From contig DAIOSV010000001.1 in the NCBI GenBank assembly GCA_036752345.1, positions 44,884 through 108,883 of the forward strand: DNA of 64,000 nt, in the 5' to 3' direction. This stretch comes from Bacteroidales bacterium (GTDB taxonomy: Bacteria > Bacteroidota > Bacteroidia > Bacteroidales > UBA1715). Positions within the stretch are counted from its first letter, which is position 1, and every line of letters starts with the position of its first letter. Under the pieces are notes generated by a model. The model was not told the DNA's origin and ran no database searches. It saw nothing but the letters and a program-made list of their open reading frames with translations. This document shows positions 1-64,000 of the stretch, in pieces. Both the position numbers and the translations under genes were made by a program.

Positions 1-126
1 TGTTATGCGTTGGTAGATAAGGATAGTGCCAACGAAGCACCGCTTTCGCATGCCATATTCTCTTCGTGCGACTTGTTGCGTCGCCGCGAGCAATATGCAG
101 AATTAACCAAAAACCAACTTAAGTAG
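1..126 (+). CDS. C-terminal fragment of an unidentified gene (5' end lies outside the window)
   Basis: Frame +1 is open from nt 1 to TAG at 124-126 (...LSHAIFSSCDLLRRREQYAELTKNQLK*) and ends 3 nt before the ruvA ATG. No motif recognised. Preferred over the antisense 62-aa track ORF 3..191. Confidence 0.3.
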   Translation, partial: CYALVDKDSANEAPLSHAIFSSCDLLRRREQYAELTKNQLK

Positions 127-129
127 AGT

Positions 130-711
130 ATGTTAGACACACTTACAGGGAATGTGCAAAAAGTAACCCCAACGTATGCGGTAGTAACCACAGCTGGTTT
201 AGGGTTTTATGTAAATATTTCGGTAAATACGTGCCAGAAACTTAAAGAACAAACCACGGTAACGCTCTTGCTTCACGAGATTATTCGCGAAGATACGTTT
301 GACCTCTATGGTTTTGTAGAAGAAGACGAACGAACCATGTTTCGTTTGCTGCTTTCCGTTTCGGGCATTGGTGCAAACACCGCCAGAGTAATACTTTCTA
401 AGTTAACTCCCGGTGAATTGGCCGGAGCCATACAAGCCGGCGATGTTGCCACTATTCAAAGCATTAAAGGCATTGGCGGCAAAACTGCACAACGCTTGTT
501 GCTTGAATTGAAAGATAAAGTAGGCTTTGCCGACGTCGATTCAAAAATTGTAGTGGGTCAAGGCAATACTCTGAAAAATGAATCGTTATATGCTTTGGTT
601 ATGCTTGGTTATCCGAAAAATGCTGCAGAAAAAGTAGTCGATTCGATTATGCAGGAATCGGTACAACGAACTGTAGAAGATATTGTAAAACTCGCATTAA
701 AACGCTTATAG
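130..711 (+). CDS. ruvA: Holliday junction DNA helicase subunit RuvA
   Basis: 193 aa with the RuvA layout: N-terminal OB-fold (LTGNV...GLGFYV), LYGF..ER..F motif, two helix-hairpin-helix motifs (VSGIGANTARVILS; IKGIGGKTAQRLLLELKDK) and a short C-terminal domain. Confidence 0.93.
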   Translation: MLDTLTGNVQKVTPTYAVVTTAGLGFYVNISVNTCQKLKEQTTVTLLLHEIIREDTFDLYGFVEEDERTMFRLLLSVSGIGANTARVILSKLTPGELAGAIQAGDVATIQSIKGIGGKTAQRLLLELKDKVGFADVDSKIVVGQGNTLKNESLYALVMLGYPKNAAEKVVDSIMQESVQRTVEDIVKLALKRL

Positions 712-732
712 ACCGCATTAGTATTTGGTAGA

Positions 733-3700
733 TTGAAGTCCGTTGCTCAAATATATTTAATCTGTGTGTTGGCACTATTGAGCGTTGCTCTAGCATCGGC
801 TATGGGCGTTTCACGAGCGTCTCTCTATACCGATATGAGCCGTCCGCAAGATACGTCAAAACTCCAATCTCCTTTGCCACGTGAGACAGGCAATACGTTC
901 AACGATGCCAAGAATAGTTCCAACGGTATCCGTTTACAAGAGTCTCCAAATACCGGCTACAAAGTAGACTACAATCCTGAAACTGACGAATACGAAGCTG
1001 CAAAAATGGTGGGCGACAATGCTGTTTCTCCTACGTATTCATTGCCTTCGTCTGATTATTTTAAACTGTCGGGAAAACAACGTTCACGCAGCTATTGGCG
1101 TACGCGCGCACAAGAAACGCGCACGGGAAGCACTTCGTCATACGAACCAAACTTTGACTTCTTGGGCGAAAATTCCGCACTTGCCGATCTTATTGACATT
1201 AAGCCACAAGGTGCTGCCGAATTGAACTTCGGACTCAAGTTTACCAACAACCACAATCCTCGTCTTTCAAAAAAACAACAACGCCAGCTCCAATTCGATT
1301 TCGACAATAAAATTCAGATGAGCGTAACCGGTTCCATCGGTGACCGTGTGTCTATGAAGATTAAATACGATACCGAGTCGCAGTTTGAGTTTGAACAAGA
1401 AATAAAACTCAAATACGAAGGCGACGAAGATGAGATAATCAAAAATATTGAAGTCGGAAACGTTACGTTCCCTCTTTCAAGTTCGCTCATCTCGGGAAGT
1501 TCCAGTTTGTTCGGTGTAAAAACCGATTTGCAATTTGGTAAATTGTTTTTGAGTGGCGTATTTTCTCGCCAACAAGGCGAAATGTCGTCAATTACCGTAC
1601 AGGGTAGGGCGCAAACTGAAGATTTTGAGATTCAGTCCGACGAATACGATAACAATAAACACTTCTTCCTTTCGCATTTCTTCCGCGATCACTATGAAGA
1701 ATCGTTGAAAAATTTGCCCGAAATCAACAGTGGCGTTCAAATTCGTAAAGTTGAGGTGTGGGTAACGCAAACATCGAGCGGTAAAGAAGATGCACGAAAC
1801 GTGTTAGCCTTAACCGATTTAGGAGATGAATACACCACCGGCATTGGCGGAGAAAAAGAATACGACGTGCCCGATAATGGCAAATTGTATAAGAAGATTA
1901 AAAACATATCAGGAATCAGAAGTATCAATACCATCTCTACTGCGCTTGGCACTGCGTATGAACAAGGTCCTGATTATGAAAAAATAGAACAAGCCGTATT
2001 GTTGAAACCAACAGAATACGATGTCAACACCAAGTTAGGTTACATTTCGTTGCGTTCGCCGGTGAGTGCTTCAAAGGTGCTTGCTGTAGCTTACGAATAC
2101 GAATACAAAGGAAAAGTATATCAAGTAGGTGAATTTTCCAATGATGGTGTTGAAGCTCCCGATGCTCTAATCGTAAAATTGCTCAAAGGCACCGAAGCAA
2201 ATCCTAACTATTCCAATTGGGATTTGATGATGAAAAACGTGTATGCGTTGGGGAGTTATCAAATCAGTAACGAAGATTTTGTACTTGATGTATTGTACCA
2301 AGACGACCGTACCGGTTCGCCTATTCCGTATTTGTCGGAAGGTGATTTGCAAGGAAAAAGTTTGTTGTCGGTATTGCAAATGGATAAATTATCGTCGGAC
2401 TTGCAACCATATTCCGATGGTTTGTTTGACTTTGTAGAAGGTGTAACGGTGAAAGCCTCTCGCGGACTTATCATTTTCCCTGTTTTGGAACCTTTTGGCT
2501 CTTCGTTGAGTAAGCAAATAGGTGACGATGCAATAGCATCAAAATATGTATATCAAGAGTTGTACGACTCAACACTCAGCGCCGCACGTCAAGTTGCTCA
2601 GAAAAATAAGTTCCTCATTAAAGGTTCCTATAAATCAAGCGTTTCGTCGGAAATTTCGTTGAACACCACACAAGTAAAGTCGGTAAAAGTTATGTGTGGC
2701 GGTCTTACGTTGGTTGAGGGTTCGGATTATACCGTTGATTATTCATCGGGAACGCTTACCATCATTAATCAAGGTATTTTGGAATCGGGATCAACTATCA
2801 ATATTAGCTACGAAAACGATCCCTTGTTTAGCACCACAACCAAAACATACATGGGAGCTCGTGCGGAATACCGTTACAGCGACAATATAACCTTTGGTGG
2901 TACTTTGATTCATTTGTCGGAAGTGCCGTCGGTGCGCAAAGTTGGCTTCGACGATTATCCTATTTGCAACAGTATTTGGGGTGTTGATGCAAAATATTCA
3001 ACCGAATCAATGTTTTTAACCAAAATGGTTGACAAGATTCCATTGATTGACACCAAGGAATTGTCGTACATAGAGGCTTCAGCTGAATTTGCTCAACTAT
3101 TACCAGGACAGTCAAAATTCATTTCCAATGCAATTTCCATTGATGACTTTGAAAGTTCAGAAGGACGAATTTATTTGCGCGAACCTACTTCGTGGCGCAT
3201 AGCAAGTACTCCGCAAGGGCAAAAGTCATTGTTCCCTGAAGCTTCGTTGATTAACGATGTTGCTTTCAATTACAATAAAGCTTTGATTTCGTGGTACAAT
3301 ATCAACACATCGTTCTACGAACGCAGTTCGCCGGTGAGCAAAGCAGTACAAGCAGAACCATTTTCACGTACGGTATATCAATCAAATTTGTTCCCCAATC
3401 GTGACTTGTCAACCTACGAAGATGTGCCAATGACCTTGTTAAACATTGCGTATTATCCAAGTGAACGAGGACAAAACAACTACGATACCAAAGGGCGAAA
3501 TGGAATTTCGGCCGGTTTGGCTCCCAACGGACGATTGAAAAACCCGGCTTCTCGTTGGGGTGGTATTATGCAGTCGCTTACAACTACTGACTTTGAAGCC
3601 AGCAATGTGGAATACATTGAATTTTGGATGATGGATCCGTTTATTACCGACGAACAACATTTGAATAAAGGTGGTGATTTCTACATCAACATTGGTCGTC

Positions 3701-6700
3701 TTTCGGAAGATGTGCTTCGCGATGGTCGTAAAGCCGCAGAAAACGGTATGGTTACAGATAAATCACGTTTGGACGAAACCGTTTGGGGACGCGTTCCGAA
3801 CTATTCTGTGGTTGAAACCGGTTTCAGTAGTGATATAGACCGTGAAGTTCAAGATATTGGTCTTGATGGTTTGTCAGACATGGCCGAACAACAGTTTTTT
3901 GCCCAATATTTGTCCGAAGTGAAAGAAATTGTTACTCCCGAAGTGTACGAAACATTCCATAAGGACCCGTCAAACGATGACTTTACGTCATATTTGGATA
4001 ATAGAGGTGAAGAGCATGACATTGTGTGGCGTTATAAATATTTCAATGGTACCGATGGTAATTCTCCTTCGCAAACCACACAAGGATTATCTTCATATAG
4101 GCCCGATGTTGAAGACTTGAACCAAGACAACACGTTGCAAGAACCGGAGGCGTACTATCAATATCACATCAGTTTGCGCCCCGAAGATATGGTAGTGGGT
4201 AAAAACTATATTGAAGATATTATAACCGAGGTTGTGAACAACGACAACTACCAAACGCAAGCCAATTGGTATCAGTTCAAAATACCTATCAATAGCGAAG
4301 ACAAAGAACGAATAGGAAACATATCTGATTTCCGCGACATTACTTCTATGCGTATGTTTCTTCGTAATTTCAACGATTCCATTGTGTTAAGAATCACAGA
4401 ATTGGCGTTGGTATATAGCAATTGGCGCCTGTTTGAGGAACCGTTGTTTGAATCTGGAGAATACGATTTGTTTTCCGATTCAAAAGTTGATATTTCTACC
4501 GTAAATATTGAAGAAAATAGTACCCGCACTCCTGTAAATTATGTGTTGCCACCCAATGTAAATCGTGTGATAGACCCAACAAGTACTACCTTACAAGAAT
4601 TGAACGAATCGGCATTGTCAATGAAAGTGGTTGATTTGGAAGACGGAAATTCAAAAGCTATTTATAAGCAAGTAAACAAAGACTTCCGACAATTTGGTAC
4701 GTTGGAAATGTTCGTACATGCCGAAGCATTAATCGACCAAGAAAATTCACTAGACGATGATGACTTGTATGCTTTTATTCGTTTGGGGTCGGATTATGTA
4801 GACAATTATTATGAATATGAAATACCTCTGAAACTCACACCACACGTTACTGGTGAAGGCTCGTTGTACAACAACAATAGTTTAAACGATCGCCAGATTG
4901 TATGGCCTGAGGATAATAAAATATCGCTTCCGTTTGAAGTTCTTACCAATTTGAAATTGGAACGCAACAAAATGATAAATGAAGGCATAATTTCTGATTT
5001 GGAGACCTATCACGTATATACCATTCCATACGGAAACAATAGAGTGAGCATAAAAGGAAATCCAAATATTGGTAATGTGCGAACTATCATGATAGGTGTG
5101 CGCAACCGCAAGAAGAAAACTTCAAATCCTGCAGACGATGGACTTAAGAAGTCCGGTATAGTGTGGTTCAACGAACTTCGTTTAACCGACATGAACGATC
5201 AGAGTGGTTGGGCTTCCATAGGTTCGTTGCGCACAAGTCTTGCCGATTTGGCAACAATATCGTTGGCAGGCAAAGTGAGCAAGCCGGGTTTTGGAAGCGT
5301 TGACCAAAAAGTGTTTGAACGCAGCACCGAAAATCTGTACCAATATGATGTGGCATCGAGCGTGGCATTGCATAAATTTTTCCCCGAATCGTGGAAGCTT
5401 GTAGTGCCGTTCTATGTGGATTTGTCTGAAACATACATTCGTCCAGAGTACGACCCAACCAATCCTGATATTACGTTGGATAGGTCATTGTCAAATTTAA
5501 TGACGCGCCACGAACGTGATTCATTGCTCGACATTACGCAAGAATTCACACAGAATTTTAGCTATAATTTTACCAATGTTAAAATAGCCAGAACGCCTAA
5601 AAAACAGCATCCGTTCAATATCTCCAATTTCTCAGGAACCTTTGCGTATAACCGATACCTTGCTCACGATGTTGATTATCAACTTGATTACAAACATGAA
5701 TATAGAGCAGCGTTTAATTATGCCTATAATATGCGCCCAAAGAACTTTCAACCATTTAAGTCGAATAGTATTGGGTTGATAAAGAATTTCAACTTCTATT
5801 TGTTACCGGCAAGCGTTTCATTTAAAAGCGAGTGGGATAGAATTTATAAAGAACAACAACGGAGAAATCTTTCGGCATATACCTTTGAATTGCCAAAGAC
5901 CGCAAGCAAACAATTCTATTGGTATAGAACCTACAGTGTGAATTACCCAATATCAAAAGGCTTGAAAATTTCATACGATGCAACAAATGATTCTCGTTTG
6001 AACGAGCCTGATGGTGTAATAGATAAGACCGATGAAGACACATGGCGCGAATATAAACGTCAGGTATGGAACAGCGCAAAAACGTTTGGCGAAAATATGG
6101 AGTTCCAACAAAAATGGAATTTGTTATGGCAAGTGCCTGTCAATATGATTCCTATACTTGATTGGACAACATTGAGTTACAAATATGCTGGTACGTACGA
6201 TTGGCAAATGGGAACAGAAACTACCGATGAGAACCTTGATTATGGAAACATTATAACAAATTCTGGAACGCATACTATTGATGGAACAATCAACTTTACC
6301 GGTTTGTATAACAAGTCGAAATATCTTTCGGATGTACAAAAACGAATGAAAGCAGCTTCTAATTCTAAATCGAAAAATACCAAGAAGAAAGAAACGGTTA
6401 AATACACCAAAACAAACTTTAAAACAAATTCGGAGAATACTGCTATAATCAATCATAAATTAGGTACAACCGATGTGCGTGTAACGGTTTTGGACCAAGA
6501 TGGCGAGCTTGTACCTACGCAACTCAAAGTTATTTCAGCTAAAAAAGTAGAAGTAACGTGCGAACGTCAAGTGGAAAAAGGAAAATTAACCATTACAGGA
6601 AAGAAAGATGTAGAGCAAACGCCGTTGATGGAAGCAACCGACAAGGTTGTAAACACATTGATGATGTTCAAAAATGCATCAATAACCTATACACAGGCCG

Positions 6701-8016
6701 AAGGAAGTTTGGTACCGGGATACAAATTCGATTCACAGATGTTTGGCTTGTATAAGCCGTTTACTTCTTCATCAAAACCAGGTTGGGGCTACGTTATGGG
6801 AATAGTGCCAAGCGACTTAGAATCGCATCTCACTACTGACGATTGGTTGGTCGATAACGACAATATCAGCGATAAATTACAACATGTATATTCCGAAAAA
6901 CTTCGTGTACAATCGTCACTAGAGCCGGTTAAAAACATGAAGATAACCTTGTCGGCTGAACGCAATTATTCCAAAGATTATACAAAATATTTGTGGGGCG
7001 ATGCGCAAGAAAACGAGCAAAATCGTATGACTTCAGGAAACTTTAGCTTGTCATGCAATACATTGGCTTCTACGTTCAATTCCGATAAGGCTTACGATCG
7101 TTTCAAGAAAAATCGTTTGACAATAGCACATCGTTTGGCTACTGAAAAATTAGGTCCAAACTACGAAACTAACGTCGAAAATGGTTTTCCTGCATTGTAC
7201 AACGAATTGTCTCAAGATGTGTTGATACCTGCATTTTTCTCTGCATACACCGGCGAATCAGTTAACAAGGTTGATGTGAATAATTACTTTATTCCAATGT
7301 TCTCAAGCTTCAATTCATTTTTGCGTTCGTTGAATTGGAGATTAACCTATAATGGATTGACCAAATTGCCATTCTTTAAGAAATATTTTAAGTCGGTTAA
7401 TATTAACCATGCGTACACATCAAACTACAACATGGGATCGTACGAAACATTCTCGTCGTCAAATATGTATGAAGATGATTTTTACATTGACCCGGTTGAT
7501 GGCTCGCTCTACGTTTCGCCCGAATACGATGTTTCAACCATCAGCATTTCTGAGCGATTGAATCCATTGATTGGTTTTGATTCAAAATTGAAAAATAATT
7601 TGACCGCAAAAGTTGAATTGCGTAGAAATAGAACGGTCACATTATCGTTTACCAACACCGAAATTTCCGAAGTATCTAACTTGGAATATGTAGTAGGTGC
7701 GGGATATGTGTTTGAAAATTTCAAATTAAACATTAACACAGCTGGCAAAACGCATCAGTTTGAAAACGATTTGACCGTTCGACTAGATTTTTCTATACGT
7801 GATAATCAAACAATTCGTCGTAATATTGCAGAAGATATTACAAGAAAAATATCAGGAACAAAATCGTATGCGTTGAAAACCTATGCTGAGTATATGTTGA
7901 GCGAGAGAATCACATTCCGACTTTATTTGGAATACACTATGAATCAGCCATTGACCAATGGATATAGAACGTCAACAACGAGTGGTGGTATCAATATGCG
8001 ATTCTCGTTAATGTAA
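733..8016 (+). CDS. sprA: T9SS outer-membrane translocon SprA/Sov
   Basis: 2427 aa. The TTG start is the first possible start, 21 nt after the ruvA stop. Signal peptide MKSVAQIYLICVLALLSVALASA. Size, Asn/Tyr/Ser-rich beta-strand composition and ruvA linkage match SprA of gliding Bacteroidota (about 2400 aa). All internal antisense ORFs are short. Confidence 0.9.
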   Translation: MKSVAQIYLICVLALLSVALASAMGVSRASLYTDMSRPQDTSKLQSPLPRETGNTFNDAKNSSNGIRLQESPNTGYKVDYNPETDEYEAAKMVGDNAVSPTYSLPSSDYFKLSGKQRSRSYWRTRAQETRTGSTSSYEPNFDFLGENSALADLIDIKPQGAAELNFGLKFTNNHNPRLSKKQQRQLQFDFDNKIQMSVTGSIGDRVSMKIKYDTESQFEFEQEIKLKYEGDEDEIIKNIEVGNVTFPLSSSLISGSSSLFGVKTDLQFGKLFLSGVFSRQQGEMSSITVQGRAQTEDFEIQSDEYDNNKHFFLSHFFRDHYEESLKNLPEINSGVQIRKVEVWVTQTSSGKEDARNVLALTDLGDEYTTGIGGEKEYDVPDNGKLYKKIKNISGIRSINTISTALGTAYEQGPDYEKIEQAVLLKPTEYDVNTKLGYISLRSPVSASKVLAVAYEYEYKGKVYQVGEFSNDGVEAPDALIVKLLKGTEANPNYSNWDLMMKNVYALGSYQISNEDFVLDVLYQDDRTGSPIPYLSEGDLQGKSLLSVLQMDKLSSDLQPYSDGLFDFVEGVTVKASRGLIIFPVLEPFGSSLSKQIGDDAIASKYVYQELYDSTLSAARQVAQKNKFLIKGSYKSSVSSEISLNTTQVKSVKVMCGGLTLVEGSDYTVDYSSGTLTIINQGILESGSTINISYENDPLFSTTTKTYMGARAEYRYSDNITFGGTLIHLSEVPSVRKVGFDDYPICNSIWGVDAKYSTESMFLTKMVDKIPLIDTKELSYIEASAEFAQLLPGQSKFISNAISIDDFESSEGRIYLREPTSWRIASTPQGQKSLFPEASLINDVAFNYNKALISWYNINTSFYERSSPVSKAVQAEPFSRTVYQSNLFPNRDLSTYEDVPMTLLNIAYYPSERGQNNYDTKGRNGISAGLAPNGRLKNPASRWGGIMQSLTTTDFEASNVEYIEFWMMDPFITDEQHLNKGGDFYINIGRLSEDVLRDGRKAAENGMVTDKSRLDETVWGRVPNYSVVETGFSSDIDREVQDIGLDGLSDMAEQQFFAQYLSEVKEIVTPEVYETFHKDPSNDDFTSYLDNRGEEHDIVWRYKYFNGTDGNSPSQTTQGLSSYRPDVEDLNQDNTLQEPEAYYQYHISLRPEDMVVGKNYIEDIITEVVNNDNYQTQANWYQFKIPINSEDKERIGNISDFRDITSMRMFLRNFNDSIVLRITELALVYSNWRLFEEPLFESGEYDLFSDSKVDISTVNIEENSTRTPVNYVLPPNVNRVIDPTSTTLQELNESALSMKVVDLEDGNSKAIYKQVNKDFRQFGTLEMFVHAEALIDQENSLDDDDLYAFIRLGSDYVDNYYEYEIPLKLTPHVTGEGSLYNNNSLNDRQIVWPEDNKISLPFEVLTNLKLERNKMINEGIISDLETYHVYTIPYGNNRVSIKGNPNIGNVRTIMIGVRNRKKKTSNPADDGLKKSGIVWFNELRLTDMNDQSGWASIGSLRTSLADLATISLAGKVSKPGFGSVDQKVFERSTENLYQYDVASSVALHKFFPESWKLVVPFYVDLSETYIRPEYDPTNPDITLDRSLSNLMTRHERDSLLDITQEFTQNFSYNFTNVKIARTPKKQHPFNISNFSGTFAYNRYLAHDVDYQLDYKHEYRAAFNYAYNMRPKNFQPFKSNSIGLIKNFNFYLLPASVSFKSEWDRIYKEQQRRNLSAYTFELPKTASKQFYWYRTYSVNYPISKGLKISYDATNDSRLNEPDGVIDKTDEDTWREYKRQVWNSAKTFGENMEFQQKWNLLWQVPVNMIPILDWTTLSYKYAGTYDWQMGTETTDENLDYGNIITNSGTHTIDGTINFTGLYNKSKYLSDVQKRMKAASNSKSKNTKKKETVKYTKTNFKTNSENTAIINHKLGTTDVRVTVLDQDGELVPTQLKVISAKKVEVTCERQVEKGKLTITGKKDVEQTPLMEATDKVVNTLMMFKNASITYTQAEGSLVPGYKFDSQMFGLYKPFTSSSKPGWGYVMGIVPSDLESHLTTDDWLVDNDNISDKLQHVYSEKLRVQSSLEPVKNMKITLSAERNYSKDYTKYLWGDAQENEQNRMTSGNFSLSCNTLASTFNSDKAYDRFKKNRLTIAHRLATEKLGPNYETNVENGFPALYNELSQDVLIPAFFSAYTGESVNKVDVNNYFIPMFSSFNSFLRSLNWRLTYNGLTKLPFFKKYFKSVNINHAYTSNYNMGSYETFSSSNMYEDDFYIDPVDGSLYVSPEYDVSTISISERLNPLIGFDSKLKNNLTAKVELRRNRTVTLSFTNTEISEVSNLEYVVGAGYVFENFKLNINTAGKTHQFENDLTVRLDFSIRDNQTIRRNIAEDITRKISGTKSYALKTYAEYMLSERITFRLYLEYTMNQPLTNGYRTSTTSGGINMRFSLM

Positions 8017-9893
8017 TGAAAATGAATAACGTGAATAGAAAACGAATTATACTTACTTTGGCCTGTCTCAATGCCTTTTGTGTCGTGGTCAATGCCGATG
8101 AAACGCCGAAAGATTCTACCAAAGCGGTACAGAAAGAAATATACCAGTGGTCGTACAATGCCACTCATACCAAACGTTTTCGAGAGAATATAGATACCTC
8201 ACAAACCTTTTTTTATCTGCATGAGCCCAATGGGAGCATTGCCGATTATTTGGTAGACGTGGCCGGCTATGGGTCACCTGCGTTTTCGTTGCTGTATCAA
8301 CCACGCGCCAATGAACCATTTTCGTTACGTGCCTATGAACATTCACTTGTCACCGTTCATGACATTCCAGAATACACCGTGCAACGTCCGTATTCTCAAC
8401 TCTATTATTCCGGAGGCCTTAACAGTGAGCAGTCCGGCCGATTTTTACATACCCAAAACATTAATAAATATTGTAATGTCGGTTTCAATTTGAATTTCTA
8501 TAGAAATATAGGCGAATATGAAAACCAAGGAATTGTAGGACAGCACGTTACTCCATGGATTACCTATTACGGTCCGCGATTTACTACCACATTCAAGTAT
8601 GCATACAATAACATTCGTCGTGGCGAAAATGGTGGAATTGCTGCCGATTCGTTATTGTATAACGAAAATTTATTGCGTATGAAATTCCCGAAAGCCGAGT
8701 CATCATTGCGTTATCAAGATGCTCAGTTTGTGCAAAAATGGAATCTCGGTCGTAAACCAAAAGAGGATAGCGCATCGTTAGAAATACCCCAGTACAAGAA
8801 CGCAATAGGCTATCGTCTTGATTATTATTCAGTGAAACGCAATTATTCTGACATTACTCCCGATACAAGTTTTTATACCAATGTCTTATATGATTCAACT
8901 GCAACGGCAGACACGTCAATCTATAAAAATATGTCGAATGCGTTGTTTTATGAATTTATCAGAAAAAACAATGCAGTGGAAGTCGTTGCAAATGTTGCAG
9001 TAGGATTAGAATATCAGTCGCTTATGTATCACGATTACAATTATTCTATTCCGGAATATCTAGAGAACAGCAAGTTTTATCAAGGAACCTTCGACGTTTC
9101 GTTGCCGTGGAATATTTCAGCGTCGCACAAGCACCGTTATGTCTTTGCTGGCGATGCTAAAAAAGATTTCACTATTGCAACAGAATTAGAGAAAGAATTC
9201 TTGATAGGTGAGCATGCTATTTCTATCAAAGCAGGACACGAATATGCCCACAAAGGCTCACACTGGTCATATTTGAACTATGAGACAAATAACTATGCGT
9301 GGCATAATGATTTTGCGGCAGAGAATAAAAATGACGTATATGCATTCGTTTCGTCGTCGTATGGTAATGTGTCGGCAGACATACATTATTATATGTTAAA
9401 AAATTATGTAGCGTTTGATAATACGGGCACGTTGAGCCAAACATCAAAGGCTGGAAATGCACTAACCGTAAATCTAAAGAAAACGACCAATTTCAAATAT
9501 ATGGTAATGCAAAATGGCGTGTTGTTTCAAGACGTAGCGATTGCAAATCAAGAATATCCGAATTGGGCAACCTATAACTCAGTTGCATTTCGTTGGACTA
9601 TGTACAAAAAATTGCTTCATTTTACTTTCGGAGGCGAGTTGTTGTATTATCCGTCATACAACGTTCCTACGTATGATGGCGCTATTGGTGATTTTATTCC
9701 TCAGTCGCAATATAATTATGGTGGATTTCCTTTAGTGAACGCATTTGCTACGGTTCGTTACAAACCGGTAAAAGTATTTGTGAAGTACTCAGGATTGTAT
9801 GCTTTGCTTAAAGGAGAAAACTACCCGATTGCAAGTTATCCACAAAGCAACGGAACTATTTCGTTCGGCCTTTCGTGGTTGTTTTATAATTAA
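8016..9893 (+). CDS. Outer-membrane beta-barrel protein of the 'putative porin' type, function unknown
   Basis: 625 aa. Its ATG overlaps the sprA TAA (TAATG at 8014-8018). Signal peptide ...LACLNAFCVVVNADE, alternating aromatic/polar strand pattern and an aromatic C-terminus (...GLSWLFYN). No PorP/SprF-type N-terminal motif seen. Confidence 0.8.
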   Translation: MKMNNVNRKRIILTLACLNAFCVVVNADETPKDSTKAVQKEIYQWSYNATHTKRFRENIDTSQTFFYLHEPNGSIADYLVDVAGYGSPAFSLLYQPRANEPFSLRAYEHSLVTVHDIPEYTVQRPYSQLYYSGGLNSEQSGRFLHTQNINKYCNVGFNLNFYRNIGEYENQGIVGQHVTPWITYYGPRFTTTFKYAYNNIRRGENGGIAADSLLYNENLLRMKFPKAESSLRYQDAQFVQKWNLGRKPKEDSASLEIPQYKNAIGYRLDYYSVKRNYSDITPDTSFYTNVLYDSTATADTSIYKNMSNALFYEFIRKNNAVEVVANVAVGLEYQSLMYHDYNYSIPEYLENSKFYQGTFDVSLPWNISASHKHRYVFAGDAKKDFTIATELEKEFLIGEHAISIKAGHEYAHKGSHWSYLNYETNNYAWHNDFAAENKNDVYAFVSSSYGNVSADIHYYMLKNYVAFDNTGTLSQTSKAGNALTVNLKKTTNFKYMVMQNGVLFQDVAIANQEYPNWATYNSVAFRWTMYKKLLHFTFGGELLYYPSYNVPTYDGAIGDFIPQSQYNYGGFPLVNAFATVRYKPVKVFVKYSGLYALLKGENYPIASYPQSNGTISFGLSWLFYN

Positions 9894-10088
9894 TGATAAT
9901 TCAAAAATCCCTTATTGAAGTTGCTTGCGATTGTCGGTAATTTGCCGATTCTCATGCAACGCTATTGCTAGGTATTCAACAATCTGCGGATTTTATTAAC
10001 AATCAAAAAGATTTTGCGCATAGAGCGATTACCATTTCCAAAAAAATGTATATTTGCATCACTGTTACGCTTTATTATTTAAATGAAT

Positions 10089-10131
10089 GGCGGCGAGAAG
10101 TATCAAAAACTTTTCCCGCCTTTTTTATTTT
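10089..10131 (+). terminator. Intrinsic terminator closing the ruvA-sprA-barrel transcription unit (possibly bidirectional)
   Basis: GGCGGCGAGAAG (10089-10100) pairs with CTTTTCCCGCC (10110-20) with one bulge and one mismatch, followed by TTTTTTATTTT. The T-tract overlaps the stop codon of the minus-strand 45-aa ORF. Confidence 0.55.
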
Positions 10132-10262
10132 CCCGTTTTTGGTTCGGTTGGTTTTGAGGTAGCAGGTTTCGAGGAAAGAAGACCTAATTTCTTCTTCCGC
10201 TCGTATTCTGCTTTCTTTTTGAGGTATTCCTCGTATTTGTTTTCTAAATAATTGTCAGCCAT
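10125..10262 (-). CDS. Small basic protein (45 aa), not in the ORF track
   Basis: MADNYLENKYEEYLKKKAEYERKKKLGLLSSKPATSKPTEPKTGK*. Its ATG overlaps the TAA of the upstream lipoprotein gene (TAATG on the minus strand at 10264-10260). Lys/Glu-rich helix followed by a Pro/Ser/Thr tail. Confidence 0.45.
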   Translation of the reverse strand: MADNYLENKYEEYLKKKAEYERKKKLGLLSSKPATSKPTEPKTGK

Positions 10263-10912
10263 TATTTAGTTAATAAAGGGTCTTCGCTGTCAACACCAGA
10301 GCAACCGGTAGCTTCACATGATTGTTCGGTGCGAATAATGGTGAAGGCTCCATTCATTGTGGTAATAGGACTAGTTTTGCTTGCATCGGGATAAATGCAT
10401 AGTCTAAAGTCATATTTCCCCGTTAAGTGTTTGCCTTTCACTGGTTGGCTTGTTGTATCAATATAGTAGCCGTTGAAAACATTCATTTGGTTGTCGTAAT
10501 TCTCAATCTTCGCAACTTCTTGTCCGTTTTTGAGAACGATGAACGTGTTGTATTTGCATTGTTCAATACCGATAATCTTGAGCACGTTGTTTTTGGTGTC
10601 ATTGTATTTTGCATCGGGATTTTCAAGACAAGGGCAAAGTTCGGGAGTTTCTTTGCGTTCAGCTTTGGTACATACCGTTTTTAAATAGGGGTAGTTAAAA
10701 GAAGGCTCCATATAGGTTTGGGTAACCGTGGAAAACACCATAGAATCGCAGGTAGAAAAATTTGCCGGAGTAAATACGTTAGGAACGGTTATGGTTATTT
10801 CTCCGTCAGACCATGTAGTAGCTTTGTTTGAACAAGTTACACAATCTTTGTCGCGGTTGCAAGCTGAAATCAATCCTACACAGAGTATTCCTAAAATAAG
10901 TGTTTTTTTCAT
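10262..10912 (-). CDS. Cys-rich lipoprotein with a T9SS type-B C-terminal-domain-like (CHU_C-like) sequence
   Basis: 216 aa with lipobox LISAC. VPNVFTPANF... then NNVLKIIGIEQCKYNTFIVLKNGQEVAKIENY...VFNGYY...LTGKYDFRL...GAFTIIR resembles the gliding-motility C-terminal sorting domain consensus (NAFTPNGDG.ND.F.I.G...L.IFNRWG..V...WDG...G.Y.Y...G.V.LIR). 12 Cys. ATGA overlap with the upstream M42 gene. Confidence 0.6.
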   Translation of the reverse strand: MKKTLILGILCVGLISACNRDKDCVTCSNKATTWSDGEITITVPNVFTPANFSTCDSMVFSTVTQTYMEPSFNYPYLKTVCTKAERKETPELCPCLENPDAKYNDTKNNVLKIIGIEQCKYNTFIVLKNGQEVAKIENYDNQMNVFNGYYIDTTSQPVKGKHLTGKYDFRLCIYPDASKTSPITTMNGAFTIIRTEQSCEATGCSGVDSEDPLLTK

Positions 10913-11940
10913 AATGTATTGATAGTTATGGTTATTTCTTGTAAAAGTGTAATGCTATTGTCCACATCTTTTTTGTGAACAGATTCAATTACTTGGTGTA
11001 AATGACGAGTAGGAATGGAAAGAGCTCCGGCAATAGCGCCGCCTGCTACCATTTTTTGCAACATACTGGTATCGGTTCCGCCACCTTGCATTATTTCTGC
11101 TTGATACGGAATGCGTTTTTTGGTAGCAACCTTTTTCATAAGCGAAACCAATGATGCGTTGCAAATAACGGAAGAGTCCATGATTTTTATGCCCGGACCG
11201 GCTCCAAGTTTTGTAATCTGTTCTTGCGGAGAACTACCCGGAACGTCATAAGCTATGGTTGTATCAAGCGCAATGGCAACGTCGGGTTGTATTTTTAGGG
11301 TAGCAACTTGTGCGCCACGCAAACCTACTTCTTCTTGTACGGTGAACGTAAAATAGGTGTTGAATGGCAAGGCTTTCTTTTTAAGATTCTTAATGACTTC
11401 AATTAAGATATATACGGCAATTCTATTGTCAAGCGATTTCCCGTTGACGCAGTCGCCCATTTCAATACATTCACGTTCGCGCGAAATAGGAGTGCCAATC
11501 TCGACAATCTTTTCTACTTCGGATTTTTCCATTCCCAAATCAATGAAGAAATCTTTTACGGTCACTTTTTTATCGCGTTCTTCAGGAGTCATTACGTGAA
11601 TTGGTTTTGCTCCCATAACGCCTACAATGTCTTTTTTACCGTGAACAATTACGCGTTGTGCGGTAAGTGTTTTTGGGTCAAATCCGCCAAGAGTGGTGAA
11701 TTTTAAGAACCCGTTATCATCAATGTGTGTAACAATAAAACCTATTTCGTCCATGTGGGCGGCAATCATAAGCGATTTTTTGCTTGTCCCTTTGCGAAAA
11801 GCAACAAGATTCCCCATATTATCGGTAGAAACAGAATCAACGTATGGCGTTATTTCTTCAATAATAGCTGTACGGATTTTGTCTTCAAACCCTGAAGGAC
11901 CGGCAACTTCGCTTAGTTTTTTGATAAGTTTAAAGTTCAT
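10909..11940 (-). CDS. M42 family metallo-aminopeptidase (FrvX/glutamyl aminopeptidase type)
   Basis: 343 aa. AAHMDEIGFIVTHIDDNGFLKF..LGG, TVQEEVGLRGA and the final GGGTD...IPTRHLH motifs are typical of M42 peptidases. Confidence 0.85.
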   Translation of the reverse strand: MNFKLIKKLSEVAGPSGFEDKIRTAIIEEITPYVDSVSTDNMGNLVAFRKGTSKKSLMIAAHMDEIGFIVTHIDDNGFLKFTTLGGFDPKTLTAQRVIVHGKKDIVGVMGAKPIHVMTPEERDKKVTVKDFFIDLGMEKSEVEKIVEIGTPISRERECIEMGDCVNGKSLDNRIAVYILIEVIKNLKKKALPFNTYFTFTVQEEVGLRGAQVATLKIQPDVAIALDTTIAYDVPGSSPQEQITKLGAGPGIKIMDSSVICNASLVSLMKKVATKKRIPYQAEIMQGGGTDTSMLQKMVAGGAIAGALSIPTRHLHQVIESVHKKDVDNSITLLQEITITINTL

Positions 11941-11944
11941 TGTG

Positions 11945-13174
11945 CTATGCGTTTAAAATATGTTTTAATTCTGTTTGAGCGAATTGTTTCTCGGCAAACG
12001 TTTTGTCTATGGTTAAGGTCTTCATTTTCTTTGAAGGAGCTTCAAACATTACGTTGAGCATAATTGCTTCGCAAATAGAGCGAAGACCGCGTGCACCGAG
12101 TTTAAATTCAATTGCTTTGTCTACAATATAATCAAACGTATCTTCGGTAAATTTGAGTGTAATGCCATCTATTTTGAACAATTCTATGTATTGTTTGATG
12201 AGAGAATTTTTCGGTTCGGTCAGAATTCTTCTGAGTGCATCACGGTCAAGCGGATTGAGGTGGGTGAGTACCGGCAAACGCCCGATGATTTCTGGAATTA
12301 AGCCAAAAGAACGGAGATCTTGCGGTGCGATATATTGCAAGAAATTGTTTTTGTCAATTGTCTTATTTTTTTCTTTCATTCCGTAGCCAACCGTGTGTGT
12401 ATTGAGACGACGAGCAATTATTTTTTGAATGCCTTCAAATGCACCGCCACAAATAAAGAGAATATTTTTTGTGTTTACCGGAATCATTTTTTGGTCGGGA
12501 TGTTTTCGGCCTCCTTGTGGTGGCACATTCACAACAGCGCCTTCCAAAAGTTTCAACAAACCTTGTTGCACACCTTCGCCTGAAACGTCACGCGTGATAG
12601 ATGGATTGTCGCCTTTGCGTGCTATTTTGTCAATTTCGTCAATAAATACAATACCTTGTTCTGCTTTTGCCACATCGTAGTCGGTTGCTTGAAGCAGGCG
12701 AACGAGCAAACTTTCAATATCCTCACCAACATATCCGGCTTCGGTTAAAACCGTCGCATCAACTATGGCAAATGGTACTTCAAGATATTTAGCAATGGTT
12801 TTTGCAAGCAACGTCTTGCCTGTACCGGTTTCTCCAACCATTATGATGTTTGATTTTTCTATATCAATATCATCGTTGGTGCTTGGATGTGAGATTCGTT
12901 TGTAATGATTATAAACCGCAACGGCTAACGATTTCTTTGCTTCATCTTGACCAATTACGTACTCGTCAAGGTGTTTTTTTATGTCAATAGGTTTTATGTT
13001 GCTAAAGTCTTTTATGGCCGCGGTTGTTGTATTACTGGCTGAAGGATTGATTTGGTCAAGAACATTTTTTGCTTGACTTATGCAATCGCTACAAATGAAC
13101 CCGGTTAATCCTTTTAGTAATACAGGAACTTCGCTTTCGTCGCGTCCGCAGAAAGAGCATTTGTCTTTTTTCAT
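11945..13174 (-). CDS. clpX: ATP-dependent Clp protease ATP-binding subunit ClpX
   Basis: 409 aa. N-terminal zinc ribbon (CSFCGR...CSDC), Walker [14 protein letters not shown], Walker B VFIDEIDK, and a GARGLRS sensor region. Confidence 0.95.
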
Positions 13175-13207
13175 GTTGATTATTTATTTATGCAAAAATA
13201 GTGTTTA

Positions 13208-13753
13208 CTATTTAATATTCGATTTTTTAGCCCAATGATTTTTTATCGAAACATGATAGTAAAGAATTGCCAAAAAAGGAATTTTATTTTGGTCTCCAAC
13301 AAGTCCGTAGGCACGGTGAGGAGGAATAAGTATATTGGCACTATCGCCTTTGTGCATAAGTAAAACAACTTCTTCGAGTCCGGCCTCAACGCCACCTTGT
13401 CCTACTTTGAATTTTTTCAATCCTAAGGAGTCAGAAGAATAGCACGGCGTTCCATTGAGCAACGAGCTTGAGTATGCAATTTGAATTACATCGCCGGTTT
13501 TTATTGGAGTAGTGTCGTTACTTGGCATTATTTTGTACCACACACCGCTTCCGGTTGGCTTCATATCAAGGTTATTCTTTTGTATGAATTGTTTGATTGT
13601 ATCTTGTTTGAGTTTTACAATCTCTTTGTTTACCTCAATGTTTTTTTCTTCAAATCGTTGAATGTCTTGTGTCGTAATAGGGCGTCTTTTTTGATCGTTA
13701 CAAGCAACCAAAACGCCTAAAATGAGCACTATGAAACCTATTTTTGATTTCAT
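13208..13753 (-). CDS. FKBP-type peptidyl-prolyl cis-trans isomerase, lipoprotein
   Basis: 181 aa with lipobox LVAC. FKBP core GDVIQIAY...LLNGTPCYSS...FKVGQGGVEAGLEEVVLLMHKGDSANILIPPHRAYG. ATGA overlap with the upstream lipoprotein gene. Confidence 0.85.
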   Translation of the reverse strand: MKSKIGFIVLILGVLVACNDQKRRPITTQDIQRFEEKNIEVNKEIVKLKQDTIKQFIQKNNLDMKPTGSGVWYKIMPSNDTTPIKTGDVIQIAYSSSLLNGTPCYSSDSLGLKKFKVGQGGVEAGLEEVVLLMHKGDSANILIPPHRAYGLVGDQNKIPFLAILYYHVSIKNHWAKKSNIK

Positions 13754-14121
13754 TTTGTAATGTATATTTTTTTTGAGGTTGTGGCAATCATATCGTTTTC
13801 ATCAGTTGCTTGAATTACGATGTTTTGTGTCTTAATTCTTCCGTTGAATGCCATATTCCACGAGATAGAAATGGAATCGGTAGCTGAAAATGTTGTGTCA
13901 AAAAACTCAGTTTTGTTTACAAACAATTGTGCTCGAGTAACCTTATATCCATTGCCAATGGCGGTAATTCCCAATGGTAAAATCGTTTCACTGGTAATGG
14001 TGTCGGGAATAGACGAGTAGTTGTTGAAGTATATATACGGTCCGTCTTTAATTTCCTTCGAACATGAAGCGAAACACAAGAAAGAAAATCCAAAGGCTAT
14101 GAGAATACTGAGTCTTTTCAT
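13750..14121 (-). CDS. Small lipoprotein, function unknown
   Basis: The track ORF is 131 aa starting at 14145. I prefer Met9 (ATG 14121-14119), which gives MKRLSILIAFGFSFLCFASC, a clean lipobox signal, and a TAATG overlap with the rfbD stop. No recognisable domain. Confidence 0.6.
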   Translation of the reverse strand: MKRLSILIAFGFSFLCFASCSKEIKDGPYIYFNNYSSIPDTITSETILPLGITAIGNGYKVTRAQLFVNKTEFFDTTFSATDSISISWNMAFNGRIKTQNIVIQATDENDMIATTSKKIYITK

Positions 14122-14990
14122 TATTCTTGAAGTTTTTTGATGCACAAAGCAAGGCTATCTTTCCAATAGGGAACCGCAACATTGTATGTGTCTTTTATTT
14201 TCTTTTTGTTTAAAACACTATAGAATGGGCGTTTTGCCGGACTTGGAAAATCTTTTGTATCTATTGGAAGAACCGAGCATTCGATGTGAGCAAGTGTATG
14301 AATTTCTTTTGTGAAATCGTACCAACTGCAAACACCTTCGTTTGTAAAGTGGTAAATGCCCGGAACAAACGATTTTGTTTTATTTTCAACGTGAGAAATA
14401 ATGGTTAGGATGGCTTTTGCTAGGTCTGCTGCATTGGTTGGAGAACCTATTTGGTCAAACACAACGTTAATTTCATCGCGTTCGGTTCCCAGTTTTATCA
14501 TTGTTTTTACAAAGTTATTGCCAAATGTAGAGTAGAGCCATGCGGTACGAATTATGATAAATTCGTCGCAATTCTTTTGTATCAATTGTTCTCCTTCTAA
14601 TTTCGTTCTTCCGTACGCTGTTTGTGGGCAAACTTTGTCTGTCTCTACGTATGGTTGATAGTGGGTTCCTTCAAACACGTAGTCGGTAGAAACATGAATA
14701 AATTTGCAGTGAAATGTTTTGCATATTTTTGCGATGTTTTCGGGAGCGAGCGCATTGATTTTGTGTGCGAGCTGTTCTTCTTCTTCCGCTTTGTTTACGT
14801 TGGTATATGCAGCACAATTTATTACATAATCAAAACTATTTTTGTGAAAGAGACTATCAATTGCATTGATGTCGGTAATGTCAAGTTCTGCGACGTCGGT
14901 AAAGGTGAACTCAAATGCAGATTGTTTTGCGAGTTCGCGAATCTCGTTACCGAGTTGTCCATTGCTTCCAGTTACAAGTATCTTTGCCAT
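14121..14990 (-). CDS. rfbD: dTDP-4-dehydrorhamnose reductase
   Basis: 289 aa. ILVTGSNGQLG Rossmann motif, YGRTKLEGE catalytic YxxxK, and position after rfbC. Confidence 0.9.
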   Translation of the reverse strand: MAKILVTGSNGQLGNEIRELAKQSAFEFTFTDVAELDITDINAIDSLFHKNSFDYVINCAAYTNVNKAEEEEQLAHKINALAPENIAKICKTFHCKFIHVSTDYVFEGTHYQPYVETDKVCPQTAYGRTKLEGEQLIQKNCDEFIIIRTAWLYSTFGNNFVKTMIKLGTERDEINVVFDQIGSPTNAADLAKAILTIISHVENKTKSFVPGIYHFTNEGVCSWYDFTKEIHTLAHIECSVLPIDTKDFPSPAKRPFYSVLNKKKIKDTYNVAVPYWKDSLALCIKKLQE

Positions 14991-14992
14991 TT

Positions 14993-15547
14993 TTAGAGTG
15001 TAAAAGGAGTTTTAAATTCGGAAAATGTAGTGTGTTTCAAGTCTTTTTCTGATACAACAGCTTCGTCAAGAGGAATACCCCAATCAATGTCAAGTTTTGG
15101 GTCATTGAACATAATGCCACATTCGGATTCGGGGTGATAATAGTCGGTACATTTGTACTGTACTATTGCGGTTTCACTCAATACTGAAAATCCATGAGCA
15201 AAGCCTTCTGGTATAAGAAGTTGTTTGCAATTGTCGTCGCTTAATTCAACACTCACATGTTGTCCGTAGGTAGGAGAGTTTTTTCTCACATCAACAGCTA
15301 CGTCAATGATTTTGCCGGCCAAAACGCGAACTAATTTGGTTTGGGTATATGGTGGGTTTTGAAAATGAAGCCCACGAATTACTCCATAGGTTGATTTTGA
15401 TTGATTGTCTTGCACAAAAGTGTATGTTATGCCAAAATTTTGGAGCGCAAGTTTATTATAACTTTCAAAAAAATACCCGCGCTGATCTTTGAATATTTTG
15501 GGTTCAATAACGAAAACACCGGTAAGGTTTGTTTTTGTAACTTCCAT
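14993..15547 (-). CDS. rfbC: dTDP-4-dehydrorhamnose 3,5-epimerase
   Basis: 184 aa. D.RG.F.E, RGLHFQ and GFAHGF cupin motifs of RmlC. Confidence 0.93.
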   Translation of the reverse strand: MEVTKTNLTGVFVIEPKIFKDQRGYFFESYNKLALQNFGITYTFVQDNQSKSTYGVIRGLHFQNPPYTQTKLVRVLAGKIIDVAVDVRKNSPTYGQHVSVELSDDNCKQLLIPEGFAHGFSVLSETAIVQYKCTDYYHPESECGIMFNDPKLDIDWGIPLDEAVVSEKDLKHTTFSEFKTPFTL

Positions 15548-16425
15548 TATTCTAAGATTTTTTGATTAGCAATTTTTATAAGATATTGTCCGTATTCGTT
15601 CTTTTTGAGCGGTTCGGCAAGGGTTAGCAATTGTTCTTTTGTGATATAGTTTTTTGAAAATGCTATTTCCTCAAGACAAGCAACCATAAGTCCTTGACGG
15701 TTTTCAATGGCAGAAACGTAGTTTGAAGCTTCCAACAAGCTATCGTGCGTGCCGGTATCAAGCCACGCAATTCCGCGTCCTAATAGTTGAACGTCAAGCG
15801 TGTGCTCTTGTAGGTATAATATATTCAAATCGGTAATTTCTAATTCTCCGCGAGGAGATGGTTTTAATGATTTTGCTTTTGCCACAACCGTATTATCATA
15901 GAAGTATAGTCCGGTAACAGCATAATGCGATTTTGGTTGTTTCGGCTTCTCTTCAAGAGAGATAGCTTTTTTATTTTCGTCGAATTCCACCACACCGTAA
16001 CGTTCAGGGTCATTTACAAAATACCCAAAAACGGTAGCTCCTTTTTTCGTTTGCGTTGCTTGTTCGAGTAGGTTGCTGAAATTGTGTCCGAAGAAAATAT
16101 TGTCACCTAAAATGAGGCAACATGAGTCGTTACCTATAAAATCTTCTCCAATAAGAAATGCTTGAGCCAATCCGTCGGGTGAAGGTTGAATGGCATATTG
16201 TAAATTAATTCCCCATTGACTACCATCGCCTAAAAGGTGTTTGAATGATGTTTGGTCGTCGGGTGTAGTAATGATAAGGATATCACGAATATTAGCAAGC
16301 ATAAGTACCGACAATGGGTAGTATATCATAGGCTTGTTGTATATCGGAACTATTTGTTTCGATATACCTTTGGTTATCGGATATAATCGAGTGCCTGAGC
16401 CTCCTGCTAAAATGATACCTTTCAT
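15547..16425 (-). CDS. rfbA: Glucose-1-phosphate thymidylyltransferase
   Basis: 292 aa. [26 protein letters not shown] and LGDNIF motifs of RmlA. TAATG overlap with rfbC. Confidence 0.95.
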
Positions 16426-16442
16426 CTTTTTATGTTAAAACG

Positions 16443-16484
16443 TTAAATATAAAAAGTTCGTATGTTGGGAACATACGAACTTTT
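16443..16484 (-). terminator. Intrinsic terminator after the tandem FKBP genes
   Basis: Perfect 15-bp stem AAAAGTTCGTATGTT / AACATACGAACTTTT with a GGG loop (16452-16484). On the minus strand it is followed by TTTTTATATTT. Confidence 0.8.
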
Positions 16485-16501
16485 ATGACTGTAAAAATAC
16501 A

Positions 16502-17251
16502 TTATTTTATTTGAGAAGCAGGATTTTGCTCTTCAGCTTTTGGTTGTACACCTTTAGTAACGTTGAGTAATTGAATTTCAAATATCAATGTTGAGTATGG
16601 TTGAATAGCTTGATTGCCACCTTCTCCGTATGCTAAATCATAAGGAATGTAAAGTTTTGCTTTTGTTCCTTGTTTTAGGAGTGGAAATGCTTCAATCCAA
16701 CCTTGAATAAGGTATCCCGGTTGTAATTGGAATTTTGCAGGATTGCTATCTACTGTGCTATCAAATACGGTTCCGTCTACAAGAGTACCTTTGTAACTTA
16801 CAGTAACTGTGTCATAAAGAGATGGTTTTGGTCCGTTTCCTTCTTGTATAATTTCATATTGAAGGCCACTCGCTGTTGTGATAACTCCTTTTCTCTCTTT
16901 GTTCTTGTTCAAGAAATTTTCTCCTGCTTCAATATTGGGTTTGAATTTAGCAAGATATTTATCTTCTAGCTGTTTGCTATAGCGTTGCATAAGTTGCATA
17001 TATTTTTCTTGGTCAAGAGCAAGTGGGTATGCTTGTTCGTCAGGGTTGAATGCCTTGAATCCTGCATTGAATGCTTCTGCATTTATAGAATCAATGCCTT
17101 TTTGAGCCCACATACCGGCACTTTGAAATCCAAGTATATAGCTTGCACTATCATCTAATGTTTTTAATTTAACTTCATCTTTGTGTTTACATGAAAATAA
17201 ACTTGCTGTGAGGCATACAATACCTGCTGTTTTAATAAGAAGAGAATTCAT
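16502..17251 (-). CDS. FKBP-type peptidyl-prolyl isomerase (FkpA/Mip-like, N-terminal dimerisation helix domain), lipoprotein
   Basis: 249 aa with lipobox LFSC. SGLQYEIIQEGNG..P...D.V.V.Y.G.L.DGTVFDS...F.L...I.GW.EA..L...G.K..LYIP..LAYG FKBP core. Confidence 0.88.
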   Translation of the reverse strand: MNSLLIKTAGIVCLTASLFSCKHKDEVKLKTLDDSASYILGFQSAGMWAQKGIDSINAEAFNAGFKAFNPDEQAYPLALDQEKYMQLMQRYSKQLEDKYLAKFKPNIEAGENFLNKNKERKGVITTASGLQYEIIQEGNGPKPSLYDTVTVSYKGTLVDGTVFDSTVDSNPAKFQLQPGYLIQGWIEAFPLLKQGTKAKLYIPYDLAYGEGGNQAIQPYSTLIFEIQLLNVTKGVQPKAEEQNPASQIK

Positions 17252-17264
17252 TTTTTATAAATAT

Positions 17265-18074
17265 TTATTGTTGATTAGTTTGTTGACCAGTTGGTTCTAT
17301 TTCGTTAAGACGATTAAATTCATTCAGTCTTTCAGCGTTGAGCCGTATTTTATTTACTATAACGTCAAATATAAGCGTTTCATATGGCTTTACTTTGTCC
17401 TTTTTGTAGACTTCTGAGCCATAGGCATATTCGTATGATGTGAAAATTCGTACACTTCCTCCTGTCTTAATTTTAGGTAATATTTCTTGGAAAGCCGGAA
17501 TAGCAGAGCCTAAATATATTTTGGTCATTGCAGAATAATCTTGGCTATTGTATATCAATTCATTCTTTATAGTATATACTTTGAATGAGATAAAGATAGT
17601 ATCAGTAACAAGAGGTGCAAGTTTTCCCCATCCCGGATCTATAATTTTATACTGCAAACCATTTTTCAACTCAATAATAGTACGATCTTTTTTATTCTCG
17701 TTTAAAAAGGCTTCTCCGGCTTTTTTGTTAGGAAAATTTTCTTGTTCGTATTGCTTTTGGTTTTCTGCCATTTGTTTGTTCATTTCCTCATTAAGAACTC
17801 GTGTGATTTCTTCTTCGGTCATTTGAAGATTGCCACTCGAATCGAAATAATCAATGATACCTTGCATAAAGTATTTAAAATCAACCGATTCAATATTATT
17901 GTCTTTTAAGTTTTGAGGAATTTTCTTGGCAAACGCTACGCCCAATCCGTATGACGTTGAGTCGTGGCGTGTAACAACTAAGGTCTCGTCTTTGTCAGGA
18001 GAACATGCTGTTATTGTCAAAATTAGCGTGGTAATTATGAAAAAGAGAGCTCGATATGTGTGAGAATTGTTCAC
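17265..18074 (-). CDS. FKBP-type peptidyl-prolyl isomerase paralogue (FkpA/Mip-like), lipoprotein
   Basis: 269 aa with a GTG start (no in-frame ATG nearby) and lipobox ITAC. NGLQYKIIDPGWG...ISFKVYT...GSAIPAFQEILPKIKTGGSVRIFTSYEYAYG FKBP core, more diverged than its neighbour. Confidence 0.8.
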   Translation of the reverse strand: MNNSHTYRALFFIITTLILTITACSPDKDETLVVTRHDSTSYGLGVAFAKKIPQNLKDNNIESVDFKYFMQGIIDYFDSSGNLQMTEEEITRVLNEEMNKQMAENQKQYEQENFPNKKAGEAFLNENKKDRTIIELKNGLQYKIIDPGWGKLAPLVTDTIFISFKVYTIKNELIYNSQDYSAMTKIYLGSAIPAFQEILPKIKTGGSVRIFTSYEYAYGSEVYKKDKVKPYETLIFDVIVNKIRLNAERLNEFNRLNEIEPTGQQTNQQ

Positions 18075-18090
18075 CTATTTTGTATTTCTG

Positions 18091-18098
18091 CAAATATA
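18091..18098 (-). promoter_or_regulatory. Candidate Bacteroidota -7 promoter box for the FKBP pair
   Basis: The minus strand reads TATATTTG (matches TAnnTTTG) 16 nt upstream of the GTG start at 18074. Confidence 0.4.
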
Positions 18099-18146
18099 CG
18101 TTTTTTACAAGAATCGCTTGATTTAAAAGAGTATTTTTTTGTCCAG

Positions 18147-18821
18147 TTATCCAATAACAAATAGTGGGTCTCCTTCCATAACCGCTTGGCCTTCTTTTAC
18201 AACTATAGATTGAAGCGTGCCCGATGTTTCTGCTACAACATTGTTTACCATTTTCATGGAATCCATCGTAAGCACAACATCGCCCGCCTTAACTGTCGAA
18301 CCTTCGGGAATTAAAATTTGCACGATAGTTCCCGGAAGTGGAGCTGTTGTTGCAGAATCTGTAGATACGGCTTTTGCTTTTGGCTTTGCAGGAGAATTAC
18401 TGCAATTCTTAAGTTCTATGCACGAATCACCCGCAGGAAGGTTTTGTCCAATAGCAACGTTCATTTTCCCAATAACGCCATCTTTGTCGGCCGTAATGTT
18501 GCATACTTTTCCGTTTGATTCCATTGTGAAAAGCACATCATCTTTCTTTACCAACTGTCCACTGTTTACATATACTTTGAGTATAGAAAGCGGTTGGCCT
18601 TCGGTGCTTTCTACATTGCAAATAGGTCTTGATTCTACAACAGAATGTGTAGTAGGAGCAGGTGTTGGCATTGGTGCTGGTTTTACCACAACCGGTTCCG
18701 GGCGTTCAATTTTTATGGTAAGATTTTTCCCATTCACAGCAACTTCTGCTATGTTATTCTTGAGCTTATTGATGATAACTTCGTAGGGCTTGTCTTGTAT
18801 GGTAAATGAAAATTTGTTCAT
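18147..18821 (-). CDS. Biotin carboxyl carrier protein with two biotinyl/lipoyl-like domains (only the C-terminal one has the MKM site)
   Basis: 224 aa. The N-terminal small domain (FTIQDKPYEVIINKL..VAVNGK) is followed by a Pro/Ala linker. Domain 1 (VKKDDVLFTMESNGKVCNITADKDGVIGKMNV) lacks M-K-M. After a second Ala/Pro/Lys linker comes a canonical domain (VKAGDVVLTMDSMKMVNNVVAETSGTL). Confidence 0.85.
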   Translation of the reverse strand: MNKFSFTIQDKPYEVIINKLKNNIAEVAVNGKNLTIKIERPEPVVVKPAPMPTPAPTTHSVVESRPICNVESTEGQPLSILKVYVNSGQLVKKDDVLFTMESNGKVCNITADKDGVIGKMNVAIGQNLPAGDSCIELKNCSNSPAKPKAKAVSTDSATTAPLPGTIVQILIPEGSTVKAGDVVLTMDSMKMVNNVVAETSGTLQSIVVKEGQAVMEGDPLFVIG

Positions 18822-18824
18822 GTG

Positions 18825-19022
18825 TTACTTTTTTAATTGGTTGATACCAAATATTTTAGAATTCCAATCTGATGAAGGTGAATGTGTTATGGTTAAAACA
18901 CGCTCATCGCATCCTCCTCTGTAGTACAGATTCAAAGCGGTGGTAATAGCCAACAATTCTTCTTTAGTTGCATCACCGTTAAGAATTTTCAATGTTATTT
19001 TTTGTGCGTTTTTGTCTTCCAT
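18825..19022 (-). CDS. Small soluble subunit resembling the acyl-CoA carboxylase epsilon subunit
   Basis: 65 aa with no TM helix. LNGDATKEELLAITTALNLYY matches the G-(N/D)-P/A-T-x-E-E-L-A-A-I motif of ACC-epsilon-type subunits. It sits between the carboxyltransferase and BCCP genes with 11-nt and 3-nt gaps. Confidence 0.45.
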   Translation of the reverse strand: MEDKNAQKITLKILNGDATKEELLAITTALNLYYRGGCDERVLTITHSPSSDWNSKIFGINQLKK

Positions 19023-19033
19023 GGCAAATCCTA

Positions 19034-20593
19034 TTACAATGGCATATTAGAGTGTTTTTTCATTGGATTAGTCAACCGTTTTGTTTGGAGCATTTCAAAC
19101 GCGCGGATTATTCTAAAACGAGTTTCGTGAGGGAGAATAACGTCGTCAATGTAGCCACGAGTAGCTGCTTGGTGTGGGCTTGCAAATTTTGACTCGTATT
19201 CGTTGATTTTTTCAGCTTTAAATTGTTTGCGTTCTTCGTCGTTCTCGATTGCTTTCATGGCTTTGCCTTGAAGAATTTCAATAGCTCCGGCAGCTCCCAT
19301 AACGGCAATTTCAGCATTTGGCCACGCGTAGTTCATATCGCCACGCAATTGTTTACAGCTCATAACAATGTGGGCGCCTCCGTACGATTTACGTACGGTA
19401 ATTGTAACTTTTGGTACGGTAGCTTCTCCGTATGCAAAAAGTAATTTAGCTCCGTGGTCAATAATTCCGGCATATTCCTGGCCTGTTCCACAAAGGAATC
19501 CGGGAACGTCAACCAATGAAAGAATTGGAATATTAAAGGCATCACAAAAACGAATAAATCGCGCAGCCTTACGAGAAGCGTTGCAATCAAGTACGCCGGC
19601 CATATAATTCGGTTGATTTGCTATAATTCCTGTTGAACGTCCATTAAAATGACCAAAACCACAAATGATGTTTTTTGCAAAGTCTTTTTGAATTTCAAAA
19701 AACTCAGAATCATCAACGATTGAGCTGATGATGTCTTTCATGTTGTATGGTTTGTTTGGGTCGTCGGGAAGGATTGTGTCTAAGTTGTAGTCCTCTCTAT
19801 TGTACGCATCGCTTGTCTCTCTTTGGGGAGCATCCTCCATATTGTTTTGAGGAATAAATGACAACAACTGACGCACGGTTTCGAGTCCTTCTTCTTCGGT
19901 AGCTGCCGTAAGGTGGCACACGCCTGATTTGGTTGAATGTACGTGAGCACCACCAAGTTGATCGTCGGTAACGTCCTCGCCGGTCACGGTTTTTACAACT
20001 TTCGGTCCGGTAATGTACATACAACTGTTTTGCTCTGTCATTACAATGAAATCGGTGAGGGCAGGAGAGTAAACGGCACCTCCGGCGCACAATCCGTATA
20101 TGAGCGAAATTTGAGGAATTACACCTGATGCAAGTATATTGCGTTCGAAGATTTCTCCGAATCCGGCTAAAGCGCATGCGCCTTCCTGAATACGGGCACC
20201 TCCTGAGTCGTTTATGCCAATAACGGGAGCTCCCAACTTCATTGCCATGTCCATTACTTTGCAGATTTTTTGTGACATGGTTTCAGAAAGAGTTCCTGCT
20301 ATTACCGTAAAATCTTGTGAATAAATAAATACAAGTCTTCCGTTGATTGTACCACTTCCAACAACAACACCATCGCCGTAGAACACTTTTTTCTCCATAC
20401 CGAAATCGGTACAGCGATGAGTAACAAACATATCTATTTCTTCGAAACTGCCTTTGTCGAGCAGCATTTCAATACGTTCGCGTGCTGTGTATTTCCCTTT
20501 GCTATGTTGATTGTCAATTGCTTTTTGCCCACCGGCGTTATATGCTTCCTCACGCATTGCGAGGAAATTTTCAGTTTTTTCTTGATTATTCAT
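19034..20593 (-). CDS. Acyl-CoA carboxyltransferase (methylmalonyl-CoA decarboxylase alpha / propionyl-CoA carboxylase beta family)
   Basis: 519 aa. Two crotonase-like carboxyltransferase halves: GKYTARERIE.LLD.GSF.E; GINDSGGARIQEG; PQISLI.G.CAGGAVYSPA; AAR.FIRFCDAFNIP...VDVPGF. Confidence 0.92.
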   Translation of the reverse strand: MNNQEKTENFLAMREEAYNAGGQKAIDNQHSKGKYTARERIEMLLDKGSFEEIDMFVTHRCTDFGMEKKVFYGDGVVVGSGTINGRLVFIYSQDFTVIAGTLSETMSQKICKVMDMAMKLGAPVIGINDSGGARIQEGACALAGFGEIFERNILASGVIPQISLIYGLCAGGAVYSPALTDFIVMTEQNSCMYITGPKVVKTVTGEDVTDDQLGGAHVHSTKSGVCHLTAATEEEGLETVRQLLSFIPQNNMEDAPQRETSDAYNREDYNLDTILPDDPNKPYNMKDIISSIVDDSEFFEIQKDFAKNIICGFGHFNGRSTGIIANQPNYMAGVLDCNASRKAARFIRFCDAFNIPILSLVDVPGFLCGTGQEYAGIIDHGAKLLFAYGEATVPKVTITVRKSYGGAHIVMSCKQLRGDMNYAWPNAEIAVMGAAGAIEILQGKAMKAIENDEERKQFKAEKINEYESKFASPHQAATRGYIDDVILPHETRFRIIRAFEMLQTKRLTNPMKKHSNMPL

Positions 20594-20758
20594 ACTTGCA
20601 TATTTGCTTAACTAGAAATTCAAATAGTAAGTTGTATTTCTATCTTTTTATCGTTAGCAAAAATAGGAATTTTACTTAATTCTATGTTTGTTTTTATTTG
20701 ATTTTGTGGCTTTACTAAAAAATATGTATATGAGGTCGGGATTTTATAGGAAAAAATG

Positions 20759-20766
20759 TATTTTTG
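20759..20766 (+). promoter_or_regulatory. Candidate -7 promoter box for the alpha-oxoamine synthase gene
   Basis: TATTTTTG (matches TAnnTTTG) 31 nt upstream of the ATG at 20798. A mirror-image box for the divergent carboxyltransferase operon (CAAAAATA, 20658-20665) is also present. Confidence 0.4.
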
Positions 20767-20797
20767 CTGAAGTACTCATTAATAAATATAATATCAG

Positions 20798-22057
20798 ATG
20801 GATATATTTGAAAGAATAAAAGAATCAACAGGCGGTCCTATAGGACAGTATAGAGAAAAAGTTGAAGGCTATTATTCGTTTCCAAAATTGGAAGGCGAGA
20901 TTGGTCCTCATATGAAATTTCAAGGTAACGATGTATTATGTTGGAGTTTAAATAACTATTTAGGTTTAGCAAATCACCCAGAAATTAGAAAAGTTGACGG
21001 CGAAGCTGCACAACGTTGGGGGATGGCTTATCCAATGGGTAGCCGTATGTTGACCGGAAATACTTCATTACATGAAAAATTGGAACGTGAATTAGCTGAT
21101 TTTGAAAAGAAAGAAGCAGCTTTCTTGTTCAACTTTGGATATCAAGGTATTGTTTCTACTATTGATTCTCTCATGACTCGTCATGATGTGATTGTGTTCG
21201 ATGCAGAGTGCCATGCATGTTTAATGGATGGTAAACGTTTACATACGGGAAAATCATTTTCATATAAACATAACGATATCGTTAGCTGTGAGCAAAAATT
21301 GAAAGTTGCTACTCAGTTAGCAGAAGAACAAGGTGGTGGCGTTCTACTTATTACCGAAGGTGTATATGGAATGACCGGAGCTCTTGGTATTTTGGATCAA
21401 ATAGTTGCTCTTAAAAAGAAATATAACTTTAGATTCATGATTGATGATGCTCATGGTTTCGGTGTTATGGGTCCTAATGGACGCGGAACTTCTGAACATT
21501 TCAATGTAATGGATGGCGTTGATATTTATATTGGTGCGTACGCAAAATCAATGGCTACTATTGGTGGTTTCGTTGCTTCTGAAAAAGTGGTAATTGATTT
21601 CTTACGCTACAATATGCGTTCTCAAATATACGCAAAAGCATTGCCAATGCCGGTAGTTGAAGGCTGTTTGAAACGTTTGGAAATTATTCGTAGTGCCGAA
21701 GGTGATGAACTTCGCAAAAAATTGTGGGTTGTGACTCGTCGTTTACAAAAAGGATTCAGAGATCTTGGTTTCGAAATCGGTCCTTCTGAAGCATGCGTTA
21801 CGCCAATTCACATTATGGGCGGACCTATTGAAGCCGTTAATATGGCGTATGATTTGCGTGAAAACTACAAGATATTCTGCTCAATTGTTGTATATCCTGT
21901 AATTCCTCCGGGAATGATTATTTTCCGTATCATTTCAACTGCTTCTCACTCTATTGAAGATGTAGATTATACATTGAATACTTTCAAAGAAATTAGAAAG
22001 AAATTGCAAGAAGGTGTGTATGATACCAAAGAAATGAAAGACGTTACTGTAAAATAA
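20798..22057 (+). CDS. PLP-dependent alpha-oxoamine synthase (serine palmitoyltransferase / KBL / AONS family)
   Basis: 419 aa. NNYLGL..HP, DDAHGFGVMG, the PLP-lysine region GAYAKSMATIGG, and overall class-II aminotransferase fold features. Substrate not assignable from sequence by eye. Confidence 0.85.
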   Translation: MDIFERIKESTGGPIGQYREKVEGYYSFPKLEGEIGPHMKFQGNDVLCWSLNNYLGLANHPEIRKVDGEAAQRWGMAYPMGSRMLTGNTSLHEKLERELADFEKKEAAFLFNFGYQGIVSTIDSLMTRHDVIVFDAECHACLMDGKRLHTGKSFSYKHNDIVSCEQKLKVATQLAEEQGGGVLLITEGVYGMTGALGILDQIVALKKKYNFRFMIDDAHGFGVMGPNGRGTSEHFNVMDGVDIYIGAYAKSMATIGGFVASEKVVIDFLRYNMRSQIYAKALPMPVVEGCLKRLEIIRSAEGDELRKKLWVVTRRLQKGFRDLGFEIGPSEACVTPIHIMGGPIEAVNMAYDLRENYKIFCSIVVYPVIPPGMIIFRIISTASHSIEDVDYTLNTFKEIRKKLQEGVYDTKEMKDVTVK

Positions 22058-22078
22058 TAGGTATAGTTATATAAAGGA

Positions 22079-22108
22079 AAAGGAAATCCTTGTGGTTTCC
22101 TTTTTTTT
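22079..22108 (+). terminator. Intrinsic terminator after the alpha-oxoamine synthase gene
   Basis: AGGAAATC...GGTTTCCT stem (22081-22101) followed by eight T. It lies inside the GTG-extended track ORF 22092.., which argues for the ATG at 22119. Confidence 0.7.
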
Positions 22109-22118
22109 ATTCTCTTCT

Positions 22119-22838
22119 ATGAAAAAATTTTGTCTTTATATTGTTTGTTCGTTGTTTGTCTCAATTTCTTTTGGGCAGACTCGGGTGGATTATAGAGATG
22201 CCAACTATTTGTCGTGCGACAGTGCTTCTGCAAAGTATATATTTCAAACAGGTCGCAATGACATTGACGGTCGCTGGGTTCAGAATATTTATACACCAGA
22301 AATGCGCTTGCTCAGTAAAACGAGCTATAAAGATTCTACATTGGATATCATAGAGGGCTGTCGTACCATGTATCATTATAATGGCGTTGTTAAAACTCGT
22401 GCATGCTATGTTGACGGCATTCTTGACGGAGAAGTGCTTTGTATGTATTCTAATGGAATAACACGCAGAAATGATATCTATCAATATGGGAATTTGGTAG
22501 AAGGAGCGTGTTACGCATCAAACGGAATGAAAATTACGTATTTCGATTTTGAGAAACCTGCACGCTATGTTGGAGGTATTCCTGCACTATATACGGCTAT
22601 TTCTGTCAATTCACAGTCAATAAAAATTCCTGAAACAGACAAAATTACCGGAAATGTGAAAGCTATTTTATACATCAACGCCGAAGGTTCAATTGTTGAT
22701 GTGCGTATTGTTCAGGGTTTACATCCTTTGTATGATGCCGAAGTAATACGAATTTGCAAGCATTTAGGAAAATTTGATCCGGCCGAACTTGATGGAGAAC
22801 CCGTTAATTCAACCTTCCCGTTACTTATTTCCTTTTAG
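22119..22838 (+). CDS. Secreted protein with MORN-like repeats and a TonB C-terminal-like domain
   Basis: Start moved to the ATG at 22119 (MKKFCLYIVCSLFVSISFGQ signal). YHYNGVVKTRACYVDGILDGEVLCMYSNG repeats. The C-terminus (GGIPALYTAI...GNVKAILYINAEGSIVDVRIVQGLHPLYDAEVIRI...F.PAELDGEPV) resembles the TonB/TolA C-terminal fold. Confidence 0.65.
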   Translation: MKKFCLYIVCSLFVSISFGQTRVDYRDANYLSCDSASAKYIFQTGRNDIDGRWVQNIYTPEMRLLSKTSYKDSTLDIIEGCRTMYHYNGVVKTRACYVDGILDGEVLCMYSNGITRRNDIYQYGNLVEGACYASNGMKITYFDFEKPARYVGGIPALYTAISVNSQSIKIPETDKITGNVKAILYINAEGSIVDVRIVQGLHPLYDAEVIRICKHLGKFDPAELDGEPVNSTFPLLISF

Positions 22839-23700
22839 GCTTTCTCCACGGAGTTATTTTTTCATTCCGAGTAATTGCATCTGATGATTTTCGGTACAAT
22901 TCATTTGTTGGTACTTGTTTGTACACTTTTACATAATCAACAAACATAGTGTCGGCATATTCAGCGGAAATAGGAGGCTTGTTCCATCTATTGATTGCCA
23001 AGTTGATAATAATTCGTACCGAATCTGTTATGTTGTGTTGAGAAACTTTATACACTTTTTTCCCGTCAACGTACCATACCATGTCTTTTTCGGTCCATTT
23101 AACACCGTATGTATGCCAATCGGTGTATGAGAAGTTTTTCATCTTTTTCTCTTTGTAATGACTTTTTAGGTCGGGATATTCTGTGTGCAGGTTCATGGTT
23201 ATGACATTCGAAGGTTTATTTCCCAGCATTTCAAAGATGTCTATTTCTCCGGCATTTGATGGCGTATCTGTGTGCTCAAACGTCCAAAAGGCAGGCCAAT
23301 AGAAACTTTTGTAGGGCATCTTCATTCTGCTTTCAATGTATCCAAAGTGTGTGGTATGGTCTATGTTTGTTTCTATCCAACCAGAAGTGCCGGTGTGCCT
23401 TCCTTCTATGCAACTGCCACATGCTCCCGATATTGCTTGAGGTGGGTATTTCGGACAGTCTGCCGAATCCGAATTGACAATGATGTAGAGCAATCCATTG
23501 TTTGTGGTAACATTTTCTTTGAGATAGAGCTGAGGGTCTCCATAGTGGTCGCTATAGTCGGCAATGTTCCATATTGCATGGTTGAGAGAGTCAAACGTAT
23601 CTTCCCAAGCAAGAGTCCAATTTGTTCGTTGAAAAACAGATTGCGCTGTAGAACTGAATACTACAAGCAAGAAAGTAAGAGTGTATGCGAATCGTTTCAT
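22825..23700 (-). CDS. Glycoside hydrolase family 16 (beta-glucanase/laminarinase-like)
   Basis: The catalytic motif GEIDIFEMLG (ExDxxE) sits in a beta-jelly-roll context (WPAFW, W..DG). Start moved to Met14 (ATG 23700; MKRFAYTLTFLLVVFSSTAQS signal) because the longer ORF runs through the korAB terminator. Confidence 0.85.
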   Translation of the reverse strand: MKRFAYTLTFLLVVFSSTAQSVFQRTNWTLAWEDTFDSLNHAIWNIADYSDHYGDPQLYLKENVTTNNGLLYIIVNSDSADCPKYPPQAISGACGSCIEGRHTGTSGWIETNIDHTTHFGYIESRMKMPYKSFYWPAFWTFEHTDTPSNAGEIDIFEMLGNKPSNVITMNLHTEYPDLKSHYKEKKMKNFSYTDWHTYGVKWTEKDMVWYVDGKKVYKVSQHNITDSVRIIINLAINRWNKPPISAEYADTMFVDYVKVYKQVPTNELYRKSSDAITRNEKITPWRKPKRK

Positions 23701-23711
23701 AGTCTGTTTTT

Positions 23712-23755
23712 TAATGAACAAAAAAGGGAATTTTCGCAATGAGAATTCCCTTTTT
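23712..23755 (-). terminator. Intrinsic terminator of the korAB operon
   Basis: 12-bp stem AAAAAGGGAATT / AATTCCCTTTTT (23721-23755), followed on the minus strand by TTTTTTGTT. Confidence 0.75.
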
Positions 23756-23796
23756 GTTTGTATTGGTATGTCTCTCTCTCTTATAGAGACAACTTG

Positions 23797-24798
23797 TTAT
23801 TTAACTTCCCAAGTATCGTTGGTCATAAGCAATTCTTCGAAGTTGTGATATTTCTTTTTGCTTGAAACCTCTTCGATTTGTGCATCAACAGCGTCATTGT
23901 AGGTTGGAGCTTCTACATCACGAATTACACCAAGAGCGATAGGGAAGTCGGGGCCTTCCATAAGTGCTAATTTGAATTGTAATGTATTGTCTTCGCTATG
24001 AGCATCATGAACAAGAATGTCTTTTTCTGTAATGCCATTTTCTCCGATTTTGACAACTTTTAATCCAAAACCTTGTTGCATTAAACCGAATTCGCGGTTT
24101 TTACCGAAAATCATAGGTTCGCCATGTTTTAAATAGATAGCATTTTTTGCTCTATCTTCAGGTTTGTTAACGCTTGCGTATGCTCCATCGTTGAATATAA
24201 CGCAGTTTTGCAAAATTTCGCAAACAGAAGATCCTTTGTGTGCATGAGCTGCTTTTAAAACCTCAATAGTTCCGGCAGCATCAGTTGCTACGGCTCTTGC
24301 AAAGAAATGACCTCTTGCTCCAAAACAAAGTTCTGCTGGGCGGAATGGGTCTTCTACCGTTCCGTATGGAGATGATTTGCTCACAAAGCCACGAGGAGAT
24401 GTTGGAGAATATTGTCCTTTGGTCAGACCATAGATTCTATTGTTTAAAAGAATCATGTTGATGTCGATGTTACGACGGTTAGCATGAATAAAGTGGTTAC
24501 CACCAATAGCTAAACCATCACCATCACCAGAGATTTGCCAAACAGAAAGTTTTGGATTTGCAACTTTACATCCGGTAGCAATTGCAGCAGCACGGCCGTG
24601 AATAGTATTCATGCCATATGTTGCCATATAGTGAGGTAAACGGCTAGAGCAACCAATACCTGATATTACAGAGGTATCTTGTGGTGCAACGCCTATTTCT
24701 GCCATGGCTTTTTGAAGTGAAGCCAAAAAGAAGTGGTCTCCACATCCCGGACACCAACGTGGTTGTCCTTTCTTAAAATCTTTTGCTGTATATTCCAT
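23797..24798 (-). CDS. korB: 2-oxoglutarate (2-oxoacid):ferredoxin oxidoreductase beta subunit
   Basis: 333 aa. WCPGCGDH, TPP-binding GDGDGLAIGGNHF...NN.IYGLTKGQ. Confidence 0.92.
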   Translation of the reverse strand: MEYTAKDFKKGQPRWCPGCGDHFFLASLQKAMAEIGVAPQDTSVISGIGCSSRLPHYMATYGMNTIHGRAAAIATGCKVANPKLSVWQISGDGDGLAIGGNHFIHANRRNIDINMILLNNRIYGLTKGQYSPTSPRGFVSKSSPYGTVEDPFRPAELCFGARGHFFARAVATDAAGTIEVLKAAHAHKGSSVCEILQNCVIFNDGAYASVNKPEDRAKNAIYLKHGEPMIFGKNREFGLMQQGFGLKVVKIGENGITEKDILVHDAHSEDNTLQFKLALMEGPDFPIALGVIRDVEAPTYNDAVDAQIEEVSSKKKYHNFEELLMTNDTWEVK

Positions 24799-24815
24799 GA
24801 TAATTTTCTCCTTTT

Positions 24816-26663
24816 TTATTTGTTATAAATGTTGTTGAACGCTTCAACCAATTCGTTTACTACAAATGGTTGCCCTTTTACTTCGTTGAATTGGTATGGA
24901 ACGAAGTTGTCAACTTTCATGCGTAACCAACCTGCAAATTGACCAAGGTTTTGTTCTGCAACTACAACTTTCTTGTATTTCTTTAGAACTGCTTCGGTGT
25001 TTTTTGGAAGTGGGTTGATGTATTTAAAATGAGCCAAGGCTACTTTTCTGCCAGCAGCTTTCATTTCGTTCATTGCTGCATGAAGGTGTCCGTATGTTCC
25101 GCCAAAACCAACTATAAGTAATTCGGCAGTATCAACATCACCTAAAACTTCAACGTCTGGAACTTCAATCTTATTGATTTTTTCTTGACGAAGACGAGTC
25201 ATAAGGTTGTGGTTTTCAGGATTCGTAGAAATAGCACCGGTTTTGTTGTCTTTTTCAAGACCACCCAAAATATGTGTAAATCCTTCTGTTCCAGGGATTG
25301 CCCAATAGCGAGAACCTTCAGCATTTCTTTGATATGGAGTCCAAGTTCCTTTCATATCAGAAGTAACGAATGGAGGTTTAATTTCAGGAAATTCAGCCAT
25401 TTTTGGTAATTTCCAAGCTGAAGAACCGTTTGCTACGTATGCGTCTGTCATAAGAACGACTGGAGTCATGTGTTCCAATGCAATTTTTGATGCCATGTAA
25501 GCAGCGTCAAAACAATCAGTTGGCGATGTGGCAGCAATTACCGGCATAGGTGATTCGCCATTTCTTCCGAATAATACTTGCAACAAGTCGGTTTGCTCTG
25601 ACTTTGTAGGAAGTCCGGTAGCCGGTCCTCCACGTTGTACGTCAATTACAACAAGTGGCAATTCCATGATTACCGCAAGGTTCATTGCTTCTGATTTCAA
25701 GCAAATACCAGGACCTGATGTGGAAGTACAAGCTAAAGCACCTGCAAAAGACGCTCCAACAGCTGAAGAACAGCCAGCAATTTCGTCTTCGCATTGAACT
25801 GTTTTAACACCCAATGATTTGTGTTTTGACAATTCATGTAAAATATCGGTAGCTGGAGTAATAGGGTATGAGCCGAGATATAGTTGTAATCCTGCTTTTT
25901 CTGCAGCAGCAATAAGACCATATGAGGTAGCTTTGTTACCCGTAATGTCCATGTAGCGACCGTTTATCTTATTTTTAGTCTCAATTCTGTAGACATTTGC
26001 AACAGAACTGTGGGTATTGTGACCAAAATCGTAGCCTGCTTGAAGCACTTTGATGTTAGCATCAGCAATTTCCGGTTTTTTGGCAAATTTTTCTTGTAAG
26101 TAATTGATAGCAATGTTTAAATCACGGTCAAACAACCAACAAACTAAACCAAGGGCAAACATATTTCTACATTTGAGCATTGATTTAAAGTCCATACCGC
26201 TATCTTTCAAAGCATCTTTTACCATTGTGGTCAAAGGACACGCAATTACTTGGTCAGGGTCAATTCCCATTTCACCAAGATAATCTTCAGTAGCGAATTC
26301 TGCTTTCTTTAAATCGCTTTCTTGGTAACTATCAGTGTCAATAATAATTGCAGCACCTTTTTTAGCATATTTATATTGCGTTTTAAGTGCAGCAGCATTC
26401 ATTGCTACAAGTACGTCGCACTTGTCTCCCGGAGTATATACTTTATCTGCTCCAATGTGAACTTGGAAGCCAGATACACCTGTTAAAGAACCCTGCGGAG
26501 CACGAATGTCAGCCGGATAATCAGGAAACGTACTAATACTATTTCCGACAGTGGCAGAAACGGTAGAGAATATGTTTCCTGCTAACTGCATTCCGTCGCC
26601 GGAATCACCCGAAAAACGTACGATAATGTCGTTTACTTCGGTTATCTTTTTTGAATCACTCAT
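24816..26663 (-). CDS. korA: 2-oxoglutarate (2-oxoacid):ferredoxin oxidoreductase alpha subunit (fused gamma-alpha type)
   Basis: 615 aa. The N-terminal gamma-like domain (GDSGDGMQLAG) is followed by alpha domains (GSYPITPATDI, SGPG). It lies 17 nt upstream of korB. Confidence 0.92.
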   Translation of the reverse strand: MSDSKKITEVNDIIVRFSGDSGDGMQLAGNIFSTVSATVGNSISTFPDYPADIRAPQGSLTGVSGFQVHIGADKVYTPGDKCDVLVAMNAAALKTQYKYAKKGAAIIIDTDSYQESDLKKAEFATEDYLGEMGIDPDQVIACPLTTMVKDALKDSGMDFKSMLKCRNMFALGLVCWLFDRDLNIAINYLQEKFAKKPEIADANIKVLQAGYDFGHNTHSSVANVYRIETKNKINGRYMDITGNKATSYGLIAAAEKAGLQLYLGSYPITPATDILHELSKHKSLGVKTVQCEDEIAGCSSAVGASFAGALACTSTSGPGICLKSEAMNLAVIMELPLVVIDVQRGGPATGLPTKSEQTDLLQVLFGRNGESPMPVIAATSPTDCFDAAYMASKIALEHMTPVVLMTDAYVANGSSAWKLPKMAEFPEIKPPFVTSDMKGTWTPYQRNAEGSRYWAIPGTEGFTHILGGLEKDNKTGAISTNPENHNLMTRLRQEKINKIEVPDVEVLGDVDTAELLIVGFGGTYGHLHAAMNEMKAAGRKVALAHFKYINPLPKNTEAVLKKYKKVVVAEQNLGQFAGWLRMKVDNFVPYQFNEVKGQPFVVNELVEAFNNIYNK

Positions 26664-26689
26664 TATAGGAATAAATTTTGTTAGTCATG

Positions 26690-26697
26690 CAAAAGTA
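26690..26697 (-). promoter_or_regulatory. Candidate -7 promoter box for korAB
   Basis: The minus strand reads TACTTTTG (matches TAnnTTTG) 26 nt upstream of the korA ATG (26663). Confidence 0.45.
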
Positions 26698-26955
26698 CAA
26701 GTTTTTTCAAAAAAGCAAATTCAAACGAGAGCAAATACAAAAAATTACGATTTACCACAATTTTCACTACGTGTTTTGCGTACTAAAAATAGAAAAATGA
26801 GTTGTGATAAACGAGGTTTTATGGGGGAGAACAAGGTTGCAATGTGTATATTTTACACAGTTCTAGGTACTGTGGATGTGGAAAAATTCCTTGTTAAAAA
26901 CTTGACTTTGCATTTTTATTGTTGTAGCTTTATAAAGCTTTAAATATATTATACT

Positions 26956-27120
26956 ATGTTGGAATATAGTTATAAAATATTATCGAAAGTTAGTTTTGAC
27001 AAAGACTTGTTCCGCAAGGAACTAAAGAAATGTTTGAGCTATTTAGCACAAAAAGATGCTCAAAAATTGCAAGAGTGGGTCAATGCAAATTACAAAGCAT
27101 TACTTATCTCTTCTAAGTAA
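26956..27120 (+). CDS. Small protein (54 aa), not in the ORF track
   Basis: MLEYSYKILSKVSFDKDLFRKELKKCLSYLAQKDAQKLQEWVNANYKALLISSK*. ATG start, helical heptad-like pattern. From memory, similar KVSFD..LF.KEL.K small ORFs occur in other Bacteroidota. Confidence 0.45.
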   Translation: MLEYSYKILSKVSFDKDLFRKELKKCLSYLAQKDAQKLQEWVNANYKALLISSK

Positions 27121-27136
27121 TTTATATTACTATCGG

Positions 27137-27964
27137 TTATTTAAACCGTTTAAGCTCGTACGGAGTAAATGTCCATTGTGGAAACGCGATGGACATTTCT
27201 GTTTCATTAACAATGTACCACGGCGATATTTCCGGATCATTTAAATTGTTGACAATCTCTATTTCTTGTGCAGGTACAAAACTTTGTGCACAAATAATTG
27301 CCTTTTGTTTTGTCTTAGAATTCGTTGCTACATCCACAACTATCATTGCATGGCCTGGGTTTCCCACACGAATAAACACATCACCCGGTTCTATTTGACT
27401 GTAGGGGATTGCTGTCATTTCTTTTGATAATGAAGCCGTTCCGGCATACATGAAAATTTTGTCTAGATATTTGCGAAATGTGATGTAGGAATAATCTCGT
27501 TCGGCTTTCTTTTCCCATGTGGTTTTATTTCCCCGAATTTTAATTCGGTATCCTTCTGCCCATTTTACGTACTCCATTTGGGTATCGTTGGTAAAGTTGA
27601 AGTGAATGTCGGAATACCGTTTTTGTTTCCACAAATACTCTGCACGTAAACGAATTATGGCATCGGCGCATTGTTGCAGGTCGATGTTTCCAATCTCCAT
27701 ATTAACGACGGCAAAAGTGCAATTCTGGTCTGTTTTTAACGAATTATCAAAAAGATGAACTTTGGCTCCTTGAGGTTTGAGTGGCAACGAGCGTAGATAC
27801 TGCGTAAAAGAATTTGTCTCGCAAGTTTCTCGTGAAAAACCGCTTGGCGGTAAAATGCGCGTTTCAACCGTAGTACCTTGAGAGTCAATACCGGATTGGT
27901 CTGCACTCGCACAAAATACAAGTAACGCAATAATTCCAAATATGATGAATAGTTTATTTTTCAT
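27137..27964 (-). CDS. Secreted/lipoprotein of unknown function (resembles DUF4846-type proteins, from memory)
   Basis: 275 aa with signal MKNKLFIIFGIIALLVFCASA. Conserved-looking blocks FTQYLRSLPLKP.G, DLQQCADAIIRLRAEYLW, GDVFIRVGNPGHAMIVVD. Confidence 0.6.
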   Translation of the reverse strand: MKNKLFIIFGIIALLVFCASADQSGIDSQGTTVETRILPPSGFSRETCETNSFTQYLRSLPLKPQGAKVHLFDNSLKTDQNCTFAVVNMEIGNIDLQQCADAIIRLRAEYLWKQKRYSDIHFNFTNDTQMEYVKWAEGYRIKIRGNKTTWEKKAERDYSYITFRKYLDKIFMYAGTASLSKEMTAIPYSQIEPGDVFIRVGNPGHAMIVVDVATNSKTKQKAIICAQSFVPAQEIEIVNNLNDPEISPWYIVNETEMSIAFPQWTFTPYELKRFK

Positions 27965-28097
27965 GCAGAAAATCTTTATAAATACAAATGTATAAAAGTT
28001 TTTTGGTTTCTTTTATGTAAGAAAGAAGCCGAATGTGAAAAACGTCATGCGTGTATGTATTTTTTATATTTTTGCTTTGTGTGTAAGAAATATAAAT

Positions 28098-29564
28098 ATG
28101 AAAAAAATTTTTCTCGGTCTGTGTCTTCTTTTTTCTCAGTGCATGATTGCACAAGAAGCATCGCAGGCTCCATCTATTAGAACAATGTTTCCAGGCGATT
28201 ATCCCGATCCCAGCCTGTTGGTCGATGGTAAAGATTACTACATTGTGCATTCATCGTTTGAATATTATCCGGGATTAACAATATGGCATTCCAACGATTT
28301 GAAACATTGGTCGCCGGTACAAAGTCCGCTACGAACATACGTTGGCTCGGTTTGGGCTCCCGATTTTGTAAAGTATAAGGGCAAATATTATATCTATTTT
28401 CCTGCTGGTACGTCTAATTATGTGATTTGGGCAGATTCTGTTAATGGAAAATGGTCGGAACCGATTGATTTGCAGATAGGTGGCATAGACCCCGGGCATG
28501 TGGTTGATGCAAAGGGTAATCGGTATTTATATTTCAGTAACGGCGGATATACAAAACTCAGCAAAGACGGGCTCCATACCGAAGGAAACTACATTCATGT
28601 GTATGATGGTTGGGAAATTCCTCGTGAATGGTCAATAGAGTGTTTTTGCATGGAAGGGCCTAAATTGACGAAAAATGGCGAGTATTATTATCTCACAGTG
28701 GCAGAAGGCGGCACTGCCGGACCGGCAACGGGACACATGGTTGTTTCGGCTCGCTCAAAATCACCTCTTGGATCATGGGAAAACTCTCCGTACAATCCCT
28801 TGCTTCGTGCCAAAACACCTAACGAACAATGGTGTTCTACGGGGCATGCAACCATTTTTGAGGACAATAATCACCAATGGTGGATGCTGTTTCATGCCTA
28901 CGAAAACGGCTATTACAATATGGGACGACAAACGTTGATTGCTCCCATAGAATGGACTTCTGATGGTTGGTGGAAAGTTCCCGAAAATGCCAAATTTGTT
29001 TCTCAAGAAGCGGAATGTGCGTTTAATTTGAGCGATAATTTTGAAGGGAATACGCTTCGTCCACATTGGCGTTTTTGGAAAGAATTTGAAGAATCTCGCT
29101 ATACGGTGGCACATAATTCTCTCACGCTTAAAGGAAAAGGGACCGATGTGGTTTCTAGTTGCCCGTTGCTGTGTATGCCGCAAAATCATTCATATTCGGT
29201 GCAAGTGGAGATGGAAATTTCTGGTGATGCCATTGGTGGTTTGCTGTTGTATTATAGCCCGAAAATCTATTCCGGTATTATGGCCGATTCTACGAATGTG
29301 TTGGCAAACCTTCGTGGTTGGCAATTCCCAACGGAAAAGAATGTGCATCACAATCATGTGTTTCTTAAGTTGATAAACAACAAACATTTGGTAGATATGT
29401 ATTATAGTCTTGATGGGAATAATTGGACTAAGTTGGCAAATTCGTTTGATGTAGAGGCGTATCATCACAATGTGTTAGGAGAATTTCTTGCTTTACGTAT
29501 TGGGTTGGTTTCCATAGGAAAAGGAACCGTGACGTTTAAAAATTTTGTATATAAATCGTTATAA
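28098..29564 (+). CDS. Glycoside hydrolase family 43 (beta-xylosidase/alpha-L-arabinofuranosidase type) with a C-terminal beta-sandwich domain
   Basis: Start moved to the ATG at 28098 (MKKIFLGLCLLFSQCMIAQE signal). FPGDYPDPSLL..GKDYYIV.SSF...PGL.IWHS.DL.HW, VWAPD and CMEGP GH43 catalytic blocks. The last ~170 aa are concanavalin-like. Confidence 0.88.
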   Translation: MKKIFLGLCLLFSQCMIAQEASQAPSIRTMFPGDYPDPSLLVDGKDYYIVHSSFEYYPGLTIWHSNDLKHWSPVQSPLRTYVGSVWAPDFVKYKGKYYIYFPAGTSNYVIWADSVNGKWSEPIDLQIGGIDPGHVVDAKGNRYLYFSNGGYTKLSKDGLHTEGNYIHVYDGWEIPREWSIECFCMEGPKLTKNGEYYYLTVAEGGTAGPATGHMVVSARSKSPLGSWENSPYNPLLRAKTPNEQWCSTGHATIFEDNNHQWWMLFHAYENGYYNMGRQTLIAPIEWTSDGWWKVPENAKFVSQEAECAFNLSDNFEGNTLRPHWRFWKEFEESRYTVAHNSLTLKGKGTDVVSSCPLLCMPQNHSYSVQVEMEISGDAIGGLLLYYSPKIYSGIMADSTNVLANLRGWQFPTEKNVHHNHVFLKLINNKHLVDMYYSLDGNNWTKLANSFDVEAYHHNVLGEFLALRIGLVSIGKGTVTFKNFVYKSL

Positions 29565-29575
29565 GATTTCTGGGT

Positions 29576-31201
29576 ATGAATTATGAAGTAAAATTTAGAA
29601 ATAATGTTGTAGAGATGCAAAATTTTCCGTCTCTACGGTGCATCGTTTTATTGTTTATGTTTTGTATCGTTGCCTCGGAATCGTTTTCACAAGGAAAAAT
29701 TAAGGCAAGCAAGAAGTATTACAAGGGCTTGAATGAAGCGAATCCAATCTCATCAAACAGATTTTGTGCCGACCCAACGGCGGTGGAATATGAAGGGCGC
29801 TTGTATGTGTATGGTACCAGCGATCATGAACAATATGAGGCGGTATGGGTGAAAGGCAAAAACACCTACGATAAAATAAAGTCTCTTGAGATTTTTTCAA
29901 CCAACGATATGGTGAATTGGACGTATCACGGAGTTATCAATGTAAAGGAAGTGGCTCCATGGATTATCAATTCGTGGGCACCATCTATTGTTTCTCGTAA
30001 GGAAGCAGATGGGTTGACGCATTTCTATTTATATTTCTCAAACAACGGAACCGGTGTTGGCGTAATTACTGCCACATCTCCAACTGGTCCGTGGAGTGAT
30101 CCTCTCGGTGCACCTCTTATCCTGTCGGGCATGTCTAAAGTAGAAGGCGTTCCCAATCCATTCGATCCGGGAGTTTGCATAGATGATAAAGGAGTCGGAT
30201 ATCTTGCGTTTGGTGGTGGTGTTGCAAAAAATGGCACTGATGCTTTGCCTCGTACCGCAAGAATCGCACGCTTGGGAAAAGATATGATTTCACTCGATAC
30301 CGTTGTGGAAATCAAAGCACCATATTTTTTTGAAGCAAGTGAGTTGAATTTTGTAAATGGCACATTTATATATACTTACAATAATAATTGGGTATCGCGC
30401 GAAGAGTGGGATTTTAGTATCGCACCCCAACCGTCGCAATGTAGTATGTCGTATATGACAACGACCACACCTTTGGAAACAGATAGTTGGAAATATCGTG
30501 GACATTATTTGCAAAATCCTGGAGATTTAGGACTGTTTTATAGTAACAATCACACGCATTTTCAGAAATACAATGGCAAGTATTACTTATGTTACCATAC
30601 CTTACTTTTGCATGGAGCAATGATGCCGCAAGGCAGTGAGTTGGCATTCCGTAGTCTTTGTGTGAACGAAATGAAAATAGATGAAAATACGCAAAAAATA
30701 GCTATGGTAAAAGCCGACAAACAAGGTGTAAAACCGACTACAATACATACCACCTCCGAACAATATTGGGGGGCAACAATGTTTACCTCCGCAGAAATGG
30801 CATTTGAGCCTGATAGCTCAATGGGGGTGAAAAATTCGTTGAGTGTAATTTCAAGTAGTCAAAATGGTGGTCCTAAAAGTCTTGAACAATTTCACCCATA
30901 CATGGTGTCAAAAAGTACAGCAGCGGGAGCGTGGCAAAGTATTAAAAATGTAGATGTTCAATCAGGCACGTTGTACATTAAAGCTAGTGGCAAAGGAACG
31001 ATAAAGATATGCTTGGATAGTCCAAAGGCAAAACCAGTGGCAACAATTACGTTGGATTCTGGCAATACGACGTTCGATACATTGGGTGGCGAGTCTGTAA
31101 AAGTGAAAGTTAAGAAACCGGGAGTTCATACGGTATATTTCGTATTTTCAGAACCAAATATGTGTTTGCATTCATGGTGTTGGAACAATATTAGTTTATG
31201 A
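29576..31201 (+). CDS. Glycoside hydrolase family 43 with a C-terminal CBM6-like module
   Basis: 541 aa. CADPTAVEYEGRLYVYGTSD, SWAPSIV and FFEASEL blocks. The C-terminal ~130 aa (GAWQSIKNVDV...IKICLDS...GVHTVYFVF) look like CBM6. An alternative start at Met14 (29615) gives a tidier signal peptide. Confidence 0.85.
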   Translation: MNYEVKFRNNVVEMQNFPSLRCIVLLFMFCIVASESFSQGKIKASKKYYKGLNEANPISSNRFCADPTAVEYEGRLYVYGTSDHEQYEAVWVKGKNTYDKIKSLEIFSTNDMVNWTYHGVINVKEVAPWIINSWAPSIVSRKEADGLTHFYLYFSNNGTGVGVITATSPTGPWSDPLGAPLILSGMSKVEGVPNPFDPGVCIDDKGVGYLAFGGGVAKNGTDALPRTARIARLGKDMISLDTVVEIKAPYFFEASELNFVNGTFIYTYNNNWVSREEWDFSIAPQPSQCSMSYMTTTTPLETDSWKYRGHYLQNPGDLGLFYSNNHTHFQKYNGKYYLCYHTLLLHGAMMPQGSELAFRSLCVNEMKIDENTQKIAMVKADKQGVKPTTIHTTSEQYWGATMFTSAEMAFEPDSSMGVKNSLSVISSSQNGGPKSLEQFHPYMVSKSTAAGAWQSIKNVDVQSGTLYIKASGKGTIKICLDSPKAKPVATITLDSGNTTFDTLGGESVKVKVKKPGVHTVYFVFSEPNMCLHSWCWNNISL

Positions 31202-31266
31202 TTTATGTAGAGGTGCGATAGTATTATTGTGCAAACAATTTGCAAAGCGTTAACAAATAGATAGTT

Positions 31267-32160
31267 ATGATATACACAATAGGGGAAACGGTAGTCGATC
31301 TGATATTTAAAACCATGCAACCGCAGGCTGCCAAGGTTGGAGGTTCGGCCTTAAATACTTCAGTAAGTTTAGGACGATTGGGCGATGATGTGAGCTATAT
31401 TTCAGAGGTGGGAGACGATGATTTAGGTAATTGGTGTATTGATTTCTTGAACCAAAATCATGTCGGCACACAGTATATAATCAGGCACAAAGACAAAAAA
31501 ACCTCGTTGGCTCTTGCGTTTTTGAATGAGCGCAATGATGCACAGTACAGTTTTTACAAAGAATTCAGCGATGTTATGTCTTCGGTTACGATACCAACTA
31601 ATTCTACTGATATTCTCCTATTTTCATCGTCTTTTTCGCTAAACGAACGTGTCCACTCTTGCTTGACTAGTGTACTTCAACGAATGCGCAAAAACGATGC
31701 GCTTGTCGTGTATGATCCTAATATGCGAAGAGCCATTTCTAATGATTCGACGGAGTATTCGTTTTTACAAGAAAATTTACGGTTTGCCGACATAGTTCGT
31801 CTGTCAGATGAGGATGCACAGGCTATCTTTGGTACAAATGATGTTTCGTTGGTGTATCAAGAGTTGGCAAAATATGATGTTCATGTGCTTATATATACCC
31901 AAAATAGCAAAGACGTTATTGTAAAAACTCCATTATTCACCAAGTCGTATTCTGTCCCTCAAGTAGCCGTTATTAGTACCATTGGGGCGGGTGATACCTT
32001 TAATGCGGGCATTTTGCATTGTGTTAAAAATCACGGTGTTACGTGTTCGTTAGTTAAAACACTTCCAGAGTCATTTTATGATGAGGCAATTCCTTTTGCC
32101 ATTGCATGTTCTGGAGAGGTTTGTGGATTATTGGATAATTACATTTTACCTCGCCACTAA
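31267..32160 (+). CDS. PfkB-family sugar kinase (fructokinase-like)
   Basis: 297 aa. GG.A.N....L.RLG N-terminal motif and the C-terminal GAGDTFNAG anion-hole motif. Confidence 0.85.
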   Translation: MIYTIGETVVDLIFKTMQPQAAKVGGSALNTSVSLGRLGDDVSYISEVGDDDLGNWCIDFLNQNHVGTQYIIRHKDKKTSLALAFLNERNDAQYSFYKEFSDVMSSVTIPTNSTDILLFSSSFSLNERVHSCLTSVLQRMRKNDALVVYDPNMRRAISNDSTEYSFLQENLRFADIVRLSDEDAQAIFGTNDVSLVYQELAKYDVHVLIYTQNSKDVIVKTPLFTKSYSVPQVAVISTIGAGDTFNAGILHCVKNHGVTCSLVKTLPESFYDEAIPFAIACSGEVCGLLDNYILPRH

Positions 32161-32220
32161 TTACGTAGGAAAATACACCAATATTTTATGTGAATAGCTT
32201 GTATGTCATGCTATTGGAGA

Positions 32221-32274
32221 CTACGTTTTTATACGTAGATGGAAATTTACGTTTTTTTACTATTGTAAACGTAG
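32221..32274 (+). promoter_or_regulatory. Candidate operator: two ACGT-core inverted repeats upstream of the Hdr-like operon
   Basis: CTACGT-N6-ACGTAG (32221-32238) and TTACGTTT-N12-AAACGTAG (32247-32274). A further TACGTA lies at 32162-32167. Repeat centres are 31 nt apart, and the repeats end 58 nt upstream of the ATG at 32332. Confidence 0.4.
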
Positions 32275-32331
32275 ACAATAAGTCACTCCTTTGTATAGTA
32301 ATAATTATATCAATCTTTGGAGGTCTACAAT

Positions 32332-33033
32332 ATGGATTATGTTGCTGAATTAGAAAAAGACTTGCGGTTCAAAGAAGCTATGCATTCATGCTTAAATTGC
32401 GGAATATGTAGTGCTATTTGTCCGGCTGCAGAGTTTTACAATTATGATCCGCGCATCATAGTAACTACGGTGCAACGCAGAAATAATGCCGAGATAGAAC
32501 AGCTACTCAAATCAAACACTATTTGGTATTGTGGACAATGTATGTCATGCAAAACACGTTGCCCTCGTGGAAACACAGCCGGAATGATAATTCAAGCATT
32601 GCGTATGCTTTCTCAACGATGCGGTTTTTTTACCGAAAGTGAGAAAGGCCGTCAACAATATGCGTTGAAGAAAACCATAGGCGAAAACATATTGAAGTAT
32701 GGCTACTGCGTGCATACGTTGTTGGTAAAGCCGGAATTACATCCTGAACAAGGCGTAATATGGGAATGGGTGTATAAAAATCGTGAAGCCATATATGACA
32801 GACTCGGGGCAAATCTATACAAAGACGGCCCTGGTGCTATGCGCAAAATCAATCAAAAGAACCTCGATGAATTATCTGAGATATTCAAAGTGACCGGCGG
32901 AGAAGAAATGTATGATATAATTGAAAACGATTCGAAGAAAAAAGCCGTTGAAATGCACATGAGTACCGACGATAATAATAATGAGTATTTAATGCATGTG
33001 ATGACATACAATAGTAATCAACATCAAGACTAA
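32332..33033 (+). CDS. HdrC-like 2x[4Fe-4S] protein with a C-terminal extension
   Basis: CLNCGICSAICP and CGQCMSCKTRCPRG motifs spaced as in heterodisulfide reductase subunit C. ATG at 32332 is preferred over the track's TTG at 32317. About 233 aa. Confidence 0.8.
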   Translation: MDYVAELEKDLRFKEAMHSCLNCGICSAICPAAEFYNYDPRIIVTTVQRRNNAEIEQLLKSNTIWYCGQCMSCKTRCPRGNTAGMIIQALRMLSQRCGFFTESEKGRQQYALKKTIGENILKYGYCVHTLLVKPELHPEQGVIWEWVYKNREAIYDRLGANLYKDGPGAMRKINQKNLDELSEIFKVTGGEEMYDIIENDSKKKAVEMHMSTDDNNNEYLMHVMTYNSNQHQD

Positions 33034-33038
33034 GAGGT

Positions 33039-34106
33039 ATGAATATAGAAGGAAAAAAACAAATTTGGAGTTCGTATCAAAAAGAGATAGCCGACAATGA
33101 TTATTACTACGCACGGAGTTGTATTCGTCAGAATTTTTTCCCTGCTTCAGAAGTTACCTTTTTGCGCATATTGCGTGAAGAATTGGGCAAAAATATCTTT
33201 GACGACCCCAACCATACAACATGTAGTGGTATAGGATATCATTCCGACATAGTGCCTTTTGATACAATTCAAACCGTCGTTGCTCGTCATTTTTCATTGA
33301 TGACAGAGGCTGGTCTTAAAAATATCGCAATTTCATGTGTTACGTCGTTTGGTATTTATACTGAAATACTTGATTTGTGGCAACATTTTCCCGAACAATT
33401 GGAAAAAATTCGAGAGTATTTGTACAAAGCTACAAAACGCGAATTTAATGTTCCCAAAAATATTGCTCACGCCAGCGATGTAATTTACAAATTTCGTAAT
33501 GAAATAGCAGAAAAAGCAAAATACAAATTAGTAAATGCAAAAACAGGAGAACCTTTAAATATAGTAGAACACATTGGTTGTCACTATGCTAAAATGTTTC
33601 CAACCAAAGGTGTTGGTGGAGCAGAATTCCCTCAAGTTTTGAATGGAATGATAGAATCGTGGGGCGGTAATGTAGTTGATTACCCTGAACGTCGCCACTG
33701 TTGTGGCTTTGGATTTAGACAATATTTAGTACAAGCCAATCGTGGCTATTCTGTTTCAAATACCAAGAAAAAATTGGAATCAATGAAACCCTATAAGCCT
33801 GACTTTATCGTTACAAACTGTCCGGGTTGTGCTATGTTTATGGATAAATGGCAATACACAATTGCCGAAATGGAAGGCGCAACATATGGGCAAGAAGGAT
33901 GTGGAATCCCCGTGCTGACATACGAAGAAATGGCAGGCTTGGTACTTGGCTACAATCCATGGGATTTGGGGTTGCAAATGCACCAAGTTCAATGTGAATC
34001 AGTATTAGATAAATTGGGAGTTGAGTATGATCCAAAAGCAAAATATTTAGATAAAAATGGCAATCAGATGCCTCTTCCTGAAAAACCAGTTAATTTATTG
34101 CAATAA
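33039..34106 (+). CDS. HdrB-like CCG-domain protein
   Basis: 355 aa. One intact Cys-rich CCG domain (RRHCCGFG...NCPGCAMF) and one degenerate N-terminal copy (TCSGIG...ISCVTSF). 5-nt gap from the previous gene. Confidence 0.8.
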   Translation: MNIEGKKQIWSSYQKEIADNDYYYARSCIRQNFFPASEVTFLRILREELGKNIFDDPNHTTCSGIGYHSDIVPFDTIQTVVARHFSLMTEAGLKNIAISCVTSFGIYTEILDLWQHFPEQLEKIREYLYKATKREFNVPKNIAHASDVIYKFRNEIAEKAKYKLVNAKTGEPLNIVEHIGCHYAKMFPTKGVGGAEFPQVLNGMIESWGGNVVDYPERRHCCGFGFRQYLVQANRGYSVSNTKKKLESMKPYKPDFIVTNCPGCAMFMDKWQYTIAEMEGATYGQEGCGIPVLTYEEMAGLVLGYNPWDLGLQMHQVQCESVLDKLGVEYDPKAKYLDKNGNQMPLPEKPVNLLQ

Positions 34107-34108
34107 CA

Positions 34109-35140
34109 ATGATAGACGTATTGATAATAGGCGGCGGAATTGCAGGTATAGAAACAGCATGTTCTCTGCAAGATTTAGGCTTTGAAACAGTCATAGTCGA
34201 AAAAGAAAAAAACATAGGTGGCCATTTGAACGATTGGGACACGTTATTTCCGACACATCGTCCCGCATCGGAAGTGTTGGCGCACTATACCGACGAAACC
34301 CGCAAACGTGCTCTTACGATTTATTTAAACACATATGTAATCTCAATAAAACGGCAAGATGACGGTGTTTTTGTGATACTCACGTCTCGTGATGTGGTTT
34401 TTCATAGTAAAACCGTGGTACTTGCTTCAGGCTACAATTTGTTTAACGCCACACGTAAGGAAGAGTACGGGTACAAAATCTACGATAATGTAATAACTTC
34501 TGCCGATTTGGAAATTCAGTTGAAGCAATTGAATGGAGAATACAAAACTCCTACAGGCAAAGTGCCACAAAAAATTGCGTTCATTCACTGTGTAGGTTCT
34601 CGTGATGAAAAATCGGGCAATCATTATTGCTCAAAATTATGTTGCGTGACAGCCGTAAAACAAGCTATTCATATGCGAAAACTTTGTCCGCAAGCTGAAA
34701 TATATTGTTGTTACATGGATTTGCGTATGTACGGACCCGGTTTTGAAGAAATGTATCGCGAAGCACAAGAAAAACATTCTGTACAATTTATTCGCGGCCG
34801 TTTGTCTGAAGTTGGGGAAAATACAGATGGCTCATTACAGTTGAAAGTAGAAGACACATTGGCAGCTCGTCCAAGCCGTTTACAAGTGGATTTGCTCGTA
34901 TTGATGGTCGGCATGGAATCGGCAAAAAGCACCGAATTGTTTGCGCAATCGTGTGGATTGCAATGTGCGCCAAGTCGTTTTGTGCAACCGCGCGACATTC
35001 ATATTGCATCAAATTTAACCAACGTAGATGGTTTGTTTACCGCAGGAACAAGCATGGCTCCTATGTCGGTTTACGATACGGTTAATCATGCAAAAGCTGC
35101 TGCGTTTGCTGTTCGTGATTATTTAAACAACAAAAAATAA
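34109..35140 (+). CDS. HdrA-like FAD-dependent oxidoreductase (short form, no ferredoxin inserts)
   Basis: 343 aa. VLIIGGGIAGIETA dinucleotide fold and the HdrA-type cluster motif CVGSRDEKSGNHYCSKLCC. 2-nt gap upstream, TAATG overlap downstream. Confidence 0.8.
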   Translation: MIDVLIIGGGIAGIETACSLQDLGFETVIVEKEKNIGGHLNDWDTLFPTHRPASEVLAHYTDETRKRALTIYLNTYVISIKRQDDGVFVILTSRDVVFHSKTVVLASGYNLFNATRKEEYGYKIYDNVITSADLEIQLKQLNGEYKTPTGKVPQKIAFIHCVGSRDEKSGNHYCSKLCCVTAVKQAIHMRKLCPQAEIYCCYMDLRMYGPGFEEMYREAQEKHSVQFIRGRLSEVGENTDGSLQLKVEDTLAARPSRLQVDLLVLMVGMESAKSTELFAQSCGLQCAPSRFVQPRDIHIASNLTNVDGLFTAGTSMAPMSVYDTVNHAKAAAFAVRDYLNNKK

Positions 35141-35487
35141 TGAGAGATTTCGGTTACACTACCACAAAATCGAGAACGATTGACTATGACAAAATAGACA
35201 CTCGTCTGATTTCGTATGTGCTTGAAAACGAACCGACATTTAATGCGTGTATGTCTTGTGGTTCATGTACCGCTATTTGTAGTGCCGGAAACTTGACTCC
35301 ATTTAACATACGAAAACTGAGTTTGCAAATTCGTCTTGGCGATTATTCCAATGCGCACGAGGAACTTGATAAATGCATGTTGTGTGGAAAATGTTTGCTT
35401 GAATGTCCGCGAGGCATCAATACACGCAATGTTATTATGTTGATGAAGAAAGGGTTGACGTTGTTCAACATTAAAGACAAAGAATAA
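35140..35487 (+). CDS. Small HdrC-like 2x[4Fe-4S] ferredoxin-domain protein
   Basis: 115 aa. CMSCGSCTAIC and CMLCGKCLLECPRG. TAATG overlaps at both ends (35138-42, 35485-89). Confidence 0.8.
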   Translation: MRDFGYTTTKSRTIDYDKIDTRLISYVLENEPTFNACMSCGSCTAICSAGNLTPFNIRKLSLQIRLGDYSNAHEELDKCMLCGKCLLECPRGINTRNVIMLMKKGLTLFNIKDKE

Positions 35488-37262
35488 TGGAAGACTATTT
35501 CGTATTGCCGTTTACGCTTGGAGCTATAATCCTATTTGCAATTTTACTTGTAAAATATGGATTGTGGATAGCAAAATTGTCGCATCGAGATAAATTGAGA
35601 ATTGTGCAAAGTTTTCTCACTCGACGCACGTTTGCCGCTATTAAAGATAGTATAATGGAAGGCTTGCTACACCGCAGCGTGTTTAAACGCAATGTGTTGT
35701 TGGGCTACATGCACATGAGTTTGGCATTTGGTTGGTTTTTATTAATAGTAGTGGGTCATATTGAAGTTGTGGTGCGTTACGGCTCATTGGTTGCCCCACC
35801 TTGGGAAGTCATATTTTTTCCATATTTTCATCATGAAACATTTCCGGGAGAACCTTTCATGACCAACTTGATGGACTTCTTGCTTTTGTTTGTTTTATCG
35901 GGCGTTTTGCTTGCCTATTTTAAACGAATTAACAGTAAAATTTTCGGCATCAAGAAAACAACAAAACTCAAACCCGGCGATCGATTTGCCTTGATATCAC
36001 TGTGGGGAATATTTCCTTTCCGTTTGCTCGCCGAAGGAGCAACCGCAGCGTTGTATGGCAATGGCGGTTTTTTGACCAATTCTGTTGGACATTTCTTTAC
36101 GTGGATTAATGTAACGCCAGTTATGGAAAGTGTGCTTTGGTGGGCATATTCTATTTCTCTAGGCGTATTTTTCGTATGCATGCCATTTTCTCGATATATG
36201 CACATTTTTACCGAGATTTTGTTCATCTTCTTGCGTCACTATGGTATTAAATTAAAAAAAGATTTCAACTCTTATTCAAGAATCCAGGTATATTCATGTT
36301 CTCGTTGCGGTATTTGTATTGACGTCTGCCAAATGCACGTTGCCAATATTTCAAACAACCAATCGGTGTACATCTTAAAAAATATTCGCGACCAAAATTT
36401 AACAGACCGAAAGCTCTATAACTGTTTGCTCTGCGGACGTTGTGAAAATGTGTGTCCTGTAGGAATTAACCTAAACGATTTGCGTATTTCTCAACGTATT
36501 AAAGCTACCAAAGAATTCAATTCGAATTATGAATTCTTAAATACGTTGCCCGTTGAAACGAGAGAGGTGAATACCAAGCCGGAAGTGATTTTCTTTGCCG
36601 GTTGTATGACGCATATGACACCGGGAATTAAAAAATCAATTTTGACGGTATTAGATAAAGCAGGAGTCAATTACCAATTTATGGATAAAGACAAAGGAGC
36701 TTGTTGCGGACGACCGTTAATGTTGGCAGGACAATACCAAGCTGCCAAAAAATTGATAGCATACAATCGTGAGAAAATTCTAGAATCAGGCGCACCAATA
36801 CTTTTAGTTTCATGCCCAATATGTTACAAGGTATTCCGTGACGATTATGAATTAGGACAAATTTCCATTAAACATCATTCTGAATATTTTCTTGAATTGG
36901 TGCAACAAGGTAAGATTTCGTTGAAAAAATCAAGCCAATCTATCGTTTATCACGACCCGTGCGAGTTGGGTAGAGGTTGTGGCGTGTACGAACCGCCAAG
37001 AGATTTGTTGCGTATGGCAGGCACATTGCAAACAACACGACAAGAAAAAGTTAATTCCTTGTGTTGTAGTGGTTCCTTAGGCGATTTGAGCCTTTCTATG
37101 GAAGATAGAAATGTGATAAAAGCAGAAACTCTCAAAGTGTTGTTGCAACAGAATACCGACATTTTGGCGACAGCTTGTCCGTTGTGTAAAAAGACTTTTG
37201 TGAAAGGTGTTGACATTCAGGTGAAAGATATCGCTGAAATAGTAGCAGAGGCCTTGGTTTAA
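35487..37262 (+). CDS. Membrane-anchored Fe-S/CCG oxidoreductase (HdrE/DsrM/NarI-like anchor fused to an HdrD/DsrK/GlpC-like domain)
   Basis: 591 aa. About 5-6 hydrophobic helices in the first 250 aa with conserved-looking His (YMHMSLAFGWFLLIVVGHIE; SRYMHIF). These are followed by CSRCGICIDVC and CLLCGRCENVCPVG, then two CCG domains (GACCGRP...SCPICY; SLCCSGS...ACPLCK). Confidence 0.8.
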   Translation: MEDYFVLPFTLGAIILFAILLVKYGLWIAKLSHRDKLRIVQSFLTRRTFAAIKDSIMEGLLHRSVFKRNVLLGYMHMSLAFGWFLLIVVGHIEVVVRYGSLVAPPWEVIFFPYFHHETFPGEPFMTNLMDFLLLFVLSGVLLAYFKRINSKIFGIKKTTKLKPGDRFALISLWGIFPFRLLAEGATAALYGNGGFLTNSVGHFFTWINVTPVMESVLWWAYSISLGVFFVCMPFSRYMHIFTEILFIFLRHYGIKLKKDFNSYSRIQVYSCSRCGICIDVCQMHVANISNNQSVYILKNIRDQNLTDRKLYNCLLCGRCENVCPVGINLNDLRISQRIKATKEFNSNYEFLNTLPVETREVNTKPEVIFFAGCMTHMTPGIKKSILTVLDKAGVNYQFMDKDKGACCGRPLMLAGQYQAAKKLIAYNREKILESGAPILLVSCPICYKVFRDDYELGQISIKHHSEYFLELVQQGKISLKKSSQSIVYHDPCELGRGCGVYEPPRDLLRMAGTLQTTRQEKVNSLCCSGSLGDLSLSMEDRNVIKAETLKVLLQQNTDILATACPLCKKTFVKGVDIQVKDIAEIVAEALV

Positions 37263-37452
37263 GGTATGTGCTATGGTTTATAAAATCTTATTTTGAAACC
37301 TTACAATTCTCTACAAGAACCTTTTTACGGCACAATACAAGGTTCTTAACTCTGTTAGTATCTTTTTAAAAATTTCTTGAAAGATTGGCTAAAATCCAAT
37401 CTACAATTAAAGATTATTTTGCAAATTTGTCGCACAAAAATTTAAGATACAA

Positions 37453-38520
37453 ATGAAGAAACATAATTTCAATGCAGGACCGTCCATATTGCCACGCGAA
37501 GTTATAGAAGAGACAGCAAAGGCTGTACTTGACTTCCAGAATGATGGACTTTCACTTTTAGAGATTAGCCATAGAGCTAAGAACTTTCAACCCGTAGTTG
37601 AAGAGGCTGTCTCGTTGTTTAAAGAACTTTTGGACATTCCTGAAGGATACTCCGTGATCTTCCTAGGCGGTGGAGCAAGTTTGGAATTTTGTATGATTCC
37701 ATTTAACTTTTTAGAGAAAAAAGCTGCGTATTTGAACACAGGTGTGTGGGCAAAGAAAGCTATGAAAGAAGCAAAACTTTTTGGAGAAGTTGTAGAAGTA
37801 GCATCGTCAGCTGACGCAAACTACACTTTCATTCCTAAAAATTATACAATTCCAACTGATGCTGATTATTTCCACATCACAACAAACAACACAATCTATG
37901 GAACAGAAATCCTAAAAGATATGGATTCTCCAGTGCCTTTGATTGCTGATATGTCATCAGATATTTTCTCTCGTCCATTGGATGTTTCTAAATATGGTGT
38001 AATCTATGGTGGTGCTCAAAAGAACTTGGCTCCTGCCGGTGTTACATTCGTTGTTATTAAAGACGAATTGTTAGGCAAAGTTTCTCGTCAAATCCCAACT
38101 ATGCTTGACTATCGTACACATATCAAAGAAAATTCATTATTCAATACTCCTCCTGTATTGCCTATCTATTCAGCATTACTAAATTTACGTTTGGTAAAAG
38201 CTCAAGGTGGTGTTAAAGCAATGGAAAAACGCAATATTGCAAAAGCAAACTTATTGTACGATGCAATCGATTCTAGCAAAGTGTTCGTAGGAACAGCAAA
38301 AGAAGAAGATCGTTCAAGAATGAATATCTGCTTTGTAATGAAAGAAGAATACAAAGAAAAAGAAGCTGATTTCATGGCACTTGCTCAAGCAAGAGGAATG
38401 GTTGGAGTTAAAGGTCACCGTTCAGTTGGTGGTTTCCGCGCTTCTTGCTACAATGCCCTTCCTATAGAAAGCGTACAAGCGTTGGTCGACACAATGAAGG
38501 AATTTGAAAGAACAATCTAA
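37453..38520 (+). CDS. serC: Phosphoserine aminotransferase
   Basis: 355 aa. HNFNAGPS start, the [16 protein letters not shown]-lysine block and [14 protein letters not shown] near the C-terminus. Confidence 0.95.
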
Positions 38521-38533
38521 TTTTTGTATAACA

Positions 38534-38570
38534 AAAACGGAGAAATTGAAAATTTTCTCCGTTTTAATTT
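38534..38570 (+). terminator. Intrinsic terminator/attenuator hairpin between serC and serA
   Basis: 12-bp stem AAAACGGAGAAA / TTTCTCCGTTTT (38534-38565) with an 8-nt loop, followed by TTTTAATTTT. It lies inside the 5' extension of track ORF 38524.., which argues for the serA ATG at 38578. Confidence 0.7.
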
Positions 38571-38577
38571 TATAGAC

Positions 38578-39498
38578 ATGCCAAAAGTACTCGTTGCTAC
38601 AGAAAAACCTTTTGCAAAAGTTGCAATTGAAGGTATTAAAGAAATTATTGAAAAAGCACAATTCTCATGTGAGTTGTTGGAATCATATACAGAGAAATCT
38701 GCATTATTGAAAGCCGTTGCTGATGTTGATGCTATTATCATAAGAAGTGATAATATCGATCAAGAAGTATTTGATGCTGCAAAAAATTTAAAAATTGTTG
38801 TTCGTGCCGGTGCCGGTTACGACAATGTTGATTTAGCTGCTGCTACTGCAAAAAATGTAGTAGTAATGAATACTCCGGGACAAAACGCTAACGCCGTTGC
38901 AGAATTAGTATTCGGTATGTTGGTGTACGGTGTACGTAACTTCTTCAATGGCAAATCAGGTTCTGAATTGTTAGGCAAAAAACTTGGTATTCTTGCGTTC
39001 GGAAACGTTGGTCGCAACGTTGCTCGTATAGCGAAAGGATTTGGAATGGAAGTTTATGCATACGATGCATACTGTCCAGCTTCTGTTATTGAAGCTGCTG
39101 GTGTTAAAGCCGTTGCAAATCAAAACGAATTATTCAAAACATGTGATGTAGTTTCTTTGCACATACCTGCAACTCCAGAAACTGTTAACAGCATCAACTA
39201 CGACATGGTTAACCAAATGAAGAAAGGCGGTATCCTAATTAATACCGCTCGTAAAGAGGTTATCGATGAAGCTGGTTTGATTAAGTTAATGAACGAACGT
39301 GCTGATATCAAATACATCACAGACATTATGCCTGCTGCAAATGATGAATTTGCTAAATTAGAAGGACGTTATTTCACAACTCCTAAGAAAATGGGTGCTC
39401 AAACATCTGAAGCAAACATCAACGCAGGTTTAGCTGCTGCTCGTCAAATAGTTTCTTTCATAACTACAGGCGACAAAAAATTCCAAGTAAATAAATAG
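38578..39498 (+). CDS. serA: D-3-phosphoglycerate dehydrogenase (short, ~306-aa type)
   Basis: Start moved to MPKVLVATEKPF. 2-hydroxyacid dehydrogenase motifs VRAGAGYDNVD, GILAFGNVGRNVA and HIPAT. Adjacent to serC. Confidence 0.9.
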   Translation: MPKVLVATEKPFAKVAIEGIKEIIEKAQFSCELLESYTEKSALLKAVADVDAIIIRSDNIDQEVFDAAKNLKIVVRAGAGYDNVDLAAATAKNVVVMNTPGQNANAVAELVFGMLVYGVRNFFNGKSGSELLGKKLGILAFGNVGRNVARIAKGFGMEVYAYDAYCPASVIEAAGVKAVANQNELFKTCDVVSLHIPATPETVNSINYDMVNQMKKGGILINTARKEVIDEAGLIKLMNERADIKYITDIMPAANDEFAKLEGRYFTTPKKMGAQTSEANINAGLAAARQIVSFITTGDKKFQVNK

Positions 39499-39516
39499 TT
39501 TATCAACAATAAGTAG

Positions 39517-39557
39517 TTGGCTATTGAGAGAGTAATCCCGCAATAGCCAATTCTTTT
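39517..39557 (+). terminator. Intrinsic terminator after serA
   Basis: 10-bp stem TTGGCTATTG / CAATAGCCAA with a 14-nt loop, then TTCTTTT. The same stem sequence recurs at 48994-49035. Confidence 0.65.
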
Positions 39558-39573
39558 ATAAAAAGTTAGCAAT

Positions 39574-40824
39574 ATGCCAGTAGTAAAACCATTTAAAGGT
39601 TTCCGTCCTCGTACCGAAGAGCTTGCAAAGAAAATTGCATCTCGTCCCTATGATGTGTTAAATTCACAGGAAGCAAAAGTAGAAGCAGGAGATAATGAGT
39701 ATTCTTTTTATCATGTAATAAAACCAGAAATAGATTTACCAGCCGACATTGATGTGCACTCACAAGTTGTGTATGATAAGGCTAAAGAAAGTCTAAACAA
39801 AATGATAGCAGACAAGGTTTTGATACAAGATGGGAAGCCATGTTATTACATATACGCTCAAACCATGAATGGACGTACTCAATACGGTATTGTTGGTGGA
39901 GCATGTGTTGCTGATTATGAAAATAACATCATAAAGAAACACGAACTTACTCGTCCAGACAAAGAAGAAGATCGTAGAAATCATGTACGAAATACCAATT
40001 TCAATGCTGAACCGGTATTCTTCGCATTCAAAAACAACCTTGAGTTGGATATGATTATTCACGACGCTATTTTGATTGACCCGGTTTACAATTTCGTGTC
40101 TGAAGACGGCGTAGGTCACCACGTTTGGGTGATTGAAAACGATGCAAAAATTAAACGTATTGAATATCTTTTCGCAAACGAAGTTGATTGTTTGTATGTA
40201 GCCGATGGTCACCACCGTACAGCTGCTGCTGCCGGAGTAGGAGCAGAACGTCGTGCAGCAAACGCAAATCACACTGGAAATGAGGAATATAATTATTTCT
40301 TGGCAGTAAACTTCCCTGCAAATCAGTTGTCTATCATTGATTACAACCGTGTGTTGAAAGATTTGAACGGCATGAGCGTAGATGAATTACTTGCGAAATT
40401 GTCAAAAAGTTTTGACGTTGAGAAAAAAGGCGCAACAATCTACAAACCAAATACGTTGCACAATTTCTCATTGTACGTTGCAGGTGAATGGTATTCATTA
40501 ACTGCAAAACAAGGTACATTCAACGATTCAGACCCAATTGGTGTACTCGATGTAACTATCTTGACCGAACAAGTACTTTCTCCGTTATTCGATATTCAAG
40601 ACTTGCGCAGAAGCAATCGTATTGATTTCGTAGGTGGTATTCGTGGTCTTGGAGAATTGAAAAAACGTGTTGATAGTGGCGAAATGGCTGCTGCCTTTGC
40701 GTTGTATCCAGTTTCTATGGAACAATTGATGGCAATTGCTGATAGTGGCGAAATAATGCCTCCAAAATCAACCTGGTTCGAACCAAAATTACGTAGTGGA
40801 TTAATTTTACACAGCTTAGTGTAG
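39574..40824 (+). CDS. DUF1015 family protein
   Basis: 416 aa. F.G.RP start, the YVADGHHRTAAA block, and length and position next to serA as I recall for Bacteroides DUF1015 proteins. Confidence 0.75.
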   Translation: MPVVKPFKGFRPRTEELAKKIASRPYDVLNSQEAKVEAGDNEYSFYHVIKPEIDLPADIDVHSQVVYDKAKESLNKMIADKVLIQDGKPCYYIYAQTMNGRTQYGIVGGACVADYENNIIKKHELTRPDKEEDRRNHVRNTNFNAEPVFFAFKNNLELDMIIHDAILIDPVYNFVSEDGVGHHVWVIENDAKIKRIEYLFANEVDCLYVADGHHRTAAAAGVGAERRAANANHTGNEEYNYFLAVNFPANQLSIIDYNRVLKDLNGMSVDELLAKLSKSFDVEKKGATIYKPNTLHNFSLYVAGEWYSLTAKQGTFNDSDPIGVLDVTILTEQVLSPLFDIQDLRRSNRIDFVGGIRGLGELKKRVDSGEMAAAFALYPVSMEQLMAIADSGEIMPPKSTWFEPKLRSGLILHSLV

Positions 40825-40846
40825 ATTCTTCTCGTATCTAAATAAT

Positions 40847-40884
40847 AAAGCCTCCTTGGTGAATTCCTTGGAGGCTTTTTGTTT
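40847..40884 (+). terminator. Intrinsic terminator after the DUF1015 gene
   Basis: AAAGCCTCC / GGAGGCTTT stem (40847-40879) followed by TTTTTGTTTG. Confidence 0.7.
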
Positions 40885-40919
40885 GCAATAAAATCTATTA
40901 TTGAATTTCCAAAAAAATG

Positions 40920-40927
40920 TATCTTTG
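40920..40927 (+). promoter_or_regulatory. Candidate -7 promoter box placed for a leaderless or near-leaderless yggS mRNA
   Basis: TATCTTTG (matches TAnnTTTG) ends 7 nt before the ATG at 40935 and overlaps the track's upstream ATG at 40917. Confidence 0.4.
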
Positions 40928-40934
40928 TAGTACT

Positions 40935-41609
40935 ATGATACAAGAAAATCTACAACGAATAGTAGCGACGATTCCCACCGGCGTTACACTTTTGGCGGTG
41001 TCAAAGACAAAGCCCGAAAGTGATATAATGGAAGCGTACAATTTTGGTATTCGTGACTTTGGCGAAAACAAGGCTCAGGAAATGACCCAAAAATACGAAG
41101 CACTTCCAAAAGATATTCGTTGGCACATGATTGGCCATTTGCAAACAAACAAAGTAAAGTACATAGTTCCTTACGTTTCGCTTATTCATAGTGTAGATTC
41201 CTATAAATTGCTTGAGGATATCAATAAAGAGGCAGGAAAACATCAACGGGTAATACGTTGTTTGTTACAATTTCATATAGCTTCTGAAGATACCAAATTC
41301 GGATTTCTGCAAACAGAAGCGGAAGCAATACTCAATTCCGACGCCTATAAATCGCTTGAAAATATAAAAATTAGTGGCGTAATGGGTATGGCAACCAATA
41401 CCGATGATGTCAATAAAGTTCGTCAAGAATTTCGTCATCTAAAATCTATTTTTAGCGAACTACAGACGAAATATTTCCCCGATGATGTCAATTTCAACAT
41501 CATATCAATGGGCATGTCTGATGACTATCAGATAGCCATAGAAGAGGGAAGTACTATAGTACGAATAGGAAGCTCAATTTTTGGAGCAAGAGACTACTCC
41601 AATATATGA
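40935..41609 (+). CDS. yggS: YggS-family pyridoxal-phosphate homeostasis protein
   Basis: Start moved to MIQENLQRI. LLAVSKTKP (PLP lysine), GENK.QE, WH.IGHLQ.NK, SMGMS.D and VRIGS.IFG motifs. Confidence 0.9.
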   Translation: MIQENLQRIVATIPTGVTLLAVSKTKPESDIMEAYNFGIRDFGENKAQEMTQKYEALPKDIRWHMIGHLQTNKVKYIVPYVSLIHSVDSYKLLEDINKEAGKHQRVIRCLLQFHIASEDTKFGFLQTEAEAILNSDAYKSLENIKISGVMGMATNTDDVNKVRQEFRHLKSIFSELQTKYFPDDVNFNIISMGMSDDYQIAIEEGSTIVRIGSSIFGARDYSNI

Positions 41610-42106
41610 ATAGTCTCGCCGAGTAAAGCAGCTTTCTCTGATTTTTCTGCAATCACTCCATTGCGTATCTGTTGTTTTAGGAGAGATTTTTTCTCTTCAG
41701 ACAAAAGAGGTGCGCACATTTCTATAGCCGTAAATGCTTCTATAGCGGTTTCGTAGTTGTCGTGCAGTAAACTATCTATAAGTACATCTATATGCTCCGA
41801 AAAATCAAGATTCGTTTGCCACAATACAGAAATCAAGCGATCCTTCATAGTTGCAAATCGAGCATCACGTATGGCATCAATAAAAAGAGGTATTGCATTT
41901 TGGTCTTTTGTGTCGGTAAGGCAATCGAGTATATCATTTTGTATGGCAGTACTTGATGTTTTCTCCAATAAATCAAAGAGTAGAGGTATCATTTCACGTG
42001 TTCCGTTTTCGTGAATATACGATATTGTATCGTGGACTAAACTTTCATTATCAGAGTCAAATACCGTTTGTATTTCTTTGATGATTGATTTTTCGTCTAT
42101 TATCAT
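41594..42106 (-). CDS. HEAT/armadillo-like repeat protein, function unknown
   Basis: 170 aa, all-helical. Repeated G..E.IP.LF.LL / D..AIPLFIDAI pattern. Its 3' end overlaps the yggS 3' end by 16 nt (convergent). Confidence 0.55.
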   Translation of the reverse strand: MIIDEKSIIKEIQTVFDSDNESLVHDTISYIHENGTREMIPLLFDLLEKTSSTAIQNDILDCLTDTKDQNAIPLFIDAIRDARFATMKDRLISVLWQTNLDFSEHIDVLIDSLLHDNYETAIEAFTAIEMCAPLLSEEKKSLLKQQIRNGVIAEKSEKAALLGETIHILE

Positions 42107-42181
42107 TTCTTTGTTTTTTAATTTTAGGGCGTGAAAATGTTTGCAAATAAAAAAAATATATTATTTTTACACAAACATTAA

Positions 42182-43111
42182 ATGTGGCATTTTAAAAAAA
42201 ATCGTATGCAAAGTAACACAAGACTATTTCGAGTATTAATCGTTTTTGGACTAATATTTGGTACTGTGAGTTGTAGCAATTCCGGTAAATCAAAATCTTC
42301 TGATGCAGATACGCTAAATAGTGAGCAAAAGCAGAAAGAGAAAGTGGTGAACGATGTAAAGAAAGTAATGTATTCTTTACCATCTCCAGTAGAAACTTCA
42401 TTACTTATGAAGAAAGCCGGTGCTCGTTATGACGCTGCGTTATTAAATCCTACGACAAACTTCAATAAATATAATACCGATAAACAAAAAGCATTGAATC
42501 TAGGTATTTATGGTGCTGATTTGAGTTACGCAAGTATCTTCGAACAAGATCAAACCATTATGCAGTATATGCAAGTTTCAAAGAAAATGGCTATCGGTTT
42601 AGATTTATTACAAGCTATCGATCAATCAATTATTGATAGATTGGAAGCAAACCATGACAATCGCGACTCTGTTATCCGCATCATTTCTGAAACATTCTTA
42701 AATTCAAACTCTACATTAAAAGAAGACAATCGTCCTGAAATCGCTGCAATGATTTTGGCCGGAGGTTGGGTAGAAGGTTTGTATTTAGCAACTCAATTAA
42801 CCAATGATGTTAAAAAAGATAAAGAGTTGGTTGAAAGAATTGTTGAACAAAAGCTTTCTTTTGGCGAAATGGAAAAACTTTTGGGACAATATGTTCAAAA
42901 TCCTGATATCGCTGAGGTCGTTAATAAATTACAACCAATTTCTAAAGCATTTAACTCTATAGAAATAGTTAAATCATCAATTGAAGTTGTAGATAATGAA
43001 GCAACTAATCAATCTGTGTTGAAATCAACACAAAAAATTAATATAACTCAAGCGCAGTACAATAACTTAAAAGCCGAAGCTGCAAAACTGAGAAACTCAT
43101 TTGTCCAATAA
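42182..43111 (+). CDS. Lipoprotein of unknown function
   Basis: 309 aa with lipobox FGTVSC (an alternative start at Met9, 42206, gives a standard-length signal). Helical body with no recognisable catalytic motif. Confidence 0.6.
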   Translation: MWHFKKNRMQSNTRLFRVLIVFGLIFGTVSCSNSGKSKSSDADTLNSEQKQKEKVVNDVKKVMYSLPSPVETSLLMKKAGARYDAALLNPTTNFNKYNTDKQKALNLGIYGADLSYASIFEQDQTIMQYMQVSKKMAIGLDLLQAIDQSIIDRLEANHDNRDSVIRIISETFLNSNSTLKEDNRPEIAAMILAGGWVEGLYLATQLTNDVKKDKELVERIVEQKLSFGEMEKLLGQYVQNPDIAEVVNKLQPISKAFNSIEIVKSSIEVVDNEATNQSVLKSTQKINITQAQYNNLKAEAAKLRNSFVQ

Positions 43112-43130
43112 TTTAAAGAATAGCAATAGT

Positions 43131-43574
43131 ATGAAAAACGTTTATAAAATTTTAGTATTGGTAGTATCGTTCGTATTATTAGGAACTTTATCTTACGGAC
43201 AATGTAGAACATTCGCTAAGAGTGAATGTAAACCAAGTTTGGAACCATATGTTCATGATGGAATCTTCAATGCCACTGAATTGGGCGAAGGTGAGTCTGC
43301 AGAACTATATAAGACTTTCTATTCAAATCAAAACTATCGTATCGCAATCTGCGGTGACCAACAACTTCCGAGAATTAAATTCTCTATCATGGATGCCGAT
43401 AGAAATGTTTTGTTCACAAATGCAAAACATTCATACAAACGTGTGTGGGATTTCAAAATGGAGTCAAGTCAACAATTGATTATCTCCATAGAAGTTGAAA
43501 CCAATGACGAAAAAGTGAGTGATGAAACTGCTCGTGGTTGCGTTGCCGTACTCGTTGGATTCTCTGCTGAATAA
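43131..43574 (+). CDS. Small secreted protein of unknown function
   Basis: ATG at 43131 is preferred over the track's TTG at 43101. MKNVYKILVLVVSFVLLGTLSYGQ signal. Beta-rich, 4 Cys. 19 nt after the preceding lipoprotein gene. Confidence 0.6.
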   Translation: MKNVYKILVLVVSFVLLGTLSYGQCRTFAKSECKPSLEPYVHDGIFNATELGEGESAELYKTFYSNQNYRIAICGDQQLPRIKFSIMDADRNVLFTNAKHSYKRVWDFKMESSQQLIISIEVETNDEKVSDETARGCVAVLVGFSAE

Positions 43575-43597
43575 AAGAACTTTAACCTAATATAAGC

Positions 43598-43634
43598 AAA
43601 GCTGTCAATTTCATTTTTGACAGCTTTCTTTTTG
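43598..43634 (+). terminator. Intrinsic terminator after the 42.2-43.6 kb gene pair
   Basis: 11-bp stem AAAGCTGTCAA / TTGACAGCTTT (43598-43627) followed by CTTTTTG. It overlaps the 5' extension of track ORF 43617.., supporting the ATG at 43638. Confidence 0.75.
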
Positions 43635-43637
43635 TCA

Positions 43638-45494
43638 ATGGCAATCCTACAAGTAGAAAATATAACAAAATACTACGGCGAATATCTTTTATTTGATGAT
43701 TTGTCGTTTGTGATTAATCGAGGCGAACGTATCGCTTTGGTTGCAAAAAACGGCATGGGCAAAACCACGCTCATTAAAATCATTATGGGAAAAGACGAGC
43801 CGGAGTCTGGACGAGTGTTGATAGAACCGGGAGTTTCGGTTGGCTATCTAGACCAAGATACAAAATTGGAATCGTCGGCAACGGTATTCGATGAAATTTA
43901 TTCGGCAAATGAAGACGTGTTGAGTGCCATAGCAAAATATACCGAGGCATTAGCGGCTGGCGACGAGAAACGCATACAAGTAGCTTCTGATACCATGGAC
44001 GCTACCGAGGCATGGAATTATGAGGCTCGTGTAAAACTTATCCTTACAAAACTTCAATTGCCTTCGGCTCAAAAAATATCAGAACTTTCGGGTGGGCAAC
44101 AAAAACGTGTGGCGCTTGCCAAAATCCTAATTCTTGCTCCGGATTTGTTAATACTTGATGAGCCAACCAACCATTTGGATATTTCAATTATAGAGTGGCT
44201 TGAAGAATACCTAAAAACCATTCGCAGCACGCTGCTTTTGGTAACGCACGATAGGTATTTCCTTGATTCAGTGTGTGATTGCATATTGGAGCTATCAAAC
44301 AAAACCACCTACCGTTACAAAGGCAATTATTCATATTATCTAGAGAAAAAACAAGAACGATTGCAGGTAGAAAGCGCCGAAGTGCAAAAAGCAAAAAATC
44401 TCATGCGCAAAGAATTGGATTGGATTCGCCGTCAGCCGCAGGCTCGCGGAACAAAGGCGAAATACCGCGTTGATGCGTATGAAGACTTGAAAGAAAAAGC
44501 ACAGACGAAGATAGAAGGCGATAGTGATATTATTATCAACGTAGCAAGCCAATATCTTGGAAATAAAGTCGTTGACTTGAAAAGCATCTACAAATCGTAT
44601 GGCGATAAACAGGTGTTGTCAAAGGTTTCATACTCGTTTCAACGTGGAGAACGTGTGGGACTTATTGGTGAAAACGGCTGTGGAAAATCAACGTTACTGA
44701 ATATAATAACCCAACAACTCCAACCTGATGCAGGCACTGTTGATTGGGGCGATACCGTTTCTATTGGATATTACAAGCAAAACGGGCTGTTGGGCTGCGA
44801 TGGCAAGCATGTGATTGATGTTATAAAAGATATTTCCGACAAAATTGAGTTGGAAAAAAGCCATACTATTAGCGCTGCGCAATATTTGGAACAGTGGAAT
44901 TTCCCTCGTTCCGTGCAGTATATGTATGTCTCAAAATTGAGTGGAGGTGAGAAAAAACGCCTCTATTTAATGACGGTGTTGATGCAAAAACCTAATTTCT
45001 TGCTCCTCGACGAACCTACCAATGATTTGGATTTATTTACCATACAACTCCTGGAAGAATATTTGTTGCACTTCAAAGGCTCGGTTTTGGTGGTTTCTCA
45101 CGATAGATTTTTTATTGATAAAGTTGTAGATCATTTGCTTCTTTTTAAAGAAAATGGCGAAATATCTGACTTCCCTGGAAATTACTCAGCCTATCGCGAG
45201 TATCTTGAAAAACAAACGCAACCCAAAGAGGTAAAAGAGCCGCTTAAAAAAGCTGCGCAAACCATTGAAGCAACCAAGAAAAAAGGGCTGAGCTACAAGG
45301 AACAGCAATTATTTACTAAGACGGAACAAGAAATTAAAGATTTAGAACAGGAAAAAAAAGATTTAGAGTTATCTTTGGAATCTGGTATACTAGGACAAGA
45401 TGATTTAGTCCAAAAATCCCAGCGAATAGGCGAAGTTTTTGCTTTGCTCAATGAAAAAGAGATGATATGGCTTGAATTAAGTGAAAAAATGTAA
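43638..45494 (+). CDS. ABC-F family ATPase (Uup-like, no TM domain, C-terminal coiled coil)
   Basis: Start moved to MAILQVENITKYYG. Two ABC cassettes (Walker A AKNGMGKTT / GENGCGKST; signatures LSGGQQKRV / LSGGEKKRL) and a Lys/Glu-rich C-terminal helix. Confidence 0.9.
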   Translation: MAILQVENITKYYGEYLLFDDLSFVINRGERIALVAKNGMGKTTLIKIIMGKDEPESGRVLIEPGVSVGYLDQDTKLESSATVFDEIYSANEDVLSAIAKYTEALAAGDEKRIQVASDTMDATEAWNYEARVKLILTKLQLPSAQKISELSGGQQKRVALAKILILAPDLLILDEPTNHLDISIIEWLEEYLKTIRSTLLLVTHDRYFLDSVCDCILELSNKTTYRYKGNYSYYLEKKQERLQVESAEVQKAKNLMRKELDWIRRQPQARGTKAKYRVDAYEDLKEKAQTKIEGDSDIIINVASQYLGNKVVDLKSIYKSYGDKQVLSKVSYSFQRGERVGLIGENGCGKSTLLNIITQQLQPDAGTVDWGDTVSIGYYKQNGLLGCDGKHVIDVIKDISDKIELEKSHTISAAQYLEQWNFPRSVQYMYVSKLSGGEKKRLYLMTVLMQKPNFLLLDEPTNDLDLFTIQLLEEYLLHFKGSVLVVSHDRFFIDKVVDHLLLFKENGEISDFPGNYSAYREYLEKQTQPKEVKEPLKKAAQTIEATKKKGLSYKEQQLFTKTEQEIKDLEQEKKDLELSLESGILGQDDLVQKSQRIGEVFALLNEKEMIWLELSEKM

Positions 45495-45505
45495 AAATAA
45501 ACGAT

Positions 45506-47755
45506 ATGAGTAAGAAGAGCTATGACTGGCAATATGCCACTGTTGGCGGAGTTCCCCGCGTTGACATTAAATCAGGTGCTGATATCGCACATTTGGGCGA
45601 ATTAGATCAAAAAATGTGGACAGTCTTGAGTTGTCCGGTTAAGGATCTTGAAATAGACACCAAGACCTTACAAATGATGGACAAAGACAATGATGGTAAA
45701 ATTCGTGTAAACGAAGTAGTTGAAGCTGCCGAATGGGCAACAAAAGTTCTCAAAGACCCGGAATTGTTGTTGAAGCAACAAGGAACGCTTCCGCTTGCTG
45801 CCATTAATCAAGATACTGATGAAGGAAAGAAAATCTATAATTCTGCAAAAGAAATATTGAAGAACCTTGGTCTCACCAAAGATTCAATTTCAATTGAAGA
45901 TACTGCCGATAGTCTTGCCATTTTTGCTAAAACCAGATTCAATGGCGATGGCGTTATTACCGTAAATTCTACTGACGATGAGGCTCTCAAAGCTATCATT
46001 GATGCTTGTATCAAAACAATAGGTTCAAGTCCCGACAGAAGTGGCGAAGCTGGTGTTACAGCTGAGCAACTTGAGGCATTCTATACTGCTTGTGCAGACT
46101 ATACTACATGGCTTGCTAGTGCCGATGCCGACAAAGCTGCTAATTTCCCATACGGCGACAATACTGCTGCTGCTTTGGCTGCCTTCAAGACATTGCAAGA
46201 CAAAATCAACGATTACTTTATGCGTTGTAAACTTGCCGCATTTGACGAAGATTCTACGGCAGCATTAGATGTTTCTGTGGCTCGTTTTGAAGCTATTAGC
46301 GACAAAAATCTTGCAACGTGCAACGATGAAATTTCTTCATATCCGCTTGCTCGTGTGAGCAAAAAGAAAGAATTGCCTCTTGTTGAAGGTATTAATCCGG
46401 CGTGGGAAGGGGCTTTTGCCGAACTAAAACGTTTGGTTTTTGATGTTGATTTTTCAAAACAGAAAACACTCTCTGAAGAAGATTGGCAGAGCGTTGTGGC
46501 TAAATTTAAACCATACGAAACATGGCTTTCTCAAAAGAAAGGTGAAGTAGTAGAATCGCTTGGTGCTGATGTGTTGAACACTATAGTTGCCAAAAATCAA
46601 AAAGATGCGTTACTCTCGTTGGTAGCCGAAGATAAAGCATTGGAGGCTGAAGCTCAAGAAATTGAGGCAGTCGACAAAATGTTGCACCTCTGCCGCGATT
46701 TATTCCGTTTGATTAAGAACTATGTAACGTTTACCGACTTTTATTCTCGCGACAAAGATAATATGGCAATTTTCCAGGCTGGTACTCTCTTTGTTGACCA
46801 ACGCAGCTGCGACCTTTGTATTCGTGTAACCGATATGGCTAAACACAATACCATGGCTACGTATAGCGGCATGTATTTGTTGTACTGCGATTGCTATTCA
46901 AAACAGAAAAACGAAACCATGACCATCGTTGCCGTAATGACCGATGGTGATGTTGATGATTTGTTGGTAGGCAAGAATGCTATTTTCTACGACAGAGACG
47001 GGTTGGATTGGGATGCTAAGATTGTGAAGATAATTGATAACCCAATTAGTATTCGTCAGGCATTTTGGGCACCGTACAAGAAATTTGCAAACTGGGTTAC
47101 CGGTTTAATTAATAAATCTGCTGCAGAAAAAGACTCCAAGTCTTTTGATACGGTGACAAAAAGTGTTACCGAAAAGACAGAGACAGCTGCTGTTCCAGAC
47201 AAACCAGCTGATCCAGCAAAAGCGCAACCGTTCGATATTGCCAAATTTGCCGGTATTTTCGCAGCCATAGGTATGGCTTTGGGCTTCATTGGCTCGTTCG
47301 TAGTGAGTGTAGTTTCAGGCTTTGCAAAACTTTCATGGTGGCAAGCTATCTTGGCATTTGTTGCCATTTTGTTGCTCATTTCCGGTCCATCAATGATTAT
47401 GGCTTGGTTAAAGTTGCGCAAGCGCAATCTTGCTCCTTTGTTAGATTCTAACGGTTGGGCAGTGAACGCTCGTGCTTATGTTAACATTACATTTGGTGCT
47501 ACGCTTACCAAAATAGCAGCGTTCCCAACGGTAGTGTTACAAGACCCATACGCTGACAAGGGAATGCCAATGTGGAAGAAAATTCTTATCACCGTGGTAT
47601 TCTTAATAATAGTTTTTGGAGTTCTTTATTTCTTAGACGTATTCGCGTTCTTGGGATTCCCTTTCCATGAAGCACCTGCAGCAGTTGCCGACACGTTGCA
47701 AAAGGCAACTGACACGTTGGCTACTCACATTGATACAACGGCAATAGGAAAATAA
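45506..47755 (+). CDS. Large EF-hand-containing membrane protein, function unknown
   Basis: 749 aa with no signal peptide. Canonical 12-residue EF-hand loop DKDNDGKIRVNE (nt 45680-45715). A long soluble Ala/Asp-rich helical region is followed by 3 hydrophobic helices in the last ~170 aa (FAGIFAAIGMALGFIGSFVVSVV; WWQAILAFVAILLLISGPSMIMAW; ILITVVFLIIVFGVLYFLDVFAFLGF). Confidence 0.7.
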   Translation: MSKKSYDWQYATVGGVPRVDIKSGADIAHLGELDQKMWTVLSCPVKDLEIDTKTLQMMDKDNDGKIRVNEVVEAAEWATKVLKDPELLLKQQGTLPLAAINQDTDEGKKIYNSAKEILKNLGLTKDSISIEDTADSLAIFAKTRFNGDGVITVNSTDDEALKAIIDACIKTIGSSPDRSGEAGVTAEQLEAFYTACADYTTWLASADADKAANFPYGDNTAAALAAFKTLQDKINDYFMRCKLAAFDEDSTAALDVSVARFEAISDKNLATCNDEISSYPLARVSKKKELPLVEGINPAWEGAFAELKRLVFDVDFSKQKTLSEEDWQSVVAKFKPYETWLSQKKGEVVESLGADVLNTIVAKNQKDALLSLVAEDKALEAEAQEIEAVDKMLHLCRDLFRLIKNYVTFTDFYSRDKDNMAIFQAGTLFVDQRSCDLCIRVTDMAKHNTMATYSGMYLLYCDCYSKQKNETMTIVAVMTDGDVDDLLVGKNAIFYDRDGLDWDAKIVKIIDNPISIRQAFWAPYKKFANWVTGLINKSAAEKDSKSFDTVTKSVTEKTETAAVPDKPADPAKAQPFDIAKFAGIFAAIGMALGFIGSFVVSVVSGFAKLSWWQAILAFVAILLLISGPSMIMAWLKLRKRNLAPLLDSNGWAVNARAYVNITFGATLTKIAAFPTVVLQDPYADKGMPMWKKILITVVFLIIVFGVLYFLDVFAFLGFPFHEAPAAVADTLQKATDTLATHIDTTAIGK

Positions 47756-47758
47756 CGT

Positions 47759-48982
47759 ATGGTTCTCCATAGCACACAACAGAAGCAGCAACGGTTTATT
47801 CCCTTGCTGTTTCTTGTTTTATGCAATATCGCACTCATTTCGTACGTGGTTTCGTGCGCATCAACGCGGAGGCTTTGCGCAAGCAAAGCAACCCCGTACA
47901 ATATTGCGGTGCCATTTTTCCCCGATTCTATGAATATTCCTGCCGACAATCCTATGACGGTGGAAGGAGTAGAGTTGGGACGCTATTTGTTTTATGACGG
48001 ACGAATGTCGGGAAGAACCGACAAAGACAGCCTTATGTCGTGTGCCACGTGCCATAGACAGAGCCATTCGTTTGAATGTGGCATAGACCACCCAAAATAC
48101 AAAGGCGGACGTACCTTTGGGCTTACCGGCATACCTACGCCACATTTTATGATGCCACTCATCAATCTGGCATGGATAAACGAGGGCTATTTCTGGAATG
48201 GTATGATAAATAATAACAACCAGCATTTGGGCGGTCGTTATGGGGTACCCGCAACCAAAGAGTATAATTTTAAAAACATTGAATCGTTGGTGTGGATGAC
48301 TATTGTGGCTCCGCACGAATGCAATGGTTCTATACAACGCACCGTGGCTTTATTGCAGCAAGATCCTATGTATCCGCCCATGTTTAAACGTGCATTTGGT
48401 TCTGAAGAAATCAACATCGACCGCATATCAAAAGCTGTGGCGCAATTTGTGCGTTCGTTGGTTTCGTTCAATTCTAAGTTTGACCAATTTATGCGTGGAG
48501 AAACGAAACTCACCGATGCTGAAATGCGCGGATTCTTCTTGTTTACAACCGAAAAAGCGGACTGCTTTCATTGTCATGGTTCTCCAGCCTTGCCTTTGTG
48601 GACTACTAATTTGTTTATGAATAATGCCAAAGACATAGACTTCACCGACCGTGGCGACCGCTATGCCGTTACCGGCGATACGCTCGATCGTGGAAAATAT
48701 CGTGTGCCTACGTTGCGCAATATTGAATTTACTGCGCCTTATATGCATGATGGCCGTTTTTCTACCTTAGATGAAGTGTTGGAGTTTTATAACTCAAAAC
48801 TAAAACGTTCGCCTTATGTTGACCCGCTCATGATAAACGTGAACCATGGTGGCATGTTTTTGTCAAAAGAGGAGTTGGCCGATTTGAAAGCCTTTTTGCT
48901 CACCTTGTCAGATACCAGTTTCTTGCACAATCCGCAATACTCAAATCCGCTGCCGGATAATAAGTTTTTTATACGAGATTAG
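47759..48982 (+). CDS. Di-haem cytochrome c peroxidase / MauG family, lipoprotein
   Basis: 407 aa. Two CxxCH haem motifs (CATCH, CFHCH), PTLRNIEFTAPYMHDGRF block, lipobox-like VVSC. Starts 3 nt after the stop of the EF-hand protein gene. Confidence 0.88.
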   Translation: MVLHSTQQKQQRFIPLLFLVLCNIALISYVVSCASTRRLCASKATPYNIAVPFFPDSMNIPADNPMTVEGVELGRYLFYDGRMSGRTDKDSLMSCATCHRQSHSFECGIDHPKYKGGRTFGLTGIPTPHFMMPLINLAWINEGYFWNGMINNNNQHLGGRYGVPATKEYNFKNIESLVWMTIVAPHECNGSIQRTVALLQQDPMYPPMFKRAFGSEEINIDRISKAVAQFVRSLVSFNSKFDQFMRGETKLTDAEMRGFFLFTTEKADCFHCHGSPALPLWTTNLFMNNAKDIDFTDRGDRYAVTGDTLDRGKYRVPTLRNIEFTAPYMHDGRFSTLDEVLEFYNSKLKRSPYVDPLMINVNHGGMFLSKEELADLKAFLLTLSDTSFLHNPQYSNPLPDNKFFIRD

Positions 48983-48993
48983 CTGTTTGCCTT

Positions 48994-49035
48994 TGGCTAT
49001 TGGAAAAAATGCTAGTAGCTAAAGCCCAATAGCCA
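48994..49035. terminator. Hairpin between convergent genes (candidate bidirectional terminator, no U-tract)
   Basis: 10-bp stem TGGCTATTGG / CCAATAGCCA with a 22-nt loop, between the CCP stop (48982) and the acyltransferase stop (49041). The stem is nearly identical to the serA terminator stem. Confidence 0.45.
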
Positions 49036-49040
49036 GCAGT

Positions 49041-49805
49041 TTATAAAACCGTTGGTGTTTCAACGCCGTTTGGCCACGCGGCTTGATAGAAACCCTCAAG
49101 TTTGCGATTAAATTCGTGACGTCCCAATTTGCTCCATTCCAGAGCATCTGCAGTAATGTCTCTGTATTCAATGGAGACGTGACGTTTTTTCTTGAAAAAC
49201 AACACAAGAGTTATCAGTTGTAGAAACGCTTTGGCAAGCAAGCGCACTATTGAAGGGGTGCTGTCTCTGTTGTAACGGCTCCATTGACTCCCCCAAAGTC
49301 CGGTGATGCGTATGCCTATCACTGATGCATTGGCAGGAAGGTTTTTGCAAGCATCGTAGGCAAGTTGGCGGTTTCCAATGGTTTCACTTCCGTCAGTGGT
49401 AATGTGTCCTGAAGGATTGAGGAGCATTACGTCGCCGTTGGCAAGACTTTGGTTTACAATGTTAGGCAGTTGCATGACAAATGATGCATTACGTTTCATA
49501 TCGCGCACATCGGGCACAGGTACCGCATCAAACAGACGCAATAATCCTCTGACTATGGGTATCTTGAAATATGGTGCAAACGAAATAGCACGCATTGGGT
49601 ATTTGCCCAAAGTTGAAAATAAGAGAATGTTGTCAACAATGGCGCGATGACTTGGAAGCATTAGCATAGCTCCCGCAAAAGGTTCTTTTAGACACTCGCG
49701 ACCGCGTTCTTCTACCACGTAATGCGATTTGAGAATAATACGAATCTTAAAACAGAGCAATCTCCGTATGTTGTATCGTATAGTTTGTTTGAATGTTTTT
49801 GCCAT
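49041..49805 (-). CDS. PlsC-type (lysophospholipid/glycerol-3-phosphate) acyltransferase family protein
   Basis: 254 aa. HX4D motif (PSHRAIVDN) and a downstream NPSGHITTDG block. No signal peptide. Confidence 0.7.
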   Translation of the reverse strand: MAKTFKQTIRYNIRRLLCFKIRIILKSHYVVEERGRECLKEPFAGAMLMLPSHRAIVDNILLFSTLGKYPMRAISFAPYFKIPIVRGLLRLFDAVPVPDVRDMKRNASFVMQLPNIVNQSLANGDVMLLNPSGHITTDGSETIGNRQLAYDACKNLPANASVIGIRITGLWGSQWSRYNRDSTPSIVRLLAKAFLQLITLVLFFKKKRHVSIEYRDITADALEWSKLGRHEFNRKLEGFYQAAWPNGVETPTVL

Positions 49806-49928
49806 ACTGTAGTTTTAATGGAGTGAAAGTACATATTTTTTCGAAAAAATACCACACATGTTTCCTAACCAATTAACTGACAAAGCTTCCTCAAATTTTC
49901 CTATCTTCGTCGCGTAAAATGATAGAAC

Positions 49929-50894
49929 ATGTACGAACAACTTCAACAACTTGACAATATACGTTTGAACTTTGGCAACAACGGTTCGTTGGTGTTGAAT
50001 ATTGTGCTTGCGTTCATTATGTTTGGTGTAGCGTTAGGCATTAAACCAATTCAATTTAAAACGGCATTTATGCGCCCCAAAGCGGTCATAACAGGCATGA
50101 TATCGCAAATGATATTACTCCCGGCATCCACGTTCTTGTTTGTCTCTATTTTCCATTCCTATCTAACGCTGACGGTAGCCATGGGGGCAATTTTGGTGGC
50201 AGCTTGTCCGGGAGGGAACATTTCTAACTTTATCAGTTCGCTGAGCCGCGGAAACGTTGAGCTTTCGGTGTCACTTACCGCCATTAGTACCATAACCGCA
50301 ATTATTGTGACACCGCTTAATTTTGCCTTTTGGGGAAATTTGTACGCCGAAACCTCTGACTTGGTGCGGCCGCTCATAATTCCGCTTGGAGAAGTATTTA
50401 AAACACTCGTACTCATTTTGGGAATACCTTTGGCGTTGGGGGTGATTACCTCTATGAAGTTCCCCGAATTTGCCAAAAAGATATCGAAACCGATTCAACG
50501 CATTTCCATCCTCATATTTTCAATTATGGTGGTGGTAGCCTTTGCAGCCAATAGCGAATATTTTGTGAAATATATACGCTACATTTTCATCATCGTATTG
50601 TTGCAAAATGCGTTGGCTTTTCTTGTAGGATATGTAGCAGCAACAACAGCGCGTCTTAACGACCGCGATCGCCGTACGGTAACAATAGAAACGGGTATTC
50701 AAAACTCCGGTATGGCCCTGATGTTGATTTTCAACCCGGCCATATTTCCACCGGATATGGCGGTAGGCGGTATGGCATTCGTGGCTGCCTGGTGGGGAGT
50801 GTGGCACATAATAGCCGGACTGTCTCTTGCGGCCTTTTGGAACGAGAAACGGTTTCGTGAATACAATTCTTTGAAATTGAGAAGACGGAGATAA
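49929..50894 (+). CDS. Bile acid:sodium symporter (BASS) family transporter
   Basis: 321 aa with about 9-10 TM helices. ACPGGN.SN and ETGIQNSGMAL signature blocks. Confidence 0.85.
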   Translation: MYEQLQQLDNIRLNFGNNGSLVLNIVLAFIMFGVALGIKPIQFKTAFMRPKAVITGMISQMILLPASTFLFVSIFHSYLTLTVAMGAILVAACPGGNISNFISSLSRGNVELSVSLTAISTITAIIVTPLNFAFWGNLYAETSDLVRPLIIPLGEVFKTLVLILGIPLALGVITSMKFPEFAKKISKPIQRISILIFSIMVVVAFAANSEYFVKYIRYIFIIVLLQNALAFLVGYVAATTARLNDRDRRTVTIETGIQNSGMALMLIFNPAIFPPDMAVGGMAFVAAWWGVWHIIAGLSLAAFWNEKRFREYNSLKLRRRR

Positions 50895-51007
50895 AGAACA
50901 TTTGAGAGGAATTTCATTGCACAAAGAGAGATACACGTTTCTATTTTGCGATTGTTCAAATAAACCGTATTTTTGGAAAATAGAAAAAATTTCATCTCGG
51001 GTAACTA

Positions 51008-52525
51008 ATGAAAAATATAAAAATAATCTCTTTCATAGTAGGTGTTTTTTTGTTGTTAGGTTGCATCAGCTACTTTTTCCCCGAAGATGGTGTGCAATTC
51101 ACGATACGGTTTCCATCAATCAAAGAAATTTTTTCTCCTAAAAAAGATACTGCCAATATTGATAAAAATTTGCAATCAATAGAGCAGGGGCTTGCTTTTG
51201 CTGCTGATAGTAGCGAAATTCCCGCAAATTCCGATTCTCTCTTGTGTCTTGATACGCTGCATTTTTATCAGCAATTTGATAGCGTGAATGTGGCGCGTAT
51301 TTATTTCCCCAATAACAATCAGGAGATAATGGAAAGCGTGTTTACTGCGTTCGAAAACATACAGCAAAAGGGTGGCTATCTGCACATATTGCATTACGGC
51401 GACTCTCAGATAGAGTTGGACCGCATTTCCGGTTATTTCCGCGAGGCGTTGCAAGATAAATTCGGTGGATATGGTGCCGGTTTGCTTCCGGTTATTCCAT
51501 TGATACAGTCCACACCGGTGGGGCAGACATCGTCAGACAGTTTGCCGCGCTATGTGGCTTCGGGCACTATGCGTCAGAAGTTGCCTCACAACCGCTACGG
51601 CGTGTTGGCTCAGATGACGCCACTTGAAGGCGGGGTAACGCTTACACTCAGTGCGCGCAACTGGAAACAGGTGTATCAGCATACCAAACAGTTCTCAAAA
51701 GTTCGTTTGCTTATCGGAAATAATTCCGAAGATTTCCGTGCTGCAATTTCGGTTGAAGGATACGATTCATTACAAGTAGTAGAATCGGCACATTCGGGAC
51801 TTACCGAACTCTCATGGCAGTTGCCTTCGTATGTAACCAAATGTGCCATACGTTTGCAGGGGAAAGCCGAACTGTATGCCATTTCGCTCGAAAGTACTAA
51901 AGGTGTTACGGTTGACAACATTCCGTTGCGAGGCAGTGCCGGGACGTTTTTTACCGGAATTTCATCGTCGTTGTTGCAATCGTCTATGAAGGCGCTCAAC
52001 GTGCCTATGATTATTCTTGAATATGGAGGAAATGTGGTGCCTGCAATTAATTCAAAGCAGGCGGTTGAAAATTATAAGAACGATTTTGCGCGTCAAATTC
52101 GCTATTTGCAAAACCTGCATCCCGGCGTCTTTATTTTGGTGATAGGTCCTGCCGATATGGCAACCAAAATCAATGGAGAACTGCAAACGTGGCCCTACGT
52201 AGAAGAAGTGGCGCAAGCCATGAAAGAAGCTGCACTAGAGAATGGAGCTGCGTTTTGGAATATGTATGAGGTAATGGGTGGCCGAAATTCCATGATACAA
52301 TGGGTTTCGCACAAACCGGCATGGGCTGCCAGCGATTATATTCACTTTTTACCTTCAGGTGCAAAACGAATATCCGACTTGTTCACTCAGTCGTTTCTGC
52401 ATTATTACGAGTATTACAAATTTAGACAACGAAATTCTCGCTGGTTATATGGAGAAGAGGCTCAACCTGATGAGCAGAATTGGGCTGCTGATTCTTTAGA
52501 GGTAGGACAACATGTGGAAAAATAA
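51008..52525 (+). CDS. Exported SGNH/GDSL-fold protein (putative O-acyltransferase/esterase partner of the MBOAT)
   Basis: 505 aa with an N-terminal anchor/lipobox (FIVGVFLLLGC). SGNH blocks I HYGDSQ, III EYGGN, V DYIH. Confidence 0.7.
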   Translation: MKNIKIISFIVGVFLLLGCISYFFPEDGVQFTIRFPSIKEIFSPKKDTANIDKNLQSIEQGLAFAADSSEIPANSDSLLCLDTLHFYQQFDSVNVARIYFPNNNQEIMESVFTAFENIQQKGGYLHILHYGDSQIELDRISGYFREALQDKFGGYGAGLLPVIPLIQSTPVGQTSSDSLPRYVASGTMRQKLPHNRYGVLAQMTPLEGGVTLTLSARNWKQVYQHTKQFSKVRLLIGNNSEDFRAAISVEGYDSLQVVESAHSGLTELSWQLPSYVTKCAIRLQGKAELYAISLESTKGVTVDNIPLRGSAGTFFTGISSSLLQSSMKALNVPMIILEYGGNVVPAINSKQAVENYKNDFARQIRYLQNLHPGVFILVIGPADMATKINGELQTWPYVEEVAQAMKEAALENGAAFWNMYEVMGGRNSMIQWVSHKPAWAASDYIHFLPSGAKRISDLFTQSFLHYYEYYKFRQRNSRWLYGEEAQPDEQNWAADSLEVGQHVEK

Positions 52526-53762
52526 ACTATTCGCAGTGTGGTTTGTATGCATGGCGCAGGTGGCATGGGGGCAACAACCGTACTATCCCTGTGTGGTTGA
52601 TTCCATGAATACCATACAGATTCCGCGTGGTACCAGCGAACGGTTGAATTGTTTCTACTCAAAACTTTACACTGTGGTTACCTCCGAGAGCGGGCAGCTT
52701 TCGGTGATGCACATTGGCGGCTCGCACATTCAAGCCGATATATTCTCGCATCAGGTTCGTTCGCATTTTGATTCACTATTTCCCGACACGCATACTAGTC
52801 GCGGCATCATTTTCCCCTATGAAACGGCTCGCACCAACAATCCGTCAAATTATACCGTGTCGCACAAAGGCTCTTGGGAAGCTTCGCGTAACGTGAGAGA
52901 AGAACGCAGTGCACCGTTGGGCGTTACCGGTATAGCCGTCACTACGGTTGATTCTGTTGCGGAAATTACGGTATACCTTAACCCCGATGTAGAGCAACAT
53001 CGCTGGAAGTTTACACGTCTTACCTTGCTTGGTAGTGCCGAAAGTCCTTTGGTAGAACCTGTTTTGCTTGTAAACGACGCCGTGCTTACGGCAAAATATG
53101 ACTCTGTGCAGTCGGTGTACGTTTACACATTGGAGCACGAAGCAGAGGCATTTACCCTCAAAATTGTGCAACGCGATACGGTGACGCACGCTTTTACCGT
53201 ACAGGGATTTTTGGTTGAAAACGACAACCCCGGCGTGGTGTATCATGCCATTGGTGTGAATGGGGCATCGGTGCCGTCGTATTTGTCGTGCGAAAACTTT
53301 GAGCGCGATTTGGCGCTTCTTCATCCCGATTTGTTTGTGTTTGGCATTGGCATAAACGATGCTGTTCCTGAAACGTTTTCAGACTCGGCATTTATAGCAC
53401 AATACGATTCGCTTATAGCTAACATAGAGCATGTGGTGCCCGATTGTGCGTACATTTTTGTAACCAATAACGATTCGTACCGAAAAATCAAATCGGGCAG
53501 GTCGTCGAATTACGAAGTGAACCGAAACGGGTTGCGCGTGCAGCGCGATTTCTACGATCTTGCCATAAAGCACGATGGCGGTGTGTGGGACATGTTTGCC
53601 GTAATGGGTGGCTTGTGTTCCATGAAACAATGGGAGGCATTTGGTTTGGCAAAGAAAGACAAGGTGCACTTTACCAACAAAGGATACAAGTTGCTGGGCA
53701 ATCTGTTTTATACTGCATTGATTGAGTCGTACAACAAAACAATGATAGAAAAACAATGGTAG
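52512..53762 (+). CDS. Exported SGNH-fold paralogue with a variant block I
   Basis: 416 aa with signal MWKNKLFAVWFVCMAQVAWGQ. Blocks I HIGGSH (GGS instead of GDS), III GIGIND, V DKVH. 14-nt overlap upstream and 7-nt overlap downstream. Confidence 0.7.
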   Translation: MWKNKLFAVWFVCMAQVAWGQQPYYPCVVDSMNTIQIPRGTSERLNCFYSKLYTVVTSESGQLSVMHIGGSHIQADIFSHQVRSHFDSLFPDTHTSRGIIFPYETARTNNPSNYTVSHKGSWEASRNVREERSAPLGVTGIAVTTVDSVAEITVYLNPDVEQHRWKFTRLTLLGSAESPLVEPVLLVNDAVLTAKYDSVQSVYVYTLEHEAEAFTLKIVQRDTVTHAFTVQGFLVENDNPGVVYHAIGVNGASVPSYLSCENFERDLALLHPDLFVFGIGINDAVPETFSDSAFIAQYDSLIANIEHVVPDCAYIFVTNNDSYRKIKSGRSSNYEVNRNGLRVQRDFYDLAIKHDGGVWDMFAVMGGLCSMKQWEAFGLAKKDKVHFTNKGYKLLGNLFYTALIESYNKTMIEKQW

Positions 53763-55603
53763 TTGATTTTTTGAAACACATATTCTCGTTCGACCCCAAC
53801 TCGCCGTTGCTGTTTACCCAATTTTATTTCTGGGTGTTTTTCGCCTTCGTGTTTGTCGTGTTTTCGTTGTTCAAGAGCAAAGTATTGTTGCGAAACACGT
53901 TCATTTTCTTCGTTAGCGTATTTTTCTATTACAAAACAAGCGGAGTAGCAACGCTCATATTGATTTTTGCCACCTTGTTCAACTATTGGTTGGGAATAAC
54001 AATAGAGCGGAGCGAAAGCGAACGACGTCGCACGAGGTATTTGTTGCTGGGCTTGGTGTTGAACTTGGGCACGCTCTGCTACTTCAAGTATTCGTATTTC
54101 TTTGCCGACATGGTGTATAACCTTGTGGGACTGCAAATGCCGGTGGTGAACGTGTTTGCGGAGATAGGCAACGTGTTTGCAGGCAAAGAGACGTTTACCA
54201 TTGATAAAATTATACTCCCCGTAGGTATTTCGTTCTACACGTTTCAGTGCATCAGTTACATAATGGACGTGTATCGGGAGAAGGTGAAGGCAGTTCAAAA
54301 TATCATGAATTTTGGCTTCTACGTTACGTTTTTCCCCCAATTGGTGGCGGGCCCTATTATTCGTGCCAGCGAATTTATTCCGCAGATATACAGAGAATAT
54401 ACACTCTCGCGCCGCCAGTTTGGAATAGCCGTGTTTTGGATATTGAACGGCTTAGCCAAGAAGATAATTTTGAGCGATTATTTGGCGGTGAATTTTGTTG
54501 ACCGCGTGTTCGACAATCCCTTGCTCTACACCGGATTTGAAAACCTTTTCGCATTGTTTGGTTACTCACTGCAAGTGTATGCCGATTTTTCGGGTTACAC
54601 CGATATAGCCATAGGTGTGGCAATGATTATGGGCTTTTATTTGCCGCGAAACTTTGATTCTCCTTATAAGGCAACCAATCCCGGCGAGTTTTGGAAACGG
54701 TGGCACATTTCCCTTTCCAAATGGTTGCAAGACTATTTATACATACCACTTGGCGGAAATCGCACCGCATCGGTGGGGACGTATGCTTGCATATTGACCA
54801 TTGCGCTCATCGGCACCATTTTGTCGGGCAGTATATGGGTGGCAATCATTCTCATAGCATTCGCTTTGATAGTAACGTTTTGGTGCCATCATTCACCCGA
54901 AAAGAAGAAATCGCTAACCTCAAACATGAACCGAATGAACACCATGTTGCTGGGCGGTTTATGGCACGGTGCAAGTTGGAACTTCATGATATGGGGCGGA
55001 CTCAACGGCATAGGCTTGGTGGTATACCGTTTCTGGAAAGATTTTGGACATCCTATGCGTTTGTTTATTATTTCTCTCGTCACCGCTACGTGTTTTGCAA
55101 TGTGCTTGTACTTCCCTGCGCCCATTTGGAATATTGCCTTGGCGTGGTCGGGTGCTATTTGGGTAGGCACATTTTTGCGGTTTTTGTACAACATAATTGG
55201 ATTCAAAAACCCATTGCCTGCACTTGAGCGAGCGTGGGCGGTATTGCAAACGTTTGTGTTCATTACATGGACGCGATTGTTTTTCCGTGCAGGTTCCAAT
55301 CTCGACCCAGCCGAAGCAAATGAAGTGGCATGGAGTACCGCCAAAAACATGGTGCAACAAATTGGTTCACCATGGGATTTGGCACAAGTGCCCGAAATAG
55401 CCCTCAGTTATGCCAATATACTGTTGCTTTTTGTCGCGGGAATGATAATTCACTGGCTGCCCGAAAACTTTAAACGCCGCTATCGGTTGTTCTTCTCGCG
55501 AATGCCTTTGCCTCTCATGGCACTGTGCGTGGCGTGCATTGTGTTTGTCATCTACCAATTCGTTACCGCCGATTTGCAGAAGTTTATTTATTTCCAGTTT
55601 TAA
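53756..55603 (+). CDS. MBOAT family membrane O-acyltransferase (AlgI/PatA/DltB-like)
   Basis: 615 aa, polytopic. FWKRWHISLSKWLQDYLYIPLGGNR and LLGGLWHGASWNF (catalytic His region) are MBOAT hallmarks. Longer than typical AlgI/PatA. Confidence 0.88.
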   Translation: MVVDFLKHIFSFDPNSPLLFTQFYFWVFFAFVFVVFSLFKSKVLLRNTFIFFVSVFFYYKTSGVATLILIFATLFNYWLGITIERSESERRRTRYLLLGLVLNLGTLCYFKYSYFFADMVYNLVGLQMPVVNVFAEIGNVFAGKETFTIDKIILPVGISFYTFQCISYIMDVYREKVKAVQNIMNFGFYVTFFPQLVAGPIIRASEFIPQIYREYTLSRRQFGIAVFWILNGLAKKIILSDYLAVNFVDRVFDNPLLYTGFENLFALFGYSLQVYADFSGYTDIAIGVAMIMGFYLPRNFDSPYKATNPGEFWKRWHISLSKWLQDYLYIPLGGNRTASVGTYACILTIALIGTILSGSIWVAIILIAFALIVTFWCHHSPEKKKSLTSNMNRMNTMLLGGLWHGASWNFMIWGGLNGIGLVVYRFWKDFGHPMRLFIISLVTATCFAMCLYFPAPIWNIALAWSGAIWVGTFLRFLYNIIGFKNPLPALERAWAVLQTFVFITWTRLFFRAGSNLDPAEANEVAWSTAKNMVQQIGSPWDLAQVPEIALSYANILLLFVAGMIIHWLPENFKRRYRLFFSRMPLPLMALCVACIVFVIYQFVTADLQKFIYFQF

Positions 55604-55614
55604 GGAAACAGATT

Positions 55615-55812
55615 CCCACCAGGGCGTCGTCATTCATAAATGAACGTTTTCGTTTCATACGGAGATTCCTCAGTCGCTATCGCTCCTTCGGAATGACGTG
55701 GCGGCAGCAGAGAGAGAAGGAGTAAGGTAACAAGGCGGCTGCGCCGCCTTGTTACCTTACCTTTTTCCCCACACCAAGGCGCCGTCATTCCGAGCGCAGC
55801 GAGGAATCTCCC
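55615..55812. repeat. Cluster of GC-rich REP/MITE-like palindromic repeat units
   Basis: Unit ..GGCGCCGTCATTCCGAGCGCAGCGAGGAATCTCCC lies at 55779-55812. An inverted copy GGAGATTCCTCAGTCGCTATCGCTCCTTCGGAATGACGTGGC lies at 55661-55702. A partial direct copy CCCACCAGGGCGTCGTCATTC at 55615-55635 matches CCCACACCAAGGCGCCGTCATTC at 55768-55790. An 18-bp perfect hairpin sits in the middle. Confidence 0.75.
55722..55766 (+). terminator. Very strong hairpin with T-tract; probable terminator of the SGNH-SGNH-MBOAT operon
   Basis: Perfect 18-bp stem GTAAGGTAACAAGGCGGC / GCCGCCTTGTTACCTTAC with a TGC loop (55722-55760), followed by CTTTTT. Confidence 0.7.
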
Positions 55813-55937
55813 TAGTACTGTAATGCGTTCCCAAAAAAGTGATATTTCAACCACATCTAGTATGATTGACATTAGAATTCCGTACGACAAAAACAACCCC
55901 GATGGGGTTGCATGTTAAAATACAAACACGTTTGCAT

Positions 55938-55965
55938 GTAGATACGCACCATGGTGCGTATCTAC
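55938..55965. repeat. Perfect 28-nt palindrome
   Basis: GTAGATACGCACCATGGTGCGTATCTAC is its own reverse complement. It is flanked by another hairpin (CAACCCCgatGGGGTTG, 55894-55910) and a TGCATGT direct repeat (55910-55916 and 55933-55939). Confidence 0.8.
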
Positions 55966-56018
55966 TCCTTCTGAGTTGGAGAGTGTATTCCAGAAACCTT
56001 TTATAACGGTATGTGCCT

Positions 56019-56057
56019 AAAACAAAAAAGGAACTGCTTTTTCAAGCAATTCCTTTT
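56019..56057 (-). terminator. Intrinsic terminator of tRNA-Arg
   Basis: Minus strand: AAAAGGAATTGCTT GAAA AAGCAGTTCCTTTT (13 bp, one mismatch) followed by TTTTTTGTTTT, starting 3 nt after the tRNA 3' end. Confidence 0.75.
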
Positions 56058-56059
56058 CG

Positions 56060-56134
56060 TGACTCCGGAGGGGTTCGAACCCCCAATCTTCTGATCCGTA
56101 GTCAGAGGCATTAATCCAATTGTGCTACGGAGCC
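56060..56134 (-). tRNA. tRNA-Arg (anticodon ACG)
   Basis: Minus strand GGCTCCGTAGCACAATTGGATTAATGCCTCTGACTACGGATCAGAAGATTGGGGGTTCGAACCCCTCCGGAGTCA. 7-bp acceptor stem (one G-U), anticodon stem TCTGA/TCAGA with loop CTACGGA, 5-nt variable loop, T-arm GGGGG-TTCGAAC-CCCTC. The D-stem is weak (3 bp plus a C-A mismatch). CCA is not encoded. Confidence 0.85.
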
Positions 56135-56149
56135 TTATTAAATATGGTG

Positions 56150-56178
56150 CAAATATAGACATTTTTTTTACGTGCAAA
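56150..56178 (-). promoter_or_regulatory. Candidate Bacteroidota promoter (-33 TTTG / -7 TATATTTG) for tRNA-Arg
   Basis: The minus strand reads TTTG (56178-56175), 17 nt, then TATATTTG (56157-56150), which ends 15 nt upstream of the tRNA 5' end. Confidence 0.5.
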
Positions 56179-56270
56179 CAATTCTGCTAATTTTTTTACC
56201 TACTATTTTTGTTGCCATTTAGTAAGAATATTTTACCTTTACTACATAATAGGATTTACGTTTTCGTAAA

Positions 56271-57101
56271 ATGGAGGATTTCAATCAAATACAACCCGCT
56301 AAAGAGCAAGATACCGTTGCTTCTTTGCAGTTGCAATTGCAGGAGTTGCGAGAGCGTGTTGAAAATCAGAAAAAAGAAATTCTTGAAGAAAAACGTAAAT
56401 GTGAGGACTTGTTGCACAACATGCTCCCTGATGAAATATACCACGAACTTCTTGTGTACGGCAAAGTTGTTCCCCAATTTTACAGAAATGTGACAGTCAT
56501 GTTTACGGATTTTGTGGGATTTACTTCCATGTGCGAGCACATAGAATTGAAGTCGATTATACAAGAACTCGATTCGCATTTCTCCAAGTTCGATGACATT
56601 TGTTCAGCTCATTATCTTGAAAAAATAAAAACCATTGGTGACGCATATATGTGTGTGGGCGGTCTGCCATTGCGCAACAATAGTCATCCAATCGATGCTA
56701 TTTTGGCTGCGGAAGAATTCATCCAATATGTTGATCAAATCAATAAGGAGAAAATTACTCGTGGCGAAGACCTATGGAGTGTACGCATAGGTATCCATAC
56801 CGGTTCGGTCATAGCCGGGGTGGTTGGAAAACGAAAATTTTTGTACGACATCTGGGGCGACACCGTGAATGTGGCAAGCCGCATGGAGTCGGCAAGCGAC
56901 CCGGATCGCATTAATATTTCTGGAACAACATATGACTATGTAAAAGATTTCTTCAAATGTACGTATCGTGGCAAAATTCCCGTTAAACATAAAGATGATG
57001 TAGATATGTATTATGTAGATGGATTTTTACCACAATATGCAACAGACGAAAAATGTTGTACCCCAAACAACGCATTTATAACAGCATTAAGAAAATTATA
57101 G
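56271..57101 (+). CDS. Class III adenylate/guanylate cyclase with only an N-terminal coiled coil
   Basis: 276 aa. Cyclase homology domain blocks VTVMFTDFVGFTSM, KTIGDAYMCVGGLP, RIGIHTGSVIAGVVG, YDIWGDTVNVASRMES. The N-terminus LQLQLQELRERVENQKKEILEEKRK is a coiled coil. No sensor or TM domain. Confidence 0.88.
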   Translation: MEDFNQIQPAKEQDTVASLQLQLQELRERVENQKKEILEEKRKCEDLLHNMLPDEIYHELLVYGKVVPQFYRNVTVMFTDFVGFTSMCEHIELKSIIQELDSHFSKFDDICSAHYLEKIKTIGDAYMCVGGLPLRNNSHPIDAILAAEEFIQYVDQINKEKITRGEDLWSVRIGIHTGSVIAGVVGKRKFLYDIWGDTVNVASRMESASDPDRINISGTTYDYVKDFFKCTYRGKIPVKHKDDVDMYYVDGFLPQYATDEKCCTPNNAFITALRKL

Positions 57102-57103
57102 AA

Positions 57104-57610
57104 ATGAAAAAATTATTGACTACTCTCGCACTCCTTTTAGGAGCCATCTCTGCCTTTTCGCAAATCAAATGGATATCGTTTGAAGAAGCGATGAATTTAT
57201 CAAAACAAGATGGGAAACCCATACTTATTGATGTCTATACGGATTGGTGCGGATGGTGCAAACGGCTTGACGCTACCACGTATAAAGACAGCGCAATAAT
57301 AGGGTATATCAACGAAAAATTTCATGCGGTAAAATTCAACGCAGAAACAAAAGAATCAATCAAATATCAAGATTCGGTGTATGTGAATAAAGGGAAAACT
57401 CATGACTTGGCTCTCAAATTGATGAATGGACAGGCAAGTTACCCGACTACAATCTATATTGTGCCACAAAAACAAATAATTGCGCCTATTCCAGGGTATC
57501 AAACGCGTGATAATATTCAGCCGTTTTTGTTTTATTTTGGCGAAGCCGTGTATGATATGACTACCACTTGGGATTGCTTCCTCAAAGGATTTAATGCTCC
57601 TAAATTATAA
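57104..57610 (+). CDS. Exported thioredoxin-fold protein (CxxC)
   Basis: Start moved to MKKLLTTLALLLGAISAFSQ (ATG 57104, 3 nt after the cyclase stop). DVYTDWCGWCKRLD active-site-like motif. Confidence 0.8.
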   Translation: MKKLLTTLALLLGAISAFSQIKWISFEEAMNLSKQDGKPILIDVYTDWCGWCKRLDATTYKDSAIIGYINEKFHAVKFNAETKESIKYQDSVYVNKGKTHDLALKLMNGQASYPTTIYIVPQKQIIAPIPGYQTRDNIQPFLFYFGEAVYDMTTTWDCFLKGFNAPKL

Positions 57611-57619
57611 TATTCATAC

Positions 57620-58348
57620 ATGAATAACACCACAATTGCAAGTATTGACTTGACCAAAATTTTGTTTCTTGACATTGAAACGGTGCCGCAGCACGTATCA
57701 GTGTCTGAACTTTCGGAGGCGGAATTGGCTCTCTGGAATAAAAAATCACAGCGCTTGCGCGAAGAGGACATGAGTGACGAGGATCTTTATAAAAAAGCGG
57801 GAATCTTTGCCGAGTTTGGGAAAATCGTGTGCATTTCGGTTGCCTATATGCGCAAGGTTTCAAACGAATACGAACTTCGCGTGCGCTCGTTTTATGACGA
57901 CGACGAACGAAAACTGCTCACCGATTTTATGGAATTGGTGAATATGTATTTCAATACCAAGAAAACGTATTTCTGTGCTCACAACGGCTATGAATTTGAT
58001 TTTCCGTACATTGCCCGTCGTGCGTTGATTCTCGGCATTAAAGTTCCGAGTACCTTGGATACGCGAGGAAAAAAGCCGTGGGAAATTCAGCATCTTGATA
58101 CGCTTGATTTATGGCGTTTTGCCGATTATAAAAATTATACCTCGTTGGCCTTGCTTGCCCACGTGTTTGGCATTCCAACGCCCAAAGACGACATAGATGG
58201 TTCGCAGGTGGGTGATGTGTATTGGAAAGAAAATAATCTGCAACGAATTGCCACCTATTGCCAGAAAGACGTGGTTACCGTGGCGCAGTTGTTTAGAAAA
58301 TATCGTAGTGAGGAATTGATTCCTGAAAATAAAATAATTTACGTGTAA
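57620..58348 (+). CDS. DEDDy 3'-5' exonuclease related to the family-B polymerase exonuclease domain
   Basis: 242 aa. ExoI ILFLDIETVP, ExoII AHNGYEFDFPYI, ExoIII YCQKDV. Confidence 0.75.
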   Translation: MNNTTIASIDLTKILFLDIETVPQHVSVSELSEAELALWNKKSQRLREEDMSDEDLYKKAGIFAEFGKIVCISVAYMRKVSNEYELRVRSFYDDDERKLLTDFMELVNMYFNTKKTYFCAHNGYEFDFPYIARRALILGIKVPSTLDTRGKKPWEIQHLDTLDLWRFADYKNYTSLALLAHVFGIPTPKDDIDGSQVGDVYWKENNLQRIATYCQKDVVTVAQLFRKYRSEELIPENKIIYV

Positions 58349-58350
58349 AC

Positions 58351-59400
58351 ATGAGTGTACAAAAACGTTTTCCGGCAGAGTGGGAACCTCAAGATTGTGT
58401 ACAACTGACGTGGCCGCATCGCGCTACCGATTTTGCAGATGTGTATGAGAGTGCTGTTGCCTGTTTTGTAAATATAGCCAAAGCCATAAGCTCCTACCAA
58501 AAGTTACTGATTGCCTGCAAATCCGTTGCTGAGGTAAAGAAAGAACTTGGCTCGGTGTACAACAAAAATATAACCTTGATAGAAGTTGATACCAACGACG
58601 TTTGGGCGCGCGACCATGGCGCTATTACCGTGTACGAAGATGGCAAGCCGGTGTTGTACGATTTCACGTTTAACGGCTGGGGGCAAAAATTCCCGGCAGA
58701 GAAAGACAATAAAATCACCGAACAACTTTATAAAAAAGGTTGTTTTTCGGAAGCTGGCTACCGTGCGTTCCCTGATTTTGTGCTCGAAGGTGGTTCAATA
58801 GAAACCGATGGCAAAGGAATCATGCTTACGACCGAATCATGTTTGTTGAGTAAATTCCGCAATCCGTCAATGACAAAAGCCGACATAGAGCAGTTTTTGA
58901 AACAAACATTCAACATACAGCGAGTGCTTTGGCTTGCACACGGCGAGCTTGCCGGTGACGATACCGACGGACACATAGATACGCTTGCGCGCATAGTGAA
59001 TGAGCAAACTATTGCTTACGTTTCGTGTGACGATGCGAACGACGAACATTTTGCCGAACTGCAGACGATGAAAAAAGAACTCGAAGCGTTTGTAACAGCC
59101 GAAGGCAAACCATATACGTTGATTCCGTTACCAATGGCTTCGGCAAAATTTGACGAAGACGGAAGTCGGATACCGGCCACTTATGCAAATTTCTTGATTA
59201 TGAATGAAGTGGTACTTTTGCCAATCTACGATTGTGCCACCGATGCCAAAGCAATTGAGACAATAAAAAATACGTTCGCAAATAAGAAAATTTTGCCAAT
59301 TGATTGTTCTGTATTACTTTTGCAACACGGTTCATTGCATTGTGTGACTATGCAATATCCGCAAGGAGTGTTATCTAACAATGGTGCGAATGGAAAATAA
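58351..59400 (+). CDS. aguA: Agmatine deiminase
   Basis: 349 aa. FPAEWEPQ, VWARDHGAI, GGSIETDG, DGHIDT and the C-terminal GSLHCVTMQ catalytic-Cys block. Confidence 0.92.
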   Translation: MSVQKRFPAEWEPQDCVQLTWPHRATDFADVYESAVACFVNIAKAISSYQKLLIACKSVAEVKKELGSVYNKNITLIEVDTNDVWARDHGAITVYEDGKPVLYDFTFNGWGQKFPAEKDNKITEQLYKKGCFSEAGYRAFPDFVLEGGSIETDGKGIMLTTESCLLSKFRNPSMTKADIEQFLKQTFNIQRVLWLAHGELAGDDTDGHIDTLARIVNEQTIAYVSCDDANDEHFAELQTMKKELEAFVTAEGKPYTLIPLPMASAKFDEDGSRIPATYANFLIMNEVVLLPIYDCATDAKAIETIKNTFANKKILPIDCSVLLLQHGSLHCVTMQYPQGVLSNNGANGK

Positions 59401-60277
59401 TATAAAAGTTGGTTTAGTTCAACAGTCTGTTGGTACAGAGATAGCAAACAATACACAAAAACTTGTGGCAAACATTCGTGATTGTGCACAACGAGGAGCA
59501 AAATTGGTTGTACTTCAGGAATTACACAACACACCATATTTTTGTCAGGTAGAAGATGTTGCAAATTTCGACTTGGCAGAACCGATTCCGGGCAAATCTA
59601 CCGCATTATATTCTTCAGTAGCGAAAGAACTCAAAATAGTGTTGGTAACGTCGTTGTTCGAAAAACGAGCAGCCGGTGTGTATCACAATACCGCTGTGGT
59701 TTTTGATAGTGATGGTCATATAGCCGGAACGTATCGCAAAATGCATATTCCAGATGACCCGGCATATTACGAGAAATTTTATTTCACTCCCGGTGATTTG
59801 GGTTTTGAGCCAATTAAAACCTCAATAGGAACCTTGGGCGTGTTAGTGTGTTGGGATCAATGGTATCCCGAAGCAGCACGTTTAATGGCACTTCGCGGTG
59901 CCGATATGTTGATTTACCCAACCGCAATAGGATGGGAGTCAACTGATGCGCAAGACGAGAAAAATCGTCAGCGCGATGCTTGGATGATTTCGCAACGCGG
60001 ACATGCCGTAGCAAATGGTTTGCCCGTAATTTCGGTGAATCGTATAGGATGGGAAAAAGACCCTTCGGGGCAAACAAATGGAATACAATTTTGGGGCAGC
60101 AGTTTTGTGGCTGGACCTCAAGGAGAAATAGTTGCGCAAGCATCAGATGCTACCGAAGAAAATTTGGTGGCAGACGTTTCACTTTCTCGTTCGGAAAACG
60201 TGCGCCGCATTTGGCCGTTCTTCCGCGATCGTCGTATTGATGCCTACGGCAACATACTTAAACGTTTTAATAATTAG
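59390..60277 (+). CDS. aguB: N-carbamoylputrescine amidase (nitrilase superfamily)
   Basis: ATG at 59390 (MENNIKVGLVQQ) is preferred; the track starts at 59381. E-K-C triad context (LQELH.., YRKMHIPD, VLVCWDQWYPEAAR). Overlaps the aguA 3' end. Confidence 0.9.
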   Translation: MENNIKVGLVQQSVGTEIANNTQKLVANIRDCAQRGAKLVVLQELHNTPYFCQVEDVANFDLAEPIPGKSTALYSSVAKELKIVLVTSLFEKRAAGVYHNTAVVFDSDGHIAGTYRKMHIPDDPAYYEKFYFTPGDLGFEPIKTSIGTLGVLVCWDQWYPEAARLMALRGADMLIYPTAIGWESTDAQDEKNRQRDAWMISQRGHAVANGLPVISVNRIGWEKDPSGQTNGIQFWGSSFVAGPQGEIVAQASDATEENLVADVSLSRSENVRRIWPFFRDRRIDAYGNILKRFNN

Positions 60278-60280
60278 CCT

Positions 60281-61021
60281 ATGATTGAAAAATCTATATA
60301 TCCTTTTACAATATTTACACACGATTTGGATTTTACCTCGAAAGCATCGCTTTTGACGATTGGAAATCTATTTATGAACGTGGCTGGGATTGATTCTCAT
60401 TCCAAAGGATTTGGAATAGATGAAATTCACGATAAAAATTTAGCCTGGGTAGCATTGCGTATTCGCATCAAAATGAATCGTTATCCGGAATTGTTAGAAA
60501 AAGTTTCTATTCAAACATGGATAGAAAACTGGTCTCGATTCGCAACGCAACGTAATTGCATTATTTATGGAAAAGAAGGGGAAAATATCGGAGAAATAGC
60601 GTCAGTATTCACTCTTATAGATTTCAAATTGCGTCAAACAGTAAATATGCAAGAACAATTGGGAGAGTATGAAAAATTCGTTATTCCTGATGTGTTAGAT
60701 TTGGGCTGTCCCAATAAGGTTAGAACATTGCAAAATGCAACTCTTGTTGGTACTCGCACAGTTGCATACAACGATATCGATAGCAACATGCACGTAAACA
60801 GTTTTCGCTATGTGGCATGGGTTCTCGACACTATTCCTCTTGAAACATATAAACAAAACAAAATTGCCGATTTTGAAATAAATTATATTCACGAGGTTTT
60901 GTATGGAGAGACGGTTTCTATTTACAGTGAAAAAGTAGATGAAAATGTCGTTGTTTTTGACATCAGAAACGCAGAAGGGCTCTCAATGAATCGTTGTAAA
61001 TTTACTTTCGAAAAACGATGA
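60281..61021 (+). CDS. Acyl-ACP thioesterase (double hot-dog)
   Basis: 246 aa. LAWVALRIRIKMNRYP and DIDSNMHVNSFRYVAWVLD blocks typical of FatA/B-like bacterial acyl-ACP thioesterases. Confidence 0.85.
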   Translation: MIEKSIYPFTIFTHDLDFTSKASLLTIGNLFMNVAGIDSHSKGFGIDEIHDKNLAWVALRIRIKMNRYPELLEKVSIQTWIENWSRFATQRNCIIYGKEGENIGEIASVFTLIDFKLRQTVNMQEQLGEYEKFVIPDVLDLGCPNKVRTLQNATLVGTRTVAYNDIDSNMHVNSFRYVAWVLDTIPLETYKQNKIADFEINYIHEVLYGETVSIYSEKVDENVVVFDIRNAEGLSMNRCKFTFEKR

Positions 61022-61803
61022 GCAAAAATCTTGTCCGGGCAAAAAAACAATTAGGACAACATTTTTTAAAAAGTAGCGATACTGCTCGGCGTATTGCAGA
61101 AACATTACCTATACGGTGTGAAAATTGTCTTGAAATAGGTCCCGGTATGGGCATACTCACAGAGCAGCTAAAGTCACAACAGATTAATTTAAAAGTGGTT
61201 GAAGTTGATGGCGAATCAATAGACTATTTGTTGCGTAATGGGGTGGTCAATCAAGACCAGTGCATCTTTGGAGATTTTCTTCGCATGCCGGTACAAGAGT
61301 TTTTTTGTGGGCAAGAATTTATGGTTGTTGGAAATTTTCCGTACAACATTTCAAGTCAAATTCTATTTAAAGTAATAGAAAACAGAGAATTAGTACCATC
61401 GTTAGCCGGAATGTTTCAGCGTGAGGTTGCAAAACGAATTTGCTCACCTGCAGGCTCAAAAGAATACGGAATTTTATCTGTGTTGATACAAGCGTTTTAC
61501 GATACCGCATACCATTTTACTGTTGAAGAATACGAATTTAATCCGCCACCAAAGGTAAAATCGGGTGTTCTTTCTATGGTACGAAAAGAAAATTATACCT
61601 TGCCTTGCAGTGAGCGCTTATTTTTCGAGGTTGTTAAGACCAGCTTCAATCAAAGGCGAAAAACTTTGAATAATTCATTAAAAAAAATACTCAAAGAGAA
61701 AAAATTAGAAGAAAAAATCGGACTTTTGCGGCCTGAACAATTATCGGTAACCGATTTTGTTCAAATCACTAATTTTATAGATACTACAGTGGAAGGAGGT
61801 TGA
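61018..61803 (+). CDS. rsmA: 16S rRNA (adenine1518/1519-N6)-dimethyltransferase
   Basis: 261 aa. KKQLGQHFL, EIGPGMGILT, VGNFPYNISS. ATGA overlap with the thioesterase gene. Confidence 0.93.
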   Translation: MSKNLVRAKKQLGQHFLKSSDTARRIAETLPIRCENCLEIGPGMGILTEQLKSQQINLKVVEVDGESIDYLLRNGVVNQDQCIFGDFLRMPVQEFFCGQEFMVVGNFPYNISSQILFKVIENRELVPSLAGMFQREVAKRICSPAGSKEYGILSVLIQAFYDTAYHFTVEEYEFNPPPKVKSGVLSMVRKENYTLPCSERLFFEVVKTSFNQRRKTLNNSLKKILKEKKLEEKIGLLRPEQLSVTDFVQITNFIDTTVEGG

Positions 61804-61805
61804 AT

Positions 61806-63155
61806 ATGCATTTCGAATTAACAAAAGATTTTATCATCTACTTGAAATCCCTTATTGAAATTCAGGATGTTGAGAAAATTTTAGATTGTTTTTCCGATGC
61901 ACACCCAGCCGATATAGCCGATATTCTTGAGCAATTAACAAACGAAGAGGCTAATTACGTTTTTATACAATTTCCTCCAAGTCTCGAAGCCAACATTCTT
62001 GTAGAGTTGGAAGACGAACAGCTCGACCACTTTTTGCAGGTTATTCCTGCCGAAATTATTGCCACCGATTTAATTGAAAAAATGGATTCCGACGATGCTG
62101 CAGATATTTTGCAGATGCTTCCGGAGCGCATTAAAACTGAGGTTCTTGCCAAAATGTCCGATAAAGAGCAGGCGAGCGATATTGCCGATTTGTTGGATTA
62201 TGATGAGAATACCGCCGGTGGTTTGATGGCAACGGAGTTGGTGCGCGTCAATAAAAATTGGAATGTTCAGAAATGTATTGTTGAAATACGCAAACAAGCC
62301 GAAGAAGTTGACAATCTCATGAATGTCTATGTGGTTGACGATAATGATGTGTTTGTTGGTCTTTTGCCTATTGCCCGCCTGGTATTGGTAGGCGAGGGGG
62401 CGTTGGTAAGCGATTTATATGACCATGATGCACTTTCCGTACCTACCAATATGCCATCAGAGGAAGTTGCCGGTATAATGGAAAAATATGACTTATTTGT
62501 TATCCCTGTAGTTGATTCTCTGAATCGGTTGAAAGGTCGCATTACTATTGACGACGTGGTCGATGTCATTAAAGAAGAAGCCGAGCGAGATTTTCAAATG
62601 CAAGCCGGTTTGACGCAAGATGTTGATGAAAGTGATAGTTTTGCTCGCCATACATTTGCCCGTTTGCCATGGTTGTTTATTGGATTATTGGGCGGAATAT
62701 TAAGTTCTCGTGTCATTGGCGTGTTCCAAGGTGATATAGCAAAAAATACCAGTCTTACACTTTTTTTGCCATTGCTTGCAGCTATGGGCGGAAATGTTGG
62801 AGTACAGTCGTCGTCAATTATTGTACAAAGCATTGCGAGTGGAACACTTATGCTTACATCCGTTGGGAAAAGAATACTTCGTGAGTTGGCAGGTGGTCTC
62901 CTTATTGGCATCATATGCTCAACCGTACTTTTTGTCTATAATTGGTTGTTTTGCAATGATTTGCATCTAACGTTTGTTGTGAGTTTGTCACTCATCATTA
63001 TTATCGTTTTTGCATCGTTGTTTGGAACATTTGTTCCTGTTGTGTTGGAAAAATTCAAAATAGATCCGGCTATAGCAACCGGCCCGTTTGTCACCACAAC
63101 AAACGATATTGTTTGTTGTTTACTGTATTTTTCTATTGCACGAATTCTAATTTAG
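61806..63155 (+). CDS. mgtE: Magnesium transporter MgtE
   Basis: ATG at 61806 is preferred over the track's TTG at 61800. The N-domain and tandem CBS domains are followed by 5 TM helices with the GGNVGVQSSS and ATGPFVTTTNDI blocks. Confidence 0.92.
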   Translation: MHFELTKDFIIYLKSLIEIQDVEKILDCFSDAHPADIADILEQLTNEEANYVFIQFPPSLEANILVELEDEQLDHFLQVIPAEIIATDLIEKMDSDDAADILQMLPERIKTEVLAKMSDKEQASDIADLLDYDENTAGGLMATELVRVNKNWNVQKCIVEIRKQAEEVDNLMNVYVVDDNDVFVGLLPIARLVLVGEGALVSDLYDHDALSVPTNMPSEEVAGIMEKYDLFVIPVVDSLNRLKGRITIDDVVDVIKEEAERDFQMQAGLTQDVDESDSFARHTFARLPWLFIGLLGGILSSRVIGVFQGDIAKNTSLTLFLPLLAAMGGNVGVQSSSIIVQSIASGTLMLTSVGKRILRELAGGLLIGIICSTVLFVYNWLFCNDLHLTFVVSLSLIIIIVFASLFGTFVPVVLEKFKIDPAIATGPFVTTTNDIVCCLLYFSIARILI

Positions 63156-63284
63156 AACAGGTAAAAATATGAATATACAAAATCAACGTTTACTGCAGAT
63201 AAATATCGTTATGCATCGTTTCAAAATTTCATTGAATTATTGCAGTTCTTATTAAAATTGTATCTTTGTAAAAAAGCATTGAAT

Positions 63285-63791
63285 ATGAAATATTTACGTT
63301 TTTTTATCATAATTGTAGTGTCTTTTTTAAGTGTTTCGTGCACACAAGGAAAGTCGTTGCATAAGCAAACGCAAGCTCATATTCAGTTCAAAGAAGGTTC
63401 TCACGATTTTGGAACTATCATTTTTGGAGAACCTGCAAAATTTGATTTCGAATTTAAAAATATAGGATTCGATACGTTAATTATAGAAGAAGTACAGAGT
63501 ACTTGTGGATGCACAATTCCTAAATGGTCGAGTGATCCCGTTTTACCTGGAGAAAGTGGTATGATAGAGGTTTCATATGATACAAGACGAAGTGGCTATT
63601 TTGAAAAAGGAATAACGGTATTCTCAAATGCCGATAATTATGCTTTGTTGCTTGTAATACGTGGCTACGTCACATCAAATCCGCACAAAGAGATTTTGGG
63701 AGGTTTTAAAACAAAACAACAGTCGCTTAATAAAACTGATGTTTCGGATGAGAGCCAAGAAGAAGTTGAAAATTCATTAAAAGAAGAATAA
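63285..63791 (+). CDS. DUF1573 family lipoprotein
   Basis: Start moved to MKYLRFFIIIVVSFLSVSC. F.FKNIG.D.L.I..VQSTCGCT.PKWS..P..PGESG.I.V.YD is the DUF1573 signature. Acidic C-terminal tail. Confidence 0.8.
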   Translation: MKYLRFFIIIVVSFLSVSCTQGKSLHKQTQAHIQFKEGSHDFGTIIFGEPAKFDFEFKNIGFDTLIIEEVQSTCGCTIPKWSSDPVLPGESGMIEVSYDTRRSGYFEKGITVFSNADNYALLLVIRGYVTSNPHKEILGGFKTKQQSLNKTDVSDESQEEVENSLKEE

Positions 63792-63792
63792 T

Positions 63793-64000
63793 ATGCCGAG
63801 AGTTTCAGATAGAGGTTTATTGATGCCAGCCTCACCTATCCGACGATTAGTTCCGTATGCCGACGAAGCAAAGCGTCGAGGAGTAGAGGTTTTGCACCTC
63901 AATATTGGTCAGCCTGATTTACCTACGCCAGATTTGGCAGAAAAAGCTATGCATAGCTATACGGGGAAATATATTCCGTATTCACATTCTGCCGGAAATT
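63793..64000 (+). CDS. Class I/II aminotransferase (aspartate aminotransferase-like), N-terminal fragment running off the window
   Basis: MPRVSDRGLLMPASPIRRLVPYADEAKRRGVEVLHLNIGQPDLPTP... is the typical N-terminus of AspC-like PLP aminotransferases. ATG 2 nt after the preceding stop. Confidence 0.75.
   Translation, partial: MPRVSDRGLLMPASPIRRLVPYADEAKRRGVEVLHLNIGQPDLPTPDLAEKAMHSYTGKYIPYSHSAGN

Follow-up and report, generated by a model that had tools for sequence, protein, structure and literature searches.

A conserved Bacteroidota operon joining sHdr-like HdrC1-B1-A proteins to an HdrDE/EMO-type membrane protein, with a possible role in sulfur-compound oxidation

The sulfur-oxidising sHdr systems occur as type I, shdrC1B1AHC2B2, in Hyphomicrobium denitrificans and Aquifex, and as type II, shdrC1B1AHB3-etfAB-emo, in which an EMO-type membrane protein has been proposed to pass electrons to menaquinone. 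According to the sHdr literature, genes of the LbpA, lipoate-maturation or sulfur-transferase type always accompany sHdr. A soluble hdrC-B-A-C-B cluster from Planktothrix, Phormidium, Cyanobacterium sp. DS4 and Altiarchaeales-type archaea is mentioned only in genome papers and is uncharacterised; its second arm consists of soluble C2 (166-236 aa) and B2 (233-288 aa) proteins. Solved structures show that the EMO/HdrDE-type wire joins non-cubane clusters to haem b and menaquinone, and the non-cubane clusters of EMO and EtfD serve as relays, not catalysts.

Here, we analysed a five-gene + strand operon (32317/32332-37262) in a 64 kb stretch of Bacteroidales DNA, hereafter the window. A literature search found no published description of this five-gene arrangement, whose components are as follows.

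32317..33033, + strand: g1, HdrC1-like protein with two [4Fe-4S] clusters; ATG 32332 is the probable true start
33039..34106, + strand: g2, B1-type HdrB-like protein with a putative catalytic site, from a full-length HdrB match
34109..35140, + strand: g3, short HdrA-like flavoprotein with FAD and one [4Fe-4S] cluster, from alignment to 6TJR
35140..35487, + strand: g4, 115-aa protein with two [4Fe-4S] clusters and eight invariant Cys, partner of g5
35487..36260, + strand: g5 membrane domain, five TM helices, NarI/HdrE/EMO type, from the AlphaFold2 model and His conservation
36288..36467, + strand: g5 HdrC-like domain with two [4Fe-4S] clusters, from Pfam Fer4_8/Fer4_7 and invariant Cys
36585..37196, + strand: g5 non-cubane-cluster domain with two complete CCG motifs, from two Pfam CCG matches

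All open reading frames lie where an earlier sequence-only reading had placed them, and the packing reads as it described: the g1/g2 and g2/g3 junctions are TAA-GAGGT-ATG (5 nt) and TAA-CA-ATG (2 nt), and TAATG overlaps link g3 to g4 (35138-35142) and g4 to g5 (35485-35489). That reading began the operon at 32317, where an open reading frame does start, but for g1 the ATG at 32332 is more likely than the TTG at 32317, as 30 of 65 orthologues begin at that residue. The arrangement is conserved across many Bacteroidota. Gene order was identical in 65/65 sufficiently long loci, with protein identities of 42-74%, whereas the flanks differed among the 80 loci compared, which indicates that the arrangement is more than chance. 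The predicted metal ligands of g1-g5, including the cluster motifs previously read in g1, g2, g4 and g5, were invariant (61-79 orthologues per gene), and Pfam recovered the CCG and Fer4 families foretold from the motifs. Thus, neither a lack of co-conservation nor a loss of ligands, both of which the sequence-only reading had named as grounds for abandoning it, was observed.

The operon shares with sHdr the order C1-B1-A, a short HdrA predicted to bind FAD and one [4Fe-4S] cluster, and the presence of two HdrC-like proteins. In g1, the cluster ligands C25/28/31/35 and C72/75/78/82 are invariant among orthologues, as are C131 and H142; the protein matches Pfam Fer4_8, its NCBIfam HdrC match falls far under the curated cut-off, and its identity is 41% to sHdrC1 in the cluster region and, over 200 aa, 42-48% to the cyanobacterial/archaeal C1. 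Residues 3-334 of g3 align with 3-335 of Hyphomicrobium sHdrA (PDB 6TJR, E 5e-48). This protein carries GGGIAG, and its invariant C161, C174, C178 and C179 belong to a cluster motif, CVGSRD-x7-CSKLCC, whose spacing had been given as x8; because the motif occupies the position of an NAD(P)H-binding motif, g3 has none. No ferredoxin-type domains or inserts are present in g3, and the suggestion that it is a flavin-based bifurcation site is not simply transferable to a short, insert-less protein matching 6TJR over its full length. Ernst et al. in 2021 reportedly judged Hyphomicrobium sHdrA unlikely to bifurcate.

The most conserved of the five subunits among Bacteroidota orthologues is g2. Its proximal five-Cys non-cubane site, HCCGFG...CPGC, is intact (C181, C221, C222, C261, C264), and its distal site has three Cys, with Ser replacing both the second Cys of the CC pair and the bridging Cys. 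The latter half had been called decayed; yet C28, C62 and C100 are each retained by 64-65 of 65 orthologues, and this N-terminal half is a conserved B1-type variant, C..C[ST]..CxTS, that sHdrB1 also carries. Since the bridging Cys is absent, the distal non-cubane cluster would have a permanently open iron. The motifs CxTS[FY]G and CCG[FM]GFR (CCGFGFR in g2) are common to g2 and sHdrB1, and a rough neighbour-joining tree placed the g2 clade as sister to the sHdrB1 clade of sulfur oxidisers. In contrast to sHdrB1, g2 has no 90-aa extension at its N-terminus and its proximal CxxC is complete, and at 26% identity it is overall no closer to type I sHdrB1 than to methanogen HdrB.

Comparison with a genuine sHdr locus (L081) showed that g1-g3 match its C1-B1-A, with g1 scoring higher against C1 than C2, g2 higher against B1 than B2, and g3 aligning with sHdrA over its full length. 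The closest outgroup of g1-g3 is the soluble cyanobacterial/archaeal C1-B1-A-C2-B2 cluster, with 41-48% full-length identity, the same C1-B1-A order and the same B1-type motifs. A duplicated HdrC and a modified HdrB, regarded as unusual in the sequence-only reading, are defining traits of the sHdr-like C1-B1-A(-C2-B2) family, and since g1-g3 belong to this family, some mechanism can be borrowed from sHdr even though the lipoate carrier is absent, where that reading had held that neither substrate nor direction could be taken from known systems. The differences from sHdr are nonetheless substantial: the operon lacks sHdrH, C2-B2, B3, EtfAB, LbpA, lipoate ligase and LipS, identities are only 26-41%, and the hosts, Bacteroidota with a fermentative or facultative lifestyle, do not count among the known sulfur oxidisers. 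No gene for LbpA, lipoate maturation, TusA, DsrE or rhodanese was found in the window or the 80 Bacteroidota loci, nor did etfAB accompany the operon in those loci. The absence of LbpA and sulfur-transferase genes, like the failure of g2 to stand closer to type I sHdrB1 than to methanogen HdrB, speaks against an sHdr-type reading. Among five sister-clade C1-B1-A loci (L087, L088, L090, L092 and L093), only one has a sulfur context, which also speaks against this reading. In its favour, the soluble cluster of L087 directly follows genes for an SQR-like protein, a persulfide-dioxygenase-like/rhodanese fusion, a rhodanese and a TauE sulfite exporter; the L090 cluster lies by nif and ferredoxin genes, that of L088 by PAS signalling genes and that of L092 beside ferredoxin genes. 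A further locus, L086, holds a lone B1 homologue with neither a C1 nor an A gene beside it.

Methanogenic HdrABC resembles the soluble part. Over its full length g2 aligns with HdrB (NCBIfam 141 bits, cut-off 450; PDB 9sfi_C, E 1.5e-29), g1 aligns with the cluster-bearing portion of HdrC, and g3 matches HdrA in its thioredoxin-reductase-like core and [4Fe-4S] motif, the C-terminal 236 residues of g3 being 42% identical to the methanogen protein. However, the ferredoxin domains that HdrA carries at its N-terminus, as an insert and at its C-terminus are missing from g3, g2 lacks two of the ten Cys, all NCBIfam scores lie 3-6 fold under the cut-offs, and there is no Mvh/Fdh partner.

In place of a second soluble arm, the operon encodes g4 and g5. 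All eight cluster Cys of g4 (C37/40/43/47 and C79/82/85/89) are invariant; it is only 27-30% identical to cyanobacterial C2 but 48% identical to a 110-aa protein preceding a g5 homologue in L093. There, the only member of the cyanobacterial/archaeal group with a membrane protein, orthologues of g4 and g5 (48% and 38% identity) are added to a complete C1-B1-A-C2-B2 set, which indicates that g4 and g5 form a separable membrane module. The AlphaFold2 model of g5 has five TM helices (pLDDT 82-95 in the membrane part), the lower end of the 5-6 His-bearing helices predicted earlier, with four conserved His: H62, H76 and H239 in 78-79 of 79 orthologues and H91 in 75 of 79. Of these, H76 and H239 are placed towards the cytoplasm, as H87/H251 are in SaEMO; a Pfam search gave no match to this domain. 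The HdrC-like domain has invariant C271/274/277/281 and C313/316/319/323, and model confidence is low across it. All ten HDR-type Cys of the two CCG motifs, ACCGRP..CPIC (C373, C406, C407, C443, C446) and LCCSGS..CPLC (C492, C526, C527, C564, C567), are invariant, and the CCG domain matches HdrB and LutA in fold.

The architecture of g5 is that of HdrDE, EMO and EtfD. Its predicted cofactor set equals that of Methanosarcina HdrDE (five-helix haem b domain, two cubanes, two five-Cys non-cubane motifs), although sequence similarity is at the domain level only, and g5 is one polypeptide in an operon with HdrC1B1A-like proteins, has no CoM/CoB metabolism around it, and would pair with menaquinone where HdrDE uses methanophenazine. 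Over the whole chain, g5 is matched best, in structure and in sequence, by EMO/EtfD (Syntrophus aciditrophicus; Mycobacterium smegmatis 9OJN, Foldseek E 5e-19), with the same three-domain wire from cytoplasmic clusters through haem b to menaquinone. Unlike EMO/EtfD, g5 has a complete distal motif (CC, not CT) and CPIC against CPHC, is shorter, lacks the disordered tail, and has a dedicated 115-aa ferredoxin-like partner and no nearby etfAB; from CPIC and CPLC it follows that the His plug (His583) and the Thr539 substitution of EtfD are absent. These data bear out the earlier description of a soluble HdrC/B/A-like module joined to a membrane HdrE+HdrD-type fusion, with menaquinone the most likely partner.

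Such a wire could belong to a pure electron-transfer complex, an oxidoreductase between ferredoxin (or another protein donor) and menaquinone whose CCG sites only relay electrons, as in EMO/EtfD. The shared architecture with these relay enzymes and the ferredoxin genes beside soluble relatives in L090 and L092 favour this, but g5 lacks their plug residues, g3 lacks an NAD(P)H-binding motif, and the most conserved subunit, g2, has the open-iron B1-type site of catalytic sHdrB1; we consider this reading very unlikely. The korAB genes, previously cited as a ferredoxin source, do lie 6 kb upstream but are not a conserved neighbour, and with the neighbourhood unconserved the link is coincidental.

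Essentially the view of the sequence-only reading, a menaquinol- and/or ferredoxin-dependent disulfide reductase is unlikely as well, though the likeliest of the rivals. Here g5 would act like HdrDE, its ten-Cys site reducing a disulfide of low molecular weight or one in a protein, and the HdrA-like FAD would confurcate or bifurcate among ferredoxin and the quinone and g1-g2 arms. The ten HDR-type Cys without the His plug and Cys-to-Thr change that render EtfD's clusters non-catalytic, the overall HdrDE architecture, and the identity of g3 to methanogen HdrA in the flavin/cluster core favour it. By contrast, g3 lacks the ferredoxin-type domains that carry the low-potential branch of bifurcating HdrA, no thiol-cofactor or thioredoxin-like candidate gene is conserved near the operon in the 80 loci, and the greater conservation of g2 than of g5 is left unexplained. 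Moreover, with a textbook potential of about -75 mV, menaquinol would need additional driving force to reduce common disulfides.

Weak NCBIfam matches of g5 to TfrB (114 bits), LdhH (101), GlpC (83) and GlcF (44), of g2 to SdhE (46) and of g1 to QmoC (43), together with the LutA-like fold of the g5 CCG domain, might suggest a characterised CCG system (LutABC, GlpABC, GlcDEF, type-E succinate dehydrogenase/TfrAB, QmoABC or Flx-Hdr). All these scores lie far under the curated cut-offs, the best full-length relatives are Hdr-type, and no partner gene (LutB/C, GlpA/B, GlcD/E, SdhA/B, AprAB or Flx) occurs in the window or the 80 loci, so that membership is effectively refuted and the sequence-only reading survives on this count. 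Its remark that CoM/CoB, Dsr and Apr/Qmo context is missing extends, with Lut, Glp and Glc, to the window and the 80 related loci.

Upstream of g1, we identified a putative operator, which, like the two-component system and transporters described below, was missing from the sequence-only reading.

32162-32167 and 32269-32273, no strand: further half-sites
32222..32237, no strand: 7-2-7 palindrome TACGTTT-TT-ATACGTA, putative operator (TACGT-N6-ACGTA), conserved upstream
32248..32252, no strand: third TACGT box, about 10 nt 3' of the palindrome, from three-box conservation

TACGT-N6-ACGTA occurs once in the window against 0.04 expected, and the exact pattern was found in 18 fetched loci, with 18 of 19 copies just 5' of the first operon gene; the three-box arrangement is kept upstream in rumen Bacteroidales, Mariniphaga and Maribellus. 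We take the 7-2-7 layout to fit NarL-family response regulators, and in 13-14 loci the operon is adjoined by a NarL-type two-component system. The operator appears to be shared by phosphate-type transporters (PiT, porin-PstSCAB). In L061, and with one mismatch in L062, it precedes the Hdr-like operon and a porin-PstS-like-PstC operon. A PiT gene is the first operon gene in L083/84 and L085 and adjoins the two-component system in L061 and L080.

These transporters raise a decidedly unlikely alternative, in which the operon would serve to oxidise or reduce an imported oxyanion of tetrahedral or pyramidal shape (phosphite, arsenate, sulfite, thiosulfate), or would belong to a phosphate-starvation regulon, with entry through the co-regulated porin, Pst-like ABC transporter and PiT and redox chemistry at g2 with menaquinone. 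Beyond the shared operator and the PiT placements, it draws on the PiT protein, whose sole NCBIfam match is the CysP sulfate permease model, and on SulP permeases neighbouring two more loci. Yet the linkage holds in only about 6 of about 65 lineages, the window has no such transporter beside the operon, PstC exceeds its NCBIfam cut-off and the PDB matches of the PstS-like binding protein are all PstS, as for ordinary phosphate components; and we know of no CCG/non-cubane enzyme acting on a non-sulfur oxyanion. For a sulfur role, the transporters point both ways: their phosphate-type look is not predicted by it, and the fusion of a CysP-like PiT permease gene with the operon (L083/84, L085) favours it.

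In summary, we give even chances to the reading that the products of g1-g5 form a single membrane-bound complex, an Fe-S flavoprotein of the sHdr-like HdrC1-B1-A family in a version found in Bacteroidota, that acts on a small sulfur compound with menaquinone as electron partner; that the substrate contains sulfur is our best guess. In this complex, the absent second soluble arm C2-B2 would be replaced by a membrane module made up of g4, which resembles a ferredoxin with two clusters, and g5, in which an HdrE-type haem b domain is fused to an HdrD-type domain. A small sulfur-containing substrate, most likely with sulfane/persulfide- or thiol-level sulfur, would be converted at g2, and electrons would leave through the two g1 cubanes, reach the FAD and [4Fe-4S] cluster in a dimer of g3, and continue via g4 and the g5 cluster chain to haem(s) b and menaquinone; fumarate reductase or cytochrome bd would then re-oxidise the menaquinol. 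The ten-Cys HDR-type site of g5 may assume the disulfide-handling role of sHdr B2, and a NarL-family two-component system would set expression via the 7-2-7 operator. Operation in reverse, with menaquinol driving a reduction, is almost as probable. If the quinone link is true, the complex, though a relative of the sulfur-oxidising sHdr enzymes, would exchange electrons directly with the membrane quinone pool.

The operon consists of five + strand genes, encoding an HdrC1-like protein (g1), a B1-type HdrB-like protein (g2), a short HdrA-like protein (g3), a 115-aa protein with two [4Fe-4S] clusters (g4) and a fusion of an HdrE-type membrane domain with an HdrD-type domain (g5). It lies in the window among the following features.

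23797-26663, - strand: korAB-like two-subunit 2-oxoacid:ferredoxin oxidoreductase
28035-31201: two secreted-protein genes 5' of a sugar kinase gene, likely for polysaccharide utilisation and unrelated to the operon
32162-32167 and 32269-32273: further TACGTA/ACGTA half-sites on either side of the operator, for a total of five ACGT-core boxes in 115 nt
32222-32237: palindromic operator TACGTTT-TT-ATACGTA
32317-37262, + strand: the five ORFs g1 to g5
37453-40824, + strand: serC (phosphoserine aminotransferase), serA and a DUF1015-like gene, downstream of the operon

The g1/g2 and g2/g3 junctions read TAA-GAGGT-ATG and TAA-CA-ATG and are followed by TAATG overlaps at 35138-35142 and 35485-35489, so that the intergenic gaps are 5, 2, -1 and -1 nt. 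These tight junctions suggest that the five genes are almost certainly co-transcribed and translationally coupled. Pfam assigned di-cluster ferredoxin domains to g1, g4 and g5, one CCG domain to g2 and two to g5, and an FAD Rossmann fold to g3. The top-ranking NCBIfam models were HdrC for g1, HdrB for g2, HdrA/HdrA2 for g3, and TfrB, LdhH, GlpC and DsrK for g5, with scores several-fold under the curated cut-offs in all cases. The ORFs, junctions and Fe-S, CCG and FAD domains described in the sequence-only reading were thereby borne out apart from small points: the motif spacing in g3 is x7 rather than x8, and the likelier start of g1 is ATG 32332, since 30/65 orthologues begin at that residue.

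A scan with g5, using one genome per species, yielded at least 581 confirmed candidate stretches, and the best 80 were taken as loci. All 80 were from Bacteroidota, the carriers comprising rumen, gut and digester Bacteroidales MAGs, Prolixibacteraceae, Marinilabilia, Mariniphaga, Maribellus, Draconibacterium and Saccharicrinis. By tblastn, the g1-g5 order was identical in every sufficiently long locus, giving 65 complete sets out of 65 with varying flanks; the concern that the five genes might not be conserved together therefore did not hold. Clustering of 1113 flanking ORFs likewise confined conservation to the five operon genes. In a Saccharicrinis MAG the locus occurred on two contigs (L048 and L056), and a third assembly (L054) had identical coordinates, which may reflect duplication or assembly redundancy.

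Ligand conservation was scored over 61-79 orthologues, and all predicted ligands were invariant or nearly so, with no sign of the cysteine loss that would have spoken against the sequence-only reading. The conserved residues were eight Cys, C131 and H142 in g1; C181, C221, C222, C261 and C264, plus C28, C62 and C100, in g2; C161, C174, C178 and C179 in g3; eight Cys in g4; and, in g5, the eight ferredoxin Cys, two complete five-Cys CCG sets, H62, H76 and H239, together with H91 in 75/79. The most conserved subunit was g2, at 63-74% identity versus 42-57% for the others.

The sugar kinase, serC and serA genes were seen again only in L001, a 95%-identical locus, and we rejected them and korAB as functional partners on this ground. 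The korAB-like genes, which had been proposed as a source of reduced ferredoxin, are indeed present but are not a conserved operon neighbour elsewhere. The serC/serA/DUF1015-like arrangement, also kept only in L001, is possibly irrelevant; O-phosphoserine and sulfite form a route to cysteate for the sulfonolipids of Bacteroidota, a link to the serC neighbour that is speculative. The L001 orthologue is likewise the only basis for assigning the secreted-protein genes to glycoside-hydrolase family 43.

To place g1, g2 and g3, we compared them with L081, a genuine locus of the sulfur-oxidising heterodisulfide-reductase-like (sHdr) complex, which contains DsrE3, sHdrC1, B1, A, H, C2, B2, LbpA and TusA. 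The best reciprocal partners of g1, g2 and g3 were C1, B1 and A: g1 scored 86 bits against sHdrC1 and 42 against C2, g2 scored 112 bits against sHdrB1 (at only 26% identity) and 48 against B2, and g3 scored 167 bits against sHdrA. The order g1-g2-g3 is syntenic with the C1-B1-A order of type I sHdr and includes a short HdrA without inserts. Residues 3-334 of g3 align end to end with residues 3-335 of the HdrA-like protein of Hyphomicrobium denitrificans (PDB 6TJR), whereas methanogen HdrA is matched by the 343-aa g3 only at approximately 147-201 and 322-562, the flavin/cluster core. Methanogen HdrA also has a cluster domain at its N-terminus and a pair of ferredoxin domains (the bifurcation output), and g3 lacks them all; the domain content thus gives no support to the flavin-based bifurcation invoked in the sequence-only reading. 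The equivalog cut-offs of methanogenic HdrABC were also missed by a wide margin (g3, 208-249 bits versus 1100-1400; g2, 141 versus 450; g1, 69 versus 350).

The N-terminal motif of g2, previously described as a decayed CCG copy, is instead a B1-type site that has been conserved. In canonical HdrB the motif contains CC and CxxC, whereas g2 has C62-S63 and C100-V-T-S103; C28, C62 and C100 are nevertheless kept, and the combined pattern C..C[ST]..CxTS[FY]G + CCG[FM]GFR is common to g2, sHdrB1 and a few relatives (P0241, P0247, P0250, P0267, P0281, P0283, P0288 and P0383), with the second-motif form CCGFGFR shared by g2 and sHdrB1. The other g2 relatives carry canonical CCG motifs. An exhaustive HMMER search with g2 returned only 62 cluster representatives below 1e-30, and in a rough NJ tree g2 clusters with B1 proteins of cyanobacteria and archaea, a group that is sister to the sHdrB1 clade, while cyanobacterial B2 joins sHdrB2 and canonical HdrB falls elsewhere. 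According to the paper on EtfD, an ETF:menaquinone oxidoreductase, each HdrB non-cubane cluster holds its catalytic iron via a bridging Cys (Cys81, Cys234), which the substrate displaces. Since S103 stands at the Cys81 equivalent, we infer that the distal cluster of g2 would have a permanently open iron.

The closest outgroup of g1-g3 is a soluble C1-B1-A-C2-B2 cluster in L087, L088, L090 and L092, with 41-48% identity to g1, g2 and g3 over full length; P0250, at 46% identity to g2, has relatives annotated as Phormidium, Planktothrix and Candidatus Altiarchaeales. Published genome papers do no more than note these hdr genes. The context was nif and ferredoxin genes in L090 and PAS signalling genes in L088. 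Three stretches from this group are as follows.

L087:526-9138, directly 5' of the hdr cluster: SQR-like flavoprotein, rhodanese with a YgaP-type TM anchor, TauE sulfite exporter, metallo-beta-lactamase-fold protein fused to rhodanese (persulfide-dioxygenase-like) and a 155-aa protein; LbpA is absent from the stretch
L086:10001-12403 (Phormidium): lone B1-type HdrB homologue without C1 or A, beside a Photo_RC (D1/D2-type) gene
L093:4552-11511, on a metagenome contig of 39% GC: eight genes in the order C1-B1-A-ferredoxin (83 aa)-[110 aa]-[632 aa]-C2-B2

The B1 of L093 shares 80% identity with a protein cluster that bears the name Candidatus Altiarchaeales. The 110-aa protein of L093 is 48% identical to g4, and alignment of its 632-aa protein with g5 spans 628 residues at 38% identity (E 2.5e-150), the His and Cys being retained, so that L093 combines a complete soluble C1-B1-A-C2-B2 set with a membrane module like g4/g5. 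By sequence, this arrangement indicates that g4 and g5 form a separate pair of genes, which can supplement a soluble complex that is already complete and which in Bacteroidota occurs without C2-B2. The idea that g4 is a truncated C2 was ruled out, as the g4 orthologue of L093 coexists with a full C2; the length of g4 is not C2-like, and its identity to cyanobacterial C2 is only 27-30%. Derivation of g5 from B2 was also rejected, given no significant similarity between the two.

For g5, the best PDB match was Mycobacterium smegmatis EtfD (9ojn_A; phmmer, E 7e-18). An AlphaFold2 model (mean pLDDT 79.5) had five TM helices, with the TM and CCG domains well predicted and the cubane domain poorly so, and Foldseek placed 9OJN first for the whole chain (E 5e-19), followed by LutA and HdrB for the CCG part. 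As modelled, g5 would thus resemble the ETF:menaquinone oxidoreductases EMO and EtfD in having a five-TM domain, two cubane clusters and a non-cubane domain in one chain. In the published EtfD/EMO structures, which are homologous to HdrDE, the wire runs from the non-cubane clusters through two cubanes and haem b to menaquinone. Among the candidate haem ligands, H76, at the inner end of TM2, and H239, after TM5, are placed like H87/H251 of SaEMO, which bind the proximal haem. H91 is found towards the outer side of TM2 and could be a distal-haem ligand, while the outer half of TM5 has no conserved His; H62 was assigned to neither haem.

The ligand signature, however, differs from that of EtfD, which has the diagnostic Cys538-Thr539 where g5 has CC, and C-P-His583-C, with the His occupying the substrate site of what is a non-catalytic relay, where g5 has CPIC. 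As in HdrD, ten non-cubane Cys (C373, C406, C407, C443 and C446; C492, C526, C527, C564 and C567) and eight ferredoxin Cys are all invariant in g5 orthologues. By its predicted ligands, g5 is HdrD-like and not relay-type. The EMO/EtfD partner was missing as well, with no etfAB within 10 kb in the best 80 of at least 581 loci. HdrDE itself reduces CoM-S-S-CoB with methanophenazine as donor; Bacteroidota are not known to make CoM or CoB.

The sHdr systems differ from the operon in several genes. Those for sHdrH, sHdrC2 and sHdrB2 of type I are missing from the Bacteroidota operon, which leaves no room for them between its genes. Type II combines shdrB3, etfAB and emo; among the best 80 of at least 581 loci, no ETF genes occurred, and the EMO-architecture protein present, g5, has HDR-type ligands. 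Both types carry lbpA and lipoate-maturation genes, none of which turned up in the window or in the genes neighbouring the 80 loci, where GCV_H was also absent; tblastn with LbpA, DsrE3 and sHdrH gave no match in the window. TusA, DsrE and rhodanese, which likewise accompany both types, were absent from the window and from the Bacteroidota neighbours, occurring only beside the sister-clade L087. A Pfam census of the 150 nearest neighbours revealed no Etf, lipoate, TusA/DsrE, Lut, Glp, Glc, Apr or Dsr genes, so the earlier statement that no Dsr, Apr or lipoate-carrier genes lie nearby stands.

Assignment to a characterised family was weighed for LutABC, GlpABC, GlcDEF, SdhE/TfrB, QmoABC, Flx-Hdr and DsrMK. 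All were rejected, since HMM scores were far under the cut-offs and partner genes were missing; those of LutABC, GlpABC, GlcDEF, type-E Sdh-Tfr, QmoABC and Flx-Hdr were found neither in the window nor in the 80 loci. The lactate-utilisation, GlpABC, type-E succinate dehydrogenase and glycolate oxidase identities that had been named as counter-explanations thus fell away. No neighbour family in the census recurred in more than 5/150 (Na/H exchanger, AraC), and this census and the ORF clustering together identified no conserved partner except a two-component system and transporters.

The operator palindrome occurs once in the window versus 0.04 expected, and it has the 7-2-7 heptamer layout that is usual for NarL-family regulators. 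Among the fetched loci, the exact pattern TACGT-N6-ACGTA was present in 19 copies, 18 of them directly 5' of the first operon gene, in rumen Bacteroidales, Mariniphaga, Maribellus, Draconibacterium, Marinilabilia and others. In 13-14 loci, which represent at least three lineages, the operon is bordered by genes for a HisKA_3 kinase and a GerE/NarL-type regulator. In L083/84 and L085, a PiT/PHO4 permease is the first operon gene behind the operator; its only NCBIfam match was the CysP sulfate-permease model, at 220 bits and below cut-off. The PiT gene also adjoins the two-component system in L061 and L080. Three further stretches belong to this neighbourhood.

L061:164-3615: nineteenth operator copy, 5' of a porin (Alginate_exp family)-PstS-like-PstC operon
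L062:5239-10138: porin-pstSCAB set 3' of g5, operator with one mismatch
L036:587-1000: 137-aa Cys-rich protein with several CxxC pairs, approximately 140 nt 5' of g1, also in L018, L031, L040 and L043

PstC scored over its NCBIfam cut-off, while the PstS-like binding protein matched PstS structures only, and weakly. The shared operator before the porin-PstS-like-PstC genes suggests that the Hdr-like operon and phosphate-type uptake systems belong to one regulon. The Cys-rich protein gave weak zinc-ribbon matches only, and in at least four of the five loci its gene separates the response regulator from the operon (in L036, the regulator match is partial, at the contig edge). A riboswitch or leader RNA was ruled out, as 31000-38000 of the window had no Rfam match. 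Scans for sigma-70 promoters and intrinsic terminators gave nothing above shuffles, with a tool whose coverage does not extend to Bacteroidota promoters.

Collectively, the best-supported reading is that g1-g5 encode a membrane-anchored variant of the sHdr-like complex. In such a complex, catalysis would take place at g2, electrons would run through a wire made up of g1, the g3 dimer and g4, and g5 would provide the link to menaquinone, the quinone used by Bacteroidota, and possibly a second, HDR-type disulfide site. As to direction, EMO, EtfD and type II sHdr pass electrons into the quinone pool, whereas HdrDE draws them from the membrane carrier methanophenazine. The complex is set apart from sHdr proper by its lack of sHdrH, C2-B2, LbpA and the sulfur transferases, and from EMO/EtfD by its ligand signature and the missing ETF; we therefore state that it works like these systems, not that it is a member of either. 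Our best guess at the substrate, held at somewhat less than even confidence, is a sulfur compound, to which the homology of the B1 site to sHdrB1, the one sulfur-rich sister context and the CysP-like permease point. A more far-reaching proposal, which we regard as rather unlikely, is a lipoate-independent, menaquinone-coupled enzyme of anaerobic Bacteroidota that would interconvert a sulfane-level sulfur compound and sulfite, or would oxidise a different imported oxyanion, for example phosphite. It would constitute a new respiratory or assimilatory pathway with its own NarL-type two-component system, through which PiT and Pst-like uptake would be turned on too, and would be found in several hundred species, abundant lineages of rumen and sediment among them.

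Searches of the accessible literature for Hdr and sHdr in Bacteroidota returned nothing specific to the five-gene cluster, which may already be listed in a review or paper elsewhere. As a B1 core joined directly to an HdrDE/EMO-type quinone module, with no lipoate carrier, the complex would offer a simpler system in which to ask how sHdr-type enzymes dispose of electrons and what role the B1-type non-cubane site plays. Cultured and tractable carriers are available in Marinilabilia salmonicolor, Maribellus, Mariniphaga and Draconibacterium, and the operator and two-component system give a direct experimental handle on the inducing signal and hence on the substrate. Bacteroidota of rumen, gut and sediment carry the module widely, and a further point at which electrons enter or leave the menaquinone pool would alter models of their anaerobic energy metabolism and of sulfur (or oxyanion) turnover.

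What the first reader, a model, noticed from the sequence alone, without database searches (positions are those of the whole stretch)
45506..48982. 749-aa cytoplasm-facing EF-hand protein with a C-terminal membrane anchor, apparently co-transcribed with a di-haem cytochrome c peroxidase
Seen: the 749-aa ORF has no signal peptide and a textbook EF-hand loop (DKDNDGKIRVNE, nt 45680-45715). It has a second acidic loop-like stretch (FNGDGVITVNS), a ~550-aa helical soluble region, and three hydrophobic helices near the C-terminus. Only 3 nt separate its TAA from the ATG of a lipoprotein di-haem peroxidase (CATCH, CFHCH). No hairpin intervenes, and a hairpin follows the pair at 48994-49035. Established: canonical EF-hand proteins are rare in bacteria, and CCP/MauG enzymes detoxify H2O2 in the periplasm using electrons from the respiratory chain. 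Inference: this is a possible Ca2+-responsive membrane protein functionally tied to peroxide stress in an anaerobe. I cannot assign the large protein to any family from memory.
Basis: partly seen in the sequence, partly recalled or inferred. Interest (0 to 1): 0.55.

Follow-up and report, generated by a model that had tools for sequence, protein, structure and literature searches.

The report
Unnamed EF-hand membrane protein; peroxidase unrelated
The large gene belongs to a big, widespread and completely unstudied family of bacterial inner-membrane proteins with a conserved calcium-binding-type loop, but its tight pairing with the neighbouring two-haem enzyme is a local accident of gene order, not a conserved functional unit.

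Summary

The proposed functional tie to peroxide stress is not supported.
- Only 3 of 67 informative loci carrying a homologue of the large gene have the di-haem gene downstream. All three are in the window's own lineage.
- None of 24 relatives of the di-haem gene has the large gene nearby.
- The di-haem protein is MauG/MbnH-type, with Tyr344 at the haem-ligand position. Seven relatives are paired with MbnP instead.

The large protein belongs to an unnamed family:
- about 2,900 clusters at 50% identity, from Bacteroidota, Planctomycetota, Verrucomicrobiota, Desulfobacterota, Myxococcota, Acidobacteriota and Proteobacteria;
- no Pfam, NCBIfam, PHROG or PADLOC model;
- no conserved gene neighbour;
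- no PDB or viral fold match, despite a confident AlphaFold model (pLDDT 87).

Its EF-type loop is nearly invariant but carries an unusual fixed Arg at position 9. The membrane module is as conserved as the head, so it is not a mere anchor.

My best reading, which is inferred, is a stand-alone, cytoplasm-facing, divalent-cation-responsive membrane protein.

The parts
45506..47755 (+). Gene for the 749-aa member of an unnamed, pan-phylum inner-membrane protein family
   Evidence: ORF. More than 7,600 homologues, all 'hypothetical' with no Pfam domain. 2,937 clusters at 50% identity with E<=1e-3. AlphaFold model with mean pLDDT 87.3.
45680..45715 (+). EF-hand-type loop DKDNDGKIRVNE (aa 59-70), flanked by predicted helices 52-58 and 68-81
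   Evidence: In 138 relatives: D59 138, D61 135, D63 137, G64 133, I66 128, R67 136, E70 135. Helices. Sub-threshold Pfam EF-hand hits. The motif with position 9 freed occurs in 0.9% of shuffles.
45938..45970 (+). Degenerate EF-like loop FNGDGVITVNS (aa 145-155), part of a deletable subdomain (aa ~140-210)
   Evidence: N146, G147 and D148 are invariant, but loop positions 1 (R/K/Q) and 12 (S/A) are not ligands. The segment is absent from the ~550-650-aa subfamily. Weak alignment to calmodulin EF3 and to polcalcin, not significant.
46775..47035 (+). Most conserved soluble part: beta domain (aa 424-510) with C435-x2-C438, H447, C461-x-C463 and the motif NAxFYDRxGxDWDA
   Evidence: Strands. Conservation. 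Only non-significant Tudor-like Foldseek matches.
47051..47188 (+). Long stalk helix (aa 516-561), followed by a variable low-confidence linker (aa 562-577)
   Evidence: helix 516-561; pLDDT <50 for 562-573. Linker variability in the alignment.
47237..47419 (+). Conserved transmembrane hairpin. TM1 (aa 578-607) has a small-residue zipper G583/A586/A587/G589/G593/G596. TM2 (aa 611-638) has S626-G-P628.
47420..47569 (+). Conserved basic cytoplasmic loop after TM2 (aa 639-688), including R640, P644, L646, W651, A652, N654, G664, T668 and D680
   Evidence: Invariant columns. Residue profile. Positive-inside count.
47570..47752 (+). Variable third transmembrane helix (aa 689-709) and a variable, probably periplasmic tail
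   Evidence: no conserved residues in TM3. (tail length 3-61 aa in relatives).
47759..48982 (+). Gene for a 407-aa lipoprotein-like MauG/MbnH-type di-haem enzyme. Lipobox Cys33 at 47855-47857, CATCH at 48041-48055, CFHCH at 48563-48577, Tyr344 at 48788-48790.
   Evidence: Pfam CCP_MauG 2e-35. Best NCBIfam match is the MbnH family, 214 bits, below the 362.85 cut-off. Best PDB match is 6e1c at 2e-47. Tyr344 aligns with a Tyr of 6e1c and with the position of the terminal Met in 1iqc.
48982..49033 (.). Hairpin between the convergent di-haem gene and the acyltransferase gene (49041-49805, minus strand); a likely shared terminator
   Evidence: dG -22.8 kcal/mol, z -2.9. Sequence.
43617..45494 (+). 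Upstream ABC-F ATPase gene, 11 nt from the large gene. It is syntenic only in the same close lineage.
   Evidence: Pfam ABC_tran x2, ABC_tran_Xtn and ABC_tran_CTD. Synteny limited to L003, L039 and L066.

Best explanation
Two unrelated genes abut in one uncultured Bacteroidales lineage.

Gene 1 encodes a member of a large, unnamed family of inner-membrane proteins of diderm bacteria. The gene stands alone in the genome. The protein has these parts:
- a ~560-aa cytoplasmic head with one nearly invariant EF-hand-type loop, a helical bundle, a Cys/His-rich beta domain and a stalk helix;
- a flexible tether;
- a highly conserved two-helix hairpin with a glycine/alanine zipper;
- a conserved basic juxtamembrane loop;
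- a variable third helix.

Shown here: the architecture, the topology, the conservation, the breadth of the family, and the absence of any conserved partner gene.

Inferred: the protein works alone, probably as a homo-oligomer. Binding of Ca2+ or another divalent cation at the head loop would change the state of the conserved membrane module. That module could be a gated pore or transporter, or a membrane-stress effector. The logic resembles CorA-type or Ca2+-gated channels, where a cytoplasmic metal-sensing domain controls a small C-terminal membrane domain.

Gene 2 encodes a periplasmic lipoprotein di-haem enzyme of the MauG/MbnH type, with a His/Tyr haem. This type uses H2O2 to oxidise a protein substrate rather than scavenging peroxide. 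At this locus it lacks its usual MbnP partner.

The 3-nt spacing reflects compact gene packing and perhaps co-transcription, not a shared function.
For: The pair is not conserved:
- The di-haem gene is found downstream in 3 of 67 informative loci (L003, L039, L066), all >=69% identical to the window protein.
- It is absent from 11 loci of other phyla.
- None of 24 relatives of the di-haem gene has the large gene nearby.
- No neighbour family occurs in more than 10 of 79 loci.

The family is broad and unnamed. It has no hits in Pfam, NCBIfam, PHROGs or PADLOC.

EF loop invariance.

Topology.

The membrane module is conserved and TM1 has a small-residue zipper.

The model is confident (pLDDT 87.3, pTM 0.72).

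Type of the di-haem enzyme:
- the best NCBIfam match is the MbnH family;
- the best PDB match is 6e1c;
- Tyr344 sits at the ligand position, and PMC11892367 gives His-Tyr versus His-Met as the distinguishing criterion;
- MbnP (PF20243, 7e-21 and 9e-17) lies directly upstream in relatives;
- there is no MbnP in the window.
Against: - No experiment or characterised homologue supports Ca2+ binding or any channel or transport activity.
- Arg at loop position 9 is atypical and might weaken or abolish Ca2+ binding.
- Pfam EF-hand scores are below threshold.
- hhalign against calmodulin gives a probability of only 4.7%.
- The oligomeric state was not modelled.
- In this lineage the two genes may still be co-expressed.
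Confidence: 0.6

Rival explanations
1. One reading: the two genes form a functional operon in which a Ca2+-responsive membrane protein is coupled to periplasmic peroxide detoxification.
For: Same strand with a 3-nt gap and no intervening hairpin. A hairpin follows the pair. The arrangement is kept in three related MAG loci at 69-95% identity.
Against: The adjacency is confined to one lineage (3 of 67 loci; none of 24 in the reciprocal test). The head of the large protein is cytoplasmic while the di-haem enzyme is a periplasmic lipoprotein. Only a variable tail of 3-61 aa could reach the periplasm. The enzyme is MauG/MbnH-type rather than a canonical scavenger. The upstream ABC-F gene is packed just as tightly (11 nt), which shows that close spacing here is not specific.
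Confidence: 0.07
2. The EF-type loop is a structural metal site or binds no Ca2+ at all. The protein is then a constitutive membrane enzyme, transporter or scaffold whose activity does not depend on Ca2+.
For: Arg is fixed at loop position 9 (136 of 138 relatives), so no member matches the strict EF-hand pattern. There is a single good loop and no canonical partner loop. DxDxDG loops occur in many structural contexts (general knowledge). The beta domain and the membrane module, not the EF region, are the most conserved parts.
Against: All five canonical ligand or turn positions (1, 3, 5, 6, 12) are kept in at least 133 of 138 sequences from several phyla. They are also kept in the short subfamily, which has deleted the neighbouring loops. 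This argues that the site itself is selected.
Confidence: 0.28
3. The large head lies outside the cytoplasm (N-out topology) and acts as a periplasmic Ca2+-binding protein.
For: Free Ca2+ is far higher outside the cytoplasm, where most bacterial Ca2+ sites are occupied (general knowledge).
Against: No signal peptide or N-terminal hydrophobic segment occurs in any of 138 relatives. The strongly basic TM2-TM3 loop (mean 9.4 K+R) places the head on the same, cytoplasmic side. Conserved CxxC and CxC motifs in the head fit a reducing compartment.
Confidence: 0.05

Closest known systems
EF-hand Ca2+-binding proteins (Pfam clan EF_hand; calmodulin-like, polcalcin; bacterial examples such as EfhP of Pseudomonas, named from my own knowledge)
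   Same: A 12-residue loop with Asp at positions 1, 3 and 5, Gly at 6, Ile at 8 and Glu at 12, between two predicted helices. Weak, consistent sub-threshold EF-hand hits in 20 of 48 relatives.
   Different: There is one good loop only. Arg is fixed at position 9. Scores fall below the Pfam thresholds. The loop is embedded in a ~560-aa head of unmatched fold and joined to a conserved membrane module. hhalign probability against calmodulin is 4.7%.
CorA/Mrs2-type and other channels gated by a cytoplasmic metal-sensing domain (an analogy of architecture only, from my own knowledge)
   Same: A large N-terminal cytoplasmic domain with acidic metal sites, a long stalk helix, and a small C-terminal membrane domain with a short external loop and a basic segment after the last conserved helix.
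   Different: No sequence or fold similarity was detected. There is no GMN motif. The stalk is separated from TM1 by a disordered linker. The oligomeric state and any ion conduction are untested.
MbnH, the MauG-type di-haem enzyme of methanobactin and copper loci (PDB 6e1c; NCBIfam TIGR04039). This comparison concerns the downstream gene.
   Same: It is the best PDB and NCBIfam match. The alignment is full-length with a Tyr at the E-haem ligand position. Relatives at 64-67% identity sit directly after an MbnP gene.
   Different: The score of 214 bits is below the family cut-off of 362.85. There is no MbnP gene within the 64-kb window. The protein is lipoprotein-anchored, and its substrate is unknown.
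Canonical bacterial cytochrome c peroxidases (e.g. Nitrosomonas europaea, PDB 1iqc)
   Same: Same superfamily, with two CxxCH motifs and the PF03150 domain.
   Different: Tyr344 replaces the Met ligand of the electron-transfer haem. According to PMC11892367 this separates the MauG-type enzymes from the H2O2-scavenging enzymes.

Membership tests
EF-hand (Pfam PF00036/PF13499; PROSITE PS00018) | Loop ligands at positions 1, 3, 5 and 12, Gly at 6 and a hydrophobic residue at 8 | tested here: met
   D59, D61, D63, G64, I66 and E70 are each kept in 128-138 of 138 relatives.
EF-hand (Pfam PF00036/PF13499; PROSITE PS00018) | Loop position 9 is one of D, E, N, Q, S, T, A, G or C (strict PROSITE pattern, quoted from memory) | tested here: not met
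   The residue is Arg67 (136 of 138). None of 138 members matches the strict pattern; 134 match if position 9 is freed.
EF-hand (Pfam PF00036/PF13499; PROSITE PS00018) | Score above the Pfam gathering threshold | tested here: not met
   EF-hand_7 scores 21.3 bits against a cut-off of 30. EF-hand_1 scores 15.9 against 25.4.
EF-hand (Pfam PF00036/PF13499; PROSITE PS00018) | Helix-loop-helix geometry | tested here: met
   The AlphaFold model has helix 52-58, the loop with a short strand at 65-67, and helix 68-81, all at pLDDT ~95-98. This is a prediction only.
EF-hand (Pfam PF00036/PF13499; PROSITE PS00018) | Pairing with a second EF-hand | tested here: inconclusive
   The NGDG loop (aa 146-155) and the DRSG loop (aa 177-188) are degenerate and are deleted in a subfamily. 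Weak alignments to calmodulin and polcalcin are not significant. The model coordinates could not be inspected.
EF-hand (Pfam PF00036/PF13499; PROSITE PS00018) | Binds Ca2+ | not testable with these tools
   Needs ITC or a 45Ca overlay on the purified head.
Conserved functional gene pair (operon) of the large protein and the di-haem enzyme | The adjacency is kept across relatives of either gene | tested here: not met
   3 of 67 loci. None of 24 in the reciprocal test. None of 11 loci from other phyla.
Conserved functional gene pair (operon) of the large protein and the di-haem enzyme | Co-transcription in this organism | not testable with these tools
   The 3-nt gap is compatible with it. Promoter-motif counts are at the chance level. 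RT-PCR or RNA-seq is needed.
Di-haem CCP/MauG superfamily (PF03150) | Two CxxCH motifs and a domain score above threshold | tested here: met
   CATCH at 95 and CFHCH at 269. PF03150 scores 123 bits against a cut-off of 25.6.
Canonical H2O2-scavenging bacterial cytochrome c peroxidase | His/Met ligation of the electron-transfer haem | tested here: not met
   Tyr344 aligns with the position of the Met in 1iqc. The criterion comes from PMC11892367. This rests on alignment only, not on spectroscopy.
MbnH family (NCBIfam TIGR04039) | Score above the curated cut-off | tested here: not met
   214 bits against 362.85, although it is the best-scoring family.
MbnH family (NCBIfam TIGR04039) | An adjacent MbnP substrate gene | tested here: not met
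   No MbnP-like sequence is found in the 64-kb window. An MbnP gene lies directly upstream in 7 relatives; two of these were confirmed with Pfam PF20243.
Bacterial lipoprotein (for the di-haem enzyme) | Signal peptide ending in a lipobox with Cys | tested here: met
   Read from the sequence: basic n-region, hydrophobic core, then V-V-S-C33. No dedicated predictor was run.

The most novel reading that the evidence does not exclude
The 749-aa protein is a founding member of a previously undescribed, pan-phylum class of bacterial inner-membrane proteins. In this reading a cytoplasmic EF-hand-type Ca2+ sensor head gates or drives a conserved glycine-zipper membrane module. It would be a dedicated component of bacterial Ca2+ signalling or Ca2+-triggered membrane homeostasis, with a fold not yet represented in the PDB.
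Probability: 0.2. Interest if true: 0.75.

Novelty: new variant of a known kind. Interest (0 to 1): 0.42.

Why it matters
How bacteria sense and use cytoplasmic Ca2+ is still poorly understood, and few dedicated components are known. This protein belongs to a large family that carries no name or model in any library searched here, including Pfam, NCBIfam, PHROGs and PADLOC. The family is conserved at 42-47% identity between Bacteroidales and several other phyla. It has a nearly invariant EF-type loop, a conserved membrane module and a confident predicted structure with no solved relative. That makes it a concrete, testable candidate. The work also corrects a tempting over-reading: tight gene spacing in Bacteroidales is not evidence of shared function. 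The neighbouring 'peroxidase' is more likely a protein-modifying MauG/MbnH-type enzyme that has no partner at this locus.

Tried and rejected
- **Profile libraries.** Pfam, NCBIfam, PHROGs and PADLOC scans of the large protein and of 68 relatives gave only sub-threshold EF-hand hits. A few chance-level hits (MFS_1, Holin-X, DUF2207_C) came from the membrane helices.
- **PDB by sequence.** Single-sequence and profile searches found nothing significant.
- **Gene neighbourhood.** Clustering of neighbours in 79 Bacteroidales loci and inspection of 11 loci from other phyla found no shared partner.
- **Source names.** All names and cluster members read 'hypothetical protein'.
- **Literature.** Four full-text searches. 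None described this family; led to the MbnH and MauG papers used for the di-haem enzyme.
- **Phage and plasmid collections.** No phage match. One unannotated fragment lies on an Aeromonas plasmid.
- **Calmodulin comparison.** hhalign against calmodulin gave a probability of 4.7%.
- **Promoters and terminators.** Sigma-70 and Bacteroides -7-box scans were at the chance level, so they say nothing for or against an internal promoter.
- **Apparent paralogues.** Two copies in one MAG (L062, L065) are 100% identical, so they are an assembly duplicate.
- **The di-haem enzyme acting on the large protein.** I considered this and rejected it. Only a short, variable, Trp-free tail of the large protein can be periplasmic.


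Full report
**Observation.**
- The ORF 45506-47755 (+) gives 749 aa and cannot start further upstream.
- DKDNDGKIRVNE occupies aa 59-70 (nt 45680-45715), and FNGDGVITVNS occupies aa 145-155.
- A hydropathy scan finds nothing hydrophobic before aa 576, then three helices. The structure model places them at 578-607, 611-638 and 689-709.
- The stop codon TAA ends at 47755, and the next ATG is at 47759.
- The 407-aa product has CATCH and CFHCH motifs and a lipobox-like VVSC33. It hits Pfam CCP_MauG at 2e-35.
- A stable hairpin (48982-49033, -22.8 kcal/mol, z -2.9) separates it from a convergent acyltransferase gene.

**Is the pair a unit?** No.
- A scan of one genome per species returned 80 loci with a homologue of the large protein. 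67 of them have at least 600 nt downstream. The di-haem gene follows in only three (L003, L039, L066), at 69-95% identity to the window protein. Those three also share the upstream ABC-F gene and two small unknown genes, so this is plain synteny of a close lineage.
- Other loci at 68-69% identity (L004, L060) lack the di-haem gene.
- Clustering of all neighbouring ORFs found no family present in more than 10 of 79 loci.
- Eleven loci from Desulfobacterota, Gamma- and Betaproteobacteria, Verrucomicrobiota and unnamed metagenome lineages have unrelated neighbours and no di-haem gene.
- In the reciprocal test, 24 relatives of the di-haem gene (40-77% identity) never have the large gene nearby.
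- The large gene is also only 11 nt from the upstream ABC-F gene, so tight packing here is not specific.
- Whether the genes are co-transcribed in this organism cannot be read from the sequence. Sigma-70-like sites and Bacteroides-type -7 boxes occur at the chance rate.

**What the downstream gene is.**
- Its best curated family is MbnH (214 bits, below the cut-off of 362.85).
- Its best solved relative is 6e1c, at 2e-47 over the full length.
- Tyr344 aligns with a Tyr of 6e1c and with the position where the Nitrosomonas peroxidase 1iqc has Met.
- PMC11892367 states that canonical peroxidases have His-Met and MauG-type enzymes have His-Tyr at that haem. It also says MauG-type enzymes are poor peroxidases that use H2O2 to oxidise a protein, for example MbnH acting on MbnP. 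PMC11951088 describes the kynurenine that MbnH makes in MbnP.
- In seven relatives a ~247-aa gene sits directly upstream. Two of these were checked and are MbnP (PF20243, 7e-21 and 9e-17). Nine others have a DJ-1/PfpI gene upstream.
- The window has no MbnP-like sequence.
- The gene is therefore best described as an MbnH/MauG-type enzyme without its partner at this locus, not a plain peroxide scavenger.

**What the large protein is.** It has no match in Pfam (only sub-threshold EF-hand hits), NCBIfam, PHROGs or PADLOC.
- More than 7,600 homologues were scored in each of two searches, and every source name is 'hypothetical protein'.
- An exhaustive profile search found 2,937 clusters at 50% identity with E<=1e-3, and 1,173 with E<=1e-30. 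Most are full-length, at 700-770 aa.
- Named sources include Bacteroidales, Planctomycetota, Verrucomicrobiota, Desulfosoma, Syntrophus, Desulfobacteraceae, Myxococcota, an acidobacterial MAG, Chromatiaceae, Contendobacter, Nitrosomonas and several Comamonadaceae.
- Identity between the window protein and members from other phyla is 42-47% over the whole length. That is high for such distances.
- A shorter subfamily (~550-650 aa, mostly Betaproteobacteria) lacks aa ~140-210 and ~344-375 but keeps everything else.

**Anatomy.** With a 138-sequence alignment, AlphaFold gave mean pLDDT 87.3 and pTM 0.72. The model shows, in order:
- two short hairpins and the motif ELDQKxWxxLSCP;
- helix, EF loop, helix (aa 52-81);
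- a helical bundle to about aa 413;
- a beta domain (aa 424-510);
- a 46-residue stalk helix;
- a disordered variable linker;
- two long transmembrane helices with a 3-residue connection;
- a structured loop;
- a third helix and a disordered tail.

The EF loop keeps D1, D3, D5, G6, I8 and E12 in 128-138 of 138 sequences, but position 9 is always Arg. This single residue makes every member fail the strict PROSITE pattern, which I quoted from memory. With position 9 freed, 134 of 138 match, and only 0.9% of shuffled sequences do.

The second loop has an invariant N-G-D (Gly149 in 136 of 138) but no ligands at positions 1 and 12. It lies in the segment that the short subfamily has lost.

The beta domain holds C435-x2-C438, H447 and C461-x-C463 (>=94% conserved), plus many invariant Asp, Arg and Asn residues.

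TM1 has a face of small residues (G583, A586, A587, G589, G593, G596). TM2 has S626-G-P628. The following loop has R638, R640, P644, L646, W651, A652, N654, G664, T668 and D680 invariant. TM3 is variable. The C-terminal part is therefore a conserved functional module rather than an anchor.

**Topology.** No relative has an N-terminal hydrophobic segment. The TM2-TM3 loop carries on average 9.4 Lys+Arg, against 0.56 in the TM1-TM2 connection. By the positive-inside rule, the head and the conserved loop are cytoplasmic, and only the short connection and the variable tail are periplasmic.

**Mechanism.** The following are shown: the family, the architecture, the topology, the conservation pattern and the lack of a partner gene. 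The rest is inferred.
- A single-gene system with a strongly constrained metal-type loop in a cytoplasmic head and an equally constrained small membrane module most plausibly couples divalent-cation binding to a change in that module.
- The small-residue zipper in TM1 is typical of tightly packed homo-oligomeric helices. I therefore favour a gated pore or transport-like module, or a membrane-stress effector. The logic resembles CorA or Ca2+-gated channels, but no homology is implied.
- I put about 0.3 on this specific mechanism. I put about 0.85 on the statement that the protein works independently of the di-haem enzyme.
- The main rival is that the loop is a structural site or does not bind Ca2+, because of Arg9.

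Noticed in passing
window 47759-47929 (compare L001 12254-12425): Public annotations disagree on the start of the di-haem gene. An ENA contig aa from the ATG at 47759. The NCBI record GCA_964457125.1 aa from an internal Met, which would remove the signal peptide and lipobox. Relatives align from residue 6-10 onward, which favours the long form.
   Followed up: partly
L094 4459-5283, L096 1151-1879, and five further loci: Relatives of the window's di-haem gene (64-67% identity) sit directly after, and slightly overlap, an MbnP-family gene. Nine other relatives instead have a DJ-1/PfpI gene upstream, some of them with thioredoxin-like (AhpC/TSA) lipoprotein genes further upstream (seen in L099). 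MbnP-MbnH pairs thus appear in these metagenome relatives, which were not assigned to an organism.
   Followed up: partly
window 43598-43627: A perfect 11-bp-stem inverted repeat (AAAGCTGTCAA ... TTGACAGCTTT) lies between the 157-aa gene and the ABC-F gene. It overlaps the TTG at 43617 that the ORF list gives as the ABC-F start. The NCBI call is 619 aa rather than 625. It may be the terminator of the upstream pair.
   Followed up: no
window 42182-43574: Two overlapping genes for exported proteins of unknown function: a 309-aa product with a lipoprotein-like N-terminus and a 157-aa product. Neither has a Pfam hit. Both are syntenic with the ABC-F gene in L003, L039 and L066.
   Followed up: no
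window 51008 to about 56000 (L002 7032-11627): A cluster of a 505-aa unknown protein, a 416-aa SGNH/GDSL-type protein and a 615-aa MBOAT protein. The arrangement resembles polysaccharide or teichoic-acid O-acylation systems.
   Followed up: no
proteins P0140, P0164, P0226, P0240, P0249, P0257, P0265, P0270: A shorter subfamily (~550-650 aa) of the large protein occurs mainly in Betaproteobacteria (Rhodoferax, Curvibacter, Hylemonella, Sterolibacteriaceae). It has cleanly lost aa ~140-210 (the NGDG and DRSG loops) and aa ~344-375, but keeps EF loop 1, the beta domain and the membrane module.
   Followed up: partly
L115 1697-2125 (Aeromonas salmonicida plasmid pBY3, NZ_CP060033.1 61376-61804): An unannotated stretch on a conjugative plasmid, about 1 kb from tetR(Y) and tet(Y), encodes a fragment 40% identical to aa 337-482 of the large protein. 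It is probably a gene remnant.
   Followed up: partly
L013, L049, L059, L080: Bins labelled Erysipelotrichaceae, Eggerthellaceae, Clostridium and Eubacteriales carry copies 52-62% identical to the Bacteroidales protein. These contigs are probably mis-binned Bacteroidales DNA, so the family's apparent presence in Gram-positive bacteria should not be trusted.
   Followed up: no
L062 and L065 (same assembly, JAFTIM01): Two contigs of one MAG carry copies of the large protein that are 100% identical over 727 aa. This is an assembly duplicate rather than a pair of paralogues.
   Followed up: yes
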